In this document: one piece after another, positions 1-64,000 of the stretch
Numbering within the stretch: the first letter of the stretch is position 1
Layout of the letters: each line of letters starts with the position of its first letter
NCBI GenBank assembly: GCA_964348275.1
Contig: CAYGBT010000007.1
Location: 3,046-67,045 of the forward strand
DNA: 64,000 bases
Reading direction: 5' to 3'
From: an uncultured bacterium
Lineage (GTDB): Bacteria > Methylomirabilota > Methylomirabilia > Methylomirabilales > CSP1-5
The notes under the pieces: generated by a model
The model's input: the letters and a program-made list of their open reading frames with translations, nothing else
Told to the model about the DNA's origin: nothing
Database searches by the model: none
Translations under genes and position numbers: made by a program

Positions 1-80
1 GAAGGGGAGCTACGAGCTACGCGCTATAAGCCATGTGCCTTCCTGGGGATGTCAAGATTCAAGACCTGACCCCATTCCGC
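1..80. repeat. R1-type imperfect-palindrome intergenic repeat, truncated by the window edge
   Basis: Core GCGCTATAAGCCAT..GTCAAGATTCAAGACCTGACCCC recurs at 5829, 9435, 11881 and 14087. Confidence 0.55.
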
Positions 81-245
81 TGACTTTTGGAGTTCCGCAA
101 CCGTGGCCTGCGCTGCTTCGGGGACGAAGCGCTCCGCCTCCGCCGCGGTGAGGCCGGCCTTTGACGTGAGTGTCGAGATGAGCTGCGGCGCCTGTTCCTT
201 GAGCATCGACGCAATGAAATCCATTGCTTCCTCCTTTCGCTTCAA
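24..245 (-). CDS. Small hypothetical protein; its last ~15 codons are read out of the R1 repeat
   Basis: 73 aa ORF downstream of the ATPase gene on the same strand. The C-terminus GQVLNLDIPRKAHGL is encoded by repeat sequence. Confidence 0.45.
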   Translation of the reverse strand: MKRKEEAMDFIASMLKEQAPQLISTLTSKAGLTAAEAERFVPEAAQATVAELQKSAEWGQVLNLDIPRKAHGL

Positions 246-371
246 ATGGTTATAAAGTTTTGAGGCGCGCGACGCCGTCCTGGTGCTTTCACACTTACTA
301 CCGCGATTGGAAAGCCCGAACGGTCGTCCACAAAGCTGTCAAAGGCAACTGGAAGCCCCGATCAGGTTTCG

Positions 372-2810
372 TTAAAAAGCGCGCTCTGCGATCCCGTCTG
401 TCGACACGGACCAGGGCGTCCATACGAGTGAGACCGTTTTCACCTCGATGTCTGACTTGCGCGGGCGTACCAAGTACTCTTCGATCTCCAGGGCTTCGGG
501 GTCGGCTTGTGACCCGAGTCCCTCTCTCGCCTTCTCGAACTCTGCGTCGAACTCCTCAAGCTGGTCACGGAGCTCCTCGAGGCGCTTTTCCGCGCGAGCC
601 ACATCGCCCCGCTCCCTCCCGATGCGCCCCGCGCGGTGCATCGTGGTTGCCGCGCGCCCGATGGTGCCGACGCTTGCGGCCTTGCGCCCAAATAACGCCC
701 CCAGCACGGTCGCACCAAGCGAAACAACCGTCTGGAGCGTCTGGTCTCTCTGCTGTCCCTGCTCGCGCGCAACGCGCTCTTCAGCACTCCGGATGCGGTC
801 CTGCAGGCGCGTTAGCTTCGGGGCATACTTCTTGCGCAGCTTTTCGATCTCGAGATCCCGCTCCTCGCGCGCCACGTGTCGCAGCCTCGCGCGGAACGCC
901 CCCTCGTCTTCTGCCGGAGTTGAGTACCGATCGAGCTGAGGAGATCGAAGCAGGCGCAGCGACAGCTCACGGTAGAGGTACTCCTTAAGCCGCTTGCCCC
1001 ACTCAGGGTAGCTTCGAGCGCGCGCAGCCTCCGGCGGCAGCGCCGAGAACTTCCCGGCCGGATCGGCGCCCTCCGCGATCGCCGGGGATTCACGGAGCGC
1101 CTCCCCCTCTTCCCAGGGGTCCTTGGAAACCTCGTCGCGGACCGGCACGACCAGGTGGACGGCCTCCCAGCGGTCTATGCCGGCACGCTGGTCGACGTAG
1201 TGCAGTCGCGCGGAGCCGAGCAGCGCGGGACGATAAACAAGACTTCCGCCGGCACCGATGGGCGTTCGGTGCGCCAAGACGAGTTGGGGGACGTCCGGAG
1301 CTAAAAGTGGCCGATCGGCCGCGTCCCGACCGGCGAGGGCCTGGCGCGCCGGTGTCGGCCCGGCGATAGTGGCCTCGGGCACCGCCGGCGCTGCAGACGC
1401 GCCGCTCCGCGAAAGGCTACGGATCTGGTCGCGTGTCAAGGGCCCGCGGAGGTACGAGAGCGCCCACCGCGTCTGGAACAGCTCCGGCCGGTCGTCGTGC
1501 ACGTTGTTCATGAGGAAGAGACGGCTCTTCAGGCCCGACAGGATGCGGTCCATCGTCCCTCGGTCAAAGGTGGCACCCGCAGCCGCGGTGGCGCCTTCCA
1601 AACCATCAAGCACTCGCTCCTTGTCTCGCTCGGTCTGCAGGCGACCGAGAAACCAGGTGCCCGCGTTGGCGAGGCCCTTGTAATCCAGATCGACGGGGTT
1701 CTGCGTCGCGAGCACAATCCCCAAACCATAGGCGCGGGCCTGCTTCAGCAGCGTGAGCATCGGCGTCTTCGAGGGGGGATTTGCCGTCGGGGGAAAGTAT
1801 CCGAACACCTCGTCCATATACAGGAGGGCGCGGAGACTCGATGTGCCAGGTTGCGCCCGCATCCACGAGATTACCTCGTTCAGTAGCAGCGTGACGAAGA
1901 ACATCCTCTCGCGATCTGCGAGATGAGCGATCGACAGGATCGAGAGCCGCGGCCGACCTTCCCGGGTGTAGAGTAACCGGCCCACATCGAGTGGCTCTCC
2001 CTCCATCCACGCACCGAATCCTGGGGAGGCCAGCAGGTTGTTCAGGCTCATCGCCAAAGCGAATCGCTCCTTGGAGGGAAAGAAGGACTCCAGCTCCAGG
2101 ACGCCGACGCGCTCAACCGGTGGTGACTGAATCTCCGCGATCAGGGAAGCGATCTCGAGGTCCCGTCCCTCGCGCCACGCACGGTCTACTAGGGTTGACA
2201 GCAGGATATGTTCACGACTGCGGATGGGGTCGGCTTCGATGTCGAGGAGTGACAGCAGACCCGACACGGCCGCCTGGACGCGGCCGCGGAGCGCATCGCC
2301 GTCGGCCGCGAGCTCGCGTGAGGGCGCGGTGAGGGACCGCAACGCGCGGAGCGGACGACCGGCGCTACTGCCGGGCGTGTAGATCGCCAGGTCGACCGCA
2401 TCTCGAAAGCGGGCGATGCGGGCACCGTCCTGCCCCCAATCCGCAAGGCCGTTCTTCCAAAGTTGTGCCGTTTGGGTTGCGTGCTCCTCGAGGCTAAGGC
2501 CCTTGCGACCAGCCTCTGCGGGATCGACCCAAGGCTGGAAATCGGTCGGGCGCACCTCTGGAAAGGTGAGCAACAAGTTTCCAAGATCTCCCTTGGGGTC
2601 GATAATGACCGCTGGGATCCCGTCTATTCCCGCTTCCTCGAGGAGCGCGATACACAGACCGGTCTTTCCACTCCCGGTCATCCCGACGCAGAGTGCGTGC
2701 GTCGTCAAGTCCTTCGAATCGTACAATAGCAGTTCGTCTTTGACCTGCCCTCTCTCCCCGTCGTAGACCCGGCCCAGATAGAAGGCCCCGAGCTTTTCAA
2801 AATCGCTCAC
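372..2810 (-). CDS. HerA/FtsK-like (DUF87-type) P-loop ATPase with a coiled-coil C-terminal region
   Basis: 812 aa ORF. Walker A is GMTGSGKTG, a Walker-B-like ALLYMDEV is present, and the C-terminus is charged and helical. Confidence 0.8.
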   Translation of the reverse strand: MSDFEKLGAFYLGRVYDGERGQVKDELLLYDSKDLTTHALCVGMTGSGKTGLCIALLEEAGIDGIPAVIIDPKGDLGNLLLTFPEVRPTDFQPWVDPAEAGRKGLSLEEHATQTAQLWKNGLADWGQDGARIARFRDAVDLAIYTPGSSAGRPLRALRSLTAPSRELAADGDALRGRVQAAVSGLLSLLDIEADPIRSREHILLSTLVDRAWREGRDLEIASLIAEIQSPPVERVGVLELESFFPSKERFALAMSLNNLLASPGFGAWMEGEPLDVGRLLYTREGRPRLSILSIAHLADRERMFFVTLLLNEVISWMRAQPGTSSLRALLYMDEVFGYFPPTANPPSKTPMLTLLKQARAYGLGIVLATQNPVDLDYKGLANAGTWFLGRLQTERDKERVLDGLEGATAAAGATFDRGTMDRILSGLKSRLFLMNNVHDDRPELFQTRWALSYLRGPLTRDQIRSLSRSGASAAPAVPEATIAGPTPARQALAGRDAADRPLLAPDVPQLVLAHRTPIGAGGSLVYRPALLGSARLHYVDQRAGIDRWEAVHLVVPVRDEVSKDPWEEGEALRESPAIAEGADPAGKFSALPPEAARARSYPEWGKRLKEYLYRELSLRLLRSPQLDRYSTPAEDEGAFRARLRHVAREERDLEIEKLRKKYAPKLTRLQDRIRSAEERVAREQGQQRDQTLQTVVSLGATVLGALFGRKAASVGTIGRAATTMHRAGRIGRERGDVARAEKRLEELRDQLEEFDAEFEKAREGLGSQADPEALEIEEYLVRPRKSDIEVKTVSLVWTPWSVSTDGIAERAF

Positions 2811-3134
2811 GTTCCGATCCTCCCCCTCTTCTCACAATAACAGACGCTCCCCAGAGTTACGAGATGACGTAGGTCCGAGAGAACAATAGGCAGTGCCCAC
2901 CCTCTGTTTTTTTCGCAGGGATGACGTAGTATCCAAGGCCGCGCCCGGGATGTCAACAACGCAAGAGGAGTTGCCGAAGCCGAGGGGCTGTGGGCATGGC
3001 GACGTGGTATCGCAAGATCGACTCAATGCTTCCCGCGCCGCGTCTAAGGGCCCTAAGCGACGCCAAGCCACCGGTGCAAGCGCATAGCTCCTTTGCACAC
3101 CGACACGCAACGAGCCGGGCGCTCGCGTGCCAGC

Positions 3135-4108
<974 letters not shown>

Positions 4109-4109
<1 letters not shown>

Positions 4110-5539
4110 CACGTCCCTCGCGTGTGCGCGAGCATTGACAGAAGATCGTACTCGTCGCCAAGGCCGGGAATCCGCGTCGCCATCTTGAAGCGGCGCTGCA
4201 ACAGCCGGGAAAGCGACCCGGCGGCGTCCGCTTCTCCGTGGACAATGAAGGCCACGCGTGGTGGCGTCGGCGCGCTCTCGACCCAACGCAACAGCTCGTC
4301 CCGGTCGGCGTGCCCGGATAACCCATCGATCGCCATCACGCGTGCCCGGATGCGGACCTGCTGTCCGTGGATCTTCACGGTCGACGCGCCGCCCAGAAGC
4401 GCCCGGGCCCGCGTGCCCGCAGCCTGGTAGCCAACCAGCACCAGCAGGTTGCGCGGGTCGTCGGCCAGCCGCTTAAGGTGATGTAACACGCGACCCCCCG
4501 TCAGCATGCCACTCGACGAGACAATAATGCGCGGCCCCCGCAAGGTGTTGAGCCGCTTCGACTCCGCGACAGTCGAATGAAAGCAGACCTCCTTCGGAAA
4601 GAGTCGCAGTCGCCCGTCCTCGAACACGTCCGGATCGACATTCCGAGAATCGAGGAAGCGGCTGTAGATGCGAGTTGCATTGACTGCCATGGGACTGTCG
4701 ATGTGGATCGGGACCTCGGGAAGCTCTCCCGTGCGCATCAGCCGGCGGAGGATCAGGGTCACCAGCTGGGACCGTCCCACGGCGAAGGCCGGAATCAACA
4801 CCGTGCCGCCCTGCGCGAAAGTGTCCTGAAACGGCCGCCGGACCTGCTCGAGGACCGAGACGCGGGGGTGGCGGCGGTTCCCATACGTCGATTCGATTAT
4901 GAGCACGTCGCAAGGCGGGAGTCCCTCGGGGTCCGGGTGCAGCGGCATTGCGAAGCGGCCGACGTCGCCGCTGTAAACGATGCGGATGTCCCGCCCGTCA
5001 ACGGTGACCCGCACCTCGACAAAGGAGGAGCCGAGGATGTGACCGGCGTTGAGGAAGCGGGCGCGGACTTTCCCGCGGCGATCAAGGGACACCCACTCGT
5101 CATAGCGCCGTCGCTTTCGCAGGCTCAACGCCTTGCGCGCATCGCCGGTCGTGTAGAGCGGCAGCGCCGGCTTGTGCTTGCTGAAGCCCTTCTTGTTCGC
5201 GTAGCGCGCATCCTGCTCCTGAATCTTGGCCGCGTCGAGGAGCATCAGCTCGGCCAACACATAGGCGGCGGGTGTACAGTGGACCGGGGCCCGGAGCCCT
5301 AACTTCGCAAGCCGCGGCAGGTAGCCGATGTGATCAATATGCGTGTGGGTCAACAGGACCTGGTCGATCGACCGGACGTCGAACGTCGGCCCCTCCCAAT
5401 TGAGGAGCCGCAGTTCCTTCTGCCCCTGGAATATGCCCGCGTCCAAGAGCAGGCGCGTCTCACCGACCGTCAGCAGGTGCTTCGATCCCGTGACGGTACC
5501 CGCCGCACCGTGAAATGTGAGCGTCACGCGCTCTGACAC
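4109..5539 (-). CDS. MBL-fold metallo-hydrolase with beta-CASP/RNA-specificity domain
   Basis: HTHIDHIG (HxHxDH) motif. The GTG start at 5539 is preceded by GGAGGGAAAGGGAG. The ORF track allows an upstream start at 5680. Confidence 0.85.
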
Positions 5540-5581
5540 CGCTCGCGTCTCCCTTTCCCTCCTCGGTCTAATGAGGGGCCT

Positions 5582-5610
5582 AGTATCCTTGAAGAGGCAG
5601 AGGGTGTCAA
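5582..5610 (-). promoter_or_regulatory. Putative sigma70-type promoter of the MBL-LOG operon
   Basis: Minus strand reads TTGACA, 17 nt, GATACT. The same module is seen at 13353-13381. Confidence 0.4.
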
Positions 5611-5828
5611 GGGTACCAAAGGCGGGCGAAATCAATAATGGCGAGACGATGGAACGCTTGTGCCCGCGGGCTATGATCACCCCGGTGGTATCTTAGTACC
5701 TGCTTAGAGTCGAGGGTTGAGGGTTAAGTGTCGCACGACTGCGGAAAGGGTCACGGCGGTGCTATGGTGTATCCCGGTCCCGCCACCCCCTGTGACGCCC
5801 AAACTGAGAATTCGATGCGCCGGCGATT

Positions 5829-5915
5829 GTGCCGGAGGGGAGCACCGGGCTATGCGCTATAAGCCATGTACCTTCCTGGGGGATGTCAAGATTCGAGACC
5901 TAACCCTGAACCCGC
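5829..5915. repeat. R1-type intergenic repeat
   Basis: GTGCCGGAGGGGAGC..GCGCTATAAGCCATG..GTCAAGATTCGAGACC, just downstream of the NHL gene stop. Confidence 0.6.
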
Positions 5916-5928
5916 GCGATGTAGCGAT

Positions 5929-6816
5929 TCAACGAATGATTCGGATGCGGTAGCGTACAACGCGGTCATTGTAGGTGTCTGAGAACCAAATATCGCTACC
6001 GCGGATCTCCACGCCCTCCGGCCGATCGAAGACGCCTTCGCCCTTACCCGAAGTAGCCTTGCCCAACACACCGATCAAGTCCCCGCTGGGCGCGATGACC
6101 TTGATCCGATTGGAGTACTTGTCGGCGACGTACATCCGACCCGCGGCGTCGAAGTCCATGTAGCGCGGGCCGTTGAATGCATAGGGGCTTTCAGCCAGGA
6201 TCTTCGTGATCTCGAGTTTATCGTTTAGGCGGACCATGCGATCGTTGGCCGCATCGGCAACCCAGATGTTTCCGGCCGGATCGAATTCCACGTCGTGCGG
6301 CGCAGCAAAGCCGCCCACTTCGCCGATGACCTTGCCGTTGCGGTAGACAACAAGGTTGTTCGAGGCGGCGCCCGTCGCGAAGACGCGTCCGTCCTTACGG
6401 ACCGCAACGCCTTCGGGTCGCCGAATACGTCCTTGCAACGATCCCACAAGCCTTCCGCTCGCCCGATCAACCTCATAAATCGCGATGCGGCTATTGCCCG
6501 TGTCAGCCACCAGCAAGCGCCCCTGGGAATCGAAAGCGACGTCGTGGGGCGCAGATACCTCGCCCTGTGCGAAGACGCCGAGCTCTTTCAAGGTTCGCGC
6601 GTCCAGCACGGCTATTCGATCATTGTCGTTGTCGGCGACATAGAGGAGGCTGCCATCAGGCGAGAGGACGATGTCGTGGGGCTTCGCGTAGGTCTCGGCG
6701 CTCGCAGCGAGCATCTCGAACGCGAGATTACTGGCGCTTGCAACGGGGGGCATGCTCCACGCGATCAGCACGGAGAGCAACACTATTGAAAGCGATGCCA
6801 TGATATTCACCATCAT
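5929..6816 (-). CDS. Secreted NHL-repeat beta-propeller protein
   Basis: Signal-peptide-like N-terminus and repeated xP.GV..D..G.lyVAD..N.ri motifs. Confidence 0.8.
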   Translation of the reverse strand: MMVNIMASLSIVLLSVLIAWSMPPVASASNLAFEMLAASAETYAKPHDIVLSPDGSLLYVADNDNDRIAVLDARTLKELGVFAQGEVSAPHDVAFDSQGRLLVADTGNSRIAIYEVDRASGRLVGSLQGRIRRPEGVAVRKDGRVFATGAASNNLVVYRNGKVIGEVGGFAAPHDVEFDPAGNIWVADAANDRMVRLNDKLEITKILAESPYAFNGPRYMDFDAAGRMYVADKYSNRIKVIAPSGDLIGVLGKATSGKGEGVFDRPEGVEIRGSDIWFSDTYNDRVVRYRIRIIR

Positions 6817-6948
6817 CCTTTTTGCTCGCCTATAGTACTAGTCGAACAAGACCGTGGTCAATCTAAACTAAACGCAAACGATGGACAAGAGTCCTCCCGT
6901 GGAGATCGATCGGGCAAAGCGGGTGTTGGCGCTCCACGCCGCGAGGGA

Positions 6949-7422
6949 TCATTTTTCCAGCGGTCTGCTTTCATCGCCCCGCATGTTCTCCGTGATGGCT
7001 TGACTTTGGAACGGGGCAAATGAAAGGTCAATATCGACCTTGCCCACGGGTTGGTGTACCGGCAGTTTCTCGCCCGTCTTTAAGATTACGGCCTCGGGCT
7101 CATTCCCGTAATACGCCCAATGCCTCAGGAATTTGCTACTGGAATAGGTGGGACCCACCTGGGCCGACCAGTGGACCGTCACGCTGTCTTCGTCTCCCTG
7201 GAGTGCAGCGATGGGATACGTCAAGATCCCCGAGACCGACCAGACAATGTGCGTGGCAAGGGCGAGGGGCCCGTTCACGAGAGTTCCGATGACATCGCCA
7301 GCACCGGTAGATCCCTCTTGGTGGGCCGAAGCCTGTTCTGAACTACTGGGGGAAGTTGCCTTGGTCGTCGCGCTTCCAACGACCACGAGTCCAATCAAAG
7401 CAGCACACATGAATTTTTTCAT
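6949..7422 (-). CDS. Secreted hypothetical protein
   Basis: ATG preceded by GGAGG at 6 nt; signal peptide MKKFMCAALIGLVVVGSA. Confidence 0.6.
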   Translation of the reverse strand: MKKFMCAALIGLVVVGSATTKATSPSSSEQASAHQEGSTGAGDVIGTLVNGPLALATHIVWSVSGILTYPIAALQGDEDSVTVHWSAQVGPTYSSSKFLRHWAYYGNEPEAVILKTGEKLPVHQPVGKVDIDLSFAPFQSQAITENMRGDESRPLEK

Positions 7423-7606
7423 CTCACACCTCCGTGTTTTCTGTTACCAATGGCCTGATGATCTCGGCCGGCTCGACCAGAAGATCCCATGGTTTCTCAA
7501 CATAAATTACAATGTTCTTCATCGGCTCCTTTGCGTCTTGTGTTGTGTCGGCACCAATCACGCCTTCGATCTTCCCCTGTGGGCGGCGGACTCAGGTACC
7601 TGATGT

Positions 7607-7650
7607 GAAAACGAAAATGCCTTCCCGGGCCGAGCTACGTCCGCGAAGGC
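7607..7650 (-). terminator. Intrinsic terminator-like hairpin
   Basis: Minus strand reads GCCTTC..GAAGGC followed by ATTTTCGTTTTC. Confidence 0.45.
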
Positions 7651-7847
7651 GTCAGAGTTTTCTGATCGCTAATGGCGGTGCCGAGGGTGAGCTTCTGCGT
7701 ATCGTCACCTCAGTTTCATTGAACTATTGGCTCGGGGGGCTTGCCGTCCCTCAGTAATGCATCACTCACGGACAACCCGAAGGGTCACCTGGTGGGTCAT
7801 TGTTACCCTGTTAGACGCACTTCCTGTCAAGCCCAAACTGCGATGAT

Positions 7848-7938
7848 GGCGGAGGGGGGCAAAGGGTGATGCCGATCCCCGTTCCATCCCGGGGCGATGG
7901 AAGTTCGGCCAACAATCGACTTGACCCCTTTCCCTCAC
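7848..7938. repeat. R2-type imperfect-palindrome repeat
   Basis: Arms GGAGGGGGGCAAAGGG and CTTGACCCCTTTCCCTC flank a GTTCCATCCCGG core. Confidence 0.6.
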
Positions 7939-7988
7939 ATAACCCCATTTCTATTAGAAGGATATGTCAGATTGCTGAGTGGAAAGGA

Positions 7989-8615
7989 CTATGAAAGACC
8001 ACGATAATAGTCGACAACATTGGATTTAAAATAGAAATACCACACGGCAATCCCGACAATGATCACCATCTCTCCAAAGAAAAAGATCTTGTCTATAGGA
8101 GGGGCATGGGCGGTCATCGCAAGCATAAGAAGTCCCGTGAGGAACCAGAACACCATCACGAGGTGTCTCGACCAGGGCCTTTCTGTCCAAAACCCATATC
8201 CAATGGCGAGGAGGATGCCGCCACCGAGAACGATCAGCGGAAGGGCGTGCGAGGTAAAATATTCTCGCGTTACCTCTCGGTCATTGATATAAAATGTCAT
8301 CGAAGACCCGCCCATGAAAACGAGAAGCGTCATCAAGAGGCAAAAGGCACCAGCCAAAAAAGAAAAAAGCATCCCAAGTGTAATGCAAAAGGGTTTCTCC
8401 CCTGTCGGCATAAAACCATATGAAGCTTCGCGTTCTATGCTTCCACCAATTCCTCTCCGGCCTCCCCTGCCGCCTGCACCCACATTCTGCCGTGGGGCAG
8501 ATCGCTGGGAACCGGCCGTGTGCACCAACCTGCCCATTTGAGCCCCACAGACTTTACAGGTGGCGTGCGCGATTTGCAGCAGCCTGCAACTAGGGCATTC
8601 CGCCATCATCGCCAT
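7989..8615 (-). CDS. Membrane protein with an N-terminal zinc-ribbon (CxxC..CxxC)
   Basis: ATG at 8615 with AAGGAG 9 nt upstream; CPSC..CKVC; several hydrophobic helices. Confidence 0.6.
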   Translation of the reverse strand: MAMMAECPSCRLLQIAHATCKVCGAQMGRLVHTAGSQRSAPRQNVGAGGRGGRRGIGGSIEREASYGFMPTGEKPFCITLGMLFSFLAGAFCLLMTLLVFMGGSSMTFYINDREVTREYFTSHALPLIVLGGGILLAIGYGFWTERPWSRHLVMVFWFLTGLLMLAMTAHAPPIDKIFFFGEMVIIVGIAVWYFYFKSNVVDYYRGLS

Positions 8616-8654
8616 CAATCCGTGCTCCTTATACAAACCCCGTCAGCGACCGTG

Positions 8655-8699
8655 AAAAACAAAACGTCTTCCTAGGCCGTACAGCACCCAAGAAGACGT
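8655..8699 (-). terminator. Intrinsic terminator
   Basis: Minus strand reads ACGTCTTC..GAAGACGT followed by TTTGTTTTTC. Confidence 0.5.
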
Positions 8700-8962
8700 C
8701 ATACCGGTTTTAACAGAATAAAAGCGCCCTCCCGGGCCTATGGTACCCAAGAAGGCGGTGCAACTCTTATGCCAGCGATCGGCTAGGGCCTATCCCTCCC
8801 CCGGTTCTTCAGTACGGTCTGCTACGGGCTACCCGCTAGAAGCCATATGCCTCTTCTTTCTGGGGACCTTCGTCTTGTCCCGGGGTACGTGCCTGCCAGG
8901 TGCTCGGGGCAACCGCACTCTCCAAATCTTCTTTCTTGGCTTCTGTAGCTTTCCCACGGAAA

Positions 8963-9349
8963 CTATACACCTCTCTCTAAGGCAGAGGGGTCGCAGCGGC
9001 GCCTATTTCCTACTCCGATCCCTCTACGCCCTGTCAAGCCCAAACTGCGTGGGCACAGGGGTGTCAAGCTATCGGTTCTGAAGGACCTGAGGCCAGCTTG
9101 GCCCCGGCTAGCACGCCATCTGCCTATGGCAAAAGCAAAGGTGCTGATTACCGCAACGACAAAACTCAATCCCGCCAAAAGCCCAGACAATCCGTAGAAC
9201 ATTATTGTCGAAGGTTCGGAGGTGATCCCGATAATCTTCGGGTCGGGTAGGTATGCTAAACCCAAGAAGACCAATGCCGCCACGTAAATTACTATCATTA
9301 CAATTTTAGTCATAGGGTTTCCAGAAGGAATAAGGGTTTTTTTCTGCAC
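8963..9349 (-). CDS. Small two-helix membrane protein; the 3-prime part runs into repeat-like DNA
   Basis: Hydrophobic N-terminal 70 aa followed by an Arg/Gly-rich low-complexity tail. The start is ambiguous (GTG 9349 or ATG 9313). Confidence 0.45.
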   Translation of the reverse strand: MQKKTLIPSGNPMTKIVMIVIYVAALVFLGLAYLPDPKIIGITSEPSTIMFYGLSGLLAGLSFVVAVISTFAFAIGRWRASRGQAGLRSFRTDSLTPLCPRSLGLTGRRGIGVGNRRRCDPSALERGV

Positions 9350-9434
9350 CCGCTCCTCGCGCGCGCGATCGATACTCCTCCAAAAAGTAAAACGCCTTCA
9401 CGGCTGTGCTTCACCGCAAAGGCGCTGCAATCAG

Positions 9435-9515
9435 TGTGCCGGAGGGGAGCTACGAGCTATGCGCTATAAGCCATAAGCCTTCCTTGGCACTGTCAAGATT
9501 CAAGAGCTGACCCTC
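9435..9515. repeat. R1-type intergenic repeat
   Basis: GTGCCGGAGGGGAGCTACGAGCTATGCGCTATAAGCCATAAGCC..GTCAAGATTCAAGAGCTGACCC. Confidence 0.6.
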
Positions 9516-9871
9516 AACCCCCTGGAATACCTATCGAAACCTATCGCAACCGTCCTGTTGCGGATCACGATCCATAATGCGATGTCTTTGGTCGGAGGAA
9601 GTGACCGCCGCACTACGGAAACCGAGGTTCCGGTGCCGTGGCGGTAGGTGACACGAATCGATGAGCCTTTCGGAGGGACTTTCCCTCTCCGCCCATCACC
9701 GAAAACAATCTGTGCCTTACCGTCTGGAGCGTGGTGGAGCATATACACACAGGCCTTGGGTCCATACGAGCGCAGGTCTCTTACGCGCCTCCACTTCTGC
9801 GAGCCTATCGTCACTTCGAGAGCGGATGGCGGGCGGCGACGAATTCGTCCACGAATTCGGACTTTTCGCAA
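9500..9871 (-). pseudogene. Isolated fragment resembling a phage/contractile-injection baseplate assembly protein
   Basis: W.rV.dL...GP...Y.l....DG.a.i.FGDG..G..PP.G..I.VtYRhGtG matches, from memory, the conserved segment of much larger baseplate proteins. Confidence 0.35.
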
Positions 9872-10038
9872 GTCTTTTCCCCCTCACAAAAGCACGTAGA
9901 TGCTTTGGGGTGGCCTTGATTGGGCCGGAGGGGGGTGAAGCGCTATGCCTCCCATGGTTCGATCATTGCTTATCCTAAGTAGCAAATCGCAAACCTGCCC
10001 CCAATTCCCCTCCGCCTCTATTTTCCTCATGTCTCGCG

Positions 10039-10686
10039 TCAGCTGTCAGCTAGCTCTCGCAGTCGGTCGTACACCGGGCCACCGGTATCCGTGACGAGTC
10101 CGACCTCGGGGTGATACTGAAGACCCGAATGCGTCTCCAAAGCCGCCCGAAGTGCAGCCTGTGCGTTCCTCTTTGCCTGCTCCGTGTGGCCCCACGCGGC
10201 ATTGATCAACGCGACAATCGCGTTAAACACATACCGTTCATTCGCGAGGGCCAGTGAAGTGCCGTAGTGCTCCAGCGCCGTTAACGCCTCTTCATACAAC
10301 GTCTCTAGACGTCTCTCTACTACGGTCCAACCAAATCGGAGCGCCGCACCTGTCCTCACGTTGGGGAACTCCCGTTCGACGGCCAACGCTTGGCGGTAGG
10401 ATTCCAAGGCGTCTCCTACATTGCCAAGTGTCAGCAAACACTCCGCCCTCTCATACTGAGCCCTGGCGAGAAAGATTTTTTCCGGATAGTCCCGCAGCAT
10501 GAGTTCTACGAGCTCAAGTGCCGCGCGAACCAGTTGCTCATCTTTGGTTTTCCGCAAGCATTTCGCTTGAATGAGCAGGTACTGCGCCCGGTTCCCGGTG
10601 CTCCGGGTTCTTTTGAGTCTCGCAAGAAATGCCTCGCGGTCTGCGGCGGACCAAGTTGCCCGCCTATACCAGTCGTCTCTTCCCAT
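10039..10686 (-). CDS. TPR-like helical repeat protein
   Basis: ATG at 10686 with GAGGG 7 nt upstream; repeated A..Y..AL..-type helices. Confidence 0.6.
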   Translation of the reverse strand: MGRDDWYRRATWSAADREAFLARLKRTRSTGNRAQYLLIQAKCLRKTKDEQLVRAALELVELMLRDYPEKIFLARAQYERAECLLTLGNVGDALESYRQALAVEREFPNVRTGAALRFGWTVVERRLETLYEEALTALEHYGTSLALANERYVFNAIVALINAAWGHTEQAKRNAQAALRAALETHSGLQYHPEVGLVTDTGGPVYDRLRELADS

Positions 10687-10845
10687 GTCGAAACCCTCGC
10701 GGGGCGCGGAAATATTGTCCAACCGTCACTCGCCCACCACTCGTCACGCTGCATTTTGAACCATTATACACACCAACGCCCTCCCAGGTCATCCCCGCCC
10801 GAGAGGGCGTCTGAATGTTTGATGTGCCTTGGATCGTGCCGGAGG

Positions 10846-10930
10846 GGGGCAAAGGGCTATGCCAGTCCCGGTTCCATCCCGAAGACTGCCCGAAGCGTCA
10901 CATGTAAAGCTTTGACCCCTTACCTCCGTT
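10846..10930. repeat. R2-type imperfect-palindrome repeat
   Basis: Arms GGAGGGGGGCAAAGGG and CTTTGACCCCTTACCTCC pair with small bulges. The copy lies 50 nt downstream of the cytochrome c stop. Confidence 0.6.
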
Positions 10931-10974
10931 CAATGGGAATGTCAAAATGCAAGGATCGACCCAGACCCCACCTA

Positions 10975-11457
10975 CTACGAGGGTTTATAGGGTGGGACCG
11001 CTAGGGTTCGGATGTAACTCACCAGATTCCAGATCTCCTCATCTTTAAGTTGCCCACCCCACGGTGCCATCAGAGCGGATTTCCCCACGCTGGCGCCCCC
11101 CTCCTTGATGATTCTGAAAAGGAACTGATCCGACTTGGCGTTGAGATCTTTCCCATCGGTGAGGTTCGTGACCTTCACCGGAAGCGCGGCCGCCGCTGGG
11201 CCATCTCCCTTGCCGGTGTTCCCATGGCACGAGGTGCAGAGGACAGCATACGTCCTCTTCCCTTCCTCGGGATCCCCCGCTTCTTCGACTTTCTTACTAA
11301 CCTTTTCGGTTGCCTCCTCGACTTTCTTGACACCTTCACTTGCTTTGTCGACCTTCTGAACGGTTTGTTCCGGCGGCCTCTCCTCTCCACAACCGCTAAG
11401 CGCGATCACCACCAATCCTGTGCAAAACATAAAAAACAGTTTCTTGTAAATCGCCAT
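10975..11457 (-). CDS. Monohaem c-type cytochrome lipoprotein
   Basis: CTSCHG haem motif, lipobox LSGC, and ATG at 11457 with AAGGAG 6 nt upstream. Confidence 0.85.
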   Translation of the reverse strand: MAIYKKLFFMFCTGLVVIALSGCGEERPPEQTVQKVDKASEGVKKVEEATEKVSKKVEEAGDPEEGKRTYAVLCTSCHGNTGKGDGPAAAALPVKVTNLTDGKDLNAKSDQFLFRIIKEGGASVGKSALMAPWGGQLKDEEIWNLVSYIRTLAVPPYKPS

Positions 11458-11824
11458 ACTGATCTCCTTGTGTCGTGATCGACGATACGGGGGCGCGTGA
11501 CGTGAATGATTCGTCCGTCGGTGAAGAGTACCAGTCACATCACGAAGATGGACGTTTACCGAACGACCTCAGACAGTTGTCGGCATCCTCGACAAACTTC
11601 CTGCTTCATCTTTACATTGTAACCAGACCGAGAGGACGTCAAGGCCCCTGTCACGACAAATGTGTATACCGGACAATCTCCTTGCGGGACCTGATGTATG
11701 TCAAACGTGAGGCTGTCCGACATCAGGAAAGGGGAAAATTCGATTCTGGGAAGGCGGCCAGAATGTATCTCAGGCCGTGGTTCGGCTGTCAAGGAGTGTT
11801 AATGATTGGTGTGCCGTCGGTTTC

Positions 11825-11870
11825 GCCGGAGCGGGGCGCAGGGCTATGCCGATCCTGGTTCCATCGGTAC
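11825..11870. repeat. R2-type repeat fragment fused to an R1 copy
   Basis: GCCGGAGCGGGGCGCAGGGCTATGCCGATCCTGGTTCCATCGG. Confidence 0.5.
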
Positions 11871-11880
11871 TACCCGCCAC

Positions 11881-11945
11881 GGGCTATGCGCTATAAGCCA
11901 TGCGCCTTCCTTGGGAATGTCAAAATTCAAGACCTGACCCCATCG
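11881..11945. repeat. R1-type intergenic repeat
   Basis: GGGCTATGCGCTATAAGCCATGCGCC..GTCAAAATTCAAGACCTGACCCC. Confidence 0.6.
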
Positions 11946-12107
11946 CATGACCCCATCGCAGGGACCCCATCGCAGGTTCCATCCACGCGCGTAGGAAGGC
12001 TGGGCACGAACTGGACGGCGAGACGGCAGCGCGGGAACGGAGGTATTAGTCAACCAAGGACTTGACCCCACCCACTTACGAGCGCCGGGGCGCGGGACCT
12101 TCGGGTG

Positions 12108-12305
12108 CTAGCAGCATTTCACCCCCATTTGCTCAGTCATTTCCCGGCAAGTTGCCCACGGGTCCCCACCACCTTCGATCTTCGCCATCATTGCATTGAG
12201 CAAGCCGACATAGGCGGTCGTGTTGACCAGGAGTCCGTCGCGGATGGCTTCCTGTTCCTCTGGCGACACCTCGGTGAACGCTTTGAGGAAATCTTCTCCC
12301 TTCAC
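12108..12305 (-). CDS. Small hypothetical protein (65 aa, ends in CC)
   Basis: GTG start preceded by GGAGGAAACTAG. Confidence 0.5.
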   Translation of the reverse strand: MKGEDFLKAFTEVSPEEQEAIRDGLLVNTTAYVGLLNAMMAKIEGGGDPWATCREMTEQMGVKCC

Positions 12306-12468
12306 CTAGTTTCCTCCTTGGCGTCCACATGGGTTGGGGAACGCTTGAAGCTTACTTGCCTCGCCTACCCGTCGTACGAAATATGGCGCAGCAGGTGCGA
12401 GATTTCAACCCCTTCAAGTCAAAACGCCGCTGCGGGGTGTACATCGCCCGAGAAGGCGTCGCGTGTGT

Positions 12469-12520
12469 CAGAGGTGGGCGCAGGGCTATACCGATCCTGG
12501 TTCCATTACATCGATCCCCG
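12469..12520. repeat. R2-type repeat
   Basis: GGTGGGCGCAGGGCTATACCGATCCTGGTTCCATTACATCG, immediately downstream of the 12543 stop. Confidence 0.5.
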
Positions 12521-12542
12521 ACACTCTGAAGCCTGCCGGCCC

Positions 12543-12794
12543 CTATTCCTTCACAACGATGACGCGGCCTTTCTCGTTGACGTACACCCGATACGTATCG
12601 CCGGACGAACAACGGGCGAGGTAGTCGTTGTCGCCGAGCTTCTCGAAACTGACAACCTGCCCACAGGGCTTCCCCTGCAGGGCGATGACCGTGCTCAGGT
12701 CCTTGGCGATGTCTACGGGTTTGGCCTGCGCCATCAGGACCGTGGTAAATAGCACGGCTCCGAGCCAACATCCTCCGTTCTTCGTGACCCCCAT
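12543..12794 (-). CDS. Small secreted hypothetical protein
   Basis: ATG with AAGGAGAG 5 nt upstream; signal-peptide-like N-terminus. Confidence 0.6.
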   Translation of the reverse strand: MGVTKNGGCWLGAVLFTTVLMAQAKPVDIAKDLSTVIALQGKPCGQVVSFEKLGDNDYLARCSSGDTYRVYVNEKGRVIVVKE

Positions 12795-12818
12795 GGATCT
12801 CTCCTTTTCGGTGGCCGC

Positions 12819-13283
12819 TTATAGCCGAGTAAATTCCCTAGGATCGGCGAGCTTCGCCCATAAGATCTGCCGGGCCCTGGCGATTTCCTGGCCCAGCGGG
12901 GGATCCCCATCTTGCAACAAGGTGATGACCTTCATAAAGAGGAGATTGTAATGGTCGCGCAACTTCTCTAACGGCGTGTTCCCATCGCCGGCATGAAATC
13001 GGCGGAACCGATCCATGAGATCATCAATCTCATTTTTGAGCGCCAGCTTTGTGAAAAACCCGATCGCTTTGGTGGCCCGAAGGCGGGCCACGAGCTCATC
13101 AATGTTGTATTGCCCCGCGGCGGTGTCCGCAGGCGCCTCCTTCTCGGCCAGCTCCCGTACCGTGTCGTCGGCAGGAGTGCCATCGCAATCTTGTCCGGCG
13201 AAAGTCGCGGTGGCCGTCACCGTCACCACGAGAGTGGCAAGCGCAAGGAGGGTCAGATCTCGTAACGCCATGTTTTTTCCCAT
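12819..13283 (-). CDS. Secreted hypothetical protein
   Basis: 154 aa ORF with signal-peptide-like LLALATLVVTVTATATFA. Confidence 0.6.
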   Translation of the reverse strand: MGKNMALRDLTLLALATLVVTVTATATFAGQDCDGTPADDTVRELAEKEAPADTAAGQYNIDELVARLRATKAIGFFTKLALKNEIDDLMDRFRRFHAGDGNTPLEKLRDHYNLLFMKVITLLQDGDPPLGQEIARARQILWAKLADPREFTRL

Positions 13284-13352
13284 TACTTACCGGACGAAGT
13301 TCGATGGGTAAAAATTCTCCTCTGGCCCCAAATTCCGATTCTAGACGGACTA

Positions 13353-13381
13353 AGTATTCCCTGTCGGGCGAGGGGTGTCAA
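13353..13381 (-). promoter_or_regulatory. Putative sigma70-type promoter
   Basis: Minus strand reads TTGACA, 17 nt, AATACT. The flanking module GGGTGTCAAGGG..AAGGCGGG is shared with 5601-5635. Confidence 0.4.
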
Positions 13382-13470
13382 GGGCGCTGAAGGCGGGGGC
13401 GAGATCGCGGGAGAACCTGGGGCCTTATGATGCAGGGCACAAGGAGGTGACGCGGACCCCATAGCCGAAA

Positions 13471-14022
13471 TCACATGCCTGAAACCGTTCCTCGTTTCGG
13501 CCTCTCACCCTCGCCGAACGCCAAACAATTGCGATCAAACCATTTCTCATCTGCTAGAACCACGGAGATTTCGATTTGCCGGTCAGGGACCGTCCAGTAT
13601 TTTCTCAACAATCGATCCTTCTCCTGCGGGGAAACCAATCGAAATCCATGTTTTTCGTAGAAACGAATCGCCCAACCGGCATCTGCCCACGTGCCAAGTA
13701 AGATGGGGCGCGTCGTCTGCTTCCGAAGGAAGGAGAGCAATCTTTGCCCGATGCCCTGTCTGCGTTTGACCGTGCGCACATAGGCATGTCTGATCAGCGT
13801 GACATCCTGAACGTGTTGAATGCCCATCACCCCAACGAGTTCCCCGTCTTCCTCATATCCCCAGAACAGGACATCCTCGTCTTTCTCAGTCCGAAGCTCA
13901 TCTTCAGACATGTACGGCTCTTTCCAACAGTCGGCAGGAATCACGCCTTTGTACGCCTCGGCGGAATCATTGATGATCGCGTGAATCGTGGCAAAGTCGC
14001 TGTCGTCACACTCACGAATCAT
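13471..14022 (-). CDS. GNAT family N-acetyltransferase
   Basis: RRQGIGQRLL acetyl-CoA motif. Start is ATG 14022, with an alternative TTG at 14058. Confidence 0.85.
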   Translation of the reverse strand: MIRECDDSDFATIHAIINDSAEAYKGVIPADCWKEPYMSEDELRTEKDEDVLFWGYEEDGELVGVMGIQHVQDVTLIRHAYVRTVKRRQGIGQRLLSFLRKQTTRPILLGTWADAGWAIRFYEKHGFRLVSPQEKDRLLRKYWTVPDRQIEISVVLADEKWFDRNCLAFGEGERPKRGTVSGM

Positions 14023-14086
14023 ACCGATGGGCTCTTGCGAGAAGGCCACCCACGACAATCGCTAGGAGCTAAGTGTGCCGTCGATT

Positions 14087-14182
14087 GTGCCGGAGGGGGG
14101 CAAAGGGCTATGCGCTATAAGCCATAAGCCTTCCTTGGCAATGTCAAGATTCAAGACCTGAGCCCCACCCCTTGCCCCCAAT
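14087..14182. repeat. R1-type imperfect-palindrome repeat
   Basis: Arm GGAGGGGGGCAAAGGG pairs with CCCTTGCCCCC. The core is GCGCTATAAGCCATAAGCC..GTCAAGATTCAAGACC. Confidence 0.6.
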
Positions 14183-14453
14183 CTCTCTTTCTGATGTTTT
14201 ACACTGAACAACGTCCAGAGCTGCTTCGTGTTTTTGATCTGGGAAGCGATCTTTTTTCTAAATTTCGTAGCACATTGATTGTGAAGCCTTGCGCTGAAGA
14301 GAAAAAGCTAGAAAGCAACTCACGGGGAGGAACGTCCTTGAGCCTGCGTTCCACCTCACCTCTATTTCTTCGAGATAAAAGGCTATCGCTAGATAGAGGG
14401 CAAGGGGTCACAGGGGCAAGGGGTCAAGTCTTTTCTTGACTCACCTCCGCTGC

Positions 14454-14789
14454 TCACCCAAGCTGTTCCAGAATCGCCTTGACCTTCCGTTTGAGGTTCG
14501 GCAGTTCTCGGTCTATCACACGCCATACGATGTCCAGGTCGATCCCGAAATACTCATGCACCAAGACGTTCCGCATATCCATAATGTCCAACCATGGAAC
14601 CTCCGGGTGACGGTCCCGCAATTCCGGCGACAGGGCCCGAGCAGCCTCGCCAATGATTTGGATATGCCAGACCATCCAGTTTTGGATGAGTTCATCGCTC
14701 CGAAATGCTTTCTCCCCACGAACCGCGTAGCGCTCGATATGTGATATGGCTTGGAAGATATGTTCAAGGCGCCGGCGATCATCCCTCAT
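14454..14789 (-). CDS. hepT: HepT-like (DUF86) toxin
   Basis: RNVLVHEY (Rx4HxY) motif and a 4-nt overlap with the upstream MNT gene. Confidence 0.9.
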
Positions 14790-15076
14790 AGGGGCACGGC
14801 CTCTCTCAGGACCTCCTCACGAATAGATTCCCGCAACCCCTTTTCCGTAACCACGTCGACCCTTCTCCCCAGCAATTGATTGAGTTCCCGCCACAGGCCA
14901 GCCAGGTCGAAGAGGCTCCGCCCTTGATCCATTTCCACGAGCAAGTCGATGTCGCTGTCTCCGTCTGCCTCGCCGCGAGCCACTGAGCCAAAGATGCGCA
15001 CGTTCCGCGCCCCACGTTTCGCAGCGATGCGGAGGATTTCATCCCGCTTAGACTTTAATAGCTCTTCAACCGTCAC
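14786..15076 (-). CDS. mntA: MNT nucleotidyltransferase antitoxin
   Basis: [18 protein letters not shown] motif. Confidence 0.9.
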
Positions 15077-15171
15077 CGTCCAACTCCCTAGCGCCTTCTG
15101 TCATTGTATGGACGTTCACGCACATTGTAAGTGCTCGGGGCAAGGCCTTTCCGACACGGGCCCAGTGCCGG

Positions 15172-15351
15172 CTATTCGTCCTCGATATGGGCCTTGATCA
15201 TTTCGATAAGCTCGGGCGTGACCTCGACGATGCCGTGCTCTTTCGCATGGGCCTTGGCATTCTTCAACAGCTCTTCTTGCGTTTCGCCCCGGACGACGTG
15301 GCCGCAACCGCTGGCTGGGTTCACCTTGCTGCAGTCAATGATTTTCCCCAT
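15172..15351 (-). CDS. DUF1059 small protein
   Basis: 59 aa MGKIIDCSKV..GCGHVVRGETQEELL..HAKEHG; ATG with AGGAGGG 6 nt upstream. Confidence 0.8.
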   Translation of the reverse strand: MGKIIDCSKVNPASGCGHVVRGETQEELLKNAKAHAKEHGIVEVTPELIEMIKAHIEDE

Positions 15352-15505
15352 GAGGGTCCCTCCTGGTGTGAGACGACTTCGGATTGCGATTTGCAGATTG
15401 CGAATTTCTCGCCCCACCGATTCCGAAATCCGAAATTCCCCTTTTCCCTGACCGAATTCGCCCTTCGGCCCACTCGATGACCGCCTCGGCGATCGCGAGG
15501 GCCTT

Positions 15506-15637
15506 TTAGTACTCCTCCTGTGTAACCGGTTCAGCAAGGTCCGGGTAGCGCGTGACGATCGCAAAGCGAGTCAGGCGGCGGAGAAAGCGATCAAGGCTGT
15601 TCTCCTGCACCTGAGGATTTCGTTCCCGTACACTCAC
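15506..15637 (-). pseudogene. Remnant of a HEPN-domain partner of the upstream nucleotidyltransferase
   Basis: A 43-codon ORF whose GTG overlaps the MNT stop (GTGA), ending ..AIVTRYPDLAEPVTQEEY like a HEPN C-terminus. Further HEPN-like sequence continues upstream in this frame without a start codon. Confidence 0.35.
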
Positions 15638-16047
15638 GATCTGAGAGCGCTGCTCCGACTCCTGAAGAATGCAGGGGAAGCTGTCCCTGCGGAAGTGGAG
15701 GAGGCGGCATATACCACCTTTCCTTCCGTCAGGGCGGGATGAATCACTAATGCCGGATCATCACGATGCTTCCCAACATCTTCAGAGGTGACCACGACGA
15801 CATCGACTCCCCTGCGCACGCCTTTCAGATTCATGAAGTTCATGTAAATCTCTTCTGTCAGGCGGCCCCGGTGAAAGTTTCCACTTTTGATCACCAGTAA
15901 GTCCACATCGCTGTTTAGCCCCATCTTGCCCCGGGCCGCTGAGCCAAAGAGGACGATTTTGTCCGACTTTGCCACCTCGACGATCCGCTGGATGATCTCG
16001 CCCAGCGTCTCCTGAGTGACTTTTTGATTGGCAATTGTTTTCTTCAC
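15634..16047 (-). CDS. Nucleotidyltransferase (MNT-like) domain protein
   Basis: LFGSAARGKMGLNSDVDLLV motif. I prefer the GTG at 16047; the ORF track start at 16161 lies in repeat DNA. Confidence 0.75.
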   Translation of the reverse strand: MKKTIANQKVTQETLGEIIQRIVEVAKSDKIVLFGSAARGKMGLNSDVDLLVIKSGNFHRGRLTEEIYMNFMNLKGVRRGVDVVVVTSEDVGKHRDDPALVIHPALTEGKVVYAASSTSAGTASPAFFRSRSSALRS

Positions 16048-16286
16048 CCTTCGGACCTCGCTGAATCTTTTGTGCAGAAAGTCGAGACCCCGGACCGAGG
16101 GGGTCAAATCTTTTGTTGACAATTGTTCTCCGAAACGAAAAAACACCGGGGAGTGTGACAAGCGCTCGCCCGGTGCCCCCTCTTCGGCTCGTAGCTCGTC
16201 GCCAGAATCTTGCCAATAAATTAGGGGGTTTGGGGCTGATTGTCAATGGAGCAATAGTCGAGAGTTGAGAGGTGTGAGGTAACAGT

Positions 16287-17549
16287 TTAGAGTTCTGGTT
16301 TTGCCGGTGAGGGAAGCCCGGCCGGTCGTTCTCGGATCAACGCGACACTGACGAGGGCCGCACCCACCAGTAACAGACAGACGCGAAAAGCCCAGGCGAA
16401 GGCATGGGGCGGGTACAGCCGCGCCCCCTCCCGCATCGCGTCCTGCCAGTGGAAATCGAGGACGAACCCCAACAGGACTTGAAGGACCGCCGCGCCCAGG
16501 AATCCCCCCGTATTCACTATGGCTAATGCGACGCCGACCCGCTCGGGCTGCTGCTCTTTGATGCAGGAGAGGCAAAGCAGGAGGCTGCTCGCGAAAAAGC
16601 CGAAGACGAACAGGTAGGAGCCCAGACGCGACGCCGGGACGAGGTTCGCGGCAGGACCGATCCAGAACAAGGCGTAACAGCCGCCGCCCAACAGGAGGGG
16701 AAGCTTGCGCTGCTGGAAGAGCCGGTCCGAGAGATACCCGATCACGGTCCCCCCCGCGATAAAGCCGAGCACCCCCACGCCGATGAGGTCCCCGGCCTCG
16801 GAACGCGTCAGCCCGTGCACCTGCATGAGGTACGGGGGACCCCACAAGGCAAAGAAGGCGAGATAGGTCCCGGTGATCCCGACCTTGGCGAAAAAGACCG
16901 GCCAGGTCTCCGGGGTCTTGAGCACCGCCCAGAGAGGGCGGAGAAATGGCGTGTGCGTCGCCGCGGGAAGAGCGGCCCAATCTTGAATCATCCAGAAGCA
17001 GCCGAGCGCGATAACGACCGTGATGAACCCGACGCTGTGAAATCCCCACCGCCAGCCCACGACCTCAACCACGCGGGCAAAGGGGCCGCTCGCCACGAAG
17101 CCGCCGAGGAAGCCGACGGTCGTGGTGAGGCCGGTCATCGTCGCGAAGTACTGAGGGGGAAACCAGTCGGCAATCAGCTTCAGGATGTTCACGAACACGG
17201 CCGCCACCCCGACGCCGACCAGGAATCGCCCCAGGTAGGCTGTGGTCAGGTCCGGGGCAGCCCCGAAGATGAACGCGCCGGCTGTCATGATCAGGGCGCT
17301 GGCGGTGATCGTCCGGCGGGGTCCCCATGTGTCCGCCAAAATGCCCGCGGGCATCTGAAGCACGGCGTAGAGGTAGAAATAGAGGGAGGAGAGCCCACCC
17401 AGTCCCACCGCGGCGATCTTGAACGCGGCCATGAGTTGGTCCGAGATGATGCCGAGGGCGAAACGGTGGAAGTTCACGAAAAGGTAGAGGGCCGTCGCCG
17501 TCACCCAGATGATCCATTTTCGCATAGGGCCTCTCATGCGAGATGACAC
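16287..17549 (-). CDS. MFS transporter
   Basis: About 12 hydrophobic helices and a D-R-x-G-R-R-like loop (DTWGPRR). The start is ambiguous (17549, 17537 or 17525). Confidence 0.85.
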   Translation of the reverse strand: MSSRMRGPMRKWIIWVTATALYLFVNFHRFALGIISDQLMAAFKIAAVGLGGLSSLYFYLYAVLQMPAGILADTWGPRRTITASALIMTAGAFIFGAAPDLTTAYLGRFLVGVGVAAVFVNILKLIADWFPPQYFATMTGLTTTVGFLGGFVASGPFARVVEVVGWRWGFHSVGFITVVIALGCFWMIQDWAALPAATHTPFLRPLWAVLKTPETWPVFFAKVGITGTYLAFFALWGPPYLMQVHGLTRSEAGDLIGVGVLGFIAGGTVIGYLSDRLFQQRKLPLLLGGGCYALFWIGPAANLVPASRLGSYLFVFGFFASSLLLCLSCIKEQQPERVGVALAIVNTGGFLGAAVLQVLLGFVLDFHWQDAMREGARLYPPHAFAWAFRVCLLLVGAALVSVALIRERPAGLPSPAKPEL

Positions 17550-17706
17550 AAGCGGGGATTATAGCAGGGAGGGGGATGTTGTTGAGAGCAGATAGTTGAG
17601 AGGGGAGGGTGGAGAGCCCACAGATAGTTCAGAGTTTAGGGTTCAGACCGGGGGGTTGGGTCCAGTCAGCGGCCCTCTCCGGAGGGGGTGTGCAAAATTT
17701 TCGCAC

Positions 17707-17734
17707 TTGACAGATGATTCCTTATGAATATATT
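17707..17734 (+). promoter_or_regulatory. Promoter of sRNA copy 1
   Basis: TTGACA, 16 nt, TATATT, preceded by the near-palindrome GTGCAAAATTTTCGCAC. Confidence 0.6.
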
Positions 17735-17741
17735 CACCGTG

Positions 17742-17903
17742 AGCCCCAAGAGGTTCGATCTGATCTCCACAACCGGGTCTTACGGCCTGGCGGGATCGGC
17801 GGAACCTGATGCTCCCTCCCAATCATTGATAATCAGGGGGGGAAAGAACAGGGACCGACCGCCTAAGGTGAAAGATCAGAACGGGTCACTTGGGGCTTTT
17901 TTT
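17742..17903 (+). ncRNA. Structured sRNA of unknown family, copy 1 (short form)
   Basis: The 5-prime AGCCCCAAG pairs with the 3-prime CTTGGGGCT, followed by T7. An internal hairpin CCGGGTC-TTAC-GGCCTGG is present and there is no ORF. Confidence 0.6.
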
Positions 17904-17926
17904 GTTGATAGCGGACCGAGGGAAGG

Positions 17927-18367
17927 TCAGTAACAGTGCCGCTGCCAGGCGCCCGGCACCAAGACCTGATAATAGGTCGTAAAGCCGTTTTCCTGGCGGG
18001 ACCGCGTCTCCCAGCGTCCCGCCACCCAAACGTCCCGGCAAACCGGCACCTGGGGATAGGCCGGCTGATAGACTACGGGGGGGCCATAGACGACCGGGGG
18101 CGGTTCGACGGGGCTCACCACAGGCGCGTAGGTGACCGGCGGAGCATAGACCACGCGGGGAGTGGCGAGGGCGTCGAGGACCAGGAATGTCGCCGCCCCG
18201 GCCAGAAATCCCCCGAGGAAGTGGCCATGGCCGTCGTGGTGGTCGTGGTGCCTGAAGTGGCTGTAATGGCGGTGATGCCCGTGGCGCCAGCCTCTCGCTT
18301 GGGCCGGCAGACTCATCACGCCCAGCACGAGACTCCCGATGACGAGGCCCACTGCAACGCGTTTCAT
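17927..18367 (-). CDS. Secreted His-rich / Pro-rich protein with a conserved Cys-containing C-terminal domain (paralog 1)
   Basis: Signal peptide MKRVAVGLVIGSLVLG, an HHRHYSHFRHHDHHDGHGH tract, and a paralog at 21985-22506. Confidence 0.7.
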   Translation of the reverse strand: MKRVAVGLVIGSLVLGVMSLPAQARGWRHGHHRHYSHFRHHDHHDGHGHFLGGFLAGAATFLVLDALATPRVVYAPPVTYAPVVSPVEPPPVVYGPPVVYQPAYPQVPVCRDVWVAGRWETRSRQENGFTTYYQVLVPGAWQRHCY

Positions 18368-18460
18368 TGTTTTCGCCCCCTTTGCCCACCTGGGAGCCGA
18401 GAGGCGGCCCCCGCATGCCGGGTCTGCCAGCCCTCTCATCTTAAGACGACGCCCCACTCA

Positions 18461-18489
18461 ATTTTATTTCATCGCCGACCCAGCGTCAA
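18461..18489 (-). promoter_or_regulatory. Putative promoter of His-rich paralog 1
   Basis: Minus strand reads TTGACG, 17 nt, TAAAAT. Confidence 0.5.
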
Positions 18490-18519
18490 GAAGCTCCGCG
18501 CCGGGGAACCGAAAACGGA

Positions 18520-19500
18520 TCAGTCCTTGTGGTGACCCTTTACCTTGTAGGCCCCAGGTCCCAGGTCGAGGTCGATTTCCGCCCAGATCGTCAGTTGCAC
18601 CCGTTCTTTCTGTGGGGGATCCGTCTTGATTATGATGGTCCGAAAGAACTTCCCGGATGGCTCTTCGTGCAAGTTCGGGTCAAACTCCACCAGCAGCACC
18701 GCTTCATCCCCGGGCTGAAGCCGCTTCTTACTCACGCGGGCTTCTGTGCATCGGCAGCTCGTCGGTGTGCTCGTAATGGTGATCAGCTGCTCCCCGGCAT
18801 AGAGAAACGGAAACTCGTGTTTGACGATCCCCCCACTCTGTTTGACCACGCCGAAGTCGTATTCCGTCTCGGCGAAACGGAAATTGCCGATTCCATTGTT
18901 GTATTTTGCGTCCCTGCTGACTTTCATGAAATCCTCTTCCGACAGCACGTTCCCCCGAACCCGGAGTTCAGCGACCGTGCCGTTTCTGATCGTTCGCATC
19001 GTTCTGGACAACCGGCCTTCCGGAGGAGCACTTGTTACCAGATACACCGCTCTCATGATCCGTCCCACATCGTCCGGTCCGTGGAAGAGCGGATCGAACT
19101 CTACATTGACTGTGAAACGTTCCCCGGGCTTGACGGCGCGATGCCAATTTTTCGGGACGTCCATCCCGAAAGCGGGAGAGACATCGCCATCGGCAAGCGC
19201 GATGGTTGCTTTGGTGCAGCCGCACGAGGTAAACGCGCCCTTGAGGATCAGATCCTCGCTTCCGCCGTTTTGCAAGGTAAAGGTGTGCCGGACGTTTCCG
19301 CCTCGGATGTTGACATTCCCCCAGTCATGCTCCAATGTCTCGGCGGACGTGACCCGTCCCGAATTGGCAACCTGTGTTATTTCATCGCCTCCAGAGAATA
19401 CGCCGCTCACAACGAATGCAACGACGATCAATCCCATCGCAATAAGCAGAAAGAGGTTTCCCTTTGACATGGACCGTTTCTTTCCCTTGGATGTTTTCAT
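18520..19500 (-). CDS. DUF1573 domain protein (two copies of the domain)
   Basis: HDWGNV..FTLQNGG..L.I....TSCGCT and YDFGVV..H.F......L.I....TSCRCT. Confidence 0.85.
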   Translation of the reverse strand: MKTSKGKKRSMSKGNLFLLIAMGLIVVAFVVSGVFSGGDEITQVANSGRVTSAETLEHDWGNVNIRGGNVRHTFTLQNGGSEDLILKGAFTSCGCTKATIALADGDVSPAFGMDVPKNWHRAVKPGERFTVNVEFDPLFHGPDDVGRIMRAVYLVTSAPPEGRLSRTMRTIRNGTVAELRVRGNVLSEEDFMKVSRDAKYNNGIGNFRFAETEYDFGVVKQSGGIVKHEFPFLYAGEQLITITSTPTSCRCTEARVSKKRLQPGDEAVLLVEFDPNLHEEPSGKFFRTIIIKTDPPQKERVQLTIWAEIDLDLGPGAYKVKGHHKD

Positions 19501-19661
19501 ACCGACGCGATCCCTCCTCGAGTGAGACCATTCATGAATCTACTCCCAGGCCGAACCGTGACAAGGCGTGCGTCGCGTATTCTGATTCATGGCCATCTCA
19601 CCACTATTTGTTGTCAAATAGTATATGCCAGTCGCGAGCTAAATGCCACCCCCGTCAAGAA

Positions 19662-19706
19662 CCCTTCGACCCAGCGTGCCCCGAGCTTAGTCGAGGGGCT
19701 CAAGGC
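19662..19706 (-). promoter_or_regulatory. R3 element: conserved ~45 nt module abutting a -35-like hexamer
   Basis: CCCTTCGAC..GCCCCGAGCTTAGTCGAGGGGCTCA; TTGACG (minus strand) lies 3 nt away. Confidence 0.45.
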
Positions 19707-19765
19707 AGGCTGAGAGTCCAAAGACGGTTCAAGGTTCACGGTCGAGACATGCAAAATTTTCTCTC

Positions 19766-19793
19766 TTGACACGTCAGGGCACAGAAATATATT
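19766..19793 (+). promoter_or_regulatory. Promoter of sRNA copy 2
   Basis: TTGACA, 16 nt, TATATT. Confidence 0.6.
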
Positions 19794-19800
19794 CAAGGTA

Positions 19801-19963
19801 AGCCCCAAGAGGTTCGATCTGATCTCCACAACCGGGTCTTACGGCCTGGCGGGATCGGCGGAACCTGATGCTCCCTCCCAATCATTGATAATCAGGGGGG
19901 GAAAGAACAGGGACCGACCGCCTGAGGTGAAAGATCAGAACGGGTCACTTGGGGCCCTTTTTT
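19801..19963 (+). ncRNA. Structured sRNA of unknown family, copy 2 (short form)
   Basis: Nearly identical to copy 1 across the transcribed part; ends CTTGGGGCCC followed by T6. Confidence 0.6.
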
Positions 19964-20046
19964 GGTTCATGGTTCATAGTTCATGGTTCATAGCCGACAG
20001 TTCATGGTGGATGGTTCATGGTGGAGCTTGGAGTATAAGCCTATGG
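19964..20046 (+). repeat. Z module: GGTTCAT heptamer array plus unique tail
   Basis: An inverted copy lies at 36231-36312. A partner array CTGAACCATGAGCCGTGAACCATGAACC at 20050-20078 can pair with it. Confidence 0.6.
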
Positions 20047-20120
20047 ACCCTGAACCATGAGCCGTGAACCATGAACCAAGACGGTCATCGGTCGCCGCCT
20101 GAGCGGCTGGGTCTGTGAAC

Positions 20121-20756
20121 TCACTGTTGACTGCCCACTCGACGGGCAAGAACTCCCATCCAGGTGTAGCTCCCTGACGGCGGTACTTCAAAAAAAGTCA
20201 AATCTTCACTTAACCAATAGTGCGCCGTGAGGCCAAGTCGAGCGATTTCCTCCTCCACAAGGGGTTTGTCCACATCCTGAAATCCAGACAGCACTAGTGA
20301 GGTCTCGTCTCCACTCAACCGAACGAGGTCAGCCATTTTGTCGTTCAGTATGGGCATAGGTAAATTCGCCAGCACCAAGTCAAAAGGGCCAGCCACCGCC
20401 TCTACTGACCCTCGAATGAGCAGCAACCGGTCCTTCAAGTGGTTAAGCTCAGCATTCGCCCGGCTGGAGACGCAAGCCTGGGGACTGATATCGATAGCCA
20501 CGGCACGGTCCACCCCAAGTTTCAATCCTGCGAGCGCCAGGACCCCACTACCGCAGCCCACGTCCACCAGGGTTCGACACCGTCGTCGTTTGAGGTCTTG
20601 GAGCATGAGGCGGAGGCACAACTTCGTGGTGGGATGGCTGGGCGGGAAGGTTCTGCTGGTTTTCAGAAGAATCCCGACCGGGGCCCTAGAAACCAGAAAG
20701 CGCCACCAGGGAGAACCTACAGCGAAAGAGCCATCGATGCGGTAGCAAGTAAGCAC
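20121..20756 (-). CDS. PrmA-like class I SAM-dependent methyltransferase
   Basis: HPTT motif and VDVGCGSGVLALAG SAM-binding motif. Confidence 0.75.
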   Translation of the reverse strand: MLTCYRIDGSFAVGSPWWRFLVSRAPVGILLKTSRTFPPSHPTTKLCLRLMLQDLKRRRCRTLVDVGCGSGVLALAGLKLGVDRAVAIDISPQACVSSRANAELNHLKDRLLLIRGSVEAVAGPFDLVLANLPMPILNDKMADLVRLSGDETSLVLSGFQDVDKPLVEEEIARLGLTAHYWLSEDLTFFEVPPSGSYTWMGVLARRVGSQQ

Positions 20757-20849
20757 GACGTGACGTCATCGCGCACGGAAGGCATCGCGCGAGAAAAAAA
20801 GGGACCAGAATCTTGCCAATACCTTAGGGACTCGTGGCCTCCGTGTCAA

Positions 20850-20894
20850 CCCTTCGACGGAGCCTGCGCCGAGCTTAGTCGAGGAGCTCAGGGC
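20850..20894 (-). promoter_or_regulatory. R3 element abutting a -35-like hexamer
   Basis: CCCTTCGACGGAGCCTGCGCCGAGCTTAGTCGAGGAGCTCAGGGC; TTGACA (minus strand) is directly adjacent, then 17 nt, then TAAGGT. Confidence 0.45.
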
Positions 20895-20901
20895 TTGAAG
20901 C

Positions 20902-20937
20902 AAAAGCACCGGGGGGCTTTTTAGCCCGCCCGGTGCT
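20902..20937 (-). terminator. Terminator hairpin downstream of the RRM gene
   Basis: AGCACCGGGGGG..CCCGCCCGGTGCT with a T4 run on the minus strand. The same stem recurs at 24517-24555. Confidence 0.5.
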
Positions 20938-21003
20938 CCATTTGCTGCCGGACTCTCTCCTTTTAGCGCTTCGCCCGCCGGTCGGCCCGGGTTCACTCGG
21001 CCA

Positions 21004-21321
21004 TCAGTACCTATCCCGGCGGCCGCCGCGGCGGCCGAAGCCGCCACGGTCAGATCCGCGTCCCCGGGGCTGCTGCTCGCGGGCCATGTTGACCGTGAGG
21101 GTGCGCCCACCGACCTCGAAACCGTTCAGAGCATTGATCGCCGCCTGCGCCTCTTCTTGGCTGGCCATGTTCACAAAGGCGAAGCCGCGGGGGCGGCCGG
21201 TATCTCGATCGGTGACGATCTTGATTTCAAGCACCTCGCGGCCACCTTCCTCAAAGAGCGTGCGGAGTTGGTGCTCATCCACGCTGAAGGGGAGATTGCC
21301 CACGTACACTTTTGATCTCAT
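21004..21321 (-). CDS. RRM-type RNA-binding protein with a Gly/Arg-rich tail
   Basis: RNP motifs KVYVGNLPF and RGFAFVNM. Confidence 0.9.
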   Translation of the reverse strand: MRSKVYVGNLPFSVDEHQLRTLFEEGGREVLEIKIVTDRDTGRPRGFAFVNMASQEEAQAAINALNGFEVGGRTLTVNMAREQQPRGRGSDRGGFGRRGGRRDRY

Positions 21322-21380
21322 GCCTCTTTCTCCTTTTCCCGATACCGATCCTCGGTGCTGCTCTTGGCCGGACCGCGCTC

Positions 21381-21671
21381 TTACGGTCGGTCATCGTTAC
21401 GCTTGAGGGCACGGTTCTGTTGTTTACGACGCCGGCGAGCAGCCTCGCGAATCTTACGGCGCTTCCGCTCTCCTGGCTTCTCATAGCTCTTTTTCCGTTT
21501 TACATCCCGGAGGATCCCGTCACGTAGCACGAGGCGCTTGAAGGCGCGGAGCGCCGATTCGACCCCGCGTTCGTCCACGATGACCTCGAGGGGACGGCGA
21601 TGCCTGGGGTGCGCACGCGCCTCTCTCTCCTGGTCATCACGCCGCCGATACTCTGCCATTCTCCCTCCCAT
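21381..21671 (-). CDS. rpsU: 30S ribosomal protein S21
   Basis: ALRAFKR..LRDVKRKKSYEKPGERKRRK. The N-terminal extension makes the start uncertain (21671 or 21659). Confidence 0.85.
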   Translation of the reverse strand: MGGRMAEYRRRDDQEREARAHPRHRRPLEVIVDERGVESALRAFKRLVLRDGILRDVKRKKSYEKPGERKRRKIREAARRRRKQQNRALKRNDDRP

Positions 21672-21712
21672 CGCCTTCCATAGTCACAGGCTCGATCGCC
21701 CATAATTGGCAC

Positions 21713-21743
21713 AAAAAAACCGCGGGACTTCAGTCCTCGCGGG
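21713..21743 (-). terminator. Intrinsic terminator inside the rpsU upstream region
   Basis: Minus strand reads CCGCGAGGA-CTGAAG-TCCCGCGG followed by T7, about 40 nt before the rpsU start. Confidence 0.5.
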
Positions 21744-21790
21744 CTCGTTAACGTAAAAAACCGGATCCGTGAGAATCTACAGTCAAATCT

Positions 21791-21819
21791 ACAATAGATC
21801 TTTCTTCGGGTACTGTCAA
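21791..21819 (-). promoter_or_regulatory. Putative promoter upstream of the rpsU leader
   Basis: Minus strand reads TTGACA, 17 nt, TATTGT. Confidence 0.5.
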
Positions 21820-21984
21820 TTCCTTCTTTTTTCGCACGGGCGAGGCAGCCAAGACTAAGTTGCTGAAGAGCATATAGAGGTTTCACCCGAAGCTCGACGG
21901 GCGCAGAAGTGCAAAAGGGCTGAAATCTCTTGTTGACTAAGTCCTGCCTCGCCCCGGATCGGCGCAACCCGCGGACAGGGGAGG

Positions 21985-22506
21985 TCAGTAGCACTGCCGC
22001 TGCCAGGTGCCCGGCACCAGGACCTGATAATACGTGGTAAAGCCGTCCTGCTCTCGCGCCTGGACCTCCCACCGCTCCGCGACCCAGACATTGCGGCAGA
22101 CCGGCGCGACGACCGGGGGAGCGTAGACCACGCGGGGAGTGGTGAGGGCGTCGAGGACCAGGAACGTGGCCGCCCCGGCCACGAATCCCCCGAAGAAATG
22201 GCCGTGCCCATTGTGGTGGCGGTGGTGCCTGACGTATGTGCGGTGGCCGTGGTGCCTGACGTGTGTGCGGTGGCCGTAGTGCCTGATGTGTCTCTGCGGG
22301 CGGTGTCGCCTGACGTGTCTCTGCGGGCGGTCTTGCCTGACGTGTCTCTCTGGGCGGCGGGCCCGGACGTGTCTCTCTGGGCGGTGTTGCCTGACGTGTC
22401 TCTGCTGGCGGTAGCGCCCGTGATGCCGGCTTCTCGCCTCGGCCGGCAGACTCATCCCGCCCAGCATGAGACTCCCGATGACGAGGCCCACTGCTACGCG
22501 TCTCAT
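21985..22506 (-). CDS. Secreted His/Arg-rich protein, paralog 2, with an expanded 9-aa tandem repeat
   Basis: The signal peptide and C-terminal domain are collinear with 17927-18367. Seven to eight copies of a ~27 nt repeat lie at about 22226-22415. Confidence 0.7.
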   Translation of the reverse strand: MRRVAVGLVIGSLMLGGMSLPAEARSRHHGRYRQQRHVRQHRPERHVRARRPERHVRQDRPQRHVRRHRPQRHIRHYGHRTHVRHHGHRTYVRHHRHHNGHGHFFGGFVAGAATFLVLDALTTPRVVYAPPVVAPVCRNVWVAERWEVQAREQDGFTTYYQVLVPGTWQRQCY

Positions 22507-22599
22507 GATCCTCCTCTTTCGCTCATCCGGCGCCCGAGGGGGGGCCGGCGCAGGCCGGGGGTACATACCGCTCTACTTGCTTGGACGACGCCTCGTCGC

Positions 22600-22629
22600 A
22601 TTTTATTTCATCTTCTTATCCCTACGCAA
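22600..22629 (-). promoter_or_regulatory. Putative promoter of His-rich paralog 2
   Basis: Minus strand reads TTGCGT, 18 nt, TAAAAT. The ATGAAATAAAAT context is shared with paralog 1. Confidence 0.45.
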
Positions 22630-22630
22630 G

Positions 22631-22675
22631 CCCTTCGACGGAGCCTGCCCCGAGCTTAGTCGAGGGGCTCAGGGC
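22631..22675 (-). promoter_or_regulatory. R3 element abutting the -35 of paralog 2
   Basis: CCCTTCGACGGAGCCTGCCCCGAGCTTAGTCGAGGGGCTCAGGGC. Confidence 0.45.
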
Positions 22676-22777
22676 AAGGGGGGAGTCGATAGATTGTTGA
22701 GAGTCAAGGGTTGAAAGCTGAAAGCCACTACATAGCGGTGAGGGGAGAGTTGAGGGCAGTGTGCAAAATTTTCGCAC

Positions 22778-22805
22778 TTGACAGGTCAGGGCGCATAAAT
22801 ATATA
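22778..22805 (+). promoter_or_regulatory. Promoter of sRNA copy 3
   Basis: TTGACA, 16 nt, TATATA, preceded by GTGCAAAATTTTCGCAC. Confidence 0.6.
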
Positions 22806-22812
22806 TAAGGTA

Positions 22813-22993
22813 AGCCCCGAGAGGTTCGATCTGGTCCCCATAACCGGGTCTCGTGATCCGGCGGGAACGGCGCTTCCTGGAACTCGGGAAACCGAGATCT
22901 CACCTGCGGTCCTGGAGGAGCGGAGGGGAGACAAAACAGGAACCGGCCGCCAGAAGGGAGAGATCAGAAGGAATCACTTGGGGCTCAGTTTTT
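22813..22993 (+). ncRNA. Structured sRNA of unknown family, copy 3 (long form)
   Basis: Same closing helix and CCGGGTC-TCGT-GATCCGG hairpin, plus an inserted CTCGG-GAAA-CCGAG hairpin. It ends in T5. Confidence 0.6.
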
Positions 22994-23043
22994 GTTGAGA
23001 GTCTGGAGTCGAGAGATAACCGTTCGGAGTTCGGGCTTACGAG

Positions 23044-23100
23044 CAATTCGAAATCCGAAATTCGAAATCGGAAATCGGAAATCGGTCGTCGGTCGTCGGT
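23044..23100. repeat. Degenerate heptamer tandem array (TCGAAAT/CGGAAAT/CGGTCGT)
   Basis: Eight consecutive 7-nt units can be read directly. Confidence 0.7.
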
Positions 23101-23132
23101 TACCGCCAGGCGGGTTCACACTTCACGACTTA

Positions 23133-23719
23133 GAGTCCGAAGTCCAACGACAGAAGAGCAAGGGCTCGGTGGGACCTTCCTCGGCGGCGCCATTATTCTC
23201 CGATGACTTGATACGTAGAGGCCACGTTACGCACGTGTAGGCGTTGTCATTCGCCAGTGCGGGCCCCCCCACCCGCGCTGCGCTTCGGCGGCGGGACCCC
23301 GGCCGCACGCAAGCCAGATGTCGCCTGCCTCGGAAGGAACCCCCTCCTCGCCCTTCGTAACTTCGGTTGTCGGCCACTTGGTCCCGCCTTCAGAGTCGAG
23401 GGTTCAGCGTTACGAGCAATTCGAAATCCGAAATTCGATATCGGAAATCAGTGGTCGGCCATCGCTATTGCCCCCTTCGCGGCGGCGAGGGGAAGGCCGA
23501 CCTCGGAGGAAGGCGAAACTCGCGCCTCCGTAGAAAAGTCTTGGATCACAAGACACTCACGAACAACATCCGAGGTGCCAGGCGCCACCAACCTTCTCGG
23601 TCACAACACCGGCTTCCGTCCCGGTGCGCCAGGCCCAGGTGAGACCAACGCGCTTGAGCTGTTTCGCCGACGATGAGGAGGGCTTTCCCGAGTTGCCTCC
23701 ACCTACGTCGGACTTCGGC
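23133..23719 (+). repeat. B element copy 1 (~590 bp non-coding repeat, modules X-rev, spacer, Y)
   Basis: Collinear with the reverse complement of 36361-36960. The ends CCGAAGTCCAACG and CGTCGGACTTCGG are inverted. Confidence 0.6.
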
Positions 23720-23826
23720 GAGCGGTTCGGCCGATCTCACCGTCGAGGCCTCAGTCGAGCCGTCACCGGACATCGCTTACCTGGTTTAGGGCTCACAGAC
23801 GGTTCAGGGTTCAGAGTTTAATGATA

Positions 23827-23928
23827 GGGTCTTGGGTGTTAGGTCTTAGGTTCTGGGTGTTGAACCTGACATCTGAATGCCGAGATCTCCAAAACCCAAC
23901 ACCTAACACCCAAGACCTAATACCTAAC
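23827..23928. repeat. Inverted pair of GGTSTTR heptamer arrays forming a long hairpin
   Basis: 23828-23844 is the perfect complement of 23901-23917 (17 bp), with imperfect extension on both sides. Confidence 0.7.
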
Positions 23929-24026
23929 AGTGGTCGGAAAATGCCTACCTGGCTCAGGGTTCAGTGTAGAAAGCTAAGAGCGGAGAGTGGAGGGCTCAGA
24001 GCCCAGTGTCAAGTGGCTCGGAGGGC

Positions 24027-24239
24027 CTAGAATTCGTCTGGGCTTAGACCTGCCTGTCGAATAATGCTGCGGAGGGCGCCAACGGCTATCTCGCGATGAC
24101 GGGGGACGATGACTGTCCGGATGCCTTCACGCGTTTCCTTGCTGAACCTTACATCGCTGCCTTTCTGGCCCACTTCAACAAAACCCGCTGCTTGCAACCT
24201 GCGCTTGACCTCACGGTAAGGGAGCGGGCTAAGCGGCAC
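24027..24239 (-). CDS. hicA: HicA family mRNA-interferase toxin
   Basis: 70 aa with ..L..AGF......GS...F........TVIVPRH.EI..G.LRSIIRQAGLS. Confidence 0.85.
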   Translation of the reverse strand: MPLSPLPYREVKRRLQAAGFVEVGQKGSDVRFSKETREGIRTVIVPRHREIAVGALRSIIRQAGLSPDEF

Positions 24240-24434
24240 TAATTTCCACCTCTACGTGCCGTACCTGGCGAGTCTCGGTCGCCTGGGGCTCTTCGAAGTA
24301 CAGTTCCAGTGCCTCACCGAGGTTCGCCAACGCCTCCTCTTCGTCTCCCCTTGACTAGCGACATCTACTTCAAGGCACTGTGCTACATACCAGTCGCCTT
24401 CTCTCGACACGCTTGCGGTGAAAGTCCGCTTCAT
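24229..24434 (-). pseudogene. hicB: HicB antitoxin with an apparent 1-nt deletion frameshift near 24340
   Basis: The frame reads MKRTFTASVSREGDWYVAQCLEVDVASQGET. After a shift it gives EEALANLGEALELYFEEPQ..VEVEISAA and a stop overlapping the hicA start. Confidence 0.6.
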
Positions 24435-24516
24435 CTATTTTTCCTCCCATCCGTGGTCGGGCAACTAGCAGCAAAACACCTAGGAGCATTATACGCGTTG
24501 GGTATTGATCAGGAAA

Positions 24517-24555
24517 AGGGAAAAGCACCGGGGGGCCGAGTGCCCCGCCCGGTGC
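24517..24555 (-). terminator. Terminator hairpin downstream of the His-rich gene
   Basis: GCACCGGGGGG..CCCCGCCCGGTGC with T-runs on both strands. Confidence 0.5.
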
Positions 24556-24585
24556 TTTATTGGTATAGGGACATTGGGGTCGGTC

Positions 24586-24999
24586 TCAACGTCGGATGAT
24601 GATGACCTTTGGCCCGTGACGGAATTCACGGTGGCCAAAGCGATGGCCGTGACCAAAACCATGGAGGAAAAACCGATGGCGCGGGAAGAAACGGTGGCGA
24701 TGGAGACCGTGCCGGAAATGGCCATGCCGGTGGCGGAAGACGAGCGGCCGGTGGGGGAGGTGAAGGTCATGGGTGGGACGGAACACTCCCCGGTGCCGAT
24801 GCAAAAACGGCCGATGAAGATCTACGCCATGACGGTGGCCGAAGGGTTTATGGTGCCGATGGATCCCGAACCTGCCGTGGCCTGAACGGATAACAAAGAA
24901 ACTTCCCCCTGCGTCCGCCGAAGCTGGCAGGGTCAAGAGCAGCACGGGTGCCAGAAAGCCCCCGACGACCATCCACCTCAGAAAGCCTCTCGTCCTCAT
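24586..24999 (-). CDS. Secreted His/Arg/Phe-rich protein
   Basis: Signal peptide followed by many HRH/GHG repeats; ATG at 24999 follows GGAGGA. Confidence 0.65.
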   Translation of the reverse strand: MRTRGFLRWMVVGGFLAPVLLLTLPASADAGGSFFVIRSGHGRFGIHRHHKPFGHRHGVDLHRPFLHRHRGVFRPTHDLHLPHRPLVFRHRHGHFRHGLHRHRFFPRHRFFLHGFGHGHRFGHREFRHGPKVIIIRR

Positions 25000-25297
25000 C
25001 ACATCCTCCAATCTTTAAACGACGGAACGTTGCGATAGGTTCCGCCAGATATCTGTAGGTCTCGCCCTCTCATAGACATAGACGACCCCGACAGGCCGAT
25101 TATTTCACCCGAACCCTCCTCGCAGGGGAGTCTCAATATAACACGCCCCTCTTCGCCAGGCCACTGGACGTCATTATACCCGCCCTCTGAAGGGGCATCC
25201 GGCCCCCTTTGGCACCCATTTTGCTCGATATTTACGACGTCCTCGGGAAGGCCTCAAAAACTGAAGTCTTTCCCGCGGTCAGGAAACGGGGGTACGC

Positions 25298-27580
25298 GTG
25301 GCTAAATGTGAAGTAACACCGGACCAAACGCTGGTAGCGCCACGGGGGACACCGCCCGCTCCAGGCGTGAGTGAGACCGTGTCGAGAAATCGGGCACTTC
25401 TGCTTCTCCGCTACACCCTCATCATCGCGATGGCCTACCTGCTGTTCGTTGAGCACAATTTCTCATCCCTCCCGATCGGCGTGATCCTGCTGATCGGTCT
25501 CGCGGCGATTTCTAATGTGGCGATCATGTGGCTCCCCGTGTATATCACCGGCTCGACGGCCTTCAATGCCAGTATCATCGTTGGTGACACCGTGTGGATC
25601 ACGGCAGCGTTGCTGTACAGCGGTCTCTTTCATCCCGAATTTTTTTATTTCTACTTCTTTGTGCTCTTCCTTGCGGCGATCGGCGAAAATCTGGGCCTGA
25701 TCGCCGTGGGCGCGGTCCTCGTGTGCACCGGCTACATTGCCCTCCTCTCCGTCACCGGCCAGACCGCGTCGTTGTGGACTACGCCGGTACTCATCCGCAT
25801 CCCGATTCTCTTTACGGCCGCACTTTTTTACGGCTACCTCGTCGATGGGACGCGTCGCGAGCGACACCGCGCGCGCGAGGAGGCGCAGAGAGTGGAGCAG
25901 TTAGAGGAGATTCGGCAGCAACTCGCTCATCACGCACAGCACGTGGAACGGGCCAATGAGGAGTTGGCCTGGGAAATCACCGACCGCAAGCGGGGGGAGG
26001 AGGCATTGCAGACCGCGAAGGATTATGCGGAAAACCTCATCAACAGCTCCCTCGACATGATTATTGCCGTCGACGCCAATCGGAACATCGTGGAGTTCAA
26101 CCGTGCCGCAGAAGAGACCTTTGGATACCGCAAAGCCGAAGTCTTAGGCAAGCCCGCGGACTTCCTCTATGCCGATACCGCCGATTGCTCCCAGGTGAGT
26201 ACCAGTATGTCGCAATACGGCAAATTTACCGGCGAGGTCACGAACAAGCGAAAAACCGGCGAGGTCTTTTACTCGTACGTCTCGTCGTCGGTGATGCGTG
26301 ATTCCAACGGCGCGATCATGGGGCAGATGGGCATCTCACGCGACATCACCGACCGGAAGCGCGCGGAAGAAGCATTACGGTGGTTGGAAAAAGCTGTAGA
26401 AACGATGGAGCTGGGTGTCACGATCACCAACACCGAGGGAAAAATTGTGTATACCAATCCCGCCGACGCCAGCATGCACGGGTATACGGTCGAGGAATTG
26501 ATCGGCAAAGATGCTCGCATCTTTGCCCCGCGTGATCTCTGGAAACCCATGGCACGTGCGCAGATGCAAGACATGGATACCTGGACGCGTGAAAGCATCA
26601 ACGTCCGGAAAGACGGGAGTCCGTTCCCCGTCCAGTTGATGTCCGGTGCCGTCACCAACGCCGCGGGAGAGCCCATCGGCATGGTGACGCTCTGCGAGGA
26701 CATCACCGAGCGCAAGCGAGTCGAGGATGAGTTGAAAATCACCCAACTGCAACTGATTCAGAGCGCAAAACTTGAATCGGTGGGCCAGTTGGCTGCGGGC
26801 ATCGCGCATGAGGTCAAAAACCCGTTGCACATTATCCAGCAGGGCCTTGCATACCTCACCCGCGGTTCTGTGACCCCCGATGACGACAACGTACCGCTGA
26901 TCTTAGAAAAAATGCAGAACGCAGTTAAGAGAGCGGACCGGGTGATCTTAGGATTGCTGGATTTTTCTGCGTCCAGTGCCATCGACTTGACCCCCCTCGC
27001 ACTGAACGCGGTGGTGGAGGACTCGCTGCTTCTTGTCAAGCACGAGTTCGTCAAGGCGCACGTCACCGTAGTCAAAGAGCTGGACGAGGGTCTCCCGTTG
27101 ATCAAACTGGATCGGCACAAGATCGAGCAGGTCTTTGTCAACCTCTTCATGAATGCCATCCAGGCCATGCCCGCAGCAGGGATGGTCACCATTCGAACAT
27201 ATGCGAAGCACCTCACCCGATTCGGGTCCCACGTCGGGAGACGAAAAACCGACCAGTTCCGCATTGGAGAGACCATCGTCGTGGCCGAAGTCGAAGACTC
27301 CGGCACCGGAATCCCCCCTGATAAGCTCAAGCGGGTGTTCGACCCTTTTTTTACAACGAAACCCGTTGGGCAGGGCACCGGATTAGGACTGAGCGTGACG
27401 CGTAAAATTATGGAGCTTCACGGGGGGATCATCGAGGTTCGGAATCGACCGGCGGGAGGCGCGCGGGTGACTCTCACCTTCAAAGCCGAGACAAGCGCCG
27501 AAGAAGACGAACGGAAATCACAACCCCAGAACGCACAGCACAACTCCGGTAGGGATCGCAAACGTCCCTGCACAGATTAA
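25298..27580 (+). CDS. Membrane-anchored PAS-PAS sensor histidine kinase
   Basis: Multi-helix N-terminus, two PAS-like segments, H-box HEVKNPL, N-box NLFMNAIQA, and G-boxes DSGTGI and GTGLGL. Confidence 0.9.
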   Translation: MAKCEVTPDQTLVAPRGTPPAPGVSETVSRNRALLLLRYTLIIAMAYLLFVEHNFSSLPIGVILLIGLAAISNVAIMWLPVYITGSTAFNASIIVGDTVWITAALLYSGLFHPEFFYFYFFVLFLAAIGENLGLIAVGAVLVCTGYIALLSVTGQTASLWTTPVLIRIPILFTAALFYGYLVDGTRRERHRAREEAQRVEQLEEIRQQLAHHAQHVERANEELAWEITDRKRGEEALQTAKDYAENLINSSLDMIIAVDANRNIVEFNRAAEETFGYRKAEVLGKPADFLYADTADCSQVSTSMSQYGKFTGEVTNKRKTGEVFYSYVSSSVMRDSNGAIMGQMGISRDITDRKRAEEALRWLEKAVETMELGVTITNTEGKIVYTNPADASMHGYTVEELIGKDARIFAPRDLWKPMARAQMQDMDTWTRESINVRKDGSPFPVQLMSGAVTNAAGEPIGMVTLCEDITERKRVEDELKITQLQLIQSAKLESVGQLAAGIAHEVKNPLHIIQQGLAYLTRGSVTPDDDNVPLILEKMQNAVKRADRVILGLLDFSASSAIDLTPLALNAVVEDSLLLVKHEFVKAHVTVVKELDEGLPLIKLDRHKIEQVFVNLFMNAIQAMPAAGMVTIRTYAKHLTRFGSHVGRRKTDQFRIGETIVVAEVEDSGTGIPPDKLKRVFDPFFTTKPVGQGTGLGLSVTRKIMELHGGIIEVRNRPAGGARVTLTFKAETSAEEDERKSQPQNAQHNSGRDRKRPCTD

Positions 27581-27594
27581 AGGAGGAACGAGAC

Positions 27595-27960
27595 ATGCCC
27601 AAGAAAAAGATCCTGATTATTGACGACGAGGAAGATTGCTGCACGATGCTGAAGTTCAATATCGAGGCGACCACTGACCACGAGGGTCTGGCAGCGACGA
27701 GTGGCGAGGCGGGCCTCGCGCTCGTCAAGACGCACAACCCGGATCTGGTCCTGCTCGATATCATGATGCCGGGCATGGACGGGATCGAAACCCTGAAGCG
27801 GATCAAGGCAATCGCGCCCGATCTTCCGGTTGCGATGGTCACCGCCATCTATAAGGAACCGGAGGCAAAAAAGTGCTTTGATGCCGGGGCATACGAGTAC
27901 ATCACAAAACCGGTCGACTTCGATTACCTCAACACCGCTCTGCTCGTGAAGCTCTTTTAG
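27595..27960 (+). CDS. Single-domain (CheY-like) response regulator
   Basis: DDE..LLDIMMPGMDG..K receiver signature; 14 nt after the kinase stop. Confidence 0.9.
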   Translation: MPKKKILIIDDEEDCCTMLKFNIEATTDHEGLAATSGEAGLALVKTHNPDLVLLDIMMPGMDGIETLKRIKAIAPDLPVAMVTAIYKEPEAKKCFDAGAYEYITKPVDFDYLNTALLVKLF

Positions 27961-27990
27961 GATGACGCGGCTTCACGCGCGGTATGACGC

Positions 27991-28006
27991 GTGTGTGTGT
28001 GTGTGT
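27991..28006. repeat. (GT)8 dinucleotide microsatellite
   Basis: Direct reading. Confidence 0.9.
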
Positions 28007-28274
28007 CGTCACGGAGCATCCGGGGACACCTTCCCTACCCGCAGGCCATTCCCGAGCTGAGAGGGGCGAGCCGAGAGCGGAAATCGCCCCCGTCCGTACC
28101 GGACGAACGGGGAAGCACACCGAGTGTACTGTCGGTTCAGCTTCTTAGAATTCCTTGATTTTCTTAAAGGCGGTGAGGTGGAACTGATCAGCAATCCGAA
28201 GGCTTAGTACGAGTTACGGTTGTAGTTGCTGACACACCATCACGATCTACGCTGGGCGAAACAGTGCTGTCCCG

Positions 28275-28637
28275 TTACCTGTCCCGTATCCCGGCGAGGA
28301 TGTATTCATTGATCAGGCGCACGCAGTTATCGGAAAGCACGAAAAACTCCAGGCCGCTCTGGTAGATGTGCTCGTGCTCCCCCGTGGGCCAGACCTCATA
28401 GCGCTGCTTAAGGGATCGGACCACCCGGCATTTCAGGGCTGCCTGCTGTCCGCCGGTCGGGAGGTTCAGGAAAAGTATCGTCCCAGGCCGGAGGGGATGC
28501 TCGTGTTCGATCAGCGCCCCACCCTCGCTGATATCGAGGAGTGAGACCTTGTGGTCGGGAGCAATCCGTCCTTGGACCCCCCAGACCCGCCACCGCAAGT
28601 GGCACCGCCTCTCTCTCTTTACCGCTTCAACTAACAT
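28275..28637 (-). CDS. PilZ domain protein
   Basis: RRCHLR ... LLDISEGGALIE (RxxxR and D.S.GG). Confidence 0.8.
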   Translation of the reverse strand: MLVEAVKRERRCHLRWRVWGVQGRIAPDHKVSLLDISEGGALIEHEHPLRPGTILFLNLPTGGQQAALKCRVVRSLKQRYEVWPTGEHEHIYQSGLEFFVLSDNCVRLINEYILAGIRDR

Positions 28638-28655
28638 GGCTGCACCTCCTCGCCC

Positions 28656-28830
28656 AAAATAAAACGGCCTTCCGGGCTATGCTCCGTCGGGGAGGGCGTC
28701 TGAGTATTCAGTGCGCCACCGAGACTGCCGCTGGTGGGCCCAGGAACTCTGGTCACCCCGGTTCCATTGGTACATCTCGCTTAGAGTTGCAAGTTGACAG
28801 CTGAGCGGTCTCCTTGTCTAGCAACGATCC
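28656..28830 (-). ncRNA. Candidate structured RNA element E ending in an intrinsic terminator
   Basis: Similar over most of its ~175 nt to 30546-30722. Stems CTTGC/GCGAG, CCACC/GGTGG and TGA/TCA are conserved with different loops. Hairpin ACGCCCTCC..GGAAGGCCGT is followed by TTTTATTTT, 18 nt before the PilZ start. Confidence 0.4.
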
Positions 28831-29068
28831 GTGTGACAATGCTAAGGATCGCGAATGCTCTTTCTTAAAGTTTGTGGCGCGGAAAACAAACCGTCAAGAT
28901 TCTTTACCCTCCGACTTCGTGTTCCTGAGGAAAAATTTCGCCTTGGTGTGACGAGCGTCAGGAGCAGGACTGTCCGAGATCAGCCATTGGCGTATACGAG
29001 CCTGGACGGGTTGGCGGGAGGCCTCAGGGGATAGGAGGGTCTCAGTAAAGCTCGCTGCGATGGCCGCC

Positions 29069-29593
29069 CTATTCTCGCGGGCCGACAGCAATGAAGCTAA
29101 AGCCGCGGTCTTCCGAGATTTCACTTTCCCCACCCGGACCCAGTCTTGACATGGTAATGACATGCATTTTATTCTTACTGTTGAAGTTGACAACTCGTAT
29201 CATGCCCGATGGGGGGTCAGGATTGTCAATGCTTGCAACTGTTGAAGGGTAACCGCCAAATGGAGGCTCAAAAATAATTTCATAGCGGCCCACGCTTGTT
29301 TTATTGACGGAAAATCCTTCCGCTTGAAAGATTGTTCCGTCCTTTCTGACCACCCCCCTTACAATCCGAAGACTCTCGCGGCTGCTCGCTGCATATGACT
29401 TCCCATCCGAACCTAATTTGACATCTCCTCTTACGTCTAGCTTGGCCCCCGGCATCGACGTCCTGATGCCGACACCGCCGGATCTGTACACGGAAGCACT
29501 AGTATTGTTCGGTCCAGCCCACCGTGCGCACCCGAAAGGAGTTGCTGCAAAAAGAACGCAGGCCATTGTTTCTACGGCCTTCAGTTTCATCAT
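29069..29593 (-). CDS. Secreted hypothetical protein
   Basis: Signal-peptide-like N-terminus and a GVGI.T..P.AKLDV.GD segment reminiscent of tail-fibre-like proteins. Confidence 0.55.
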   Translation of the reverse strand: MMKLKAVETMACVLFAATPFGCARWAGPNNTSASVYRSGGVGIRTSMPGAKLDVRGDVKLGSDGKSYAASSRESLRIVRGVVRKDGTIFQAEGFSVNKTSVGRYEIIFEPPFGGYPSTVASIDNPDPPSGMIRVVNFNSKNKMHVITMSRLGPGGESEISEDRGFSFIAVGPRE

Positions 29594-29775
29594 ATCCTAT
29601 TCCTCTCTCTTTTCATCGACGTTGACTTCTTCTCGCTTTGGATCATGGACGGGTCCATGTGGTGACGGTCGTTTTCCGATTACACAGCGCATGTTCCCCG
29701 TGTACAGGAAGTCGTGCCGAGGAAAATTCACCCCAAGCCTGAAACGACGCTGGAACCCTTCACCTCCCTCCGTGG

Positions 29776-30405
29776 CTACCGGACGCAGACGCGGTCGATC
29801 CAAAATTCCTGGCCGCCGGTTTTTAGTGTCTGAACCGCCCCGGTGATAGTCACGAGGCCTCGCTTATCGTTGCCATCAACGGACACTGCGTTCACGACAA
29901 GAGTCGCGCCGCCGACTGGGAGTGGTCCTGGAATCTGTGTCAGCTCCAGAGGCAAGACCGGACTTTCATTAACAGAAACGTTCTCGTTGCCGCCCGTATC
30001 CAGAAATTCGAATTGGACCTGGGAAGGCTGAAAACCCAGTTGGCTGAAGTCGAACTGCAGGTTGATATTGTTGGTGCGGATGGTCTGCCCGCTGCCAAAC
30101 CCTTGCCGGGCCAAATCGATGTACGCGCGATTGAAGGTTCCACCGCCACTCATCCAGGTAAAATCGTGGACCGAAACCGGGATGTCGTTCGCCGCAAAAA
30201 TCACGTCCCCGCTGCTATGGCCGGCGGGTGCCCCATATTGCGTCCTGATCGTGAGAGGGAGCTCAAAGTCGATGCACACCACGGTATCCTTTGCAGGAGG
30301 ACAGCAACATCCCGAGCACACCACTGATTGCGTCGGCGAAATACACCCGGCCAGGACGAGGCTCAGGCCGATGGCCACCCCGATCGATCGGCTGCTCTTT
30401 GTCAT
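29776..30405 (-). CDS. Cys-rich lipoprotein, hypothetical
   Basis: ATG at 30405 with AAGGAGGG 7 nt upstream, lipobox LAGC, and CSGCCCPP. Confidence 0.65.
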   Translation of the reverse strand: MTKSSRSIGVAIGLSLVLAGCISPTQSVVCSGCCCPPAKDTVVCIDFELPLTIRTQYGAPAGHSSGDVIFAANDIPVSVHDFTWMSGGGTFNRAYIDLARQGFGSGQTIRTNNINLQFDFSQLGFQPSQVQFEFLDTGGNENVSVNESPVLPLELTQIPGPLPVGGATLVVNAVSVDGNDKRGLVTITGAVQTLKTGGQEFWIDRVCVR

Positions 30406-30545
30406 GCTTTTGCCCTCCTTTCTCGCATTCCCGAATGTGTCACTTCGCCGGATCATGCTTCACGACGCGCCTTCAGACCAGAGATCCTTTGAAGTCACCG
30501 GACACCAAGCAACTGAGAAAATTCCCGCCATTCAGTTCGACGCGG

Positions 30546-30722
30546 AAACAAAAACGCCCTCCGGGCCCTACAAGGCCCAAAAGGGCGTCTGAATCCTTCA
30601 TGCGTCGCCCGATCCACCTGTGGTGGGCCGGGGATTACATTACCCTTATCCCGGTTCCATTGGCACATCTCGCTTACAGTGGCAAGTTGAGAGTTGAGTC
30701 GTCTCCCTGTCTAGCGACGATC
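30546..30722 (-). ncRNA. Candidate structured RNA element F ending in an intrinsic terminator
   Basis: Paralog of element E. Hairpin ACGCCCT..AGGGCGT is followed by TTTTTGTTT on the minus strand. Confidence 0.4.
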
Positions 30723-30927
30723 TACGCGACAACCTGAAGGGCCGCCAAGAAGACTGGCGCTGTGTGCGCAAAATGTGCACTGAGGTAAAGAAAAGTCAAT
30801 GCCATTACGCAACTGCTGAGATGATGTTGAACAGCAAATTCCCTGAATTTCGACATGGAAGAATGCTCCTGAAGGAATGGAGATAGGTCTTCTGTGGTTG
30901 TTCAGTCGGTGGCTGGGGAGAAAGGTG

Positions 30928-31338
30928 TCAATGCTTCGCGCGGCGCCTCACCGTCTCCCTGAAGCACTCGACGACCTCGTCGATGGGCGTGTCGGGCCCC
31001 AGTATGCCCTCGACCCCCATCGCCTTCAGGGCCTCAATGTCCTCCGGATCGATGATCGTCCCGCCGCCGAGGACCGGAATCTCCTCAACCCCCTTTTCTT
31101 TCAGGAGCTCCAGGATCCGGGGAAAGATCGTCATGTGGGCGCCCGAGAGGAGGCTGATCCCGATGACATCCACATCCTCCTGGATCGCCGCGTGGACCAC
31201 CTGCTCGGGCGTCTGGTGGAGCCCAGTGTAGACCACCTCCATGCCCGCATCCCTGAGGGCTCGCGCGATCACCTTTACCCCCCGGTCGTGGCCATCCAGG
31301 CCGCATTTCGCCATCAGGACCCTGATCGGCTTCTCCAT
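30928..31338 (-). CDS. Acyl-CoA mutase B12-binding subunit
   Basis: DGHDRGVKV (DxHxxG) cobalamin-binding motif. Confidence 0.9.
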
Positions 31339-31377
31339 ATGTGCCCCAAGACATCATGGGATCGAACTACGCGTGCC

Positions 31378-33063
31378 TCAGAAGACCGGGATCTCCGTAT
31401 ACGTCCCCCAGATCTCCTTCAAGACCTTCACGATCTCCCCCGCCGTAGCGAAGGCCTTGACACATTCGATGGTGATCGGCATGAGGTTCTCATCTGTCCG
31501 GGCCACATCCTGCAGGTCACGGAGGAGTTTGTGTACCCGGGTATTGTCCCGCTCGGACCGCACGCGCTTTAGGGTAGCGATCTGCCGCTCTTCCACATCC
31601 GGGCTCACCCGATGCAGGTGCAAGGGGGGCCCATCCTCTTTCTCCTTATATTTGTTGACGCCGACCACCACCCGCTCTCCCCGCTCCTTCTCGAGCTGGT
31701 AGGTGTACGCGGCATCGGCAATCTCTTGCTGGAAGAAGTTCTTTTCAACGGCCGCCAACGTCCCCCCCAGCGCGTCGACCCGGTCGAGATACGCTTGCAC
31801 CTCGGCCTCGATGCGGTCCGTCAGGGCCTCCACCAGAAAGGAGCCGCCCAGCGGGTCGATGCTACTGGTCACCCCGGTCTCATCGGCGATGATCTGTTGC
31901 GTCCGGAGGGCAATCCGCATGGCCTCCTCCGAGGGGATCGCCAACGCCTCGTCCATCCCGTTGGTATGGAGCGACTGACATCCCCCGAGCACCGCCGCGA
32001 GCGCCTGGAGCGCCACACGGATCGTATTGTTATGCGGTTGGACGGCCGTCAGGGAGGCGCCGGACGTCTGGCAGTGAAAGCGCAAGCGCATCGACTCGGG
32101 CGCGCACGCCCCGAATCGCTCCTTCATAATTCGCGCCCAGGTCCTGCGGGCAGCGCGGAACTTGGCTACCTCTTCGAAGAAGTCGCTGTGGGAGATGAAG
32201 TAGAAGGAGAGGCGCGGCGCAAAGGCATCCACATCCATCCCGGTCTTCAGGACCTCATCCACATAGGCGATGCCGGCGGCTAACGTAAAGGCCACCTCCT
32301 GAACAGCGGTGGCGCCCGCCTCTCTAATGTGATAGCCGCTGATGTTCACGGGATTGTAGCGCGGGAGATGTGTCGCCCCGTAGATGATGGTGTCGCGGAC
32401 GATACGCATAGAAGGCCGGATGGGAAAGCACCACTCCTTCTGGGCGATGTATTCTTTGAGGATATCGTTCTGAATGGTGCCCGAGAGGCGATCGAAGCGG
32501 ATGCCCCGCTTCTCCGCCACGACCAGATACATCGCCAGGAGGATCCAGGCGGTCGGGTTAATCGTCATGGAGACGCTGATGCTCCCGAGATCGATCCCGT
32601 CGAGAAGCACCTCCATATCCGCGACGGTATCCACCGCCACGCCTTCCCGTCCTACCTCGCCGAGGCTCCGGGGATCATCGCTGTCGTACCCCATGAGGGT
32701 CGGCATGTCGAAGTCGATGCTGAGGCCGGTCTGCCCCTGCTCGATGAGGAACTTGAAGCGCCGGTTCGTTTCCGCAGGCGTGCCAAAGCCGGCGATCTGG
32801 CGCATGGTCCACGGTCTGGCGCGATACATGGTGGGATACGGTCCGCGGGTAAAGGGGTAGCGGCCGGGGAAGCTCAGCTTTTCCACGTAGGTGCTCGAGT
32901 CCGAAAGGTCTAACGGGGTGTACAGCCGTTCGATGGAGAGACCGGAAAGGGTCCGAAATTCTGACCCCTGCTCCGGGGCCCGTTCTTGAAAGGCCCGCAG
33001 CTCCTGCGCCTCCCACGACTGCAGGTCTCGCCGAATTTCATCCAGCCGGTCTCGGTCGAACAT
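31378..33063 (-). CDS. Methylmalonyl-CoA mutase family catalytic subunit
   Basis: 561 aa; FPGRYPFTRGPYPTMYR and TIQNDILKEY signatures. Confidence 0.9.
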   Translation of the reverse strand: MFDRDRLDEIRRDLQSWEAQELRAFQERAPEQGSEFRTLSGLSIERLYTPLDLSDSSTYVEKLSFPGRYPFTRGPYPTMYRARPWTMRQIAGFGTPAETNRRFKFLIEQGQTGLSIDFDMPTLMGYDSDDPRSLGEVGREGVAVDTVADMEVLLDGIDLGSISVSMTINPTAWILLAMYLVVAEKRGIRFDRLSGTIQNDILKEYIAQKEWCFPIRPSMRIVRDTIIYGATHLPRYNPVNISGYHIREAGATAVQEVAFTLAAGIAYVDEVLKTGMDVDAFAPRLSFYFISHSDFFEEVAKFRAARRTWARIMKERFGACAPESMRLRFHCQTSGASLTAVQPHNNTIRVALQALAAVLGGCQSLHTNGMDEALAIPSEEAMRIALRTQQIIADETGVTSSIDPLGGSFLVEALTDRIEAEVQAYLDRVDALGGTLAAVEKNFFQQEIADAAYTYQLEKERGERVVVGVNKYKEKEDGPPLHLHRVSPDVEERQIATLKRVRSERDNTRVHKLLRDLQDVARTDENLMPITIECVKAFATAGEIVKVLKEIWGTYTEIPVF

Positions 33064-33134
33064 CGCTCTCCTCGCTGGGCCTACCGCTTTCGGTGAGGCC
33101 TTTATCCCGCCGGTTCACGGATATGAGTCACCGA

Positions 33135-34565
33135 TCAATGTGTGTGTTTGAATTCCTCGAAGAGTTCACGATTATCCACGACTCGCCGCGCCTTGAACTC
33201 GGTCCGCGGCAGCTGTCCCGGGGCCGTCAATTGGACCACCGCCCTCACCCCGATGAGCGCCTTGAGCCGGTCTTCCATAAGCTGCTGGAGCTTTGGAAGA
33301 CCCTCCGGATCGTGCCGGGCCTTCTCTGCCGTGTCCTGGTTGTACTCCGCCTGGACGACCAATCGATCCATGACCTCTTGCCGAGAGACGAGCATGCGAA
33401 ATTCCTCGCCGAACCCCGGGATGGCGCGCAGGACCTCTTCGATTGCGGACGGGTACACGTTGTGTCCGCGGATGATTACCATGTCATCGACGCGGCCGTA
33501 AATCCCCCTGGGGAGGCGAGGATAGGTCCGACCGCACTCGCATGGCTTATCGGTCCAGGTCGCGAGGTCTCCTGACCAATACCGGATCATCGGTTGCGAG
33601 GTGCGTTCCAGGTGCGTGTAGACCGGGACCCCCTCACCACCGAATGGAACCGGTTCCTGCGTCTCGGGATGGAGCAGCTCGCAGTAAACAATATCCTGCC
33701 ATAGATGCATCCCCTGGCGAAACTCGCACTCGCCGTTGGACATCCAGGGAGTCATTTCGCCCATAGACCCGGAGTCCAGACACTTTGCCCCCCCGTACGT
33801 CTGTTCGATCCGGCGCCTGGTGGACGGAATGCCTGCCCCGGGCTCCCCGGAGAAGAACATGATCCGGAAGGTGAAGTCCCTTGCCGGATCGATCCCCTCC
33901 TCTCTCGCGACCTCGGCCAGGTACAGCGCGTACGACGGGGTTCCGTAGAAGGCGGTCGCCTGAAAATCGCGCATGCACCGGACCGCCATGACCGTCTGAC
34001 CGGGAACCCCCGCCCCGAATGGAAACGACGTCAGGCCGAGACGCTCGGCACCGACCAGCGCTCCCCAGCTGCCGATGTACAGGCTAAAGAACGATCCGAT
34101 GAAGAGGCTGTCACCCGGCCGGAGCCCCATGCCCCACATCACTCGTGCGTGCGCATTGGCGATCCGTCGCCAGTCATCCCACCCGATCCCGTAGGCGGTG
34201 GGCTTGCCCGTCGTGCCTGAGGTTCCGTGGATCCGGAAGATGTCTTGGAGGGGAATGCAGAGATAGCTCCCGAAGGGCGGTTGGATCTTCTGATCGTCTA
34301 GAATCTCTTGCTTGGTCACGATGGGGATGCGGCGAAAGTCATCGAGGGACGTGATGTCCCCGGGCTCGAGGCCTGCCGCCTTCCACTTGCGCCTGTAAAG
34401 GGGAGCATGGGCGTACGCATATTCGATCTGCGCCCGGAGTCTCTTGAGGATAAAGCGTTGTCGCGCCTCCGGGTCCATGGTCTCCCGATCCCGGAACCAG
34501 TATCGCTCCCTGGGATCCGGCAGATAGCGCTCATCGTACACCGGGGGCCACCGTTCTGCCTCCAT
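33135..34565 (-). CDS. Phenylacetate-CoA ligase (PaaK/F390 synthetase) family protein
   Basis: GTSGTTGKPT AMP-binding motif; ATG at 34565. Confidence 0.85.
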   Translation of the reverse strand: MEAERWPPVYDERYLPDPRERYWFRDRETMDPEARQRFILKRLRAQIEYAYAHAPLYRRKWKAAGLEPGDITSLDDFRRIPIVTKQEILDDQKIQPPFGSYLCIPLQDIFRIHGTSGTTGKPTAYGIGWDDWRRIANAHARVMWGMGLRPGDSLFIGSFFSLYIGSWGALVGAERLGLTSFPFGAGVPGQTVMAVRCMRDFQATAFYGTPSYALYLAEVAREEGIDPARDFTFRIMFFSGEPGAGIPSTRRRIEQTYGGAKCLDSGSMGEMTPWMSNGECEFRQGMHLWQDIVYCELLHPETQEPVPFGGEGVPVYTHLERTSQPMIRYWSGDLATWTDKPCECGRTYPRLPRGIYGRVDDMVIIRGHNVYPSAIEEVLRAIPGFGEEFRMLVSRQEVMDRLVVQAEYNQDTAEKARHDPEGLPKLQQLMEDRLKALIGVRAVVQLTAPGQLPRTEFKARRVVDNRELFEEFKHTH

Positions 34566-34735
34566 CGCTTTACCCTTGATGCTGGTCGAAACACGGCTTG
34601 TCGCGGAAAACAACGGAAGGAAAAAAGTAACCGCATGCTACCATGCGCCCGAGGGACTGTCAATTTTCCACCGGAAACGCTTGAGCAAGCCATCAGCCCG
34701 CAAAAGTGATCCCGAAGGCCGCTCCGGGAACCGCC

Positions 34736-35092
34736 TTAACGGCCGATGAAGAGTCGACTTCCCCGGTGATTGCACCCAAGGTGGGAAAGGGGGCGTCCGT
34801 GTTCAATCTGGCGGTGGGACAGTGAATGAGGCGTGAAGAAGGGGTCGGGATACGAATCGTGTGTTAGATCGCTAAATCGGTGCAGTGAGAAGATTGGGCG
34901 CCGATGGTGAAGGTCATGTCGAGGACGGACAGATCCACGGTGGTGGCGGAATCCGAATCCCTCATGTCGTGGTGCCTGATGGAGTCCAAAAAAGACGCCG
35001 CCCCGGGCGGCCACTGTGGCCGGAAGGGCAACCAGGAGCATTGCGACCAGGAACAGCCTGGCGACACTCTGTTGTAAGTTTCTCGGTCTCAT
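34736..35092 (-). CDS. Secreted His-rich protein
   Basis: ATG with AGGAGGAG upstream, signal peptide, and HRH-rich mature part. Confidence 0.6.
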   Translation of the reverse strand: MRPRNLQQSVARLFLVAMLLVALPATVAARGGVFFGLHQAPRHEGFGFRHHRGSVRPRHDLHHRRPIFSLHRFSDLTHDSYPDPFFTPHSLSHRQIEHGRPLSHLGCNHRGSRLFIGR

Positions 35093-35140
35093 CGACTCCT
35101 CCTGATCATATAACGGTGGACACCTCGAAAAAGTTCCCTA

Positions 35141-35809
35141 TCAGAGGGAGGCCACGAGGTCATCGAAGCTTTTAACCACCAGATCCGGCTTGGGTCCCAG
35201 AGGGTCCAAGGGGGCCCCGGTGCGGTTGATCCAGCAGACCTTGAGGCCGAAAGCTTTGGCCCCGACCGCGTCGAAACCGTTCGACGAGACAAAGAGGATC
35301 TCGCGTTTCGGCCGTCTGAGGTGCTTCGGGGCGAGCTGGTAGACCTGGGACGCGGGTTTGTAGCGCCTGACCGCATCCGCGCTGAGCACCCACTGAAAGT
35401 GGGCGCTGAGCGCCGTGTGCTGAAGGCCCGTCCGGAGCATCTTCGGGGACCCGTTCGACAGGATGGCCAGGCGATACTTGGCCTTGAGTCGGGGCAGCGC
35501 CGCAGGAACCTCGGGGTAGGGGGTGGGACGGAGCCAGGCTTCCATCAGGCCCTGCCGCTCTGTCCCGCTAACCTGTATTGCGAAGCGGCGGATGGTAAAC
35601 TCCAGCGCTTCTTCTGTCACTCGCCAGAAATCCCGGTACTGGCCCATCAGGGTCCGCAGGAAGGTGTACTCGAGCTGCTTGGCTCGCCACTGGGCCGTGA
35701 AGATGACCGGATCGGGCACAACGTCTTTGCAGGCCTCGGCCACGGACCAGATGTCCACCACCGTCCCGTACATATCAAAGGCGATCCCCTTCACCCGTAC
35801 TCTCGCCAT
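35141..35809 (-). CDS. Haloacid dehalogenase type II
   Basis: AFDMYGTVVD nucleophile motif; ATG at 35809 with GAGGAGGG upstream. Confidence 0.85.
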   Translation of the reverse strand: MARVRVKGIAFDMYGTVVDIWSVAEACKDVVPDPVIFTAQWRAKQLEYTFLRTLMGQYRDFWRVTEEALEFTIRRFAIQVSGTERQGLMEAWLRPTPYPEVPAALPRLKAKYRLAILSNGSPKMLRTGLQHTALSAHFQWVLSADAVRRYKPASQVYQLAPKHLRRPKREILFVSSNGFDAVGAKAFGLKVCWINRTGAPLDPLGPKPDLVVKSFDDLVASL

Positions 35810-35937
35810 CGCCCCCTCCTCTTTTCCACGCGTGCTGCAAGAGACCAATCAGCACACCCTTCGTGAGATTTGTCTCCGCATAATACCAAAATTCCGCACG
35901 CGTATGCCTGCATTGCGTCAAAATTTTTCTCTCTCCC

Positions 35938-35967
35938 TTGACAGGTCAGCGCCTACCTCAATATTAA
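35938..35967 (+). promoter_or_regulatory. Promoter of sRNA copy 4
   Basis: TTGACA, 18 nt, TATTAA. Confidence 0.55.
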
Positions 35968-35972
35968 GGGCG

Positions 35973-36153
35973 AGTCCCAAGAGGTACGATCTGGTCCCCA
36001 TCACCGGGTCTTGTGATCCGGGGGGAACGGTGGGACCTGGAACTCGGGAAACCGAGCTCCGAATTCCGGTCCGAACGGAGCGGGAGGAGGAGAAAACAGG
36101 GACCGGCCGCCTGGGTGGAAAGATCAGAACGGATCACTTGGGGCTCATTTTTT
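35973..36153 (+). ncRNA. Structured sRNA of unknown family, copy 4 (long form)
   Basis: AGTCCCAAG..CTTGGGGCT closing helix followed by T6. It has hairpin CCGGGTC-TTGT-GATCCGG and the CTCGG-GAAA-CCGAG insert. Confidence 0.6.
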
Positions 36154-36230
36154 GGTTCAGGGTGCAAGGTTCAGAGTTCAGGGTTGACAGTTCAGAGACG
36201 GTTCAGCGTTCAGAGTTGAGCGCTCAGAGT

Positions 36231-36312
36231 CCATAGGCTTATACTCCGAGCTCCACCATGAACCATCCACCATGAACTGTCGGCCATGAACCATGAACTA
36301 TGAACCATGAAC
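36231..36312 (-). repeat. Z module, inverted copy
   Basis: Reverse complement of 19964-20046. Confidence 0.6.
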
Positions 36313-36360
36313 CGACTCGGTCGTCACCCGTCGGTCGTTGGCCATTGCCCGGCGAGTTCA

Positions 36361-36960
36361 GAGTCCAAAGTCCAACGCACAAAGCCCGAAGCAGGTGGGG
36401 GCGGCTCGGGAAAGCCCTCCTCGTCGTTGGCGAAACAGCTCAAGTGGGTTGATCTCACCTGGGCTTAGGGCACCGGGACGGAAGCTGATTTTTTGATCCA
36501 GTAGTTTGGTGGACCCCGGTATCCCGAATGTTGCTCGCGAGTGTCTTGTGATCCAAGACTTTTCTACGGAGGCGCGAGTTTCGCCTTCCTCCGAGGTCGG
36601 CCTTCCCCTCGCCGCCGTGCACGGGGCAATAGCGATGGCCGACCACTGATTTCCGATTTCGAATTTCGGATTTCGAATTGGTCGTAACGCTGAACCGTCG
36701 ACTCTGAAGGCTGGACCAAGTGCCCAACGATCGAACTTCCGAAAGGCGAGGAGGGGGTTCCTTCCGAGGCGGGCGACATCTGGCTTGCGTCGGCTCCGAA
36801 GGCATTCGGAAAGCGCAGCGCAGGTGGGGGTGGCCCGCACTGGCGAATGACAACGCCTATGCATGCGTAAAGTTGCCTCTGCGCGTCAAGTCCGCGGAGA
36901 ATAATGGCGCCGCCGAGGAAGGTCCCTCCAAGCCCTTACTCTTCTGTCGTATGACTTCGC
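36361..36960 (-). repeat. B element copy 2 (inverted)
   Basis: Reverse complement is collinear with 23133-23719. Confidence 0.6.
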
Positions 36961-37058
36961 CTGACGCGTCCACGGCTCCCATACGCCTTCTTGTGAATCT
37001 GTGTATTTGTGGTGTAAGATTAGAAACTAGCGGCAAAGGATGGGAGTGGGGTTGTTTG

Positions 37059-37733
37059 ATGCGGATCCTGGTGGTGGAAGACGAAAAGAAAGTCGCCAGC
37101 TTTATCAAGCAAGGCCTCGAAGAAGAGGGCTATGCGGTCGATGTCGCCCCCGATGGCGAGGAAGGCTTGGGGATGGCTTTGGATCGGGTGCATGACCTGG
37201 TCATCCTCGACATCCACCTACCCAGGATGGACGGGCTCCAGGTCCTCCAGGAGCTCCGGAAGGAAAAGGTGACGACGCCTGTCCTGCTCCTGACGGTGCG
37301 GGCAAACATCGAGGACAAGGTGTTGGGTCTGGATGCCGGAGCCGACGATTACCTGACCAAGCCCTTCGCATTCGAAGAGCTTCTCGCCAGGGTCCGAGCC
37401 TTGCTCCGACGACGCACCGAGGCAGAGCCGCCGGTCCTCCAGGTCGCCGATCTGTCGCTCGATCCCGCCCGGCATGCCGTCACGCGAGGTGGTAAGAAGG
37501 TCGACCTGTCCCCCAAGGAGTTCGCCCTGCTCGCGTACTTCATGCGCAACCCTGGCCGTGTGCTGACGCGCACGATGATTTCCGAACACGTGTGGGATTA
37601 CGACTTCGACACAATGACCAACGTCATCGATGTTTACGTGAACTACCTGAGAAAGAAGATCGACACCGGTCATGAACCGAAGCTGATCCACACGATCCGT
37701 GGAGTCGGCTACGTGCTGAAAGCGGAGGCATGA
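37059..37733 (+). CDS. OmpR-family heavy-metal-type response regulator (CusR/CopR-like)
   Basis: MRILVVEDEKKVASFIKQGLEEEGY ... TIRGVGYVL, closely resembling CusR as I recall it. Confidence 0.9.
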   Translation: MRILVVEDEKKVASFIKQGLEEEGYAVDVAPDGEEGLGMALDRVHDLVILDIHLPRMDGLQVLQELRKEKVTTPVLLLTVRANIEDKVLGLDAGADDYLTKPFAFEELLARVRALLRRRTEAEPPVLQVADLSLDPARHAVTRGGKKVDLSPKEFALLAYFMRNPGRVLTRTMISEHVWDYDFDTMTNVIDVYVNYLRKKIDTGHEPKLIHTIRGVGYVLKAEA

Positions 37734-39139
37734 TGCGCATCCGGTCCATCCGCGCACGCCTTACCCTCTGGTACACCAGCCTCCTGACGGTGACCTTCCT
37801 GTTGTTGGGAGGGACGGCTTACGGGCTCTTGGCGTACAGCCTCTCCCGTGACCTCGATACCGCGCTTAAAGGCGTGGCCCAGGCCGTGGCCAAACAGGCC
37901 CCGCGAGGCATCAGTCCGTTTTTTGCCTCCCGCATCGACGAGGTCTTCCGGCGATTCTTCGGCAGATCGCCGTTTGACCGGTACTTCGAGATGCGTGATC
38001 CGTCGGGTGAGCATGACCCCCGGTTGCCTCGCTCCTCCTCCGGTAAGCTGCCGCTGAGCCCGAAGGCCCGGAAGAACGCCTTGAGGGGGCGTCCGACCTT
38101 TGAAACGCTCGGAGGCTTGGGGGAGTATCCGGTGCGGGTGCTCACCCTGCCCGTCGTCAAGGCGGGTCGCCTCACCAACGTGGTCCAGGTGGGGATGTCC
38201 CTCGAGCGCGTGTACGAAACGCGTCGTCGGTTCCTCGTGATCATGGCGGCGCTGCTCCCCCTCGGTTTGTTACTGGCAGGTGGAGGCGGATGGGTCTTGG
38301 CCCATCGTGCGCTCAAACCAGTGGACCGGATGACGGAGGCCGCCCGTCGTATCAGCGCGGAACACCTGGCCCAGCGCCTAGAAGAGACCGGAGCCGGCGA
38401 TGAGCTGGATCGGCTGTCCAAAACCCTGAACGAGATGCTTGGCCGCCTGGACATTGCCTTTAGCCAGATCCGTCAATTCAGCGCTGACGCCTCCCACGAG
38501 CTGCAAACACCCCTCACCATCCTGAAGGGCGAACTCGAAGTCGCCCTGCGCGCGCCGCGGAGCTCGGACGAATATGAGCGCATCCTGAAGAGTGCCCTGG
38601 AGGAGATCGATCGGATCGCACATCTGGTGGAGGGCCTCCTGCTCCTCGCCCGCGCTGATGCCGGCGTGCTCCGGATGGATCGCCGACCGGTGGACCTGGC
38701 GCAACTGGTGGAAGATGTCTATGGACAGGCCAAGGTGCTCGCCGACGCCAAAACCCTCACCGTTGGCCTCGGGCCAGTGGAGCCTGTGTCGATCGAGGGC
38801 GATGCCGAGCGTCTCCGGCGACTCTTGTTGAATCTCGTGGACAATGGGATCAAATACACGCCGCCCGGCGGCCAGGTGACGCTTTCTCTCGAAAGCGACG
38901 GCGCATGGGCGTCGCTGAAGGTTGCGGACACTGGGTTTGGCTTATCTCGGGAAGCGCAAGAGCAGATCTTTCAACGGTTCTATCGCGCTGAGGAGACCCG
39001 GACGCGTGGCGAAGGGGGTGCCGGTCTCGGGCTCTGCATCGCCCGATCCATCGCCGAGGCCCATAGCGGAAGGATTCAGGTCGAGAGTACCCCGGGCCAC
39101 GGGTCTGCCTTTACCGTTCTTCTGCCCCTTCACTCCTAA
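37730..39139 (+). CDS. Heavy-metal-type sensor histidine kinase (CusS-like)
   Basis: 4-nt overlap with the regulator gene, two TM helices, HAMP, H-box SHELQTPL, and an ATPase domain. Confidence 0.9.
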   Translation: MMRIRSIRARLTLWYTSLLTVTFLLLGGTAYGLLAYSLSRDLDTALKGVAQAVAKQAPRGISPFFASRIDEVFRRFFGRSPFDRYFEMRDPSGEHDPRLPRSSSGKLPLSPKARKNALRGRPTFETLGGLGEYPVRVLTLPVVKAGRLTNVVQVGMSLERVYETRRRFLVIMAALLPLGLLLAGGGGWVLAHRALKPVDRMTEAARRISAEHLAQRLEETGAGDELDRLSKTLNEMLGRLDIAFSQIRQFSADASHELQTPLTILKGELEVALRAPRSSDEYERILKSALEEIDRIAHLVEGLLLLARADAGVLRMDRRPVDLAQLVEDVYGQAKVLADAKTLTVGLGPVEPVSIEGDAERLRRLLLNLVDNGIKYTPPGGQVTLSLESDGAWASLKVADTGFGLSREAQEQIFQRFYRAEETRTRGEGGAGLGLCIARSIAEAHSGRIQVESTPGHGSAFTVLLPLHS

Positions 39140-39393
39140 ATCAACCACCCCTGACCGACCTCCCCCCTGCTGGATCTTCACTCCGATTCTCTCTTCGACA
39201 AAGGGATCGACGGCAGCCTCAGACCGAAGACAGGGCACCTCGGACTGCGGACTCCTAGATGAGAAACTTCTAATTCTCGGTTAATCCCTGTCTAATGTTG
39301 ACCGACTACACTCAGCGGCGTAGGCAAACGCATGCTCCGTTATTACGATGGATCGCTCAAGACGTCCATCACAGCAGACATGGAGGATCACAT

Positions 39394-40887
39394 ATGGTGT
39401 CAAGGGTTAGGGAGCACCTGAACAACAAGCGATTTCGGGCGACGACCGTAGCGGTGGTCGCCATGTCCTTCTTCCTGGTCGGTTTCGGGGTGGCGTCGGA
39501 TGTCCACCGAACCAGCGCCTCAGCGGCCGAAGGCCTCGGCAACGGAGTCCAGGAATCCGCGGCCGGACCGACGCATCCCCGTTCGTTCTCCGAGTTAGCC
39601 AAGACGCTGGGCCCGACGGTCGTCAATATCAAGGTGACCAGGGTGGAGAGGGTTGGCGCGATTCCTCGACCCGAGATTCCCGAGGGGCCCTTCGGGGATT
39701 TTTTCAAAGAATTTTTCAAGCAGATGCCGCAGCTCCCGAAGCATTTCCAGAGGGAGGGTGCGGGGTCAGGCGTCATCATCAGCCGTGACGGCTACGTGGT
39801 CACGAACAACCATGTGGTGGAAGGCGCAAAGGCATTGACTGTCACATTAGCGGACAAGCGAGAGTATGAGGCGCGCATCGTGGGGCGCGATCCCAAGACG
39901 GACCTGGCGCTACTCAAGATCGAGGCCCCGGAGCCTTTCCCCGTCGCGACCCTGGGCGACTCGGATCAGCTCAAGGTGGGCGACTGGGTCCTGGCCATCG
40001 GAAACCCGTTTGGCTTGAGCAACACCGTGACCGCTGGGATCGTGAGCGCCAAGGGGCGGGTGATCGGGGCCGGCCCCTATGATGACTTCATCCAGACCGA
40101 CGCCTCCATCAATCCGGGCAACTCCGGCGGCCCGCTCTTCAACATGAGGGGGCAGGTGATCGGCATTAACACCGCGATCAATCCCGCCGGTCAGGGGATC
40201 GGATTTGCCATCCCGATCAACATGGTCAAGCCCCTGATTCCCCAATTGGTGGCGGCTGGCGAGGTGACCCGCGGCTACCTCGGGGTCAGCATTCAGTCGA
40301 TCACGGCTGAGTTGGCACGGGCGCTCAAGCTGGAGGGGAAAAAGGGTGCCCTTGTCGCGGATGTCTTCTCGGGAAGTCCTGCCGAGAAGGCCGGGATCCA
40401 GCGTGGCGATGTGATCGTCGCCTTCAACGACGAGGCGGTCGAAGCTGCCCGCGACCTACCCGCCATGGTCGCCAAGATTCGCGAGGGCCAAGAGGCCACC
40501 GTCACGGTCCTGCGCAGTGGCGTGGAGCGCCAGATTCCTGTCACGGTCGGAAAGTTCCCATCCAAGACAGCCAAGACTGAAAAGGCCAGCGAACCCGCGC
40601 AGGGAAAGTGGGGACTCCAGCTCCAGGATGTGAATCCCCGGATGGCGGACCAGCTTGGCCTCGAGGCTGACCGCGGTGTCGTGGTCGTCGGGGTCGAGCC
40701 ACGAAGCCCCGCAGCTCGGGCCGGCATCCGTCGGGGAGACGTCATCCTCGAGGTGAATCGTCAACCGGCCACCTCGGTCAAGGAGGTGACGGGAGCGATC
40801 GAAAAGGCCGAGGACGAAGACGCCCTCTTGCTGTTGGTGAAGCGGGATCGGGGAAGTTTCTTTGTTGCCCTTAGCAAGAAAACCTAA
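39394..40887 (+). CDS. Do/DegP/HtrA family serine endopeptidase with two PDZ domains
   Basis: TNNHVV, DLALLK and GNSGGPL triad motifs; ATG at 39394 after GGAGGA. Confidence 0.9.
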   Translation: MVSRVREHLNNKRFRATTVAVVAMSFFLVGFGVASDVHRTSASAAEGLGNGVQESAAGPTHPRSFSELAKTLGPTVVNIKVTRVERVGAIPRPEIPEGPFGDFFKEFFKQMPQLPKHFQREGAGSGVIISRDGYVVTNNHVVEGAKALTVTLADKREYEARIVGRDPKTDLALLKIEAPEPFPVATLGDSDQLKVGDWVLAIGNPFGLSNTVTAGIVSAKGRVIGAGPYDDFIQTDASINPGNSGGPLFNMRGQVIGINTAINPAGQGIGFAIPINMVKPLIPQLVAAGEVTRGYLGVSIQSITAELARALKLEGKKGALVADVFSGSPAEKAGIQRGDVIVAFNDEAVEAARDLPAMVAKIREGQEATVTVLRSGVERQIPVTVGKFPSKTAKTEKASEPAQGKWGLQLQDVNPRMADQLGLEADRGVVVVGVEPRSPAARAGIRRGDVILEVNRQPATSVKEVTGAIEKAEDEDALLLLVKRDRGSFFVALSKKT

Positions 40888-40904
40888 GCTCGAAAGGAGA
40901 CCGC

Positions 40905-41072
40905 ATGCGGAACAAGCGGGATTACAAACAAGAGCACCAGAAACTTTTACACCGGGCAAAGAGCGGGAACTCTTCGGCCAAGAAGAAGCTCCGGCATTTA
41001 GGGCTGCTCTACTGGGAGCATAAGGGGAGAGTGATTGTGAAGGAGGCTGACCACGCCGTCCTAAAGGGCTGA
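40905..41072 (+). CDS. Small basic hypothetical protein (55 aa)
   Basis: ATG preceded by AAGGAG at 5 nt. The ORF is below the ORF-track size cutoff. Confidence 0.35.
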   Translation: MRNKRDYKQEHQKLLHRAKSGNSSAKKKLRHLGLLYWEHKGRVIVKEADHAVLKG

Positions 41073-41099
41073 GGCCGTCACCGTATTTGCGAATCGAAG

Positions 41100-41238
41100 C
41101 ACTAGTGCCGTTCCAACTCTTTTCGCCAAGTACAGAGGTATGCGGTGCTAAGTGCAGGCCAGCTAGCTTGCTCGGCCCGTTCCTTGACTGGAACGAGCCT
41201 TGCCCGTATTCGGGGTAATACTTTGGAACGGTACTAGT
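41100..41238. mobile_element. MITE-like element with CTAGTGCCGTTCCAAC terminal inverted repeats
   Basis: Left end is CACTAGTGCCGTTCCAAC and right end is TTGGAACGGTACTAG. A second copy lies at 45355-45462. Confidence 0.55.
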
Positions 41239-41285
41239 CCAGGTACCGCCGCAAGAACGTGCCGATCCGGGTGTAGACTTCACCG

Positions 41286-41877
41286 TCCGATGTCCGACGA
41301 CAAAAGAAGAAGGACTCGGTGTGGGACCTTCCTCGGCGGCGAGGGGAAGGCCGACCTCGGAGGAAGGCGTAAACCGCTTTCCGGGCCGTCGAGCAGGACA
41401 CGCACGCCCCTCGCCCCGGGCCTCCTGTTGTTTCAGCCGAGGGAGGACCGTTCCGCTCGTCGGCGGAAAATTCCACTGGTCAATACTTCGTCAAGTTGGG
41501 TGTTCCGCACGAACGCCCTTCGGCAAGGCAACAGGAGGGCCACCCCCACCTACGCTGCGCTTTCCGAATGCCTTCGGAACCGTCGAAAACCAGTTTCCGC
41601 CTTCCTCGCGCATCCGGCCCCCCTCGGCTTACCAACCTAAATCTTGACGTTTCTAACGCTAGGCCAGCGCGTGCATGCCCCGAGCGACATTGCCGAAAGT
41701 CCGAAAGCCTTCGGACCGACTCAGGGTCGCCGCGGGCCCGAAGGGTTCCGGGCTCTTGCGGAGAGGCCTGGAGCGAGGGGCCAAAGGTGTTGGTCCAACA
41801 GATTCAACAAGCCGAGGAGTTTTTCCGACGACGAGGAGGGGTTTCCCAAGTCGTCCACTCCTGCGTCGGACATCGCC
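41286..41877 (+). repeat. B element copy 4 (divergent, recombined)
   Basis: Shares the left end TCCGATGTCCGACGAC, the GGCGAGGGGAAGGCCGACCTCGGAGGAAGGCG block, the X-module block and the right end GCGTCGGACATCG. Confidence 0.45.
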
Positions 41878-42077
41878 TGGCGGGTTCAGTCAGTAGAGGC
41901 TCAAGACCCGGCGGGGGCCTTCTAGAGCCCTCCCGGTGTCCTAATCCTGCCAGGTCGTCCACCCTCCCGTGTCAATCTGACAAATGAGCACTCAACCAAT
42001 ATACGTAAGTCCTTAATTAATCGAATCTTTTCATTTATCCCGCCCAACCACCCCCCTCCCGTCGGCTGGCAGGAAAA

Positions 42078-44192
42078 ATGCAGCTACCGTTGCCGGTGAT
42101 GGAATCTGCTACATACGGAAGAGCCCAAAAAGTGTGGGGGGAGCACCCCGTACCCTCTGACCACCCCCAGCGCTACCCCGCCGGCCCCGGCCTGGTCTTC
42201 CTTCTGGTAGTCCTCGTCCTATCCTTAGTGCCAGAGGTGGTCCGCCGAGAAGCCGTTCGGCGCCTCGAGGTCCAGATTAATGCGCCCGTGGCCATCGCGG
42301 ATGTCGACCTGAATTACCTGACGGGCAAAGCGCGGGTCTCGGGCCTCGTGATTGGCGGCGGGAGGCAGGCCGTCCTCCGGGTTCCGAGCCTCGAGCTGAC
42401 CTTCTCCCGGCGCGCCCTCCTCCGGCGCGAGGTCATCGTCCACCGGGTGACGGCTCGTCAGCCAGAGCTCACCCTCGTGCGGACCGGACCGACCCGCTGG
42501 AACATCGACAAAATCCTTCACTCCCGGGCGGAGGGGGCCATGGACGTCGGCAGGCTGCCGATCGCGCGCCTGGAAGTCCAGGAAGGCCAGCTCACCGTCG
42601 TGGACCGCACGACGACCCCCGTAGTCAAGAGTGTGTTTCGAGACCTCGAGCTCTCGCTTCAGCCGGTGCCCTTGACACCCGAGGCGAAGCCCGGGCTGAT
42701 GACGGGGCAGGCCCGCCTCGGCGAGGGCTCCGTCCGTATGAGCGGCACGCTTCACCTGCGGCCCTTTATCAGCCGCCTCAAGGTCACCGCCACACGCGTC
42801 CCCATTGCGACGTTTCAGGGTTATATCAACCAGCTCTTTCGAATTGTCGACTCCGTTGGAGGCGAACTTGACGGGCGTCTGGACGTCACCGCGGCCTTGC
42901 ACGAGCAGGAGCATCTCGCCGTCGAGGCCCGTGGAGACATCGAGGGGCACAACGTCGCCTTTGGATTGCCCGGCGACCAGGAGCCCTTCTTTCACGCGAC
43001 GCGGCTCACCGCCGACCTCACCCGGGGGCGCATGACGCCGGCCCTTGACGTCAAGGTCTCGGACGTCAACGTCTTTGAAGCCACCCTTCGAATCACGCGG
43101 GACCGCCAAGGAAACTTCCCCCTCCGACGGCTCTGGGTAGCGTCCCTTACGCAGGATTCGAAGGCAAACGCGAAGTCGCCGGCGCCGCCGGATGCCCCGT
43201 CATCACTCGCGATCCGACACCTCGCGGCCAGCGACAGCCGCATCGAGCTCGTGGACGCAACCGTCAGCCCGGCCTTCACCGGCGTCATGTCCGACGTGAC
43301 AGCCGAGGTCCGCAACTCCTCCAAGACCGAGCGGGCCACGTTGAAACTCAAGGGAAACGTGGGAGGGTTAGCCCCCATCACGCTCAAGGGGTGGTTTGCG
43401 CCGGTCGCGCGGCCCCGCAAGATTTACATTGAGGGAACACTGTACGACTACGAGCTGTCACGGGTCAACCCATACGCAGAAAAGTACGTCCGGCAGCGGG
43501 TCCGTCGGGGTCGCGTGACCACCCAGATGAAGTATCAGTACGACGCCGGCAACCTCGCCGTCGGCAATGAGATTCGAATCCGGCGGATTAAGCTCGGTCA
43601 CGCCCTGGGCACCGAGTTCGAGCAGCAGGTCGGCATCCCCCTCAAGCTCGCCCTGGCGCTCCTCGAAGGTATGAACGGCGAGATCCGCCTGCGCGTGCCC
43701 GTGCAGGGCAATCTGGACAATCCGAAGTTCCATCTCAATAGGGTTGTCTGGAAGGCGGTGCGAAACGCGGTATTAAAGACGATCGCGGGACCGTTCAAGC
43801 TCTTCGGCAGCATTATCACTGCGGGTGGAAAGATCACGGCGGTCAGGATCAAACCCGTTCACTTTGCACCGGGTTCGGTCGAGCCCGATCCTCAGGGGGG
43901 GGCGCGACTCAAGGGACTCATCTCTTACATGCGAAAGCGACCAAAGGTCGAATTGCAGCTACGGGGACGGGCGTCTCTTCAGGAGGCCAAAGCCCTGGCA
44001 CCGGAGCGCCGCCGCGGCAAGGTTGCCACCAAAGGGGAGTTGCGGAGGCTTGCCGAAGACCGTGCGCGGCACGTCGAGCGGGCGCTTGTCGGGCGCGGGA
44101 TCGCGCAAAAGCGGCTGTTCGTCGTCACTGGCGACCCGAAGGCCGTCAGGAAGAAAGGGTCGGGACGCGTCGAGTTTCGAATCCTCCACTAA
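42078..44192 (+). CDS. Large DUF748/AsmA-like envelope protein with an OmpA-like C-terminal segment
   Basis: 704 aa, N-terminal TM helix, beta-rich repeats. The family name is from memory. Confidence 0.6.
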   Translation: MQLPLPVMESATYGRAQKVWGEHPVPSDHPQRYPAGPGLVFLLVVLVLSLVPEVVRREAVRRLEVQINAPVAIADVDLNYLTGKARVSGLVIGGGRQAVLRVPSLELTFSRRALLRREVIVHRVTARQPELTLVRTGPTRWNIDKILHSRAEGAMDVGRLPIARLEVQEGQLTVVDRTTTPVVKSVFRDLELSLQPVPLTPEAKPGLMTGQARLGEGSVRMSGTLHLRPFISRLKVTATRVPIATFQGYINQLFRIVDSVGGELDGRLDVTAALHEQEHLAVEARGDIEGHNVAFGLPGDQEPFFHATRLTADLTRGRMTPALDVKVSDVNVFEATLRITRDRQGNFPLRRLWVASLTQDSKANAKSPAPPDAPSSLAIRHLAASDSRIELVDATVSPAFTGVMSDVTAEVRNSSKTERATLKLKGNVGGLAPITLKGWFAPVARPRKIYIEGTLYDYELSRVNPYAEKYVRQRVRRGRVTTQMKYQYDAGNLAVGNEIRIRRIKLGHALGTEFEQQVGIPLKLALALLEGMNGEIRLRVPVQGNLDNPKFHLNRVVWKAVRNAVLKTIAGPFKLFGSIITAGGKITAVRIKPVHFAPGSVEPDPQGGARLKGLISYMRKRPKVELQLRGRASLQEAKALAPERRRGKVATKGELRRLAEDRARHVERALVGRGIAQKRLFVVTGDPKAVRKKGSGRVEFRILH

Positions 44193-44208
44193 CGCGCAAA
44201 GCGCGCAG

Positions 44209-44280
44209 CAGTTCACGGTCCAAAGTTCACGGTTCACGGTTCACCGTTCAGAGTTGAGGGTCCAGAGTTCAGGGCTTAGG
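44209..44280. repeat. Degenerate GTTCACG/GTTCAGR heptamer array
   Basis: Direct reading. Confidence 0.6.
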
Positions 44281-44285
44281 TGCCT

Positions 44286-44780
44286 CAGTCCGACGTCCTA
44301 TGTCCGAAGTCGCCAAAAGGCGGGGAGGGGGTTCCTTCCGAGGCAGGCGGCATCTGGCTTGCGTCGGTTCCGAAGGCATTCGGAAAGCGGAGCGCAGGTG
44401 GGGGTGGCCCGCACTGGCGAAATACAACGCCTAAGCTTGCGTAAGGTTGCCCCTCTGCACCAAGTCCTCGGAGAATTATGGCGCCGCCGAGGAAGGTCCC
44501 TCCGAGCCTCTAGTCGACGGCCATCGCTATTGCCCCTTTCGCGGCGGCGAGGGGAAGGCCGACCTCGCAGGAAGGCAAAACTCGCGCCTCCGTAGAAAAG
44601 TCTTGGATCACAAGATACTCACGAACAACATCCGAGGTACCGGGGGCACCAAACTACTGAATCGCAAAATCGGCTTCCGTCCCGGTGCGCCAGGCCCAGA
44701 TGAGATCAACCCGCTTGAGCTGTTTTGCCGACGACGAGGAGAGGTTTCCCGAGTCGCCCCCACCTACCTCGGACTTCGCC
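44286..44780 (+). repeat. B element copy 3 with module X inverted relative to Y and no spacer
   Basis: 44300-44510 matches 36740-36935 on the same strand, whereas 44515-44780 matches 23457-23720 on the same strand. Confidence 0.55.
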
Positions 44781-44932
44781 CGGCGGGCTCAGGGTTCACA
44801 GACGACGGAAATTCGAATTTCGCAATTCGAAATTGAAAACATCCTGGTTGACGTCCGCCTGGCTCCTGTGATAGGCAGAGAGCCGCACCCCGTCTGTGTT
44901 GTCCTTTCCACTCCCTCGGGACATAAGACGAC

Positions 44933-45289
44933 ATGCTGCCTCGAAAGCGACCACGGCGCCCTTCCTCTCCCGAATGGCAGCAATACTATAGCCTCAGTCG
45001 GAAAGGATCATTTACCCGGCGAGAGGAGGTCAAGATTACAACAGCCTTCCGTTCCCTGGCACTCACGATTGCCTCTCGTGTCAGGAAGGAACGGAACCTG
45101 ACCCACTACCTGGAGCTCAGTGAGAAGGCGCCCGACCTGGCCCGACGTGCGCTCTACCTGCTGCGCGCTCTGGAGTTAGCGCAACAGGACGAGGACCCGG
45201 AGACGCGTCGGTGGGCCAGAGAACACCGCCGGGGGCTGCAAAGGCTCCTGGAGCTTCTCCAACGCAAGCGCCCCACCCGAAAAAAATAA
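44933..45289 (+). CDS. Arg-rich helical hypothetical protein
   Basis: 118 aa ORF with no clear RBS. Confidence 0.3.
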   Translation: MLPRKRPRRPSSPEWQQYYSLSRKGSFTRREEVKITTAFRSLALTIASRVRKERNLTHYLELSEKAPDLARRALYLLRALELAQQDEDPETRRWAREHRRGLQRLLELLQRKRPTRKK

Positions 45290-45354
45290 AAACAGTTCTG
45301 CACAGTTCTGTACTTGTATTTATTTAAGGATATGTGGCGCGGGGATTTGTGCGG

Positions 45355-45462
45355 CTAGTGCCGTTCCAACTTGTTCGGCCTAGTCCGAGTCCCACAGTTC
45401 GGCCTGCTTGCTCGGTTCAGTAAGCGGCAGTTGGTCGGGGAAACTAGTTGGAACGGCACTAG
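45355..45462. mobile_element. MITE-like element, copy 2
   Basis: Perfect 16-nt inverted ends CTAGTGCCGTTCCAAC / GTTGGAACGGCACTAG. Confidence 0.55.
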
Positions 45463-46115
45463 CCGAGGAGCATTCGTAGGATGGAGCCGATGATGAAGAG
45501 CTCCTTGCCCACTTCGTCGGAGTGAACACGCAGGCCGTGGAAAACGCCGGTGCTCTCGGGGCCGACCCGGCTCCAGACGACCTCCGCCTCGACCTGCGGA
45601 AGGATGAGCCACTCTGGGCCTGTCACTTTGACCTGCGTCTGGGGCGGAACCGCCCAAGGGAGGACAACCAGTAGGCCGCCTTCGCTCAAATTCTCAGTCC
45701 GGCCCATGAGGCATGTATCCGGGGGAATCAGGCAACTGATCTCAAGATCGATAGGGATACGCAAGGAGGCCCGGGGAGTCGGGCCCCCCTGGAAAGCAAG
45801 GAGAGATTGCCAGGCGAGGCAATCGGCCTCGGTCATGTTAGTCAGCTTCAGTCCCATCCGGCCAGGGGACTTCTCGGCCGCCCAGACCACGATCGCCTCG
45901 GCACTGGTAATCTGGTCCCCCGTGAGCAGGCGGAGGGTCGTCGTGACACCACGGCCCACAACCCGCGGGGCCTCAACCATGAGCCCACCCCGGCTTACAT
46001 TGTGGGTGAGGCCGAGGGTGCGGTAGCCGGGGACCGCTGCGCTCTCGCAGCGGACCGGTATACGAAGCGAAAGCCGAGGATCTTGCCGGTTTCCGGTCTG
46101 GTCCATAGTCGCCAT
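45459..46115 (-). CDS. Tandem PilZ domain protein
   Basis: Two RxxxR ... N.S.GG modules. The stop codon lies inside the MITE terminal repeat. Confidence 0.8.
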   Translation of the reverse strand: MATMDQTGNRQDPRLSLRIPVRCESAAVPGYRTLGLTHNVSRGGLMVEAPRVVGRGVTTTLRLLTGDQITSAEAIVVWAAEKSPGRMGLKLTNMTEADCLAWQSLLAFQGGPTPRASLRIPIDLEISCLIPPDTCLMGRTENLSEGGLLVVLPWAVPPQTQVKVTGPEWLILPQVEAEVVWSRVGPESTGVFHGLRVHSDEVGKELFIIGSILRMLLG

Positions 46116-46172
46116 ATGTATATCATACCTTGGGGATATTCTTAGTTTTTTTTGTCCCTTGCTTTACGGGCT

Positions 46173-47024
46173 TTAACCCTGGGTGTCACGCGATGGGGCC
46201 GCCTCTTTGAGGTACCGGTGCATGACCGCCTCCGCCCTGAGCAGAGCCGAAGGGTTCAGCTCGACCAGTCCGGCCCCGTAGAGTTGCCTGAGATCGAGGT
46301 TCCCCACCATCTCGCCTGCGAATGGGCTTCCCCCAAGCCCCAGGAGGGCCGCATCCACTCCATCCGCCCCGGCGTCGACGGCCGACCGGGCGTTGTCCAG
46401 ACCCGACCCCCCTTCGTGCAAGTGAACTCGCAGGTACAGATGAGAGAAGGCGTCCCGCACCGCCCGCACCCGACGATAGACCTCCGACGCTTTGGCCGCC
46501 CCGGTGGTGTCGGCCATGCCGAGCTCCGAAACCCCGAGGTTCGAAACCTGCTCGGACCAGTAGAGGAGGCTATCGATCGGCGTCTCTCCCTCATAGTAGC
46601 AGTACCAGGACGTGGACAGGACCACGGCGAGGTGGATTCCACCGGCGTTGGCTTCGGCGGCCATATTCTTAATCTCGGTCCACGTCTCTTCCCGAGAGCG
46701 ACCGTTGTTCCTTTGGTTGTACGTCGGGCTGATCGCCAGGACCATTTCTAAGCGGTCCACCCCCGCCGCCCGGGCACGCTCGTAGCCCTTGTAATTCGCA
46801 ATCAGGGCATCCTTGATCCCCGGAAGGGGCCTCAACGCCTCCCACAAGGCCTCGGCGTCGGCGACCTGCGGCACGAGCTTGGGCGACACAAAGGACGTGA
46901 CTTGCGCCTCCTCGACCCCGGCCGCCAGGAGGTGTCGGTACACCTCCACTTTGGAGGCCGTGGGGAGGACCCTGGCAAGACTTTGGAGCCCGTCACGTAG
47001 GGTCACGTCGCGGACGCGAGCCAT
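46173..47024 (-). CDS. HMG-CoA lyase-like (DRE-TIM) protein
   Basis: VTLRDGLQS and H.H....G metal-binding signatures. Confidence 0.85.
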   Translation of the reverse strand: MARVRDVTLRDGLQSLARVLPTASKVEVYRHLLAAGVEEAQVTSFVSPKLVPQVADAEALWEALRPLPGIKDALIANYKGYERARAAGVDRLEMVLAISPTYNQRNNGRSREETWTEIKNMAAEANAGGIHLAVVLSTSWYCYYEGETPIDSLLYWSEQVSNLGVSELGMADTTGAAKASEVYRRVRAVRDAFSHLYLRVHLHEGGSGLDNARSAVDAGADGVDAALLGLGGSPFAGEMVGNLDLRQLYGAGLVELNPSALLRAEAVMHRYLKEAAPSRDTQG

Positions 47025-47133
47025 TAACCATGTCCCTTCTTGACCAGCGAGTATTCTTTAAGCCCCTGAGCCGGGGGCTCCATCCACAAAGGTCGTACTG
47101 AGCCCAACAATGTGACATCGACGAACGGGGATG

Positions 47134-48000
47134 TCAAGCGTGAAGGACGCGCGTGAGTTCGATGAGCAGGATGAGCGCGCCCAAGACGAGGCGGTAGACC
47201 ACGAAGACCTTCAGCGTCCGTACTTGCAGGTAGCGTACGAGAAAGGCGATAGCGGCGAAACCGACGATCGCCGAGACCACAAAACCCACGGCGAAGTCCG
47301 TGCCGGACACGTTCGGCGGCAAGCCAAGCTTCCAGAGTTCCAGGCCCTTCCTAAGCGCGGCACCGGCGATAATCGGCGTGGCCAGCAGAAAAGAAAACCG
47401 CGCGGCCGCTTCCCGCGTCAAGTCGCGGGAGAGCGCGGCAGCAATCGTAATCCCCGCCCGGGACGTCCCCGGAATGATCGCGATGGCCTGCGCCATGCCG
47501 ACGGTCAGTGCATCCTTGAATCCGACCGTCTCCATGGCGCGGATCAACGTCACCCGGCGGTCGGCCGCCCACATGAGCATGGCGACTCCGATCAACATGC
47601 CCGCAATCAGCACAGGATTCCGGAAGGCGGATTGGGCCAAGCGTTCCAGGAAGTAGCCGGCGAAGGCTGCCGGCAGCGTGGCCACGACCAACGCGCGCAA
47701 GAGGCCGAAGTTGAGCTCCATCTCCATGGGGACCGGCGGCGGGTTGGACAGGGCCGGTTGCGGCCAGCAAAGGTCTTTCAGGCGGGAGAGAAGCGCAGTG
47801 AGCAACGCCCTCCAGGTGCGGGAAAAGTAGGCAAGCACGGCGAGGAGCGTCCCGGCGTGCAAGACCACGTCATACGTCAGCCCGGGGTCCTGCCAGCCAA
47901 AGAACCACGGCACCAGGATCAGATGGGCCGTCGAGCTGATGGGCAGGAACTCGGTCAGGCCCTGTACCACCGCGAGACCAATGGCTTGAAGGAGCGTCAT
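47134..48000 (-). CDS. uppP: Undecaprenyl-diphosphate phosphatase
   Basis: GLTEFLPISSTAHL motif; ATG at 48000 with GAGGTG 8 nt upstream. Confidence 0.9.
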   Translation of the reverse strand: MTLLQAIGLAVVQGLTEFLPISSTAHLILVPWFFGWQDPGLTYDVVLHAGTLLAVLAYFSRTWRALLTALLSRLKDLCWPQPALSNPPPVPMEMELNFGLLRALVVATLPAAFAGYFLERLAQSAFRNPVLIAGMLIGVAMLMWAADRRVTLIRAMETVGFKDALTVGMAQAIAIIPGTSRAGITIAAALSRDLTREAAARFSFLLATPIIAGAALRKGLELWKLGLPPNVSGTDFAVGFVVSAIVGFAAIAFLVRYLQVRTLKVFVVYRLVLGALILLIELTRVLHA

Positions 48001-48015
48001 CAGAGCCACACCTCA

Positions 48016-48750
48016 TCAGATTCCCCAGGCCCCGCTGAGCTGGATATTGGCGCCGTTGACGTACCGAGCTTCGTCCGAGAGGAGAAAGGCCGCCACGCCA
48101 ACCGCATCGGTGAGCGAGCCCACGTATCCGGCGGGGATCTTTTTCTCCATCGCCGTGAGCTCCTCGGGCGGAGCACTGCCCGAGTCAATGAAGCCGGGCG
48201 AGACCGCGTTGGCGGTGATGCCATGGGGGGCCAGGACCCTGGCCAGCGTCCGGGTCAGGACGAGCACGCCGGCCTTGGCAATATAATGGGCGGTGATCTG
48301 AGGCTGCGCGACGAGCTGATCGGCACTCGCCATGCTGAACGTGATAATACGCCCCCACTTTCGCTCGATCATCCCGGGGGCGACCAGGCGGCTGAGGTAA
48401 AAGATCGGATGGAGATTATTGCTGAACATCGCATGCCAGCCCTCGAGGGTCTCTTCGAGCAAGGGCACCCGGTGGTAGGGCCCCGCACAATTGATCAGGG
48501 CATCGATTCGCCCCCAGGAGGTTTGCACCTCACGGACCAATCGTAAAGCCGCCTCGGGGTCAGAAACGTCGGCCTGAACTGCCAGGCCGCGACCCCCTCT
48601 CTTTTCGATCGCCGCGACGGTCTCCTGCGCCTGGTGCTCGCTGCTGCGAAAGCAGACGGCAACGGACCAACCGGTCTCTGCCAGATACAGAGCAATGGCT
48701 CGCCCGATGCCGCGGGCTCCCCCTGTGATCACGGCCACTCGTTCCTTCAT
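48016..48750 (-). CDS. SDR family oxidoreductase (FabG-like)
   Basis: TGGARGIGRAIA and YIAKAG (YxxxK) motifs. Confidence 0.9.
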   Translation of the reverse strand: MKERVAVITGGARGIGRAIALYLAETGWSVAVCFRSSEHQAQETVAAIEKRGGRGLAVQADVSDPEAALRLVREVQTSWGRIDALINCAGPYHRVPLLEETLEGWHAMFSNNLHPIFYLSRLVAPGMIERKWGRIITFSMASADQLVAQPQITAHYIAKAGVLVLTRTLARVLAPHGITANAVSPGFIDSGSAPPEELTAMEKKIPAGYVGSLTDAVGVAAFLLSDEARYVNGANIQLSGAWGI

Positions 48751-48825
48751 CTTACATCCCCCACCGCGTTGTCGTGGCAGCCAGACTATAGGGGAATGAC
48801 CTAGGGGAGTCAAACGCGAAGCTAT

Positions 48826-48975
48826 CAGCAGATTTCGAATTGCGGATTTCGAGTTTCGGATTGAAAGGCAAGAGTATGCTTGGAAAATCCGAAATCCACA
48901 ATCGTTCGACTGAGGGCTACGACGGTGAGCTCGGCCGAACCGCTCACGACTCGAAGTCCCAAATCCGAAATTATG
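48826..48975. repeat. R5 intergenic repeat rich in ATTTCGAA/CCGAAAT words
   Basis: Shares ..TTCGGATTGAAA..CCGAAATCC.CAATCGTTCGACTGAGG..CACGACTCGAAGTCCCAAATCCGAAAT with 62905-63030. Confidence 0.5.
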
Positions 48976-49663
48976 GATGCGGGAGGAGAGGGGGGACTTC
49001 GGAGAGGTCCTTGACCTTCACGCAGTCCAGTACCGGCCAGGCACCCAGCGGATCGAGGAGAATGGCATCGAGTCCGGCGTTACGGGCTCCCACCACGTCG
49101 AGGCTGTAGAAATCCCCCACGTAGACCGCCTGCTCCGGAGCGACGCCGGTCCGCTCCAGGGCCAAATCAAATATCCCCGGATCGGGTTTCTCGATCCCCA
49201 CAATGCGCGAGTCTACGATGACGGTCAGGTGCGCCGTGAGGTTTGCCTCGGTGAGATAGCTTTCGACTCGCCCATCGGAGTTCGAGATCACTCCGAGCAG
49301 GTAGCCCCGTGCTTTCAGGTCGTCCAGCACCTCCCGGGCCCCCGGCATGGCACTCCCCCGCCAGAGGCTCTGCTGTCGGTCAATCTCTTGCAGGCGCTCC
49401 ATGGCCCGTATCGTCCTGTCCCCCCAGGCGATCCCGAGCTCCTCGCAGATGTGGCGCATATACCGCGCAAAGACGTTGTCGGATTGTCGACGCTGTACCT
49501 CAGCGAGAAAGGGATCGAGCGTGACTCGCGCCCGACACTCGGCCTGCCAGACCTCGTCCCGCCCGACCGCAAAGCCCTCCCGCGTGAGGGCATCCACGAT
49601 GGCGGCGTAGTTGAGACTGAGGAGGGTGTTGCCCGCGTCGAAGAAGACGGCCTTGCACGTCAT
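48971..49663 (-). CDS. HAD-IA family hydrolase
   Basis: FFDAGNTL motif and ATGA overlap with the upstream gene. Confidence 0.85.
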   Translation of the reverse strand: MTCKAVFFDAGNTLLSLNYAAIVDALTREGFAVGRDEVWQAECRARVTLDPFLAEVQRRQSDNVFARYMRHICEELGIAWGDRTIRAMERLQEIDRQQSLWRGSAMPGAREVLDDLKARGYLLGVISNSDGRVESYLTEANLTAHLTVIVDSRIVGIEKPDPGIFDLALERTGVAPEQAVYVGDFYSLDVVGARNAGLDAILLDPLGAWPVLDCVKVKDLSEVPPLLPHP

Positions 49664-50610
49664 CTCGGTCTCCTCACGGTGACGTCGTATAGCCCGCGGG
49701 CAAGGGTGAGGATCGTATCCCGCCCCTCGACTGCTGCTTGCCAGCGCACGGGGATCCCTGCGAGTCCGACCCGGGCACCACTCCAGGCCCCCGTAATCGC
49801 TCCGGCCGTATCGGTATCCCCCCCCGCTCGCACTGCAGCCGTCACCGCCACCCCGAAGTCATCGGGCGCATGGAAAAAGCAGAAGGCGGACCGCGCCACG
49901 GTCTCGACCACGTAGCCGCCGACCCCCAAGGCTTCGCTCGCCTGGAGCGGATTGACCTTGCGTCTCAACAGCTCCGAGCTCCGACGCAGGTTTTCAGCCA
50001 CGCGACTGCCAGCCACCACCTTGACCGTCTCCTGCAGCAGATCTCTTTCTGGCAACGCCCCTGCCACGAGGCGGGCGACGAGGAAGGCCACGGCCTGGCT
50101 TCCGGCAATTGCCTCGGCGTTTTTGTGCGTGATTTCGGCGTCGAGCGCGCACGCGTCCCGGAGCTTCTCCACGTCACCGTGATACAGAAGACCCAGCGGG
50201 GCAGCTCGCATGGCTGTCCCATTTCCCGCAGCTTGCTCACCCTCGATCCCGCTCTCCCGCCAGCTTGCTCCGGCCTCAAGGCGGTACAGCGCGTGAAAGG
50301 TGGTGGTGCCGATCCCCCGGACATCATCGGACTGAAACCAGCCGAGATACTCCCGCGCGATGTCTTCCGGGTCGGCCTGGCCCCGGTGAACGAGGCTGCG
50401 GGCGAGACAGAGACTCATCTGGGTATCGTCAGTCCACTGTCCGGCCGCGAGCCCCCGTTGGGTGCTCTCGTGAAACCCCTGCACTTGATCCAGCACGGGG
50501 CCCACCACCCAAGAGGGGAGTCCCTCGAAAGGCATCCCCAACGCATCACCGATGGCGAGACCCACGAGACAGCCCTGAAAGCGGTCCTCGAGGGACGGGG
50601 AGGTGGACAT
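49660..50610 (-). CDS. ADP-ribosylglycohydrolase family protein
   Basis: GLAIGDALG, TDDT and GGDTDT motifs. Confidence 0.9.
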   Translation of the reverse strand: MSTSPSLEDRFQGCLVGLAIGDALGMPFEGLPSWVVGPVLDQVQGFHESTQRGLAAGQWTDDTQMSLCLARSLVHRGQADPEDIAREYLGWFQSDDVRGIGTTTFHALYRLEAGASWRESGIEGEQAAGNGTAMRAAPLGLLYHGDVEKLRDACALDAEITHKNAEAIAGSQAVAFLVARLVAGALPERDLLQETVKVVAGSRVAENLRRSSELLRRKVNPLQASEALGVGGYVVETVARSAFCFFHAPDDFGVAVTAAVRAGGDTDTAGAITGAWSGARVGLAGIPVRWQAAVEGRDTILTLARGLYDVTVRRPR

Positions 50611-50634
50611 GAGACAGTTCCTTCATGCAGGACT

Positions 50635-51198
50635 TCAGTCCTCGGGTGGGGAAGTCAGGGCGGCCAGAACCTGGGGAAAAATCTCCTCGGTCCGTTTCCG
50701 CAAGTCCTCAGCCCGCAGGTTGGCAATCGGATGGGCAATGGCGATGATGGGGTACTTGGGCATCCCGAAGTTTTTGGCGTGATGACGGGCCACCTCGTTG
50801 AACTGCTCGGTCACGATGGTCGCGGTGACTACCCCCCGCTTCTCCAACTCGATGGCGTCGTGCAAACTGCCCGACGTGCAGGAGCCTCACCCGCCGACGG
50901 CAGTGACCACCAACTCGCACCCCTCTGCGAGTTCCTCGATCAGCTCGGGAGGCGCATTCTTCGCGTAGATCTCTTTCCGGCGCCGGATGACCGCCGCATA
51001 CTCAAAGCGCTCGATGAGCATCTCTTCGATCACCTCGAGGATCTCATCGGCCCGCTCCTTGCTGTTGTCCAGAAACCCGATGCGCTGTCCGCTGAGTTCA
51101 AGGACCCGGGGGGCAAGGGGAGAGGTCTCCGGCTCCTCTTCCGCGACCGGTTCAAGAAGGATCAACCCGGTCCGGGTCTTCTCAAACGGCATCTTCAT
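50635..51198 (-). CDS. UGSC-type selenoprotein (in-frame TGA at 50887-50889 read as Sec)
   Basis: Two same-frame ORFs are separated by only one TGA. The context is VTAVGG-U-GSCTSGS and a hairpin CGUCGGGCA-GUU-UGCACGACG begins 11 nt downstream. Confidence 0.7.
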
Positions 51199-51285
51199 CC
51201 TCCCAACGTCTCGAGTGATTCTTTCCGGGACGGCGATCCACCGTGCCCGATCAGATCAGCGGACCGACGGCCCGCATCAGTTCTC

Positions 51286-52389
51286 TCAGCCTTCGTCGCT
51301 ACACCCACCTGAGCCGTGAACGTGAACCACCTTGGTGACGGCCCGAGTTCCATGGGCACCCCACCCGGGAATGACCAGTGAGAACCGCCCCGCCGTCCCC
51401 CCGGCCACCATCACCAGGAGGTCTTCCGGCCTGTCCACGACGGGGATCCGAGCCGAGGGGTCATTCCGATCAACCCATCGCGGCCAGTATCGCTGCCAAG
51501 TAATGTCCCCATAATACTCACCAGCTCTGGTGAGCTCACCGACGGGTCTCCGCGCCTCCTGGTAGAGAAAGGCCTTCACGTCCTGCTTGTGCCATCCGTC
51601 AGCCGCGATGGTGGTGGCGTGCTCCGGACCGATCACCACTGCCATCTCGCCCCGCCTGTACATGGTGTTATTCCCCATGGTGGCCATGGTGTCCGCGACC
51701 GTGGTAAGGATCCCACGCGCGCTTCGGCTCGTATGGTCACTGACATTATGGGGCGCCTCGGCGGCAAAGACCGTCACGGTACTCTGCTCGGGATGGAACC
51801 CCCGTTCCACATGGAGCGGCTCCCAGGGGGAAATCTCCTCGTTTTCCGCGGTGCAATAGGTGTACTTCCCGGGATGACCGAAGGTAGATTCGTCGGTCAG
51901 CCCCGGAACCCCGCCGCCGATATTGATCATGCAGAGCCGGACCGCTCGTCCGATGGTCGCGTTGGCGCGATTGCCCTGCCCAAAGCAGTTCGGTCCGGCA
52001 TTGATCTTCAGGGCGCGGCGGACCGGACCGTTGATGATCAAGAGGGGGGCGGCAACGTGCGTTGTCACTTGAACCCCGTTGAGATTAAACGCCTCATCCG
52101 TGATCGCCTCGATCGCCGCAACCACCACCGCAAAGTATGCAGGCTCACACCCCGCCATGACGGCGTTGATTGCGATCTTTTCCAGGGTCGCCTTCCCGTA
52201 TCGTGGGGCCAGGATGCCGACGACTTCCCCCGGATCCCGATTGACCGCGGAGAGCATCGCCTCAACCCGCTCTTCGGTGGGAGGAACAACGGGGAGGCCA
52301 TCGGTCCAGCCGCGGGCATAGAACAGCTCGATCGCCTCGGAGTGATCCGCCGCCTCGATGCGCCTCGATTGCAGGGTCACGGTCTGCAT
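51286..52389 (-). CDS. Conserved hypothetical protein upstream of the selenoprotein gene
   Basis: 367 aa; ATG at 52389 with GAGGAG 8 nt upstream. I recognise no motif. Confidence 0.7.
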   Translation of the reverse strand: MQTVTLQSRRIEAADHSEAIELFYARGWTDGLPVVPPTEERVEAMLSAVNRDPGEVVGILAPRYGKATLEKIAINAVMAGCEPAYFAVVVAAIEAITDEAFNLNGVQVTTHVAAPLLIINGPVRRALKINAGPNCFGQGNRANATIGRAVRLCMINIGGGVPGLTDESTFGHPGKYTYCTAENEEISPWEPLHVERGFHPEQSTVTVFAAEAPHNVSDHTSRSARGILTTVADTMATMGNNTMYRRGEMAVVIGPEHATTIAADGWHKQDVKAFLYQEARRPVGELTRAGEYYGDITWQRYWPRWVDRNDPSARIPVVDRPEDLLVMVAGGTAGRFSLVIPGWGAHGTRAVTKVVHVHGSGGCSDEG

Positions 52390-52484
52390 GTAATTTTCTC
52401 CTCTGCTGCGAAGATGGTGGCGGTGGAAACTCTTTTCAGGGTAGCCGCGAGACCATGGCATGTCAAGCCCCTGGCACAAGGTCC

Positions 52485-52514
52485 TTGACACTTTTTGATG
52501 CCCCTGCCTATATT
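52485..52514 (+). promoter_or_regulatory. Putative sigma70-type promoter
   Basis: TTGACA, 18 nt, TATATT, 28 nt upstream of the 52542 start. Confidence 0.5.
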
Positions 52515-52541
52515 CCACCAAAATTTTGATAAGGTAGGATC

Positions 52542-53804
52542 ATGCGCTTTCCACGCATGGCAACCATCGAGGCACGCCGCCGTGGGCCCGCCCTGGCCCA
52601 CGCCGCCCGTGCGACCGACCGCGCCATGACAGACCTGGATCTAGAGCAACGGATCCGTCCGGGACAGCGGGTGGCGATTACCGGCGGCAGTCGCGGCATC
52701 GCCGAGGTCGCCACGATCACCAGGACTGTCGTTACTGCGCTCCAAGCGCTCCAGGCCGAACCGTTCATCATCCCGGCTATGGGGAGCCACGGAGGAGCGA
52801 CGTCTGAGGGGCAGCGTCAAGTCCTAGACACCTACGGGATCTCTGAAGAGACCATGGGCGCGCCGATTCTCTCGTCCATGGAGGTCACCGCGCTCGGTCT
52901 CACCCCGGAAGGGATCCCTCTCTACCTGGACAAGCAGGCCTCGGAGGCGGATTGGATTCTCCTGGTGAACCGTGTCAAGCCACATACCGCCTTCAGCGGT
53001 ACAGTCGGCAGCGGCTTGCTCAAGATGATGGCCTTCGGGCTCGGCAAGCACCAGGGGGCTTTCACCTGTCACGAGGCGGTCATGCAGCACGGCTACGAGC
53101 GGGTCATCCGGTCGGTCAGTGCCGCGGTCGTCGATTCCGCCCGAATTCTCGGGGGGGTGGCCATCCTGGAAAACAGCGAGGGGGGCCTTGCCAAAGTGGT
53201 GACCCTGCCTGTCGCGTCGATGGTGGCCGGTGAAGAACGGCTCTTTCAACAGGCCCGGCGATGGGCGCCCCGGTTGCCCTTTGACGAGCTTGATCTGTTG
53301 ATCGTCGATGAGATGGGAAAGGATATCGCCGGGACCGGCATGGATACCAATGTGATTGGCCGCCGGTTCAGCCTGATCGAAAAGCCCCCTCGAAAGCCTC
53401 GGATCGCTCGGATCTTTGTGCGGGGGCTCACTAAAGAGACCCAAGGCAACGCCAACGGCATCGGGCTGGCCGAGTTTACCACCGAACGTCTCCTGCGGGA
53501 GATGGACCGCTGGGTCACCTACACCAACTCTCTCACGGCGCGCACCCCGGAACACTCGCGCCTCCCGGTGGCCTTTGCCAGCGATCGGGAGGTCCTCGAG
53601 ACCGCACTCAAGACCGTGCGGACGATAGCCCCCTGGAGCGCCCGGATTGTGCGGATCAAGAACACCCGGGAGCTCAAGACCATGCAGGTCTCCGAGACCC
53701 TCGTGCCCGAGGTCCGGGGACGCCGAGACCTCGTCCTCGCCTCGGAGCCTCAAGAGATCACGTTTGACCCAAACGGGAATCTTCCGCCATGGCTCGTCGC
53801 TTGA
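52542..53804 (+). CDS. Possible LarA-like/DUF2088 family protein
   Basis: 420 aa. The overall resemblance is recalled, not searched; the ORF itself is solid. Confidence 0.55.
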   Translation: MRFPRMATIEARRRGPALAHAARATDRAMTDLDLEQRIRPGQRVAITGGSRGIAEVATITRTVVTALQALQAEPFIIPAMGSHGGATSEGQRQVLDTYGISEETMGAPILSSMEVTALGLTPEGIPLYLDKQASEADWILLVNRVKPHTAFSGTVGSGLLKMMAFGLGKHQGAFTCHEAVMQHGYERVIRSVSAAVVDSARILGGVAILENSEGGLAKVVTLPVASMVAGEERLFQQARRWAPRLPFDELDLLIVDEMGKDIAGTGMDTNVIGRRFSLIEKPPRKPRIARIFVRGLTKETQGNANGIGLAEFTTERLLREMDRWVTYTNSLTARTPEHSRLPVAFASDREVLETALKTVRTIAPWSARIVRIKNTRELKTMQVSETLVPEVRGRRDLVLASEPQEITFDPNGNLPPWLVA

Positions 53805-54505
53805 CCTCTCACACAAAGATTCACTGCCATATCCGTCTCATGCTCCTTCTCGCATTTTCGGCCCTGTCTGCCTGCTCCGTCCTCCGGGGGACGTATCGCG
53901 TCACGAAGGGAACGGCGAAGGGAACCTGGTGGGCGGTCAAGGGAGGGTACGAACTCACGGCGGGCGCGGCGAGACTCACGTACAAGATCGGCAAATTTAC
54001 GTTTACCGTGGTGCGGGCCCCCCTGGAGTGGCCGCTGACGCGTGATGATATCGAAAGCATCGACGGCTTACCCCCCAAGGAGGCTATACGCCAGGGACGG
54101 GTCAAAAATTCTCCTTACACCGTCAAGGGGAGAAAATATTATCCGATGACGGTGGCACAGGCGCAGGAGCATGAGGAGGAGGGGGTTGCCTCCTGGTACG
54201 GCTACGAGACCCTGAGGCAAAAAGGGGGGCGCATGACGGCCAACGGGGAAGCCTTCAACCCGAAAGCGTTGACCGCAGCGCATAAGCACCTCCCCCTGCC
54301 GACGAACGTCCGGGTCACCAATCTGGAAAACGGCCGGTCGATCATCGTCCGAGTGAACGACCGGGGCCCGTTCCCCAGCGCACACAATCCGAGGTCCGGC
54401 CGAAGGATCATCGACCTCAGCCAGGCCGCCGCCAAAAGGCTTGGCTTCTACAGAAAAGGCACGGCCCGGGTCCGGGTGCAGACCATCCGTGTCAAGAAGG
54501 TGTGA
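53789..54505 (+). CDS. rlpA: RlpA family lipoprotein (double-psi beta-barrel)
   Basis: Lipobox LSAC, GVASWYG..G..TANGE.F......AAHK.LPLPT.V.VTNL.NGRS..VRVNDRGPF. Confidence 0.85.
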   Translation: MARRLTSHTKIHCHIRLMLLLAFSALSACSVLRGTYRVTKGTAKGTWWAVKGGYELTAGAARLTYKIGKFTFTVVRAPLEWPLTRDDIESIDGLPPKEAIRQGRVKNSPYTVKGRKYYPMTVAQAQEHEEEGVASWYGYETLRQKGGRMTANGEAFNPKALTAAHKHLPLPTNVRVTNLENGRSIIVRVNDRGPFPSAHNPRSGRRIIDLSQAAAKRLGFYRKGTARVRVQTIRVKKV

Positions 54506-54555
54506 TAAGGGCTTCAACGGGCCCCGCGGTGATCTGACCGAGGCTAATTTCCCTC

Positions 54556-54584
54556 TTGACCGCTGGTTCCAACATCGTTACATT
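54556..54584 (+). promoter_or_regulatory. Putative promoter of the liv-type operon
   Basis: TTGACC, 17 nt, TACATT. This would leave a leader of about 220 nt. Confidence 0.4.
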
Positions 54585-54810
54585 TATTCGCACTTTGGTC
54601 CGTGTCATAGAAGCGCATGTCTGGGGGCATCTTCTCTCCTTTGGCCCCCCGATCCTCAGCCAATTGGTAACTGCGGAATAAGGAAGAAACTTCAATCATT
54701 TATTAGGGGGGGGTGAGAGTGCTGACCTTGTAAGCGCAGTCCATTTGGAGCTTTTTCGGAATGTCTTGGAGAGAGAGTCGAATGCGGATAGAGCCATAAG
54801 GAGGAAAAGA

Positions 54811-56061
54811 ATGATGTTGAAAAGGGCCAAGCACGCTACCTGGTGGGTACTGGGTGGCTTTACAGTGGCACTTGCCACCGTTGCGCCTGCCAGCGCAAAG
54901 GTCGTGGGCGATACCATCGTATTCGGGGCCGCCCTGTCCTTCACCGGCAAGTACTCGACCAACGGCAAGCACACCAAGAACGGCTACGAGCTCGCCAAAA
55001 AGCGGATCAACGAGATGGGGGGCATCAAGGTCGGAGGCAAAAGTTACAAGGTCGACATCAAGTACTACGACGACGAGTCGACCCCGGCCCGCGGTGCGGA
55101 GGTCGCCGAACGTCTGATCAAGCAGGACGGCATCCAGTTCATGCTGGGACCGTACAGCTCGGGCATGACGAAAGCGATCGCGCCGGTGACCGAGCAATAC
55201 GGGATCCCGCATGTCGAGGGGAACGGGGCGTCCCGTAGCCTGTTTAACAAGGGCTACAGGTACCTCTTTGCCGTACTCTCGACGTCCGATTTCTACCTCA
55301 GGGAAGCCATTAACCTGGCCGCCGAGGTGGCACAGGTGAAGGCCGGCAAGGATCCAAAGAGCGTGAAGGTGGCCCTCGCCATCGAAAACGATCCCTTCTC
55401 GCAGGACATCCGCGCCGGCGTGCTCGAGGACGCCAAGCGGTGGAAGATGAAGGTCGTCATCGACGACAAGCTCCCGCCCGAACTCAACGATATGGCGGCG
55501 ACGCTGACCAAGGTGAGGGCCCTCCGTCCGGACGTCCTCGTAGTCTCGGGCCACTCCAAGGGCGCGACGTTAGCCATTAAACAGGTCTCGGAGATGAAGG
55601 TCGAGGTGCCGATGCTCGCCATTACCCACTGCGAGGCGGCGGATGTCATCGGAAACTTCGGCAAGGCGGCCGAATATACCCTCTGCGCGGCCCAGTGGGC
55701 GCCACAACTGACGTACAAGGACAAGTGGTTCGGCTCGGCCGGCGACTACGCCAAGAGGTTCGAAAAGGAATACGGCTATGTGCCGCCGTATCAGGCGGCA
55801 GAGTCGACAGCGGCAGTACTCGTCTACATCGACGCCCTGGAGCGTGCCGGCTCGTTCGACACCGAGAAGGTCCGCGAGGCGATTGCCGCCACCGACATCC
55901 AGACCTTCTACGGCAATGTCAATTTCGACGCAACAGGCAAGAACGTCGCCAAGCCCATGGTGCTCCGCCAGATTCAGAACGGAGAGTACAAGGTGGTGGC
56001 ACCGACCAGGTGGGCAACCTCAAAGCTGATCTGGCCAAGGCCTAAGTGGAGCGAACGGTAA
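54811..56061 (+). CDS. Branched-chain amino acid type ABC substrate-binding protein
   Basis: ATG after AAGGAGGAA, signal peptide, LivJ/K-like sequence. Confidence 0.9.
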   Translation: MMLKRAKHATWWVLGGFTVALATVAPASAKVVGDTIVFGAALSFTGKYSTNGKHTKNGYELAKKRINEMGGIKVGGKSYKVDIKYYDDESTPARGAEVAERLIKQDGIQFMLGPYSSGMTKAIAPVTEQYGIPHVEGNGASRSLFNKGYRYLFAVLSTSDFYLREAINLAAEVAQVKAGKDPKSVKVALAIENDPFSQDIRAGVLEDAKRWKMKVVIDDKLPPELNDMAATLTKVRALRPDVLVVSGHSKGATLAIKQVSEMKVEVPMLAITHCEAADVIGNFGKAAEYTLCAAQWAPQLTYKDKWFGSAGDYAKRFEKEYGYVPPYQAAESTAAVLVYIDALERAGSFDTEKVREAIAATDIQTFYGNVNFDATGKNVAKPMVLRQIQNGEYKVVAPTRWATSKLIWPRPKWSER

Positions 56062-56123
56062 CCCCTTGACTGATAGCGCCCGTCCCTGCATGAATGGTAG
56101 GGGCGGGCGCCTCTTTTGCATTC

Positions 56124-57029
56124 ATGATAGATAATCTGCTTATCTTGTACGAAGCGCCGATCCTGTCGGCGCAACTGCTGGTTGATGGCATCCTGATCGG
56201 CGCCATTTTCGCCCTGGCCGCCTATGGCATGGCCCTGGTCTGGGGAGTGATGGATATTATCAACATCGCCCAGGGCGAGTTTGTCATGCTGGGCGGCTAC
56301 GTCACCTTTTTGCTCGCCACCCGCGGCGGCATCCATCCATTGCTCACGGTGCCCGCCGCGGCGGCGGCGCTATTCATTCTTGGCTGGGTGCTCTACCGGC
56401 TCGTCGTGTTCCGGGTCGTGGATAAGGACATGTTCATCTCGATTCTGGCCACCTTCGGCATTAGCATCGTGTTGCAACAGCTCGGCAACGAGTTGTTTGG
56501 GGCCGACGTCCGGACGGCAGAATCCGGCCTCGGTACCCGGTTCTTCGCCGACGGCATGATAACGGTGGCAGAGATCAAGGTGATCGCATTCGCTCTTGCC
56601 CTGGTCACCGGTGGGGCCCTCTTCCTGTTTCTGAAGAACTCACGTCTGGGTCAGGCGATCCGGGCCACCGCACAAAACGCGCGCGCTGCCCGGATCATGG
56701 GGATCAACACCGACCGGGTCTATGCTACGACCTTTGCACTCAACGCCGCCATCTGCGGCGCGGCCGGTAGCCTGGTGGTGATGACCTGGCTGATCCACCC
56801 ATATCTGGGACTCGCCTATACGCTCCGCTCCTTCATGATCGTGGTGGTTGCCGGTTTGGGCAATCTTCTCGGCGTGGTCTTTGCCAGCCTCGGCCTGGGC
56901 GCGGCTGAGAATTTCGCGGGCTTTCTGCTCGGAACGGAGTATCAGGCTGCTTTTGTCTTTTCGCTTCTGGTCGTGATCTTAGTATGGCGGAACTTCCGAC
57001 TGAGTCAAAAGCGGAAACACCTGCAATGA
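56124..57029 (+). CDS. Branched-chain amino acid ABC permease (LivH-like)
   Basis: Polytopic protein in LivH position. Confidence 0.9.
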   Translation: MIDNLLILYEAPILSAQLLVDGILIGAIFALAAYGMALVWGVMDIINIAQGEFVMLGGYVTFLLATRGGIHPLLTVPAAAAALFILGWVLYRLVVFRVVDKDMFISILATFGISIVLQQLGNELFGADVRTAESGLGTRFFADGMITVAEIKVIAFALALVTGGALFLFLKNSRLGQAIRATAQNARAARIMGINTDRVYATTFALNAAICGAAGSLVVMTWLIHPYLGLAYTLRSFMIVVVAGLGNLLGVVFASLGLGAAENFAGFLLGTEYQAAFVFSLLVVILVWRNFRLSQKRKHLQ

Positions 57030-58084
57030 CGGAAAGAACCCGAACGATTCTTCCGTACGCACTGATCGGTCTGGCAGGGCTGCTCGCCCCATACCTCGCC
57101 CCCGCCTACCGGGTCCAGCTTGCCTTGCTCTGGATGATGATCCTGTTTGCCCTCACCTGGGATCTCTGTGGCGGGCAGATGGGTTATAACTCGTTCGGCA
57201 ACATCCTGTTTTTTGGTATCGGGTGTTACGCCACGGCGGTAGTGCAGCGAGGATTGTATTTCGACATTGCGGAATACGCAACGGTAACCGGCCAGGCACC
57301 CAAGGCACTGACCTCCTCCGAATATTTCACGGGGTTCGCGTTAGGCTTAGCTCTTTCCGTGGTTGTGGCGGTGGCCGTAGGAGCGGTGCTCGGCTCGGGC
57401 ATTTTGGGGATGCGGGGTCACTACTTCGCCATCTGTACCCTCGGTATCGGTGTTGCTGCAGGCGAGATCGCAAGCGGCTGGGAATTTGTCGGGGCCGGAT
57501 CGGGTATGCTCGCCCCGATCTACCCTGGTGAAGCTGACGAACGCGGACTGTTCTTCTATTACGTGCTGTTTTTTCTCGCTGTCATTTGCTTCTTCATACT
57601 GAAATGGCTCTACGCCGGCCGTTTCGGGCTCGCCATCAATGCGATCCGCGACGACGAGGATAAGGCCGAGGCCATGGGGATCCACACCACCAGGTACAAG
57701 ACCGTCGCGTGGTGCGTCTCGGCCTTCTTTTTAGCCCTGGCAGGCGGTGCCTTTGGCCACCTGAACAATTTCATTGACCGAGATGTCGCATTTCCCGGCG
57801 TCACGTTCGGCGTTTGGATGGTGCTGATGGCGATTTTGGGGGGTAAGGGCACCATCTGGGGGCCGGTAATTGGTGCGACGGCCTTCCATGCAACCCAGGA
57901 ACTCACATGGACTTATCTGTTCGGCTGGCAGCGGGTCGCCCTCGGGATGCTTATCGTCATTATCGTGGTGTTCTTCCCGATCGGCATTATGGGATGGCTG
58001 CGCGAGCGCTGGCCCGAGAGATTCGGCGAGACCGTGGATATTGAGGCCCTTACAGCACAAGCATCTTTCGGAGAAGGCCGATGA
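57026..58084 (+). CDS. Branched-chain amino acid ABC permease (LivM-like)
   Basis: ATGA overlap with the previous gene; polytopic. Confidence 0.9.
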   Translation: MTERTRTILPYALIGLAGLLAPYLAPAYRVQLALLWMMILFALTWDLCGGQMGYNSFGNILFFGIGCYATAVVQRGLYFDIAEYATVTGQAPKALTSSEYFTGFALGLALSVVVAVAVGAVLGSGILGMRGHYFAICTLGIGVAAGEIASGWEFVGAGSGMLAPIYPGEADERGLFFYYVLFFLAVICFFILKWLYAGRFGLAINAIRDDEDKAEAMGIHTTRYKTVAWCVSAFFLALAGGAFGHLNNFIDRDVAFPGVTFGVWMVLMAILGGKGTIWGPVIGATAFHATQELTWTYLFGWQRVALGMLIVIIVVFFPIGIMGWLRERWPERFGETVDIEALTAQASFGEGR

Positions 58085-58824
58085 CCCCTATCCTTGACGT
58101 CAGGGGGGTTTCAAAATCCTTCGGTGGCGTCGTCGCCAACCACGACATCACCCTGGGTGTCCGCGACGGAAGCATCACCGGTCTCATCGGGCCCAACGGG
58201 TCAGGCAAGACCACGTTATTCAACTCGATTGTGGGCTACCATCCCATCGATAGTGGCTCGGTCACGTTCGAGGAGAGAGACATTTCTCGTCTCCGGGTGG
58301 CCGACGTCGCCCGTCTGGGCCTCTTGCGGACCTTTCAGCAAACCCGCGTCTATGGCAAGATGAGTTGCATGCAAAACATGGAGATCAGTGTGCCTCATAC
58401 CCACGAAGGACTCCGGACCATGTTTTCAAAATACCCGGTGGCGGTGACCGAGCGGGCGGAAGAACTCCTCGAGTTCGTCGGCTTATACCCCAAACGCCAT
58501 TTGCGCGCCGGTGAGCTTTCCTTTGGGCAGCAAAAGCTCCTCGAACTTGCTATGGCGCTGATGAACGAGCCGAAGATGCTCCTGCTGGACGAGCCAACGG
58601 CGGGCGTCAACCCCGTCTTGATTAATAGTCTGATCGATCGGCTCAAACGCATAAATTCCGAAATCGGGATTACGCTTTTCGTGATCGAGCACAACATGCG
58701 CGTGATCATGGATCTTGCCGAGCACATCTATTGCCTGGCCCACGGCCACTTGCTGGCCGAGGGCCCGCCCGATGAGATTCGCACCGATCAGCGGGTCATT
58801 GACGCATATCTGGGAGCGCGGTGA
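58081..58824 (+). CDS. ABC ATP-binding protein (LivG-like)
   Basis: GPNGSGKTT, LSFGQQK, LLLDEP. Confidence 0.9.
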   Translation: MTPILDVRGVSKSFGGVVANHDITLGVRDGSITGLIGPNGSGKTTLFNSIVGYHPIDSGSVTFEERDISRLRVADVARLGLLRTFQQTRVYGKMSCMQNMEISVPHTHEGLRTMFSKYPVAVTERAEELLEFVGLYPKRHLRAGELSFGQQKLLELAMALMNEPKMLLLDEPTAGVNPVLINSLIDRLKRINSEIGITLFVIEHNMRVIMDLAEHIYCLAHGHLLAEGPPDEIRTDQRVIDAYLGAR

Positions 58825-59636
58825 TGGGAGAGAAGGAGACATTCACCGACGCGCCGGAAGAAGTGCGGGTCGTCAAAGAAGGGCCAACTCGGGAACGTCT
58901 GGCTGAACTGGCCGGCAAGGAGCCAGTGCTCCAGATCGACGGCCTGGTTGCCGGCTACGGCAAGATGGAAATCCTGCACGGCATCGATCTCCAGGTCGCC
59001 GCCGGACAGTCGCTCTGCCTTATCGGGCCGAACGGCGCCGGCAAGTCAACGGTGCTCCACTCGATCTACGGGTTTACCAACATCATGGGCGGGACCATCT
59101 CGGTCAAGGGAACAGATATCACCCGGCTTAACCCCAACGAAAAGCTCAAAAACGCCGGCATCGCGTACACCCTGCAGGATAATTCCGTGTTTCCAGACAT
59201 GACGGTCGAGGAGAATCTCTGGATGGGTGGCTTCCTGATGGACACAACAGGTCACGCCAAGGAGGCGGCAGAACGGGTCTTCGAGAAATATCCGCGCCTG
59301 GCAGACCGCCGCCGCCAGCGGGCGGGCGTGCTGTCGGGGGGCGAGCGGCGGCTGCTCGAAATCGCGAGGGCCCTGGTCATGGAGCCTCAGATTCTGCTTA
59401 TAGACGAGCCTTCGATCGGCCTGGAGCCCCGCTACATCGACATGGTCTTCGAGGTCCTCGACGACCTCGAGCACAAACAAGGCAAGACCATCCTGATGGT
59501 CGAGCAAAACGCCAAGAAGGGCCTGGATTTCGCGGATATCGGCTACGTCCTGGTCTCGGGCGAGATCGCCATGGCTGGCAAAGGCGACGACCTGCTCAAG
59601 GATCCCGAGGTCGGCCGCCTCTTCCTCGGGGGCTAA
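58821..59636 (+). CDS. ABC ATP-binding protein (LivF-like)
   Basis: GPNGAGKST, LSGGERR, LLIDEP. Confidence 0.9.
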   Translation: MMGEKETFTDAPEEVRVVKEGPTRERLAELAGKEPVLQIDGLVAGYGKMEILHGIDLQVAAGQSLCLIGPNGAGKSTVLHSIYGFTNIMGGTISVKGTDITRLNPNEKLKNAGIAYTLQDNSVFPDMTVEENLWMGGFLMDTTGHAKEAAERVFEKYPRLADRRRQRAGVLSGGERRLLEIARALVMEPQILLIDEPSIGLEPRYIDMVFEVLDDLEHKQGKTILMVEQNAKKGLDFADIGYVLVSGEIAMAGKGDDLLKDPEVGRLFLGG

Positions 59637-59661
59637 CGATGAGCCCTGCGAATCGTTAGCC
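59631..59661. terminator. Perfect 10-bp hairpin spanning two convergent stop codons
   Basis: GGCTAACGAT..ATCGTTAGCC. No T-run on either side. Confidence 0.35.
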
Positions 59662-60171
59662 TCCCCTGATCTTCCTCGTTAACGCCGGCTCAATGCCCAT
59701 CAGCCGCTGATAGACGGTTAATTGCCCCGTATGGTAACCCTCGTGGGCGATTCCATGATTGAGCCAGGCGAGACGAGTCCCCAACTCGCCATCAAAGCGC
59801 TTAATCCTTTGCAGCATGTGCAGCTCGCCGACATTGAGAAATTCCTTCTCCGCCCGCTTGAACTGTGACTTCAGTAATTTCACCAGATCGGCCTTGCTCC
59901 GTGCCAGATATGCCTCCCTGGCATACATGGCGAGGAGCTTGGGCCAGGACGCCCGACGGAAGTTGGTGTCGGGACGCGTGAGCTCACCCGTCATCATCAT
60001 GGCTACTTCGAGAATATGAATCACGACTTCTTTTACACTCCGGGCCTCCCGCACGGGTCGAAACTCGAATTGTCCGGCGGGAATATTTGCAACTTCATCA
60101 ATGAGACCCAGACGGGTGTCGGTCCAGGCCTCAAGCGCCTCTTCCAATAAGTTCGTGAATTGTTGCATCAT
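59656..60171 (-). CDS. DinB family protein
   Basis: H..H..YH.GQL metal-binding pattern. Confidence 0.8.
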   Translation of the reverse strand: MMQQFTNLLEEALEAWTDTRLGLIDEVANIPAGQFEFRPVREARSVKEVVIHILEVAMMMTGELTRPDTNFRRASWPKLLAMYAREAYLARSKADLVKLLKSQFKRAEKEFLNVGELHMLQRIKRFDGELGTRLAWLNHGIAHEGYHTGQLTVYQRLMGIEPALTRKIRGG

Positions 60172-60212
60172 CGAGCCTCCACTCACGATCGTCAACACAC
60201 CACATAAGATTC

Positions 60213-61028
60213 TTATTTACTTCGCCTTCTCCTCACGCCTCCTGCCCTACCGCCTTTCAGGCCCACTGCGATGAGCCACGTATGCACGAACATCAGTTCA
60301 TCGCCACGAAGGAACGGCCGCATGCCGGACCTCCGCAATCCATTGAGCTCCTGCGTGAGTTCCTGGACGATCGCCCGCCGCGCCTCGGGCTCGGTCTGGG
60401 TCAATTCGAACCATTGATTGACATTCACCTCGACTTCGCGGGAAACGGTATGAACGACGAGCAGGCCCGCATCGCCCAGCAGTCTCTGTATCCCGCTCGA
60501 CGGGAGCGCGCACGTATGCGAGGGATCCCGCAGGCGTTCCAACCGGTTATACGATGTAGCCAACGTTTCGTCCTCGGGAGCCACAAGGTCAATGACGGCA
60601 ACCCGTCCGCAGGGCCGGCAGACCCGCACCATTTCTATCATTGGCCCGCTGGCATTTTCGAAGTGGTGGATCGCAAAGCGACTGACGACCATATCAAAGG
60701 CATCGTTGGAATATGGTAAGTTCTCGGCAATGCCGTGCTCAAAGACGATGTTTCCAATGCCGTCCTTTTCAGCCTGATGCTTCCCCTCTTGGAGCATTTC
60801 AGGTGTGGCATCCAATGCGACGACTCGTCGCACATGTGGGGCAATCGCACGACCGAGGTGACCGGTGCCTGAGGCCACGTCCAGGACGTCGAAGTGCGGT
60901 TTCAGATCCAGATGGTCCACTATCCATTGCAGGTATTCAGGACTCGTCAGGGTGTGTCCCGTCATGTCAAAGCGGGGGGCCTGCTTGCGAAATTCTCTTC
61001 GGACTCTCTCGTGGTGGTTCTCTTTCAT
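60213..61028 (-). CDS. Class I SAM-dependent methyltransferase
   Basis: LDVASGTGHLG motif. Confidence 0.85.
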   Translation of the reverse strand: MKENHHERVRREFRKQAPRFDMTGHTLTSPEYLQWIVDHLDLKPHFDVLDVASGTGHLGRAIAPHVRRVVALDATPEMLQEGKHQAEKDGIGNIVFEHGIAENLPYSNDAFDMVVSRFAIHHFENASGPMIEMVRVCRPCGRVAVIDLVAPEDETLATSYNRLERLRDPSHTCALPSSGIQRLLGDAGLLVVHTVSREVEVNVNQWFELTQTEPEARRAIVQELTQELNGLRRSGMRPFLRGDELMFVHTWLIAVGLKGGRAGGVRRRRSK

Positions 61029-61074
61029 TCGTGAAGATCCCTCGCCTGCCGTCTCCGTGCGAGCGGTCGGGTTT

Positions 61075-61575
61075 TCAAGATTCCCGAATGCGAACCATCA
61101 CAACATACAGGTGATGCGCCTCATGCAGCAGAAAGAACTTAACCCACATCGGAATGGTCATCTCGCCGAAGGTCGGATGAACGCCGATCCGGTCGAGCTG
61201 GCTCGGCGAAAGATTTCTGACCAGCTCGACGAGTTCACCCCTAAGCACCATGAGGCGCCTCAACACCTCATCGGTCGGCACGGCCGACCACTTTGGCCAC
61301 TCCGGGTGCTCCTCGACCCGGTATCTGGGGAGGTGGGGCCTTTCATCGCTGGGGATACGCTTGATCCGTTGGATAAAGACCTCGTGGTGACGGGCAAGGT
61401 GGGCGAGGTTATCGTGCGCTGACCACTTGCCCGAGGCCGCCCGCCGTGTCATCGCGTCAGGACTTGCCTTGTCGAGCATGAGCGGGAGAGAATCCAGCTG
61501 CGTCTCGAGTCGGATGGAAGTTGAGCGGTCAATCACCGTCGACCTGACCGAGACCCACCGGGGCGATCTCCACAT
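61075..61575 (-). CDS. DinB family protein
   Basis: W.A...L.HL..H and HE.HH patterns. The start is ambiguous and overlaps the MATE 3-prime end. Confidence 0.7.
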   Translation of the reverse strand: MWRSPRWVSVRSTVIDRSTSIRLETQLDSLPLMLDKASPDAMTRRAASGKWSAHDNLAHLARHHEVFIQRIKRIPSDERPHLPRYRVEEHPEWPKWSAVPTDEVLRRLMVLRGELVELVRNLSPSQLDRIGVHPTFGEMTIPMWVKFFLLHEAHHLYVVMVRIRES

Positions 61576-62902
61576 GCTTGCGCTCCCACCGGGTCGAGCG
61601 GCAACGCCTTTGTAAGAGAACCATGCGGGCCACCCAGTCCAGGAGGAAGGCCCACCAGACATAGGCCACGCTGAGGCCCAACCAAGCGGCGGCCGCGGCC
61701 AGAGGGACCCGGACTCCCCAGATGCCAAGAATCGTCACCCTCAGAATATACGGCGTATCCCCCGCCCCCCGTAGGGCTCCCTGAAGCACCAACGTCACCG
61801 CAAGCGGGATCTGACTGACTGCGGCGATTCGAAGGAAGATGACCCCTAACCGAATCACTTCCCCATCGGCCGTGAACAGTCTGACAAGGGGCTCGGGGAA
61901 GAGGAAGAAGAGGACCCCCATCCCCCCCATGAAGAGGATGCCAAGCCGGTTGGCTTCCGACATCCCCAGGCGGGCGCGGAGTATATCCCCTGCCCCCACG
62001 CTCTGTCCGACCAGGGTCGATGCGGCCACCCCCAGTGCCAACCCCGGCATAAAGGAGAACGATTCGATATTCACCCCTAACTGGTGCGTGGCAAACGCTG
62101 CGGTCCCGTACAGGAGCAGGATCTTGGCATAGACCGCCTGGCCCGCCTGCCACACCATCCGGTCAACGGCTACAGGCCACCCCACCCGCACAATGGGGCG
62201 GATATAGGATGTGTCCCAGCTCCCTCTCGCCAGATACCCCCTGGCCCATCCTCGCCACCAAAGAAGGAGGACCCCTAAGACCTCTGCAGATGCGACCGCG
62301 ATGGCCGCCCCCTGGACCCCTAGAGCGGGAAGACCCAAGTAGCCGTAGATCAAAGGAACGGCCAGACTGATGTGGAACAGATTCAGGACCAGGACAATCA
62401 GCATCGGTGTCCGGGTATCGCCGGCGCCGTGCATCGTGGCCGTGAGAACATAGACCAAGGCGGTGGCGGGAAAGGCCAGAAACACCCAAAAACAGTATTC
62501 GTTCACCAGAATCTTCACCACATCGGAAGCTCCCAGGAAGCTCGCCGCTTCAGCGGCATATAGAACCCCGGCAACGGCGACGGGGAACGCCAGGACCAGC
62601 GTTACTATGAGACCGTGAATCGCTATCCGTCCCGCTTCTACCCGCCGGGTTGCTCCCCACCGCTGAGCCACCGTGACCAATGTCCCGGTGCTGACCCCCC
62701 ACACCAAGGTCATGCTGATAAAGACGAGCAGTTGGCCAAGCCCAACGCCCGCAACCGCCGGAGCACCGAGTCCGCCGACCAGAAAGATATCTACGGCGGT
62801 CACCATCCGGTGGAGCAGGTTCGAGACGGCAACGGGGAGGGCCAAGCGGAGGACTTCCCGCCGGATCTCTGCTCTTTGGGGCCCCTTCTCCTCTGTCAAC
62901 AC
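61529..62902 (-). CDS. MATE family efflux transporter
   Basis: 12-helix protein with a NorM-like N-terminus. Confidence 0.9.
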   Translation of the reverse strand: MLTEEKGPQRAEIRREVLRLALPVAVSNLLHRMVTAVDIFLVGGLGAPAVAGVGLGQLLVFISMTLVWGVSTGTLVTVAQRWGATRRVEAGRIAIHGLIVTLVLAFPVAVAGVLYAAEAASFLGASDVVKILVNEYCFWVFLAFPATALVYVLTATMHGAGDTRTPMLIVLVLNLFHISLAVPLIYGYLGLPALGVQGAAIAVASAEVLGVLLLWWRGWARGYLARGSWDTSYIRPIVRVGWPVAVDRMVWQAGQAVYAKILLLYGTAAFATHQLGVNIESFSFMPGLALGVAASTLVGQSVGAGDILRARLGMSEANRLGILFMGGMGVLFFLFPEPLVRLFTADGEVIRLGVIFLRIAAVSQIPLAVTLVLQGALRGAGDTPYILRVTILGIWGVRVPLAAAAAWLGLSVAYVWWAFLLDWVARMVLLQRRCRSTRWERKHVEIAPVGLGQVDGD

Positions 62903-62904
62903 AT

Positions 62905-63030
62905 CCTCCGTTTATTTCGAAATTCGAATATCGAAATTCGGATTGAAATGCAGATTCAGGCTACGCATTCCGAAATCCGCAATCGTTCGACTGAGGCTCA
63001 CGACTCGAAGTCCCAAATCCGAAATGCGTG
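62905..63030. repeat. R5 intergenic repeat, copy 2
   Basis: See 48826-48975. Confidence 0.5.
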
Positions 63031-63061
63031 AACCCGTTTACGCCGTGCTATTCGCCACGTG

Positions 63062-64000
63062 CTATACGCTACGTGCTCCCCTCCGCTGGAGGGCCAGCTG
63101 ATAGAGCCGCTCATACTCTCTGGCGGAACGCTCCCAGGAAAAGTCGGCCGCCATGGCGTTCTGCACGATGCGGTTCCAAACAGCCTTCTGGTGGAAAAGG
63201 CCAATCGCCTGATGGACGGTTCGGAGGAGCTCCTCGTCGTCAGCCCGGGGGAACGTGAACCCGTTCCCCGTGCCCGCACCGGGATCAAAGGGGATGATCG
63301 TTTCATCCAATCCTCCTGTGGCTCGGACGATGGGGATGGTGCCATAGGCCAGGCTGTACATCTGACTGAGGCCGCTGGGCTCATACCGCGACGGCATAAG
63401 AAAAATATCGGCCCCCGCCTTGATCTTGTGACTCAGGACGACATCAAATCCGATCCGGACCGCTAGCTTGTCGGGATATTTTTGCTGTAAGTCCTTGAAT
63501 CTCTGTTCCAGCCCCACGTCCCCCATTCCCAGCAGGACCATCTGGAGATCGAGACTCAGGAGATCTTCGGCAATCCCAGCGACGAGGTCGATTCCCTTCT
63601 GGTACGCGAGCCGAGAGATCACACCGAAGAGAGGAACGTCCGGTCGCGTCGGCAGTGCCATCACCTGCTGTACATTCCGCTTGCAGGCAGCTTTGCCTGT
63701 AAAGTCCTCGGAACAATAGGAAGCTACGAGGTAGGGATCGGTACGAGGATTCCACTCGTGGTAGTCCACGCCGTTCAGCACGCCGTACAGATCCGCCGCC
63801 CGCTGCCGCAGCAACCCGTCCAAGCCGAAGCCGAACTCCGGCGTCTGGATCTCTTGACTGTACCTCGGACTCACAGTGTTCAGGAGGTCAGCGTACACCA
63901 ACCCAGCTTTCAGGAAATTTATCCTCCCCCAGAATTCCATTCCTTCGGGAGCAAATATCTCTTCTGACAGTCCGGTGAGGGCAAACCGCTCGGCGGAAAA
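63062..64000 (-). CDS. glgA: Glycogen synthase, C-terminal part (the gene continues beyond the window)
   Basis: The frame is open to the window edge; NTVSPRYSQEI, GL.NG.D...WNP and SRYEPSGL motifs. Confidence 0.9.
   Translation of the reverse strand, partial: FSAERFALTGLSEEIFAPEGMEFWGRINFLKAGLVYADLLNTVSPRYSQEIQTPEFGFGLDGLLRQRAADLYGVLNGVDYHEWNPRTDPYLVASYCSEDFTGKAACKRNVQQVMALPTRPDVPLFGVISRLAYQKGIDLVAGIAEDLLSLDLQMVLLGMGDVGLEQRFKDLQQKYPDKLAVRIGFDVVLSHKIKAGADIFLMPSRYEPSGLSQMYSLAYGTIPIVRATGGLDETIIPFDPGAGTGNGFTFPRADDEELLRTVHQAIGLFHQKAVWNRIVQNAMAADFSWERSAREYERLYQLALQRRGARSV

Follow-up and report, generated by a model that had tools for sequence, protein, structure and literature searches.

A structured non-coding RNA gene family of NC10/Methylomirabilales with homologues beside hpt in Acidobacteria

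Bacterial 6S RNA is about 180 nt long and forms a largely double-stranded rod with paired ends (PMC11077062); the RNA family described here has this length and this rod shape. 6S RNA is defined by length and structure, not by sequence, and homology searches missed polymerase-binding RNAs confined to particular lineages, such as Ms1 (PMC11077062, PMC9130861). Our RNA resembles 6S and Ms1 in its length, in ends that pair in a long irregular rod, in the internal loop of many members and in a strong stand-alone promoter, and also in having an ancestral single-copy gene, a lineage-specific gene order and occasional paralogues. In contrast to 6S and Ms1, it contains a three-way junction with a side hairpin rather than a plain bubble, and it was not matched by the 6S covariance model at any threshold tried. 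The sequence of its closing helix is strongly conserved, unlike that of 6S, and its gene lies in an antisense setting linked to hpt, whereas that of 6S is linked to ygfA. Riboswitch-controlled antisense RNAs are a different kind of comparison; they reportedly include the B12-riboswitch antisense RNA AspocR of Listeria and the S-box antisense RNA of the Clostridium ubiG operon. As in those systems, a structured domain would start a transcript antisense to an operon and be followed by a terminator, and there is a shared metabolic theme (here purine/pyrimidine salvage); however, no known aptamer matched, and the terminator stem is the closing helix itself. Multi-copy small RNAs (Qrr1-5, the CcsR 'cuckoo' RNAs, NsiR1 and Yfr2) are likewise paralogues that each have a promoter and a terminator and whose copy number varies among close relatives, whereas our RNA is much longer, is almost fully paired without a conserved exposed seed, and was ancestrally a single copy at a locus shared across phyla. 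Ro-associated Y RNAs likewise pair their ends into a stem of conserved sequence that contains a small internal loop, vary in the upper part and occur as several paralogues in some bacteria. In contrast to them, our RNA matched neither Y_RNA nor YrlA of Rfam, the flanks examined contained no gene for Ro or RtcB, and the stem sequence of our RNA appears unrelated to the Ro-binding motif.

NC10/Methylomirabilales bacteria are nitrite-dependent methane oxidisers, and a search of the full-text literature found no paper on non-coding RNAs, small RNAs or 6S RNA in NC10. A preliminary description of a 64-kb stretch of DNA from this group (the window, that is, the whole stretch analysed) had reported four plus-strand copies of an RNA-like unit of unknown class. 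All four were confirmed on that strand, both by reading the sequence and with a covariance model, at the following positions.

17690-17734, plus strand: promoter of copy 1, with the near-palindrome GTGCAAAATTTTCGCAC (17690-17706), -35 TTGACA (17707-17712), a 16-nt spacer and -10 TATATT (17729-17734)
17742-17898, plus strand: RNA of copy 1, about 157 nt (part taken to 17904), short form; the T-run abuts the closing helix
19750-19793, plus strand: promoter of copy 2, with the TGCAAAATTTTC tract, -35 TTGACA (19766-19771) and -10 TATATT (19788-19793)
19801-19957, plus strand: RNA of copy 2 (part taken to 19963), short form, with T6 after it
22761-22805, plus strand: promoter of copy 3, with GTGCAAAATTTTCGCAC, -35 TTGACA (22778-22783) and -10 TATATA (22800-22805)
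22813-22986, plus strand: RNA of copy 3, about 174 nt (part taken to 22993), long form, with an extra CUCGGGAAACCGAG hairpin and T5 past a 3-nt spacer
35918-35965, plus strand: promoter of copy 4, with an A4T5 tract, -35 TTGACA (35938-35943) and -10 AATATT (35960-35965)
35973-36146, plus strand: RNA of copy 4, about 174 nt (part taken to 36154), long form, with T6 past a 2-nt spacer

We regard it as firmly established that these four units are a family of real, independently promoted, structured non-coding RNA genes that is new to Rfam. Each unit would be a complete gene, its product a stable RNA of about 155-175 nt with a high degree of structure. The covariance model built from the four copies (R1) scored 179-189 bits on each of them; copy 1 reached 180 bits with R1 and 147 bits with a broader model (R2). 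No fifth copy was found in the 64 kb with R1, with or without filters, or with R2, and a scan for tRNA and tmRNA genes found none. An identical copy 3 is present on a metagenome contig (L110). The RNAs of copies 1 and 2 are identical at 154 of 157 nt and their promoter regions at 36 of 52, with the -35, the -10 and the A/T tract surviving, and the similarity of their flanks is at random level. Therefore, the duplicated and conserved unit is exactly promoter plus RNA, indicating a functional gene rather than an inverted-repeat transposon. Across the copies, similarity continues for about 50 nt past the 5' inverted repeat, a stretch that coincides exactly with the promoter elements, and ends at the T-run. 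The unit had been described as free of ORFs. Mechanical ORFs do overlap copies 3 and 4, but they are not conserved between copies, since the short and long forms are split by a 17-nt indel; coding potential was rejected on the strength of this indel and of the compensatory changes described below. The ORFs at 17886-18416 (by copy 1) and 36358-36864 (by copy 4) are low-complexity junk and probably not genes in those frames.

A near-consensus sigma-70 promoter precedes all four copies, in agreement with the earlier claim that each has its own. Between 17 and 37 kb, the two top-ranking promoter-like sites are those of copies 1 and 2 (TTGACA-16-TATATT), each matching at 11 of 12 positions; that of copy 4 scored 10 of 12 in the promoter scan, and that of copy 3 (TTGACA-16-TATATA) was read directly from the sequence. 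In every lineage, the -35, the -10 and the upstream A/T tract stand at a fixed distance from the first paired base, and the promoter spacers diverge. The RNA gene looks like one of the most strongly promoted genes of NC10/Methylomirabilales. The near-palindrome upstream of the -35 in copies 1 and 3 had been proposed as an operator or UP element. GTGCAAAATTTTCGCAC is indeed exact in these two copies and occurs only there; copy 2 keeps TGCAAAATTTTC, and relatives keep only an A/T tract at this position. The operator option was not borne out, the palindrome not being conserved outside this lineage, and an UP-element-like A/T tract fits the data better.

Predicted folding energies were 4-5 standard deviations below those of dinucleotide shuffles. 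From the ends inwards, the fold consists of a closing rod (P1-P3) of 22-24 bp made by the 5' and 3' ends, with conserved A-A mismatches and an invariant G-U wobble, followed by a junction, asymmetric and bearing a side hairpin, and then by two short inner helices and a variable apical domain. The 9-bp helix that had been proposed between the two ends is present (the last pair of copy 2 is an A-C mismatch), as are the second long-range helix (UCUGAUC/GAUCAGA) and the CCGGGUC local hairpin, in which the three changes between forms all keep Watson-Crick or wobble pairing. A T-run straight after the closing helix, also part of the earlier account, is found in copy 1 but not in copies 2, 3 and 4, which have 1-3 nt in between. 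In most members of the wider family, the U-tract lies 2-5 nt from the helix, indicating a poor intrinsic terminator and fitting leaky or regulated termination or 3' trimming. NC10 members are 135-195 nt long and the Acidobacteria RNAs about 215 nt, and the closing rod is present in all members. Sequence conservation is concentrated in this rod, the side-hairpin stem and GAACCGGCC(R)CC, and the loops and the apical domain vary.

The proposed helices were upheld in alignments of homologues, with compensatory changes. In 25 distinct NC10 sequences, 94.4% of the cells of 39 modelled pairs were standard pairs versus approximately 52% when the partners were slid by one column, in an alignment that had been realigned to model R2 and so leans towards the modelled structure. 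Model-guided realignment was used because a MAFFT alignment of the divergent members mis-registers helix P3. Changes on both sides were observed at nine pairs in the 25 sequences, including G2-C to A-U, A7-U to G-C, U20-A to C-G and C24-G to U-A in the closing rod and others in the hairpin and in P4/P5; these changes can also be seen in the raw, unfitted sequences. The named strand folded better than its complement in 20 of 22 members (mean 14.8 kcal/mol), and by 39-44 kcal/mol in Acidobacteria. This folding bias, the G-U asymmetry with its invariant G12-U pair and the strand of the promoter rule out a leader or riboswitch in hpt sense.

Homologues were gathered from genome and metagenome collections, and relatives were found in NC10 and Acidobacteria. 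When species-representative genomes were scanned with a DNA pattern, true matches occurred only in Methylomirabilota/NC10 MAGs; among the 80 loci listed (93 stretches matched), the real matches belonged to three NC10 genomes, and most stretches were chance matches in high-GC genomes because the first pattern was too GC-rich. The metagenome pattern yielded 18 real NC10-type loci and 5 chance matches inside coding DNA, and the scan of viral contigs yielded no match. Further contigs were obtained via Hpt homologues (74-85% identity), and each carried a single copy at the same place, on the opposite strand between a gene for a 185-187-aa protein and hpt, the gene for hypoxanthine phosphoribosyltransferase. 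The 185-187-aa protein has a T7-endonuclease-I-like C-terminal domain by a weak match (PDB 3cae E=0.0016; PF05367), homologues of it are widespread, and a pyrE-like phosphoribosyltransferase gene lies upstream. The conserved gene order is accordingly T7-endonuclease-I-like gene, RNA on the opposite strand, hpt. At the loci checked (L041 and L121), the 3' end of the RNA abuts or overlaps the stop codon of the endonuclease-I-like gene. The start of the RNA is only about 18-70 nt from the hpt start codon and the promoter regions overlap, so that the hpt transcript must start within or cross the RNA gene. The CSP1-5 lineage has two diverged copies, one on each side of hpt. A remote NC10 lineage, at 56% protein identity, has an RNA gene of 194 nt between the endonuclease-I-like gene and hpt, with the ends AGCCCCAAGAGGUC...GGUCACUUGGGGCUC and a diverged interior. 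The earlier count of four copies thus holds for the present genome, whereas most relatives have one copy at the fixed hpt locus and the CSP1-5 lineage has two. Elsewhere in the window, AMP-binding, methylmalonyl-CoA mutase and B12-binding genes show about 87% amino acid identity to those of a Methylomirabilales contig.

The same endonuclease-I-like/hpt gene pair was found on two Acidobacteria contigs, L137 (annotated Blastocatellia) and L138 (JGI, same gene order). Between the two genes, a gene of about 215 nt lies antisense; its promoter is TTGACA/TACTAT and its ends are GAUCCCGAGAGGUU...AGAUCACUCGGGAUC, followed by a U-rich tail. These RNAs are predicted to form a long rod with a multi-branched top and GNRA-capped hairpins, and five compensatory pairs emerge from the two sequences alone. 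Both phyla share the closing-helix sequence CCCRAG-A-GGU / UC-A-CUYGGG, although the interior has diverged. In 1.14 Mb of fetched DNA, about half of it from unrelated bacteria, the motif pair CCCRAGRGGT...TCACTYGGG occurred at all true loci, on the right strand, and nowhere else. These comparisons firmly indicate that the ancestral gene is single-copy and lies antisense between the T7-endonuclease-I-like gene and hpt in at least two phyla. The family, absent from Rfam, shows as much structure as known RNA-protein or aptamer RNAs and extends to the same locus in Acidobacteria. In the Acidobacteria homologues, the predicted start is separated from the closing helix by an additional 5' hairpin, CUUGGUUGGCAACAACCAAG (L137 4876-4905; L138 ~4010-4040; minus strand), suggesting that the mature 5' end may come from processing.

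In the window, nearly all neighbouring genes had been placed on the minus strand, which was borne out, the exception being a plus-strand response-regulator gene about 570 nt downstream of copy 4. The RNA is antisense to both of its co-oriented flanking genes in six of the seven distinct contexts; copy 4 differs on the downstream side. The neighbouring proteins (MFS, DUF1573, PrmA-like methyltransferase, PAS kinase, HAD, RRM and S21) are encoded by ordinary chromosomal genes, and no common theme was found among the genes around the window copies. No reverse-transcriptase gene lies beside the copies, whose flanks encode MFS, DUF1573, methyltransferase, RRM, S21, HAD, phosphoribosyltransferases and the endonuclease-I-like protein; with the neighbours mostly on the opposite strand, this counts against a retron msr-msd. 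The positions of the copies are non-syntenic even with a close relative. As judged from its sequence, this genome carries duplicates of the promoter-plus-RNA unit at four intergenic sites other than the hpt locus, mostly antisense to the genes on either side. It provides a case of an RNA gene amplified as a self-contained promoter-RNA-terminator cassette and inserted antisense into operons.

Other repeats accompany this region. Intergenic tandem arrays of 7-nt repeats (TGGTTCA, GTTCAGA, GAAATCG, ACCATGA and others) occur at 19963-20078, 23045-23085, 23894-23929, 36154-36313, 36648-36679, 44210-44272 and 44808-44838, often directly after RNA copies, and a similar array follows the copy in a relative (L001). 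The array at 19963-20078, with direct and inverted 7-nt units, forms a long hairpin, which Rfam wrongly scores as the precursor of a plant microRNA. Between copies 2 and 3, the gene for an RRM-domain RNA-binding protein (21004-21671, minus strand) adjoins that for ribosomal protein S21, and an RRM gene is near the RNA copy of the same relative too. A predicted 193-aa protein with a hydrophobic N-terminus is encoded at 21985-22566 (minus strand), and its ORF includes seven tandem 27-nt (9-aa) His/Arg-rich repeats of the RHVRxxRPE type (22218-22412); a stretch beside copy 1 (17919-18367) is paralogous to this ORF. Dispersed duplicated segments of 140-200 nt with 84-92% identity (23450-23725 versus 44512-44786; 36739-36941 versus 44313-44515; 41316-41377 with 41814-41889) lie near the ends of the RNA-bearing region and partly over the start of a response-regulator gene.

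The preliminary description had left the class of the RNA unassigned and found it reminiscent of 6S-type RNAs. Rfam 15, which takes in CsrB/Rsm, Y_RNA/YrlA, SRP, retron msr and the known riboswitches as well as 6S (RF00013), gave no match overlapping any copy at the gathering score over the whole window. Likewise, no relevant match was obtained at E≤10 on 17600-23100 or on 176-201-nt single-copy slices, and none on the Acidobacteria and distant NC10 loci; what was left at E≤10 consisted of chance-level microRNA-type matches within the apical region or outside the copies. The earlier description of the class as unassigned remains correct. The likeness to 6S did not hold up as family membership, which is not supported given the lack of a 6S match, the nearly bubbleless members and the multi-branched Acidobacteria homologues. 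Most NC10 members have an asymmetric loop, with about 8 nt and the hairpin on one side and 10-13 nt on the other, and the 3' strand of this loop has a mean unpaired probability of 0.3-0.8. The two-sided central bubble is almost absent from the second CSP1-5 copy, L130 and L131, and a -10-like element sought by eye in the 3' strand of the internal loop, as in 6S mimicry, was not consistent across members.

As to function, we tentatively favour, from sequence comparison, a trans-acting RNA that binds a protein partner. Such an RNA would serve as a scaffold or decoy for a protein that recognises the junction and the closing helix, whose sequence is conserved; additional copies would increase the RNA dosage, and the paralogues would be diversified through the variable apical domain. 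Paralogues at unrelated loci keep both the sequence and the structure of the RNA, and the closing-helix sequence is kept across two phyla, indicating that the function lies in the RNA itself. A helix sequence conserved beyond the needs of pairing is typical of protein-recognised RNAs, and none of the RNA-protein family models among those tried matched. RNA polymerase, as for 6S or Ms1, could be the partner but is not the favoured one. We think it improbable that this RNA is the lineage's own 6S RNA or its counterpart of Ms1, in which case it would sequester RNA polymerase by mimicking an open promoter and would be present here as several paralogues. Such an identity would agree with a length of about 155-180 nt, with ends paired in a long rod and an internal loop in most NC10 members, with the failure of homology searches to find RNAs such as Ms1 (PMC11077062, PMC9130861), and with an ancestral single copy in a conserved gene order that has occasional paralogues, as in 6S-1/6S-2. 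However, there was no 6S match at E≤10 on single copies or at the Acidobacteria locus, a two-sided bubble is missing from some members, the homologues in Acidobacteria have a multi-branched fold, measure about 215 nt and carry GNRA hairpins without a central bubble, at least four copies would be unusual for 6S, and there is no link to ygfA. True 6S identity is unlikely. A family of base-pairing regulatory small RNAs with redundant or additive paralogues, like Qrr, AbcR and CcsR, that expose a seed to mRNAs is similarly doubtful. The multiple copies, each with its own promoter and terminator, point in this direction, and the purine-rich GGAGGGGA-type segment and the C-rich CUCCC could pair with ribosome-binding regions or with the C-rich loop of the second repeat family described below. 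Nevertheless, these two segments pair together inside the RNA, the parts conserved family-wide are helices with no conserved single-stranded segment, and an almost fully paired RNA of 155-220 nt is unlike typical seed-type small RNAs. A site complementary to the 15-nt apical loop of copies 1 and 2 was sought in the window, and none was found.

The tight linkage to hpt in two phyla, the overlapping promoters and the antisense setting in six of seven contexts suggest a local (cis) role and count against the trans-acting reading. We consider it possible, if less probable than a protein-binding RNA, that the gene is a structure-gated antisense regulator in cis, in which the fold decides whether the closing helix forms and terminates transcription, perhaps by sensing a purine-related metabolite. 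If the helix did not form, antisense read-through would reduce expression of the host operon through collision or the formation of a duplex. The endonuclease-I-like-hpt operon would have been the ancestral target, and the extra copies would put other operons under the same signal. This reading would best account for the offset position of the U-tracts, the link with hpt and the orientation rule. In six of the seven contexts, the RNA has co-oriented genes of the other strand on both sides; its transcript must overlap that of hpt, its 3' end reaches the upstream stop codon at the loci checked (L041 and L121), and its neighbours at the ancestral locus are nucleotide-salvage genes. The closing helix is the only terminator stem and the U-tract is often offset from it, and termination may therefore be tunable. 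Conserved junction residues with varying peripheral stems are also reminiscent of aptamers; however, no known aptamer class matches, and copy 4 points towards a co-directional operon. In riboswitches, the sequence of the P1 helix is not usually conserved, whereas P1 is the most conserved part here. A non-functional or selfish element of MITE or REP type, with terminal inverted repeats and only a resemblance to an RNA gene, is disfavoured and in our judgement very improbable. The 155-175-bp unit has imperfect 24-bp inverted termini, and its several intergenic copies differ in position between close relatives. In contrast to what such an element predicts, similarity runs past the 5' inverted repeat over the promoter and stops at the T-run, two phyla share an orthologue at one locus, paired bases have changed in a compensatory way, the G-U pairs are strongly asymmetric between the strands, and viral contigs gave no match. 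A bolder proposal, to which we give a rather low probability as a whole, is that the family is an undescribed class of structured RNA in at least two phyla. In it, the closing helix would be a conditional terminator, making the gene a metabolite- or protein-gated antisense switch anchored at hpt and copyable as a promoter-plus-RNA cassette; otherwise, the RNA would be a subunit of an RNA-protein complex that recognises the CCCRAG-A-GGU / UC-A-CUYGGG helix. Either a polymerase-binding RNA of this lineage or a gated antisense switch for purine salvage would, if true, widen the known range of bacterial RNA regulators.

Two other repeat families and a gene pair were observed in the window. The second repeat family, read on the minus strand, occurs at 3-75, 5816-5913, 9423-9520, 11850-11947 and 14074-14171, and more weakly at 8815-8859 and 63041-63085. 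It consists of CTTGAATCTTGACA, a 17-nt spacer and TGGCTTATAGCGCATAGCC (a hairpin), followed by a GUGC-UCCCCUCC-GGCAC stem-loop with a C-rich loop. It lies upstream of minus-strand genes and has the appearance of a promoter-and-leader module common to them, or of a further family of small RNAs. The third, a short family GCCGGAGGGGGGCAAAGGGCTATGCC...GGTTCCATC, occurs at 7842-7891, 9904-9967, 10818-10881, 11805-11868 and 12447-12510 in the gene-dense 6-14 kb. At 14454-15076 (minus strand), a nucleotidyltransferase (MNT-like) gene is paired with a HepT-like ribonuclease gene, a typical toxin-antitoxin module, and a second nucleotidyltransferase gene lies at 15634-16161.

Follow-up and report, generated by a model that had tools for sequence, protein, structure and literature searches.

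Modular, structured and genus-restricted intergenic elements in an uncultured NC10 bacterium

Introduction

Structured intergenic repeats such as REP, ERIC and Correia elements shape operon expression and genome plasticity, and repeats of these types are, to our knowledge, known almost only from cultured Proteobacteria and Firmicutes. REP sequences are 20-40 nt long and REPINs ~100 nt. The REP/BIME and REPIN-RAYT systems of Enterobacteria and Pseudomonas are non-coding, intergenic and palindromic, and are built from mosaic modules, with an inverted doublet that is copied as a unit; they leave no target duplications, are lineage-restricted and multicopy, and are often co-transcribed in operons. 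The ERIC/IRU, Correia (NEMIS) and RUP-type MITEs are imperfect palindromes of 100-250 nt that fold end to end, carry internal indel variants at fixed places, lie in transcribed intergenic regions and differ in presence or absence between relatives. Correia and RUP elements are also bounded by terminal inverted repeats, duplicate a defined target (TA and similar) and have an IS as candidate partner. Large palindromes in mosaic combination also make up the RIME (Rhizobium-specific intergenic mosaic elements), which are ~100 nt long, are limited to a genus or family, and have no heptamer-array context and no known mover. Arrays of 7-nt units are familiar from the cyanobacterial STRR-type repeats, and large structure is familiar from HEARO/IscB omega RNA, OLE, GOLLD and ROOL, of which HEARO is also multicopy and associated with mobile DNA.

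Here we analyze a repeat from an uncultured NC10 lineage whose two modules, A and B, share, length apart, each of the REP/BIME and REPIN-RAYT features given above, as well as the size range, end-to-end folding, internal deletions, transcribed intergenic setting and presence/absence variation of the ERIC, Correia and RUP group, and the restricted distribution, palindromic mosaicism and missing mover of RIME. On the weight of evidence we place them with these non-autonomous structured intergenic repeats, i.e., REP/BIME/REPIN, ERIC, RIME and Correia. They differ from these families by their size (~200 nt), a branched and conserved interior, a seat at the apex of heptamer-array hairpins, and the lack of a target duplication and of a candidate transposase; unlike REP and REPIN elements they flank no RAYT gene, they have neither the duplication nor the partner of Correia and RUP, and their interior conservation and internal-helix covariation are much stronger than those of ERIC, Correia and RUP. 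Their flanking arrays resemble STRR arrays in unit length and are inverted; in contrast to ordinary heptamer hairpins, the apex is a ~200-nt element with its own conserved sequence rather than a short loop. Unlike HEARO, OLE, GOLLD and ROOL, which they resemble in being structured, they have no cmscan match and no associated protein gene, and TnpB is lacking from their genus. An uncultured NC10 lineage thus carries an unusually large, strongly conserved and strongly covarying repeat family without a recognizable mover, and in this family heptamer hairpins and mosaic repeats, both of them unexplained, come together.

Results

The repeat is a composite of two modules

The window, i.e., the whole 64,000-nt stretch that was analyzed (G000:C7:3046-67045), belongs to a MAG of 3.43 Mb in 142 contigs with ~60% G+C. 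A repeat of ~590 bases had been annotated in it, and we recovered this repeat: positions 23133-23719 match the reverse complement of 36361-36960 at 87-89% identity. Repeat finding resolved the match into inverted arms at 23307-23715 and 36382-36790 (409 nt, 89%) and at 23138-23270 and 36827-36959 (88%), and whole-genome BLAST aligned copy 1 with copy 2 at 87% over 578 nt (E 5e-200). The inverted end motifs described for it are also present, GAGTCCGAAGTCCAACG at 23133 and CGTCGGACTTCGG at 23707, and they pair in the minimum-free-energy fold of either strand; the small hairpins listed in the initial annotation were all found in the sequence. Its description as a single ~600-bp element had to be given up. 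The repeat is a composite of module A (~202 nt), a heptamer-repeat spacer and module B (~229 nt), and each module also occurs alone across the genome.

In copy 1, the outer left flank (23133-23156, plus strand) consists of the heptamer-type words GTCCGAA GTCCAAC GAC and forms an imperfect inverted pair with 23704-23719; the four composites share homology from 23135-23138 onward. Module A, 202 nt long, occupies 23157-23358 on the plus strand (221.4 bits with covariance model R1, which was built from 31 A copies; alignment A1 and RNAalifold). It is followed by a spacer of degenerate heptamer arrays at 23359-23474 (CGGTTGT and GAAATCC/GAAATTC in the sequence; repeat family D8) and by module B, 229 nt long, at 23475-23703 on the plus strand (242.1 bits with model R2, built from 24 B copies; alignment A2 and RNAalifold). 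The right end, 23704-23775 on the plus strand, holds the outer inverted repeat (23707-23719) and a ~70-nt repeat, module C, as found by BLAST against the genome. Module C (23706-23775) has ~12 copies in the genome and is often found directly 3' of B, and also alone.

Further copies lie in the window. In copy 2, B lies at 36394-36622 (minus strand, R2 239.3 bits) and A at 36739-36940 (minus strand, R1 228.5 bits), the latter with an alternative internal hairpin, CCGAATGCCTTCGG. The rearranged copy reported at 44286-44780 is indeed there: its A, at 44313-44514 on the minus strand (R1 218.7 bits), is inverted relative to its B partner at 44537-44764 on the plus strand (R2 228.2 bits). The copy at 41286-41877 that had been called divergent is also real, but it is a mosaic of A and B pieces. 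At its junction (41310-41377, plus strand; read from the sequence and from BLAST, repeat and nhmmer arm matches) a fragment of the A 5' arm (41310-41339) is fused to a B 5' arm (41335-41377) through GGCGGCG, a word common to both. The B 3' arm follows at 41814-41869 on the plus strand, 444 nt from its 5' arm (repeat family D6; nhmmer pairing), and between the two B arms lies a diverged A-type element of another subfamily (41434-41630, plus strand; R1 45.8 bits, full length 1-202). The mosaic region 41300-41640, with this diverged element, is duplicated near a contig end at G000:C52:~16880-17400, and the A-type elements at 41434-41630 and C52:17103-17299 are identical in the model alignment.

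Searched against the whole genome with BLAST, the 587-nt repeat gave 39 matches, most of them partial and confined to query positions 27-234, 128-199 or 345-572. Copies longer than 150 nt by BLAST numbered 11 for A and 8 for B, and the covariance models found 32 A-type (R1) and 16 B-type (R2) matches in the 3.4-Mb genome. The full A-spacer-B unit is present at four loci, two on the contig of the window and one each on contigs C27 and C101. With a wider query, the 1.46-kb gap between the gene of a His-rich protein and hicAB was resolved as a tiling of separately repeated modules, in the order of a 240-nt module at 22759-23001, heptamer arrays, A, heptamer arrays, B and C. The first of these belongs to a separate repeat of ~230 nt with four copies on the contig (22759-23001, 35932-36154, 17688-17911 and 19750-19967), of which the copies at 22759-23001 and 35932-36154 adjoin doublet copies 1 and 2. 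A promoter-like TTGACA-16-AATATT lies within the second of these two, at 35938-35965.

The modules are non-coding and match no known RNA family

The non-coding reading given to the repeat earlier was based in part on missing 3-nt periodicity, and it holds in the larger alignments: column entropy has no 3-nt phase in either A or B (31 and 24 aligned copies, respectively), every reading frame is broken in many copies of both modules, and stop codons fall in all six frames across the copies. Open frames do run over the copies, as had been noted, with ORFs of 84-168 codons in several frames. Coding potential was rejected because the variation is aperiodic and stops are scattered through all frames. 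These overlapping ORFs, and the position of several copies at contig ends, are what would speak for a degraded or fast-evolving protein-coding family, or for an artefact of assembly or binning. In addition to the absence of codon periodicity and the stops in all frames in different copies, the same elements recur in the separately assembled genomes of 14 species and on 86 contigs from metagenomes, and we regard this reading as refuted, with scarcely any credibility left to it.

A match to one of the large ornate RNA families (OLE, GOLLD, ROOL or HEARO) had been put forward as a check. Rfam cmscan of the whole 64-kb window returned no match at the gathering score, and at E<=10 the region 22600-24100 gave nothing relevant, i.e., only chance matches to microRNA and lncRNA models, which lay outside the modules.

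Both modules fold from end to end and covary

Consensus folding with RNAalifold showed that the 5' and 3' ends of each module pair over ~35 nt into a closing helix of ~35 bp; these arms form imperfect terminal inverted repeats of ~35 nt, which close every A and B copy. Besides the closing helix, A has internal helices, and these covary. When 40 copies were aligned independently with MAFFT, 93.5% of cells were able to pair, compared with 81.3% in column shuffles and 44-58% with slid partners, and double changes were counted in 100 cells where 32 were expected. In 77 distinct copies, in an alignment that was fitted to the structure, 37 of 48 pairs had double changes, internal helices included. 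The R1 search also returned a second tier of ~100 full-length, diverged A-type elements scoring 25-90 bits. These keep the central core of A, i.e., GGCCACCCCCRCCTGCGCTNCGCT, a hairpin and then CGCAAACCAG, and in their arms whole helices have been replaced in a compensatory manner (e.g., GGAGGG/CCCTCC, GGGAAG/CTTCCC and GGGGAG/CTCCCC).

The initial annotation had left two options for the repeat, a non-autonomous mobile element or a structured RNA family. Both options stand, since strong structure and the behavior of non-autonomous repeats are combined in the modules. Under the second, A and B would be genes or cis-acting modules of a new ~200-nt structured RNA family with many copies per genome, and their mobile-looking spread would reflect duplication and loss of functional copies; candidate roles would be a protein-sponging or guide-type sRNA, or an mRNA-embedded element of stability or processing. 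We treat this as a tentative alternative with an appreciable, though minor, chance of being correct. In its favor are the thirteen helices with compensatory changes, internal ones included, and the constraint on A: its length is fixed at ~197-202 nt in more than 150 copies, and 70 columns are invariant across 13 species, with long invariant words in single-stranded positions, namely CCACCCCC and CGCAAACCAG. Between species, A copies are 86% identical, above the flanks of orthologous sites (69-86%). Constraint of this kind (70 invariant columns, 86% between species) is more typical of functional RNA than of decaying MITE copies. The closing stem also contains a conserved 2x2 mismatch, which reads TC/TC in A (strand as written) and GA/GA in B; tandem G.A mismatches are a common RNA motif, and the one here, on the strand of B and of reverse-complemented A, is a further point for an RNA.

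The strand on which the structure is preserved was assessed by comparing G-U with A-C pairs. First counts favored the strand as written, with 63 G-U against 24 A-C for A and 43 against 6 for B; the B excess is a point for an RNA family, although 23 of its 43 G-U pairs come from one fixed column. In the large A alignment the ratio is nearly symmetric, with 172 G-U and 134 A-C, 20 pairs leaning one way and 15 the other, and the A consensus folds at -67.6 kcal/mol on the reverse strand compared with -52.3 kcal/mol as written. A one-strand RNA family is typically far more asymmetric. Because the ratio is close to symmetric and A folds no worse on its reverse strand, we lean toward palindromy at the DNA level, rather than a one-strand RNA, as the better fit to the strand signal of A. 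Also against RNA genes, neither module carries a common promoter or terminator, and there is no Rfam match. Consensus scans predicted no promoter in A or B, and no terminator in or beside them save for a weak hairpin within B, on the opposite strand, that is not conserved; homology between copies stops at the closing stem, and the flanks are unconserved.

The doublet joins two members of one superfamily in inverted orientation

Model R2 matches A-type elements, always on the strand opposite to R1. At G009:C5:7240-7445, for example, R2 scored 50 bits on the plus strand and R1 92 bits on the minus strand at the same place, and in the window such opposite-strand R2 matches fall at 41427-41637 (minus), 44310-44517 (plus) and 23318-23361 (minus). 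Aligned by eye, the B 5' arm and the reverse complement of the 3' arm of an A subfamily are alike at ~35 of 40 positions. Since the B arms are homologous to reverse-complemented A-type arms, the composite joins two superfamily members as an inverted doublet. Although homologous in opposite orientation, A and B occupy the same strand in the doublet, which is another point against the RNA-family explanation.

The elements are restricted to one NC10 genus

With R1, all 14 genomes of the genus (NC10, CSP1-5 lineage) proved to contain A-type elements, and none of 52 genomes from the seven other genera of the order did. This genome, with 32, has the most; others have 28, 20, 16 and 14, and the poorest have 2-3. 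B is present in the same 14 genomes, and the R2 search did not find it in the sister genus. The A-spacer-B doublet is limited to the genome of the window: A and B were always apart in the 40 relatives searched, and this genome is the single one among 14 species to carry the doublet.

An exact-word scan with a 30-nt A pattern, run on one genome per species, retrieved 19 stretches, 18 of them from MAGs whose titles read Methylomirabilota, Methylomirabilales or NC10, with 'NC10 bacterium CSP1-5' among them. One exact match (L077, JBHICF010000130.1) lies on a contig of a Nitrospiraceae-titled MAG, which probably reflects faulty binning or labelling and not a second host lineage. A 24-nt core word occurred on 86 metagenome contigs, and the 80 loci returned from these gave 85 R1 matches, most of them full length (~197-202 nt). 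Exact A and B words had no match in viral contigs, and there is accordingly no sign of phage carriage.

The modules lie between heptamer arrays in intergenic DNA

Gene calls were made with a crude codon-based ORF caller and gave a coding density of ~80%. Sequence with three or more other copies makes up 8.2% of intergenic bases and 1.5% of coding bases. TRF reported 848 period-7 arrays, 575 of them intergenic, against 191 of 1512 for period 6, and the commonest intergenic period-7 units are of the GTGAACC, CACAGTT, CATGGTT and GAATTTC types. About 91 intergenic gaps in this genome exceed 1 kb. A and B are both flanked, on either side, by inverted arrays of 7-nt units.

Copies of A proper usually lie in gaps between co-directional genes, 10-130 nt from both neighbors, and in these gaps their orientation is biased 18 to 5, which favors an RNA family, although the loci are not all independent and the gene caller is crude. 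The orientation of the whole A-type family in this genome is random (9 sense and 9 antisense among the 29 copies examined), which does not. All such counts are approximate, since at the orthologous loci L032 and L033 the caller assigned the genes to opposite strands. B is often directly adjacent to the 3' end of a convergent gene. Three of the four doublets lie upstream of divergently oriented, unrelated genes, with 85-130 nt in between (window 36940-37056; G000:C27:767-853; C101:969-1100), so that the promoters of these three genes must lie in, or right beside, the A end. In the window, A copy 2 ends 115 nt before the start, at 37056, of a response-regulator gene (OmpR-type, from the gene call and Pfam); the other two genes, judged from their protein sequences, presumably encode an EgtD-like methyltransferase and Era.

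Orthologous sites gain, lose and exchange their occupants

We located the flanks of 34 module copies from relatives in this genome, using ~840 nt of flanking sequence, mostly coding and 69-86% identical. The search for empty sites that the initial annotation had recommended was productive: at least seven sites are filled in a relative and ~200 nt shorter and module-free here (L036/L057 versus C72, L037 versus C2, L038 versus C118, L053/L056 versus C47, L061 versus C18, L069 versus C2 and L071 versus C3). The empty site on C72 is an inverted pair of heptamer arrays, i.e., a plain heptamer hairpin. At two sites one species has A where another has B (L054 versus C27 and L070 versus C9). Outside the modules, the intergenic DNA of different species was unalignable and base-level alignment of filled with empty sites failed; the exact boundaries of insertion are undefined because the species compared are too diverged.

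Internally deleted derivatives were also found. On C93, where two species have a full A, this genome has a 63-nt mini-A with an internal deletion, followed by B and C; on C22, five or six species have B, and this genome has a mini-B and extra B 5' arms. Such arm-only mini forms are 59-82 nt long and lack the interior. In the tree of A copies there was no grouping by genome, copies at one orthologous site (G008/G011, G009 and G000:C100) fell into different clades, and mean identity was 0.847 within genomes and 0.861 between genomes. For a family of RNA genes, both the change of occupants at orthologous sites and the persistence of arm-only derivatives without the conserved interior are unfavorable. 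A repeat or mobile element is favored over RNA genes by the gain, loss and exchange at sites, the arm-only derivatives, the mosaics, the absence of a promoter and terminator and the weak strand asymmetry of the A family.

No dedicated mover was found beside the elements

Target-site duplications, also proposed as a check, were sought at the module junctions, and none of constant length was present. The best direct repeat averaged 3.1 nt at A junctions and 2.6 nt in shuffled pairings (2.1 and 2.4 nt for B); what matches is a heptamer word common to both sides (GAC/CGAC), and its offset varies. An extension of the stem into the flanks by ~2 bp was more frequent than in shuffled pairings, and the flanks share heptamer consensus words. 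When arms were paired across this genome with nhmmer, the inner distances were 112-148 nt, except in four pairs, which are mosaics (389-529 nt). No pair spans kilobases, and this genome holds no cargo-bearing relative.

The contig of the window has none of this genome's matches to Y1, TnpB or RVT_1. TnpB (PF07282) is absent from the 14 genomes of the genus, while control genomes were positive; this and the lack of an Rfam match speak against a TnpB-type mover or a HEARO omega RNA. No RVT_1 reverse transcriptase was present in this genome, and 10 of the genus's 14 genomes lack it. Two relatives, G006 and G010, have 17 and 6 RVT_1 matches, mostly on short contigs. The long repeats of the genome were considered as IS elements and proved to be ordinary paralogous genes.

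Y1_Tnp had nine matches in this genome, eight of them called genes (G000 contigs C53, C64, C10, C42, C41, C46, C14 and C9) and one a frame broken by stop codons (C1). Several of the proteins have a tail resembling the DnaA C-terminal helix-turn-helix. The elements could then be REPIN-like doublets and singlets moved as single-stranded DNA hairpins by a RAYT-like Y1 (HUH) transposase of the genome, and the three proteins tested, at 68-79 bits on NCBIfam REP_Tyr_transpos (NF047646; cut-off 80), are indeed RAYT-like; the hairpin-closed form, lack of target duplication, inverted doublet and pairing kept by compensatory change all agree with such a system. However, the 1.5 kb around each of the nine Y1 loci contain no A/B-type element, weak ones included (BLAST and unfiltered models; best score 12.7 bits). 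Y1 genes occur in eight of eight genera of the order and the elements in one of the eight, and five genomes of the genus with A or B copies have no Y1 match, three of these being 92-97% complete, with the reservation that MAGs are incomplete. At ~200 nt and with a branched interior, the elements are also far larger than a REP or REPIN. We consider movement by these transposases improbable.

Separate from A and B, direct repeats of ~150 nt bracket one RAYT-like gene and its neighbor (G000:C14:59737-59886 and 61824-61973), and others lie at C67:437-586 and C37:7134-7260. They end in a GC hairpin and a T7 run, are unrelated to A and B, and look like a small terminated RNA or element ends.

Discussion

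On balance, we hold it probable that the repeat is an inverted doublet of A and B, two members of a genus-specific superfamily of ~200-nt non-coding elements, which are non-autonomous and are gained, lost, replaced and recombined among intergenic hairpin sites. Of the two options first proposed, this is the mobile one, favored by the turnover of sites, the mini forms and the missing promoter and terminator. Each element would be a folded unit, in which the ~35-bp closing helix common to the superfamily encloses an interior that differs between the A subfamilies and B, and its place would be at the apex of the hairpins, built of inverted heptamer arrays, with which the intergenic gaps of this lineage are filled. 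Propagation may depend on a folded single-stranded form, either DNA or RNA. Transfer from site to site would probably proceed through the flanking heptamer arrays, as substrates of recombination or template switching, with no dedicated transposase, and the A-spacer-B doublet would in addition have been copied to at least four unrelated loci in this genome. Elements inside operons would be co-transcribed passively.

A bolder proposal, which we regard as speculative and rather unlikely, is that the A family, and B with it, represents a new kind of structured, multi-helix RNA of ~200 nt; the RNA itself, selfish or domesticated, would be what moves or is selected, with up to 32 copies per genome in one NC10 genus. 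The words CCACCCCC and CGCAAACCAG, together with the tandem G.A stem, would then serve as binding sites for a protein of the host or of the element, and integration would produce or employ the heptamer arrays. If the elements are transcribed as discrete RNAs, they would constitute a new multicopy RNA class.

Under the reading that we prefer, that of non-autonomous repeats, the more than 150 aligned copies with their filled and empty sites form a test bed for spread without a transposase. The A and B repeats also have a practical effect on sequence data, in that they break MAG assemblies and generate spurious ORFs of 80-170 codons.

Follow-up and report, generated by a model that had tools for sequence, protein, structure and literature searches.

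The stretch of DNA analysed here, 64 kb in length and referred to as the window, holds on its minus strand two open reading frames (ORFs) that lie in the same frame, are separated by a single TGA, and very probably form one gene for a selenoprotein of the UGSC family. The order on this strand is partner, UGSC, ADP-ribosylglycohydrolase, HAD hydrolase, SDR, and BacA, where the partner is a protein of 367 residues (P0157). On the plus strand, a LarA-type gene and a branched-chain-type ABC transporter are encoded divergently (Table 1). This local gene order is kept within Methylomirabilota, not beyond; the LarA-type gene lies beside the partner–UGSC pair in the loci L001 and L007, and is absent from this place in the distant loci.

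Table 1. Coordinates of the UGSC locus and its features, numbered from the first base of the window
Feature	Position	Strand	Remarks
UGSC-family selenoprotein gene, complete (predicted)	50635..51198	minus	187 codons including Sec; terminal stop TGA 50635-50637
Predicted Sec codon (in-frame UGA, residue 104)	50887..50889	minus	TGA kept in 13 loci; Cys column in six full-length homologues
TGC, Cys of U-G-S-C (UxxC), putative resolving residue	50878..50880	minus	kept in 12/13 loci; Ser in L005
Predicted bacterial SECIS hairpin	50856..50876	minus	5 bp + G.A mismatch + 3 bp; apical loop GUU (50865-50867); 19 nt from UGA to loop
Partner gene, 367 aa (P0157)	51286..52389	minus	87 nt upstream of the UGSC gene, same strand
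ADP-ribosylglycohydrolase	49660-50610	minus	
HAD hydrolase	48971-49663	minus	
SDR	48016-48813	minus	
LarA-type "nickel pincer cofactor-dependent isomerase, group 22"	52542-53804	plus, divergent	NF052515, 485 bits, cut-off 400
Promoter-like site	52485-52514	plus	11/12 sigma-70-like match, ahead of the LarA-type gene

Other features of the window lie apart from this locus. Short ORFs with a GC3 of about 0.55-0.65, versus 0.70-0.80 elsewhere, occupy ~7000-16000 and ~20000-24000, suggesting a compositionally different, possibly acquired segment. Two long ORFs overlap on opposite strands (3093-4430, plus; 3135-4286, minus), and the one on the plus strand, of 445 aa, has no Pfam match. The DUF1573 family (PF07610) is listed with Sec forms bearing a UGC motif, and its representative in the window (18520-19500, minus strand) was considered as a second selenoprotein and rejected, being a Cys form (..SCGCT.., ..SCRCT..) whose frame is closed off upstream by a TAG.

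A reading frame divided by one TGA

The first-pass annotation had joined both ORFs across the TGA into a single gene of 187 residues, and sequence and frame proved to be exactly as it described them. The frame runs on the minus strand from an ATG at 51198 to the TGA, is open again immediately after it (GGC TCC TGC ...), and closes at a second TGA, so that 103 codons, the TGA, and 83 further codons make up the 187 residues. The joined translation reads ..ELVVTAVGG-U-GSCTSGSLHDAIELEKRG.., and the peptide across the junction ..VTAVGG-U-GSCTSGSLHDAIELEK... The frame is already open from 50886, ahead of the listed second ORF (50635-50865), which was listed from an internal TTG (Leu) at 50865 because ORF lists begin at start codons. 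In a codon-usage scan of the six frames, this is the sole TGA junction with coding signal on both sides in the whole window, so it does not stand among a crowd of junctions arisen by chance.

At the other end of the gene, a GGGAGG motif (51180-51230 region, minus strand) abuts the first ATG with zero spacer. The motif is followed, after 6 nt, by a second ATG (51192), which is the more plausible start and would yield a product of 185 aa. With a probability of about 0.9, the locus is considered to hold one gene, encoding a selenoprotein of 185-187 residues that belongs to the UGSC family and in which the UGA is decoded as Sec.

The assignment to this family, one of the NCBI protein-family models, had been proposed in the first-pass annotation and holds against curated profiles. 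With Sec entered as Cys in the HMM scans, the joined protein scores 157.4 bits against NCBIfam NF041046, "UGSC family (seleno)protein" (curated cut-off 125, profile positions 2-147 of 147), and 180.6 bits against Pfam PF24696, "UGSC family" (cut-off 25, profile positions 2-171 of 172, residues 14-182), both matches crossing the TGA junction.

Conservation of the UGA across homologues

The nearest proteins in the databases, 68-84% identical, are all 102-103 aa long and end exactly at the TGA site. An exhaustive profile search with the N-terminal 102 positions as the profile returned 1,884 family representatives; among the best 150 of these, 138 have 125 aa or fewer and nearly all end in ..GD or ..GG, the residue before the Sec column, while the few full-length members among them read GD-C-GSC. 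Homologues ending at this position had been named beforehand as an outcome that would speak against a joined gene. The protein records are indeed short, yet the DNA continues in frame in all of the 13 loci that were read at this level, which comprise eight further distinct Methylomirabilota orthologues, an identical copy from another run (L013), a fusion-type paralogue, and three distant homologues, of which one is from Ammoniphilus resinae (Bacillota), one from a Tectimicrobiota MAG, and one from a further long contig. These loci are roughly 45-100% identical and span several phyla, and in 13 of 13 the TGA stands at the same codon and is followed in frame by GSC(T/V).. (for the variant L005, see below) and a conserved C-terminal half.

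The downstream half bears the marks of a coding sequence. Its variable columns fall at first, second, and third codon positions in 32, 24, and 62 of 83 codons, respectively, and its amino acid identity is 82.5% as compared with 75% for the upstream half; this codon-position bias, together with the higher conservation, shows that the downstream half is translated in this frame. Purifying selection after a UGA conserved in many members of the lineage implies, in turn, that the UGA is decoded there. A lone in-frame stop in one sequence looks like a nonsense mutation or a base-call error, and a pseudogene or a sequencing or assembly error could be imagined on these grounds; however, the same TGA codon recurs in 13 independently assembled loci from several phyla and selection continues past it, so that this explanation is effectively refuted.

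The Sec codon also has a Cys counterpart. In the alignment, the N-terminal half of the window protein ends at column 107 and its C-terminal half starts at column 109, whereas column 108 is Cys in six of six full-length homologues, whose motifs (CGSC, CGAC, or CSGC) place their first Cys at the TGA column. Homologues with either Cys or Sec at the site, which the first-pass annotation had proposed to look for, are thus found on both sides, with Cys in these six proteins and TGA in the 13 loci. The distribution is the classic one of Sec/Cys families, dominated by Sec, and matches the GOS data, where 255 Sec forms of UGSC stand against 21 Cys forms (PMC2398784).

These comparisons also bear on the view that the UGA is a true stop, which would leave an N-terminal protein of 103 residues and a separate C-terminal protein of 76 residues starting at the TTG. 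Two ORFs are called in every automatic annotation of the homologues, and the TTG lies only seven codons past the TGA. However, these seven codons encode the G-S-C motif that defines the family, which is conserved, and the supposed start is CTG in L005 and ATA in L014 (the Ammoniphilus locus). No Shine–Dalgarno motif precedes the TTG, where the conserved hairpin is found instead, and the Cys-form homologues are single continuous proteins. The internal stop, moreover, is TGA in every locus, while the terminal stops differ (TGA, TAA, TAG). Termination at the UGA is, on this evidence, extremely unlikely.

The expectation that standard gene callers would split the gene was borne out throughout: all the public assemblies examined, a GenBank-annotated Methylomirabilales MAG among them, show it as two ORFs, each recorded as a "hypothetical" fragment. 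The annotation error at UGSC genes is real and general, and since these genes are recorded as two fragments, protein databases mostly hold halves of the protein (138 of the best 150 representatives). The correct annotation would be one undivided CDS in which codon 104 carries a Sec exception. Among prokaryotic selenoprotein families, UGSC ranks with the most abundant.

One member of the set departs from the common motif. L005 (L005:755-1315, JGI 3300037479) keeps both the TGA and the hairpin, and reads U-S-S-S rather than U-G-S-C, with no Cys at +3; an adjacent partner and an ADP-ribosylglycohydrolase are also missing from this locus. Either its function has shifted or the copy is decaying.

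The hairpin and the decoding of the UGA

A stem-loop starting 11 nt past the UGA, within the spacing used by bacterial SECIS elements, had been proposed from the sequence. The hairpin (CGUCG-G-GCA-GUU-UGC-A-CGACG, running 50876-50856) does begin with the 11th base after the UGA, that is, after a 10-nt spacer. The bSECIS model demands an apical loop of 3-9 nt, a stem of 4-16 bp, 16-37 nt between the UGA and the loop, and an MFE of -7.5 kcal/mol or lower, with a G within the first two loop positions that is usually followed by G or U (PMC13188914). With a 3-nt loop, a stem of 8-9 bp, G followed by U, a UGA-loop distance of 19 nt, and -10.9 kcal/mol, the hairpin of the window agrees with all four published criteria, and the stem is continuous over 9 bp in L008, L010, L011, and L016.

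Its stability is not exceptional when compared with dinucleotide shuffles (z of -0.08 to -0.85 for the -10.9 kcal/mol of a 39-nt stretch), so the case for the hairpin rests on its position and conservation rather than on thermodynamics. Rfam returned no SECIS or other relevant family, either for the whole window at the gathering threshold or for 50600-51250 at E<=10; an sRNA match at E=8.5 in the latter region was dismissed as chance. The 90-nt "tRNA-Tyr" called by ARAGORN over the UGA and SECIS of the Ammoniphilus UGSC gene (L014:8339-8428, plus strand) is almost certainly a false positive arising from the stem-loops.

Evidence from conservation comes in two layers. Among nine orthologues, third positions vary in one of the seven hairpin codons versus 145 of 177 codons elsewhere (Fisher p=3.3e-4), and the single synonymous change within the hairpin yields a G.U wobble. 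The nine close orthologues alone give no covariation. When four divergent homologues are added, pair 14-34 occurs as C-G, U.G, or U-A, pair 21-27 as C-G or U-A, and pair 19-29 as G.A, G.U, or U-A, so that three of nine pairs are altered on both sides with pairing kept or gained among the 12 distinct sequences of this extended set. In the same set, 91.7% of the cells are paired as compared with 13-45% in slid controls, the loop bases G23 and U24 are invariant, and the covariation score, which rests on four cells in 12 distinct sequences, is reached by only four of 500 shuffles. The hairpin also encodes a conserved peptide (T/V-S-G/C-S-L/V-H-D), which partly confounds its conservation. Several of the pair-preserving changes are, however, non-synonymous, suggesting that RNA pairing is selected in its own right. 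Taken together, the third positions and the paired changes indicate, at a modest depth of 12 distinct sequences, that the hairpin is maintained by selection beyond the coding constraint.

Compared with the bSECIS consensus, exemplified by fdhF and fdnG from E. coli, the hairpin is likewise a stem-loop that follows closely on the UGA within the coding sequence, with a small loop and a G-U. Unlike the fdhF SECIS, it lacks a bulged U and has a very short loop of 3 nt, and it differs from the archetype in the G.A mismatch of its stem, which is G.U or U-A in relatives.

A rival reading is decoding of the UGA without Sec, through near-cognate Trp, Cys, or Gly or a reassigned code, since the inserted residue is not readable from the sequence itself. 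The window also shows no genes for Sec machinery: selA, selB, and selD are absent from the 25 ORFs scanned, among them every clearly coding ORF of at least 300 aa, and the window holds no tRNA. Neither these genes nor a tRNA-Sec were found in the homologous loci. Against this view, TGA is the commonest normal stop, ending 12 of the 21 Pfam-supported window genes tallied as well as the UGSC gene itself, so that the code is the standard one and a reassignment is excluded. The site is also aligned with a redox Cys, as is characteristic of Sec/Cys pairs, and followed at the right distance by a conserved hairpin with the properties of a bSECIS, and Methylomirabilota have been reported to be rich in selenoproteins. 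Thus, read-through without Sec is very unlikely.

Insertion of Sec remains the preferred reading, and the literature gives strong indirect support for the use of Sec in Methylomirabilota. MAGs of this phylum are reported to carry large predicted selenoproteomes, one of them with 63 selenoprotein genes (PMC13188914, citing Deng et al. 2026), and Sec-type [NiFeSe] hydrogenases have been described in it (PMC13582414). Collinearity with Methylomirabilales MAG loci ties the window to the phylum.

Partner protein, fold and relation to known systems

To our knowledge, neither the UGSC family nor that of the partner has a characterised member. The fold of UGSC was approached through a Cys-form homologue, P0006 (~36% identical), which was modelled with AlphaFold with both halves of the window protein in the alignment. 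The model (pLDDT 86.7, pTM 0.80) consists of five beta-alpha units and places the C/U-G-S-C motif where strand beta3 ends and helix alpha3 begins. The top 50 Foldseek matches, with TM values of 0.35-0.51, are generic alpha/beta domains such as those of flavodoxin, lumazine synthase, and B12-binding proteins, and none of them has the Trx fold; a sequence search of the PDB with UGSC gave only noise. The model points to a five-stranded flavodoxin-like alpha/beta fold, not a thioredoxin-like one. A "Trx-like fold" was suggested for UGSC in 2008 (PMC2398784), and the flavodoxin-like matches, together with the lack of Trx-fold proteins among them, do not support this suggestion. The thioredoxin fold was rejected on topology as well, since it has a mixed beta-sheet with CxxC after beta1, whereas the P0006 model is a beta-alpha repeat with the motif after beta3.

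Redox-active pairs usually take this geometry, with Sec-x-x-Cys placed where a helix starts, and for this reason a selenenylsulfide cycle is proposed as the most likely chemistry of the U-G-S-C pair. UGSC and the upstream partner would probably be co-transcribed, given their common strand and the 87-nt gap. At UGA codon 104, the ribosome would meet the hairpin 10 nt downstream, whose G-U-U loop would recruit SelB.GTP.Sec-tRNA(Sec) as in the standard bacterial mechanism. Sec would then be inserted in place of termination, and the remaining 83 codons would be translated before the real stop is reached. In the folded protein, Sec would sit at the end of beta3 and the N-terminus of alpha3, with the Cys three residues on, and both would act as a selenol/thiol pair cycling through the selenenylsulfide. 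UGSC would in this way serve as the small redox subunit of a module of two proteins, together with the 367-residue partner. The U-S-S-S motif of L005, without Cys at +3, indicates that a selenenylsulfide with that Cys is not universal.

The family of the partner is very large, comprising at least 8,000 clusters in the homologue search. The partner itself matches no Pfam (even at E<=10) or NCBIfam family, and the 120 homologues listed are all unnamed or "hypothetical", none with a Pfam domain for the partner part. Its AlphaFold model (pLDDT 85.4, pTM 0.88) has no relatives in the PDB, neither by sequence nor by fold; class I fumarate hydratase, the best Foldseek match, was rejected as a partner fold, since TM values of 0.25-0.30 are too weak. 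The residues C81, C179, H172, K175, H214, and H257 are invariant.

The partner adjoins the split UGSC gene in 12 loci of several phyla, comprising all the Methylomirabilota loci with enough upstream sequence, except L005, plus the three distant loci. In addition, at least 13 proteins are fusions of partner and UGSC; they have 423-474 aa, carry PF24696, and each ends in ..AVVTAIGD, at the Sec codon. In the DNA of a fusion gene, a TGA, a continuing frame, and a perfect 9-bp form of the same hairpin are found. Adjacency and fusion argue that partner and UGSC work together. The GOS paper describes UGSC fused to an "Unknown_1" domain (PMC2398784), which may correspond to the partner family of the window.

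From adjacency and fusion, and with Cys81, Cys179, and several His, Lys, and Glu residues conserved, the partner is suggested to carry the substrate site. The outer neighbours at the three distant loci differ, with an amidase and a short-chain-acid transporter in one, an acyl-CoA ligase in another, and a CoA transferase and a TRAP transporter in the third. In a tentative reading, which we hold to be possible rather than probable, UGSC and the partner form a widespread, sometimes fused, two-component selenoenzyme with a new catalytic fold, in which the partner would bind the substrate, a small organic acid or amide, and UGSC would be a dedicated flavodoxin-like selenol/thiol subunit. The context of transporters, CoA ligases and transferases, amidases, and the LarA-type nickel-pincer isomerase is what points to an acid or amide. 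If this holds true, the pair would represent a new class of selenium-dependent enzyme and not one more thiol oxidoreductase. The ADP-ribosylglycohydrolase is reduced to a remnant of ~90 aa (residues 1-58 and 267-296) in L001 (L001:6767-7039, Methylomirabilales MAG GCA_046758825.1), so that this neighbour is dispensable for the module. The pairing and fusion across phyla with a large family that lacks a profile model, as well as the flavodoxin-like model, provide concrete starting points for the function of UGSC.

Among known systems, the closest is the UGSC family itself. Zhang and Gladyshev reportedly described a "UGSC-containing protein" in the Olavius symbiont in 2007 and then in the GOS data in 2008. 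The window gene shares with this family the U-G-S-C at the Sec/Cys column, the dominance of Sec, and the SECIS directly downstream; nothing essential differs, and it represents the Methylomirabilota orthologue. It is an established selenoprotein family, whose Sec forms far outnumber the Cys forms (PMC2398784, PMC13188914). The window gene is, then, a routine member of a family known since 2005-2008, and the Sec call adds nothing new, because the family has been catalogued since those years and is covered by curated HMMs. The points worth carrying forward are the unmodelled partner family and the non-thioredoxin fold.

Like the UxxC/CxxU oxidoreductases (Trx-like, Prx-like, and DsbA-like selenoproteins), UGSC is predicted to hold its Sec-x-x-Cys at the N-terminus of a helix that follows a beta-strand. 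Unlike them, its sheet is modelled as parallel, five-stranded, and flavodoxin-like, without any sequence or structural match to Trx-fold proteins. An analogy, and only an analogy, can be drawn with GrdA/GrdB of glycine reductase and PrdB of D-proline reductase, where a Sec protein is likewise encoded beside a larger partner and bears a UxxC-type motif, PrdB being entered as UxxC in the GOS paper (PMC2398784). Kinship of UGSC with GrdB/PrdB or with Trx was rejected, as Pfam at E<=10 returned only PF24696 and no GrdB/PrdB chain appeared among the fold matches. Unlike the Grd and Prd systems, with which it has no detectable homology, the UGSC module has a partner that is unrelated to GrdE/PrdA as far as tested, with zero Pfam matches.
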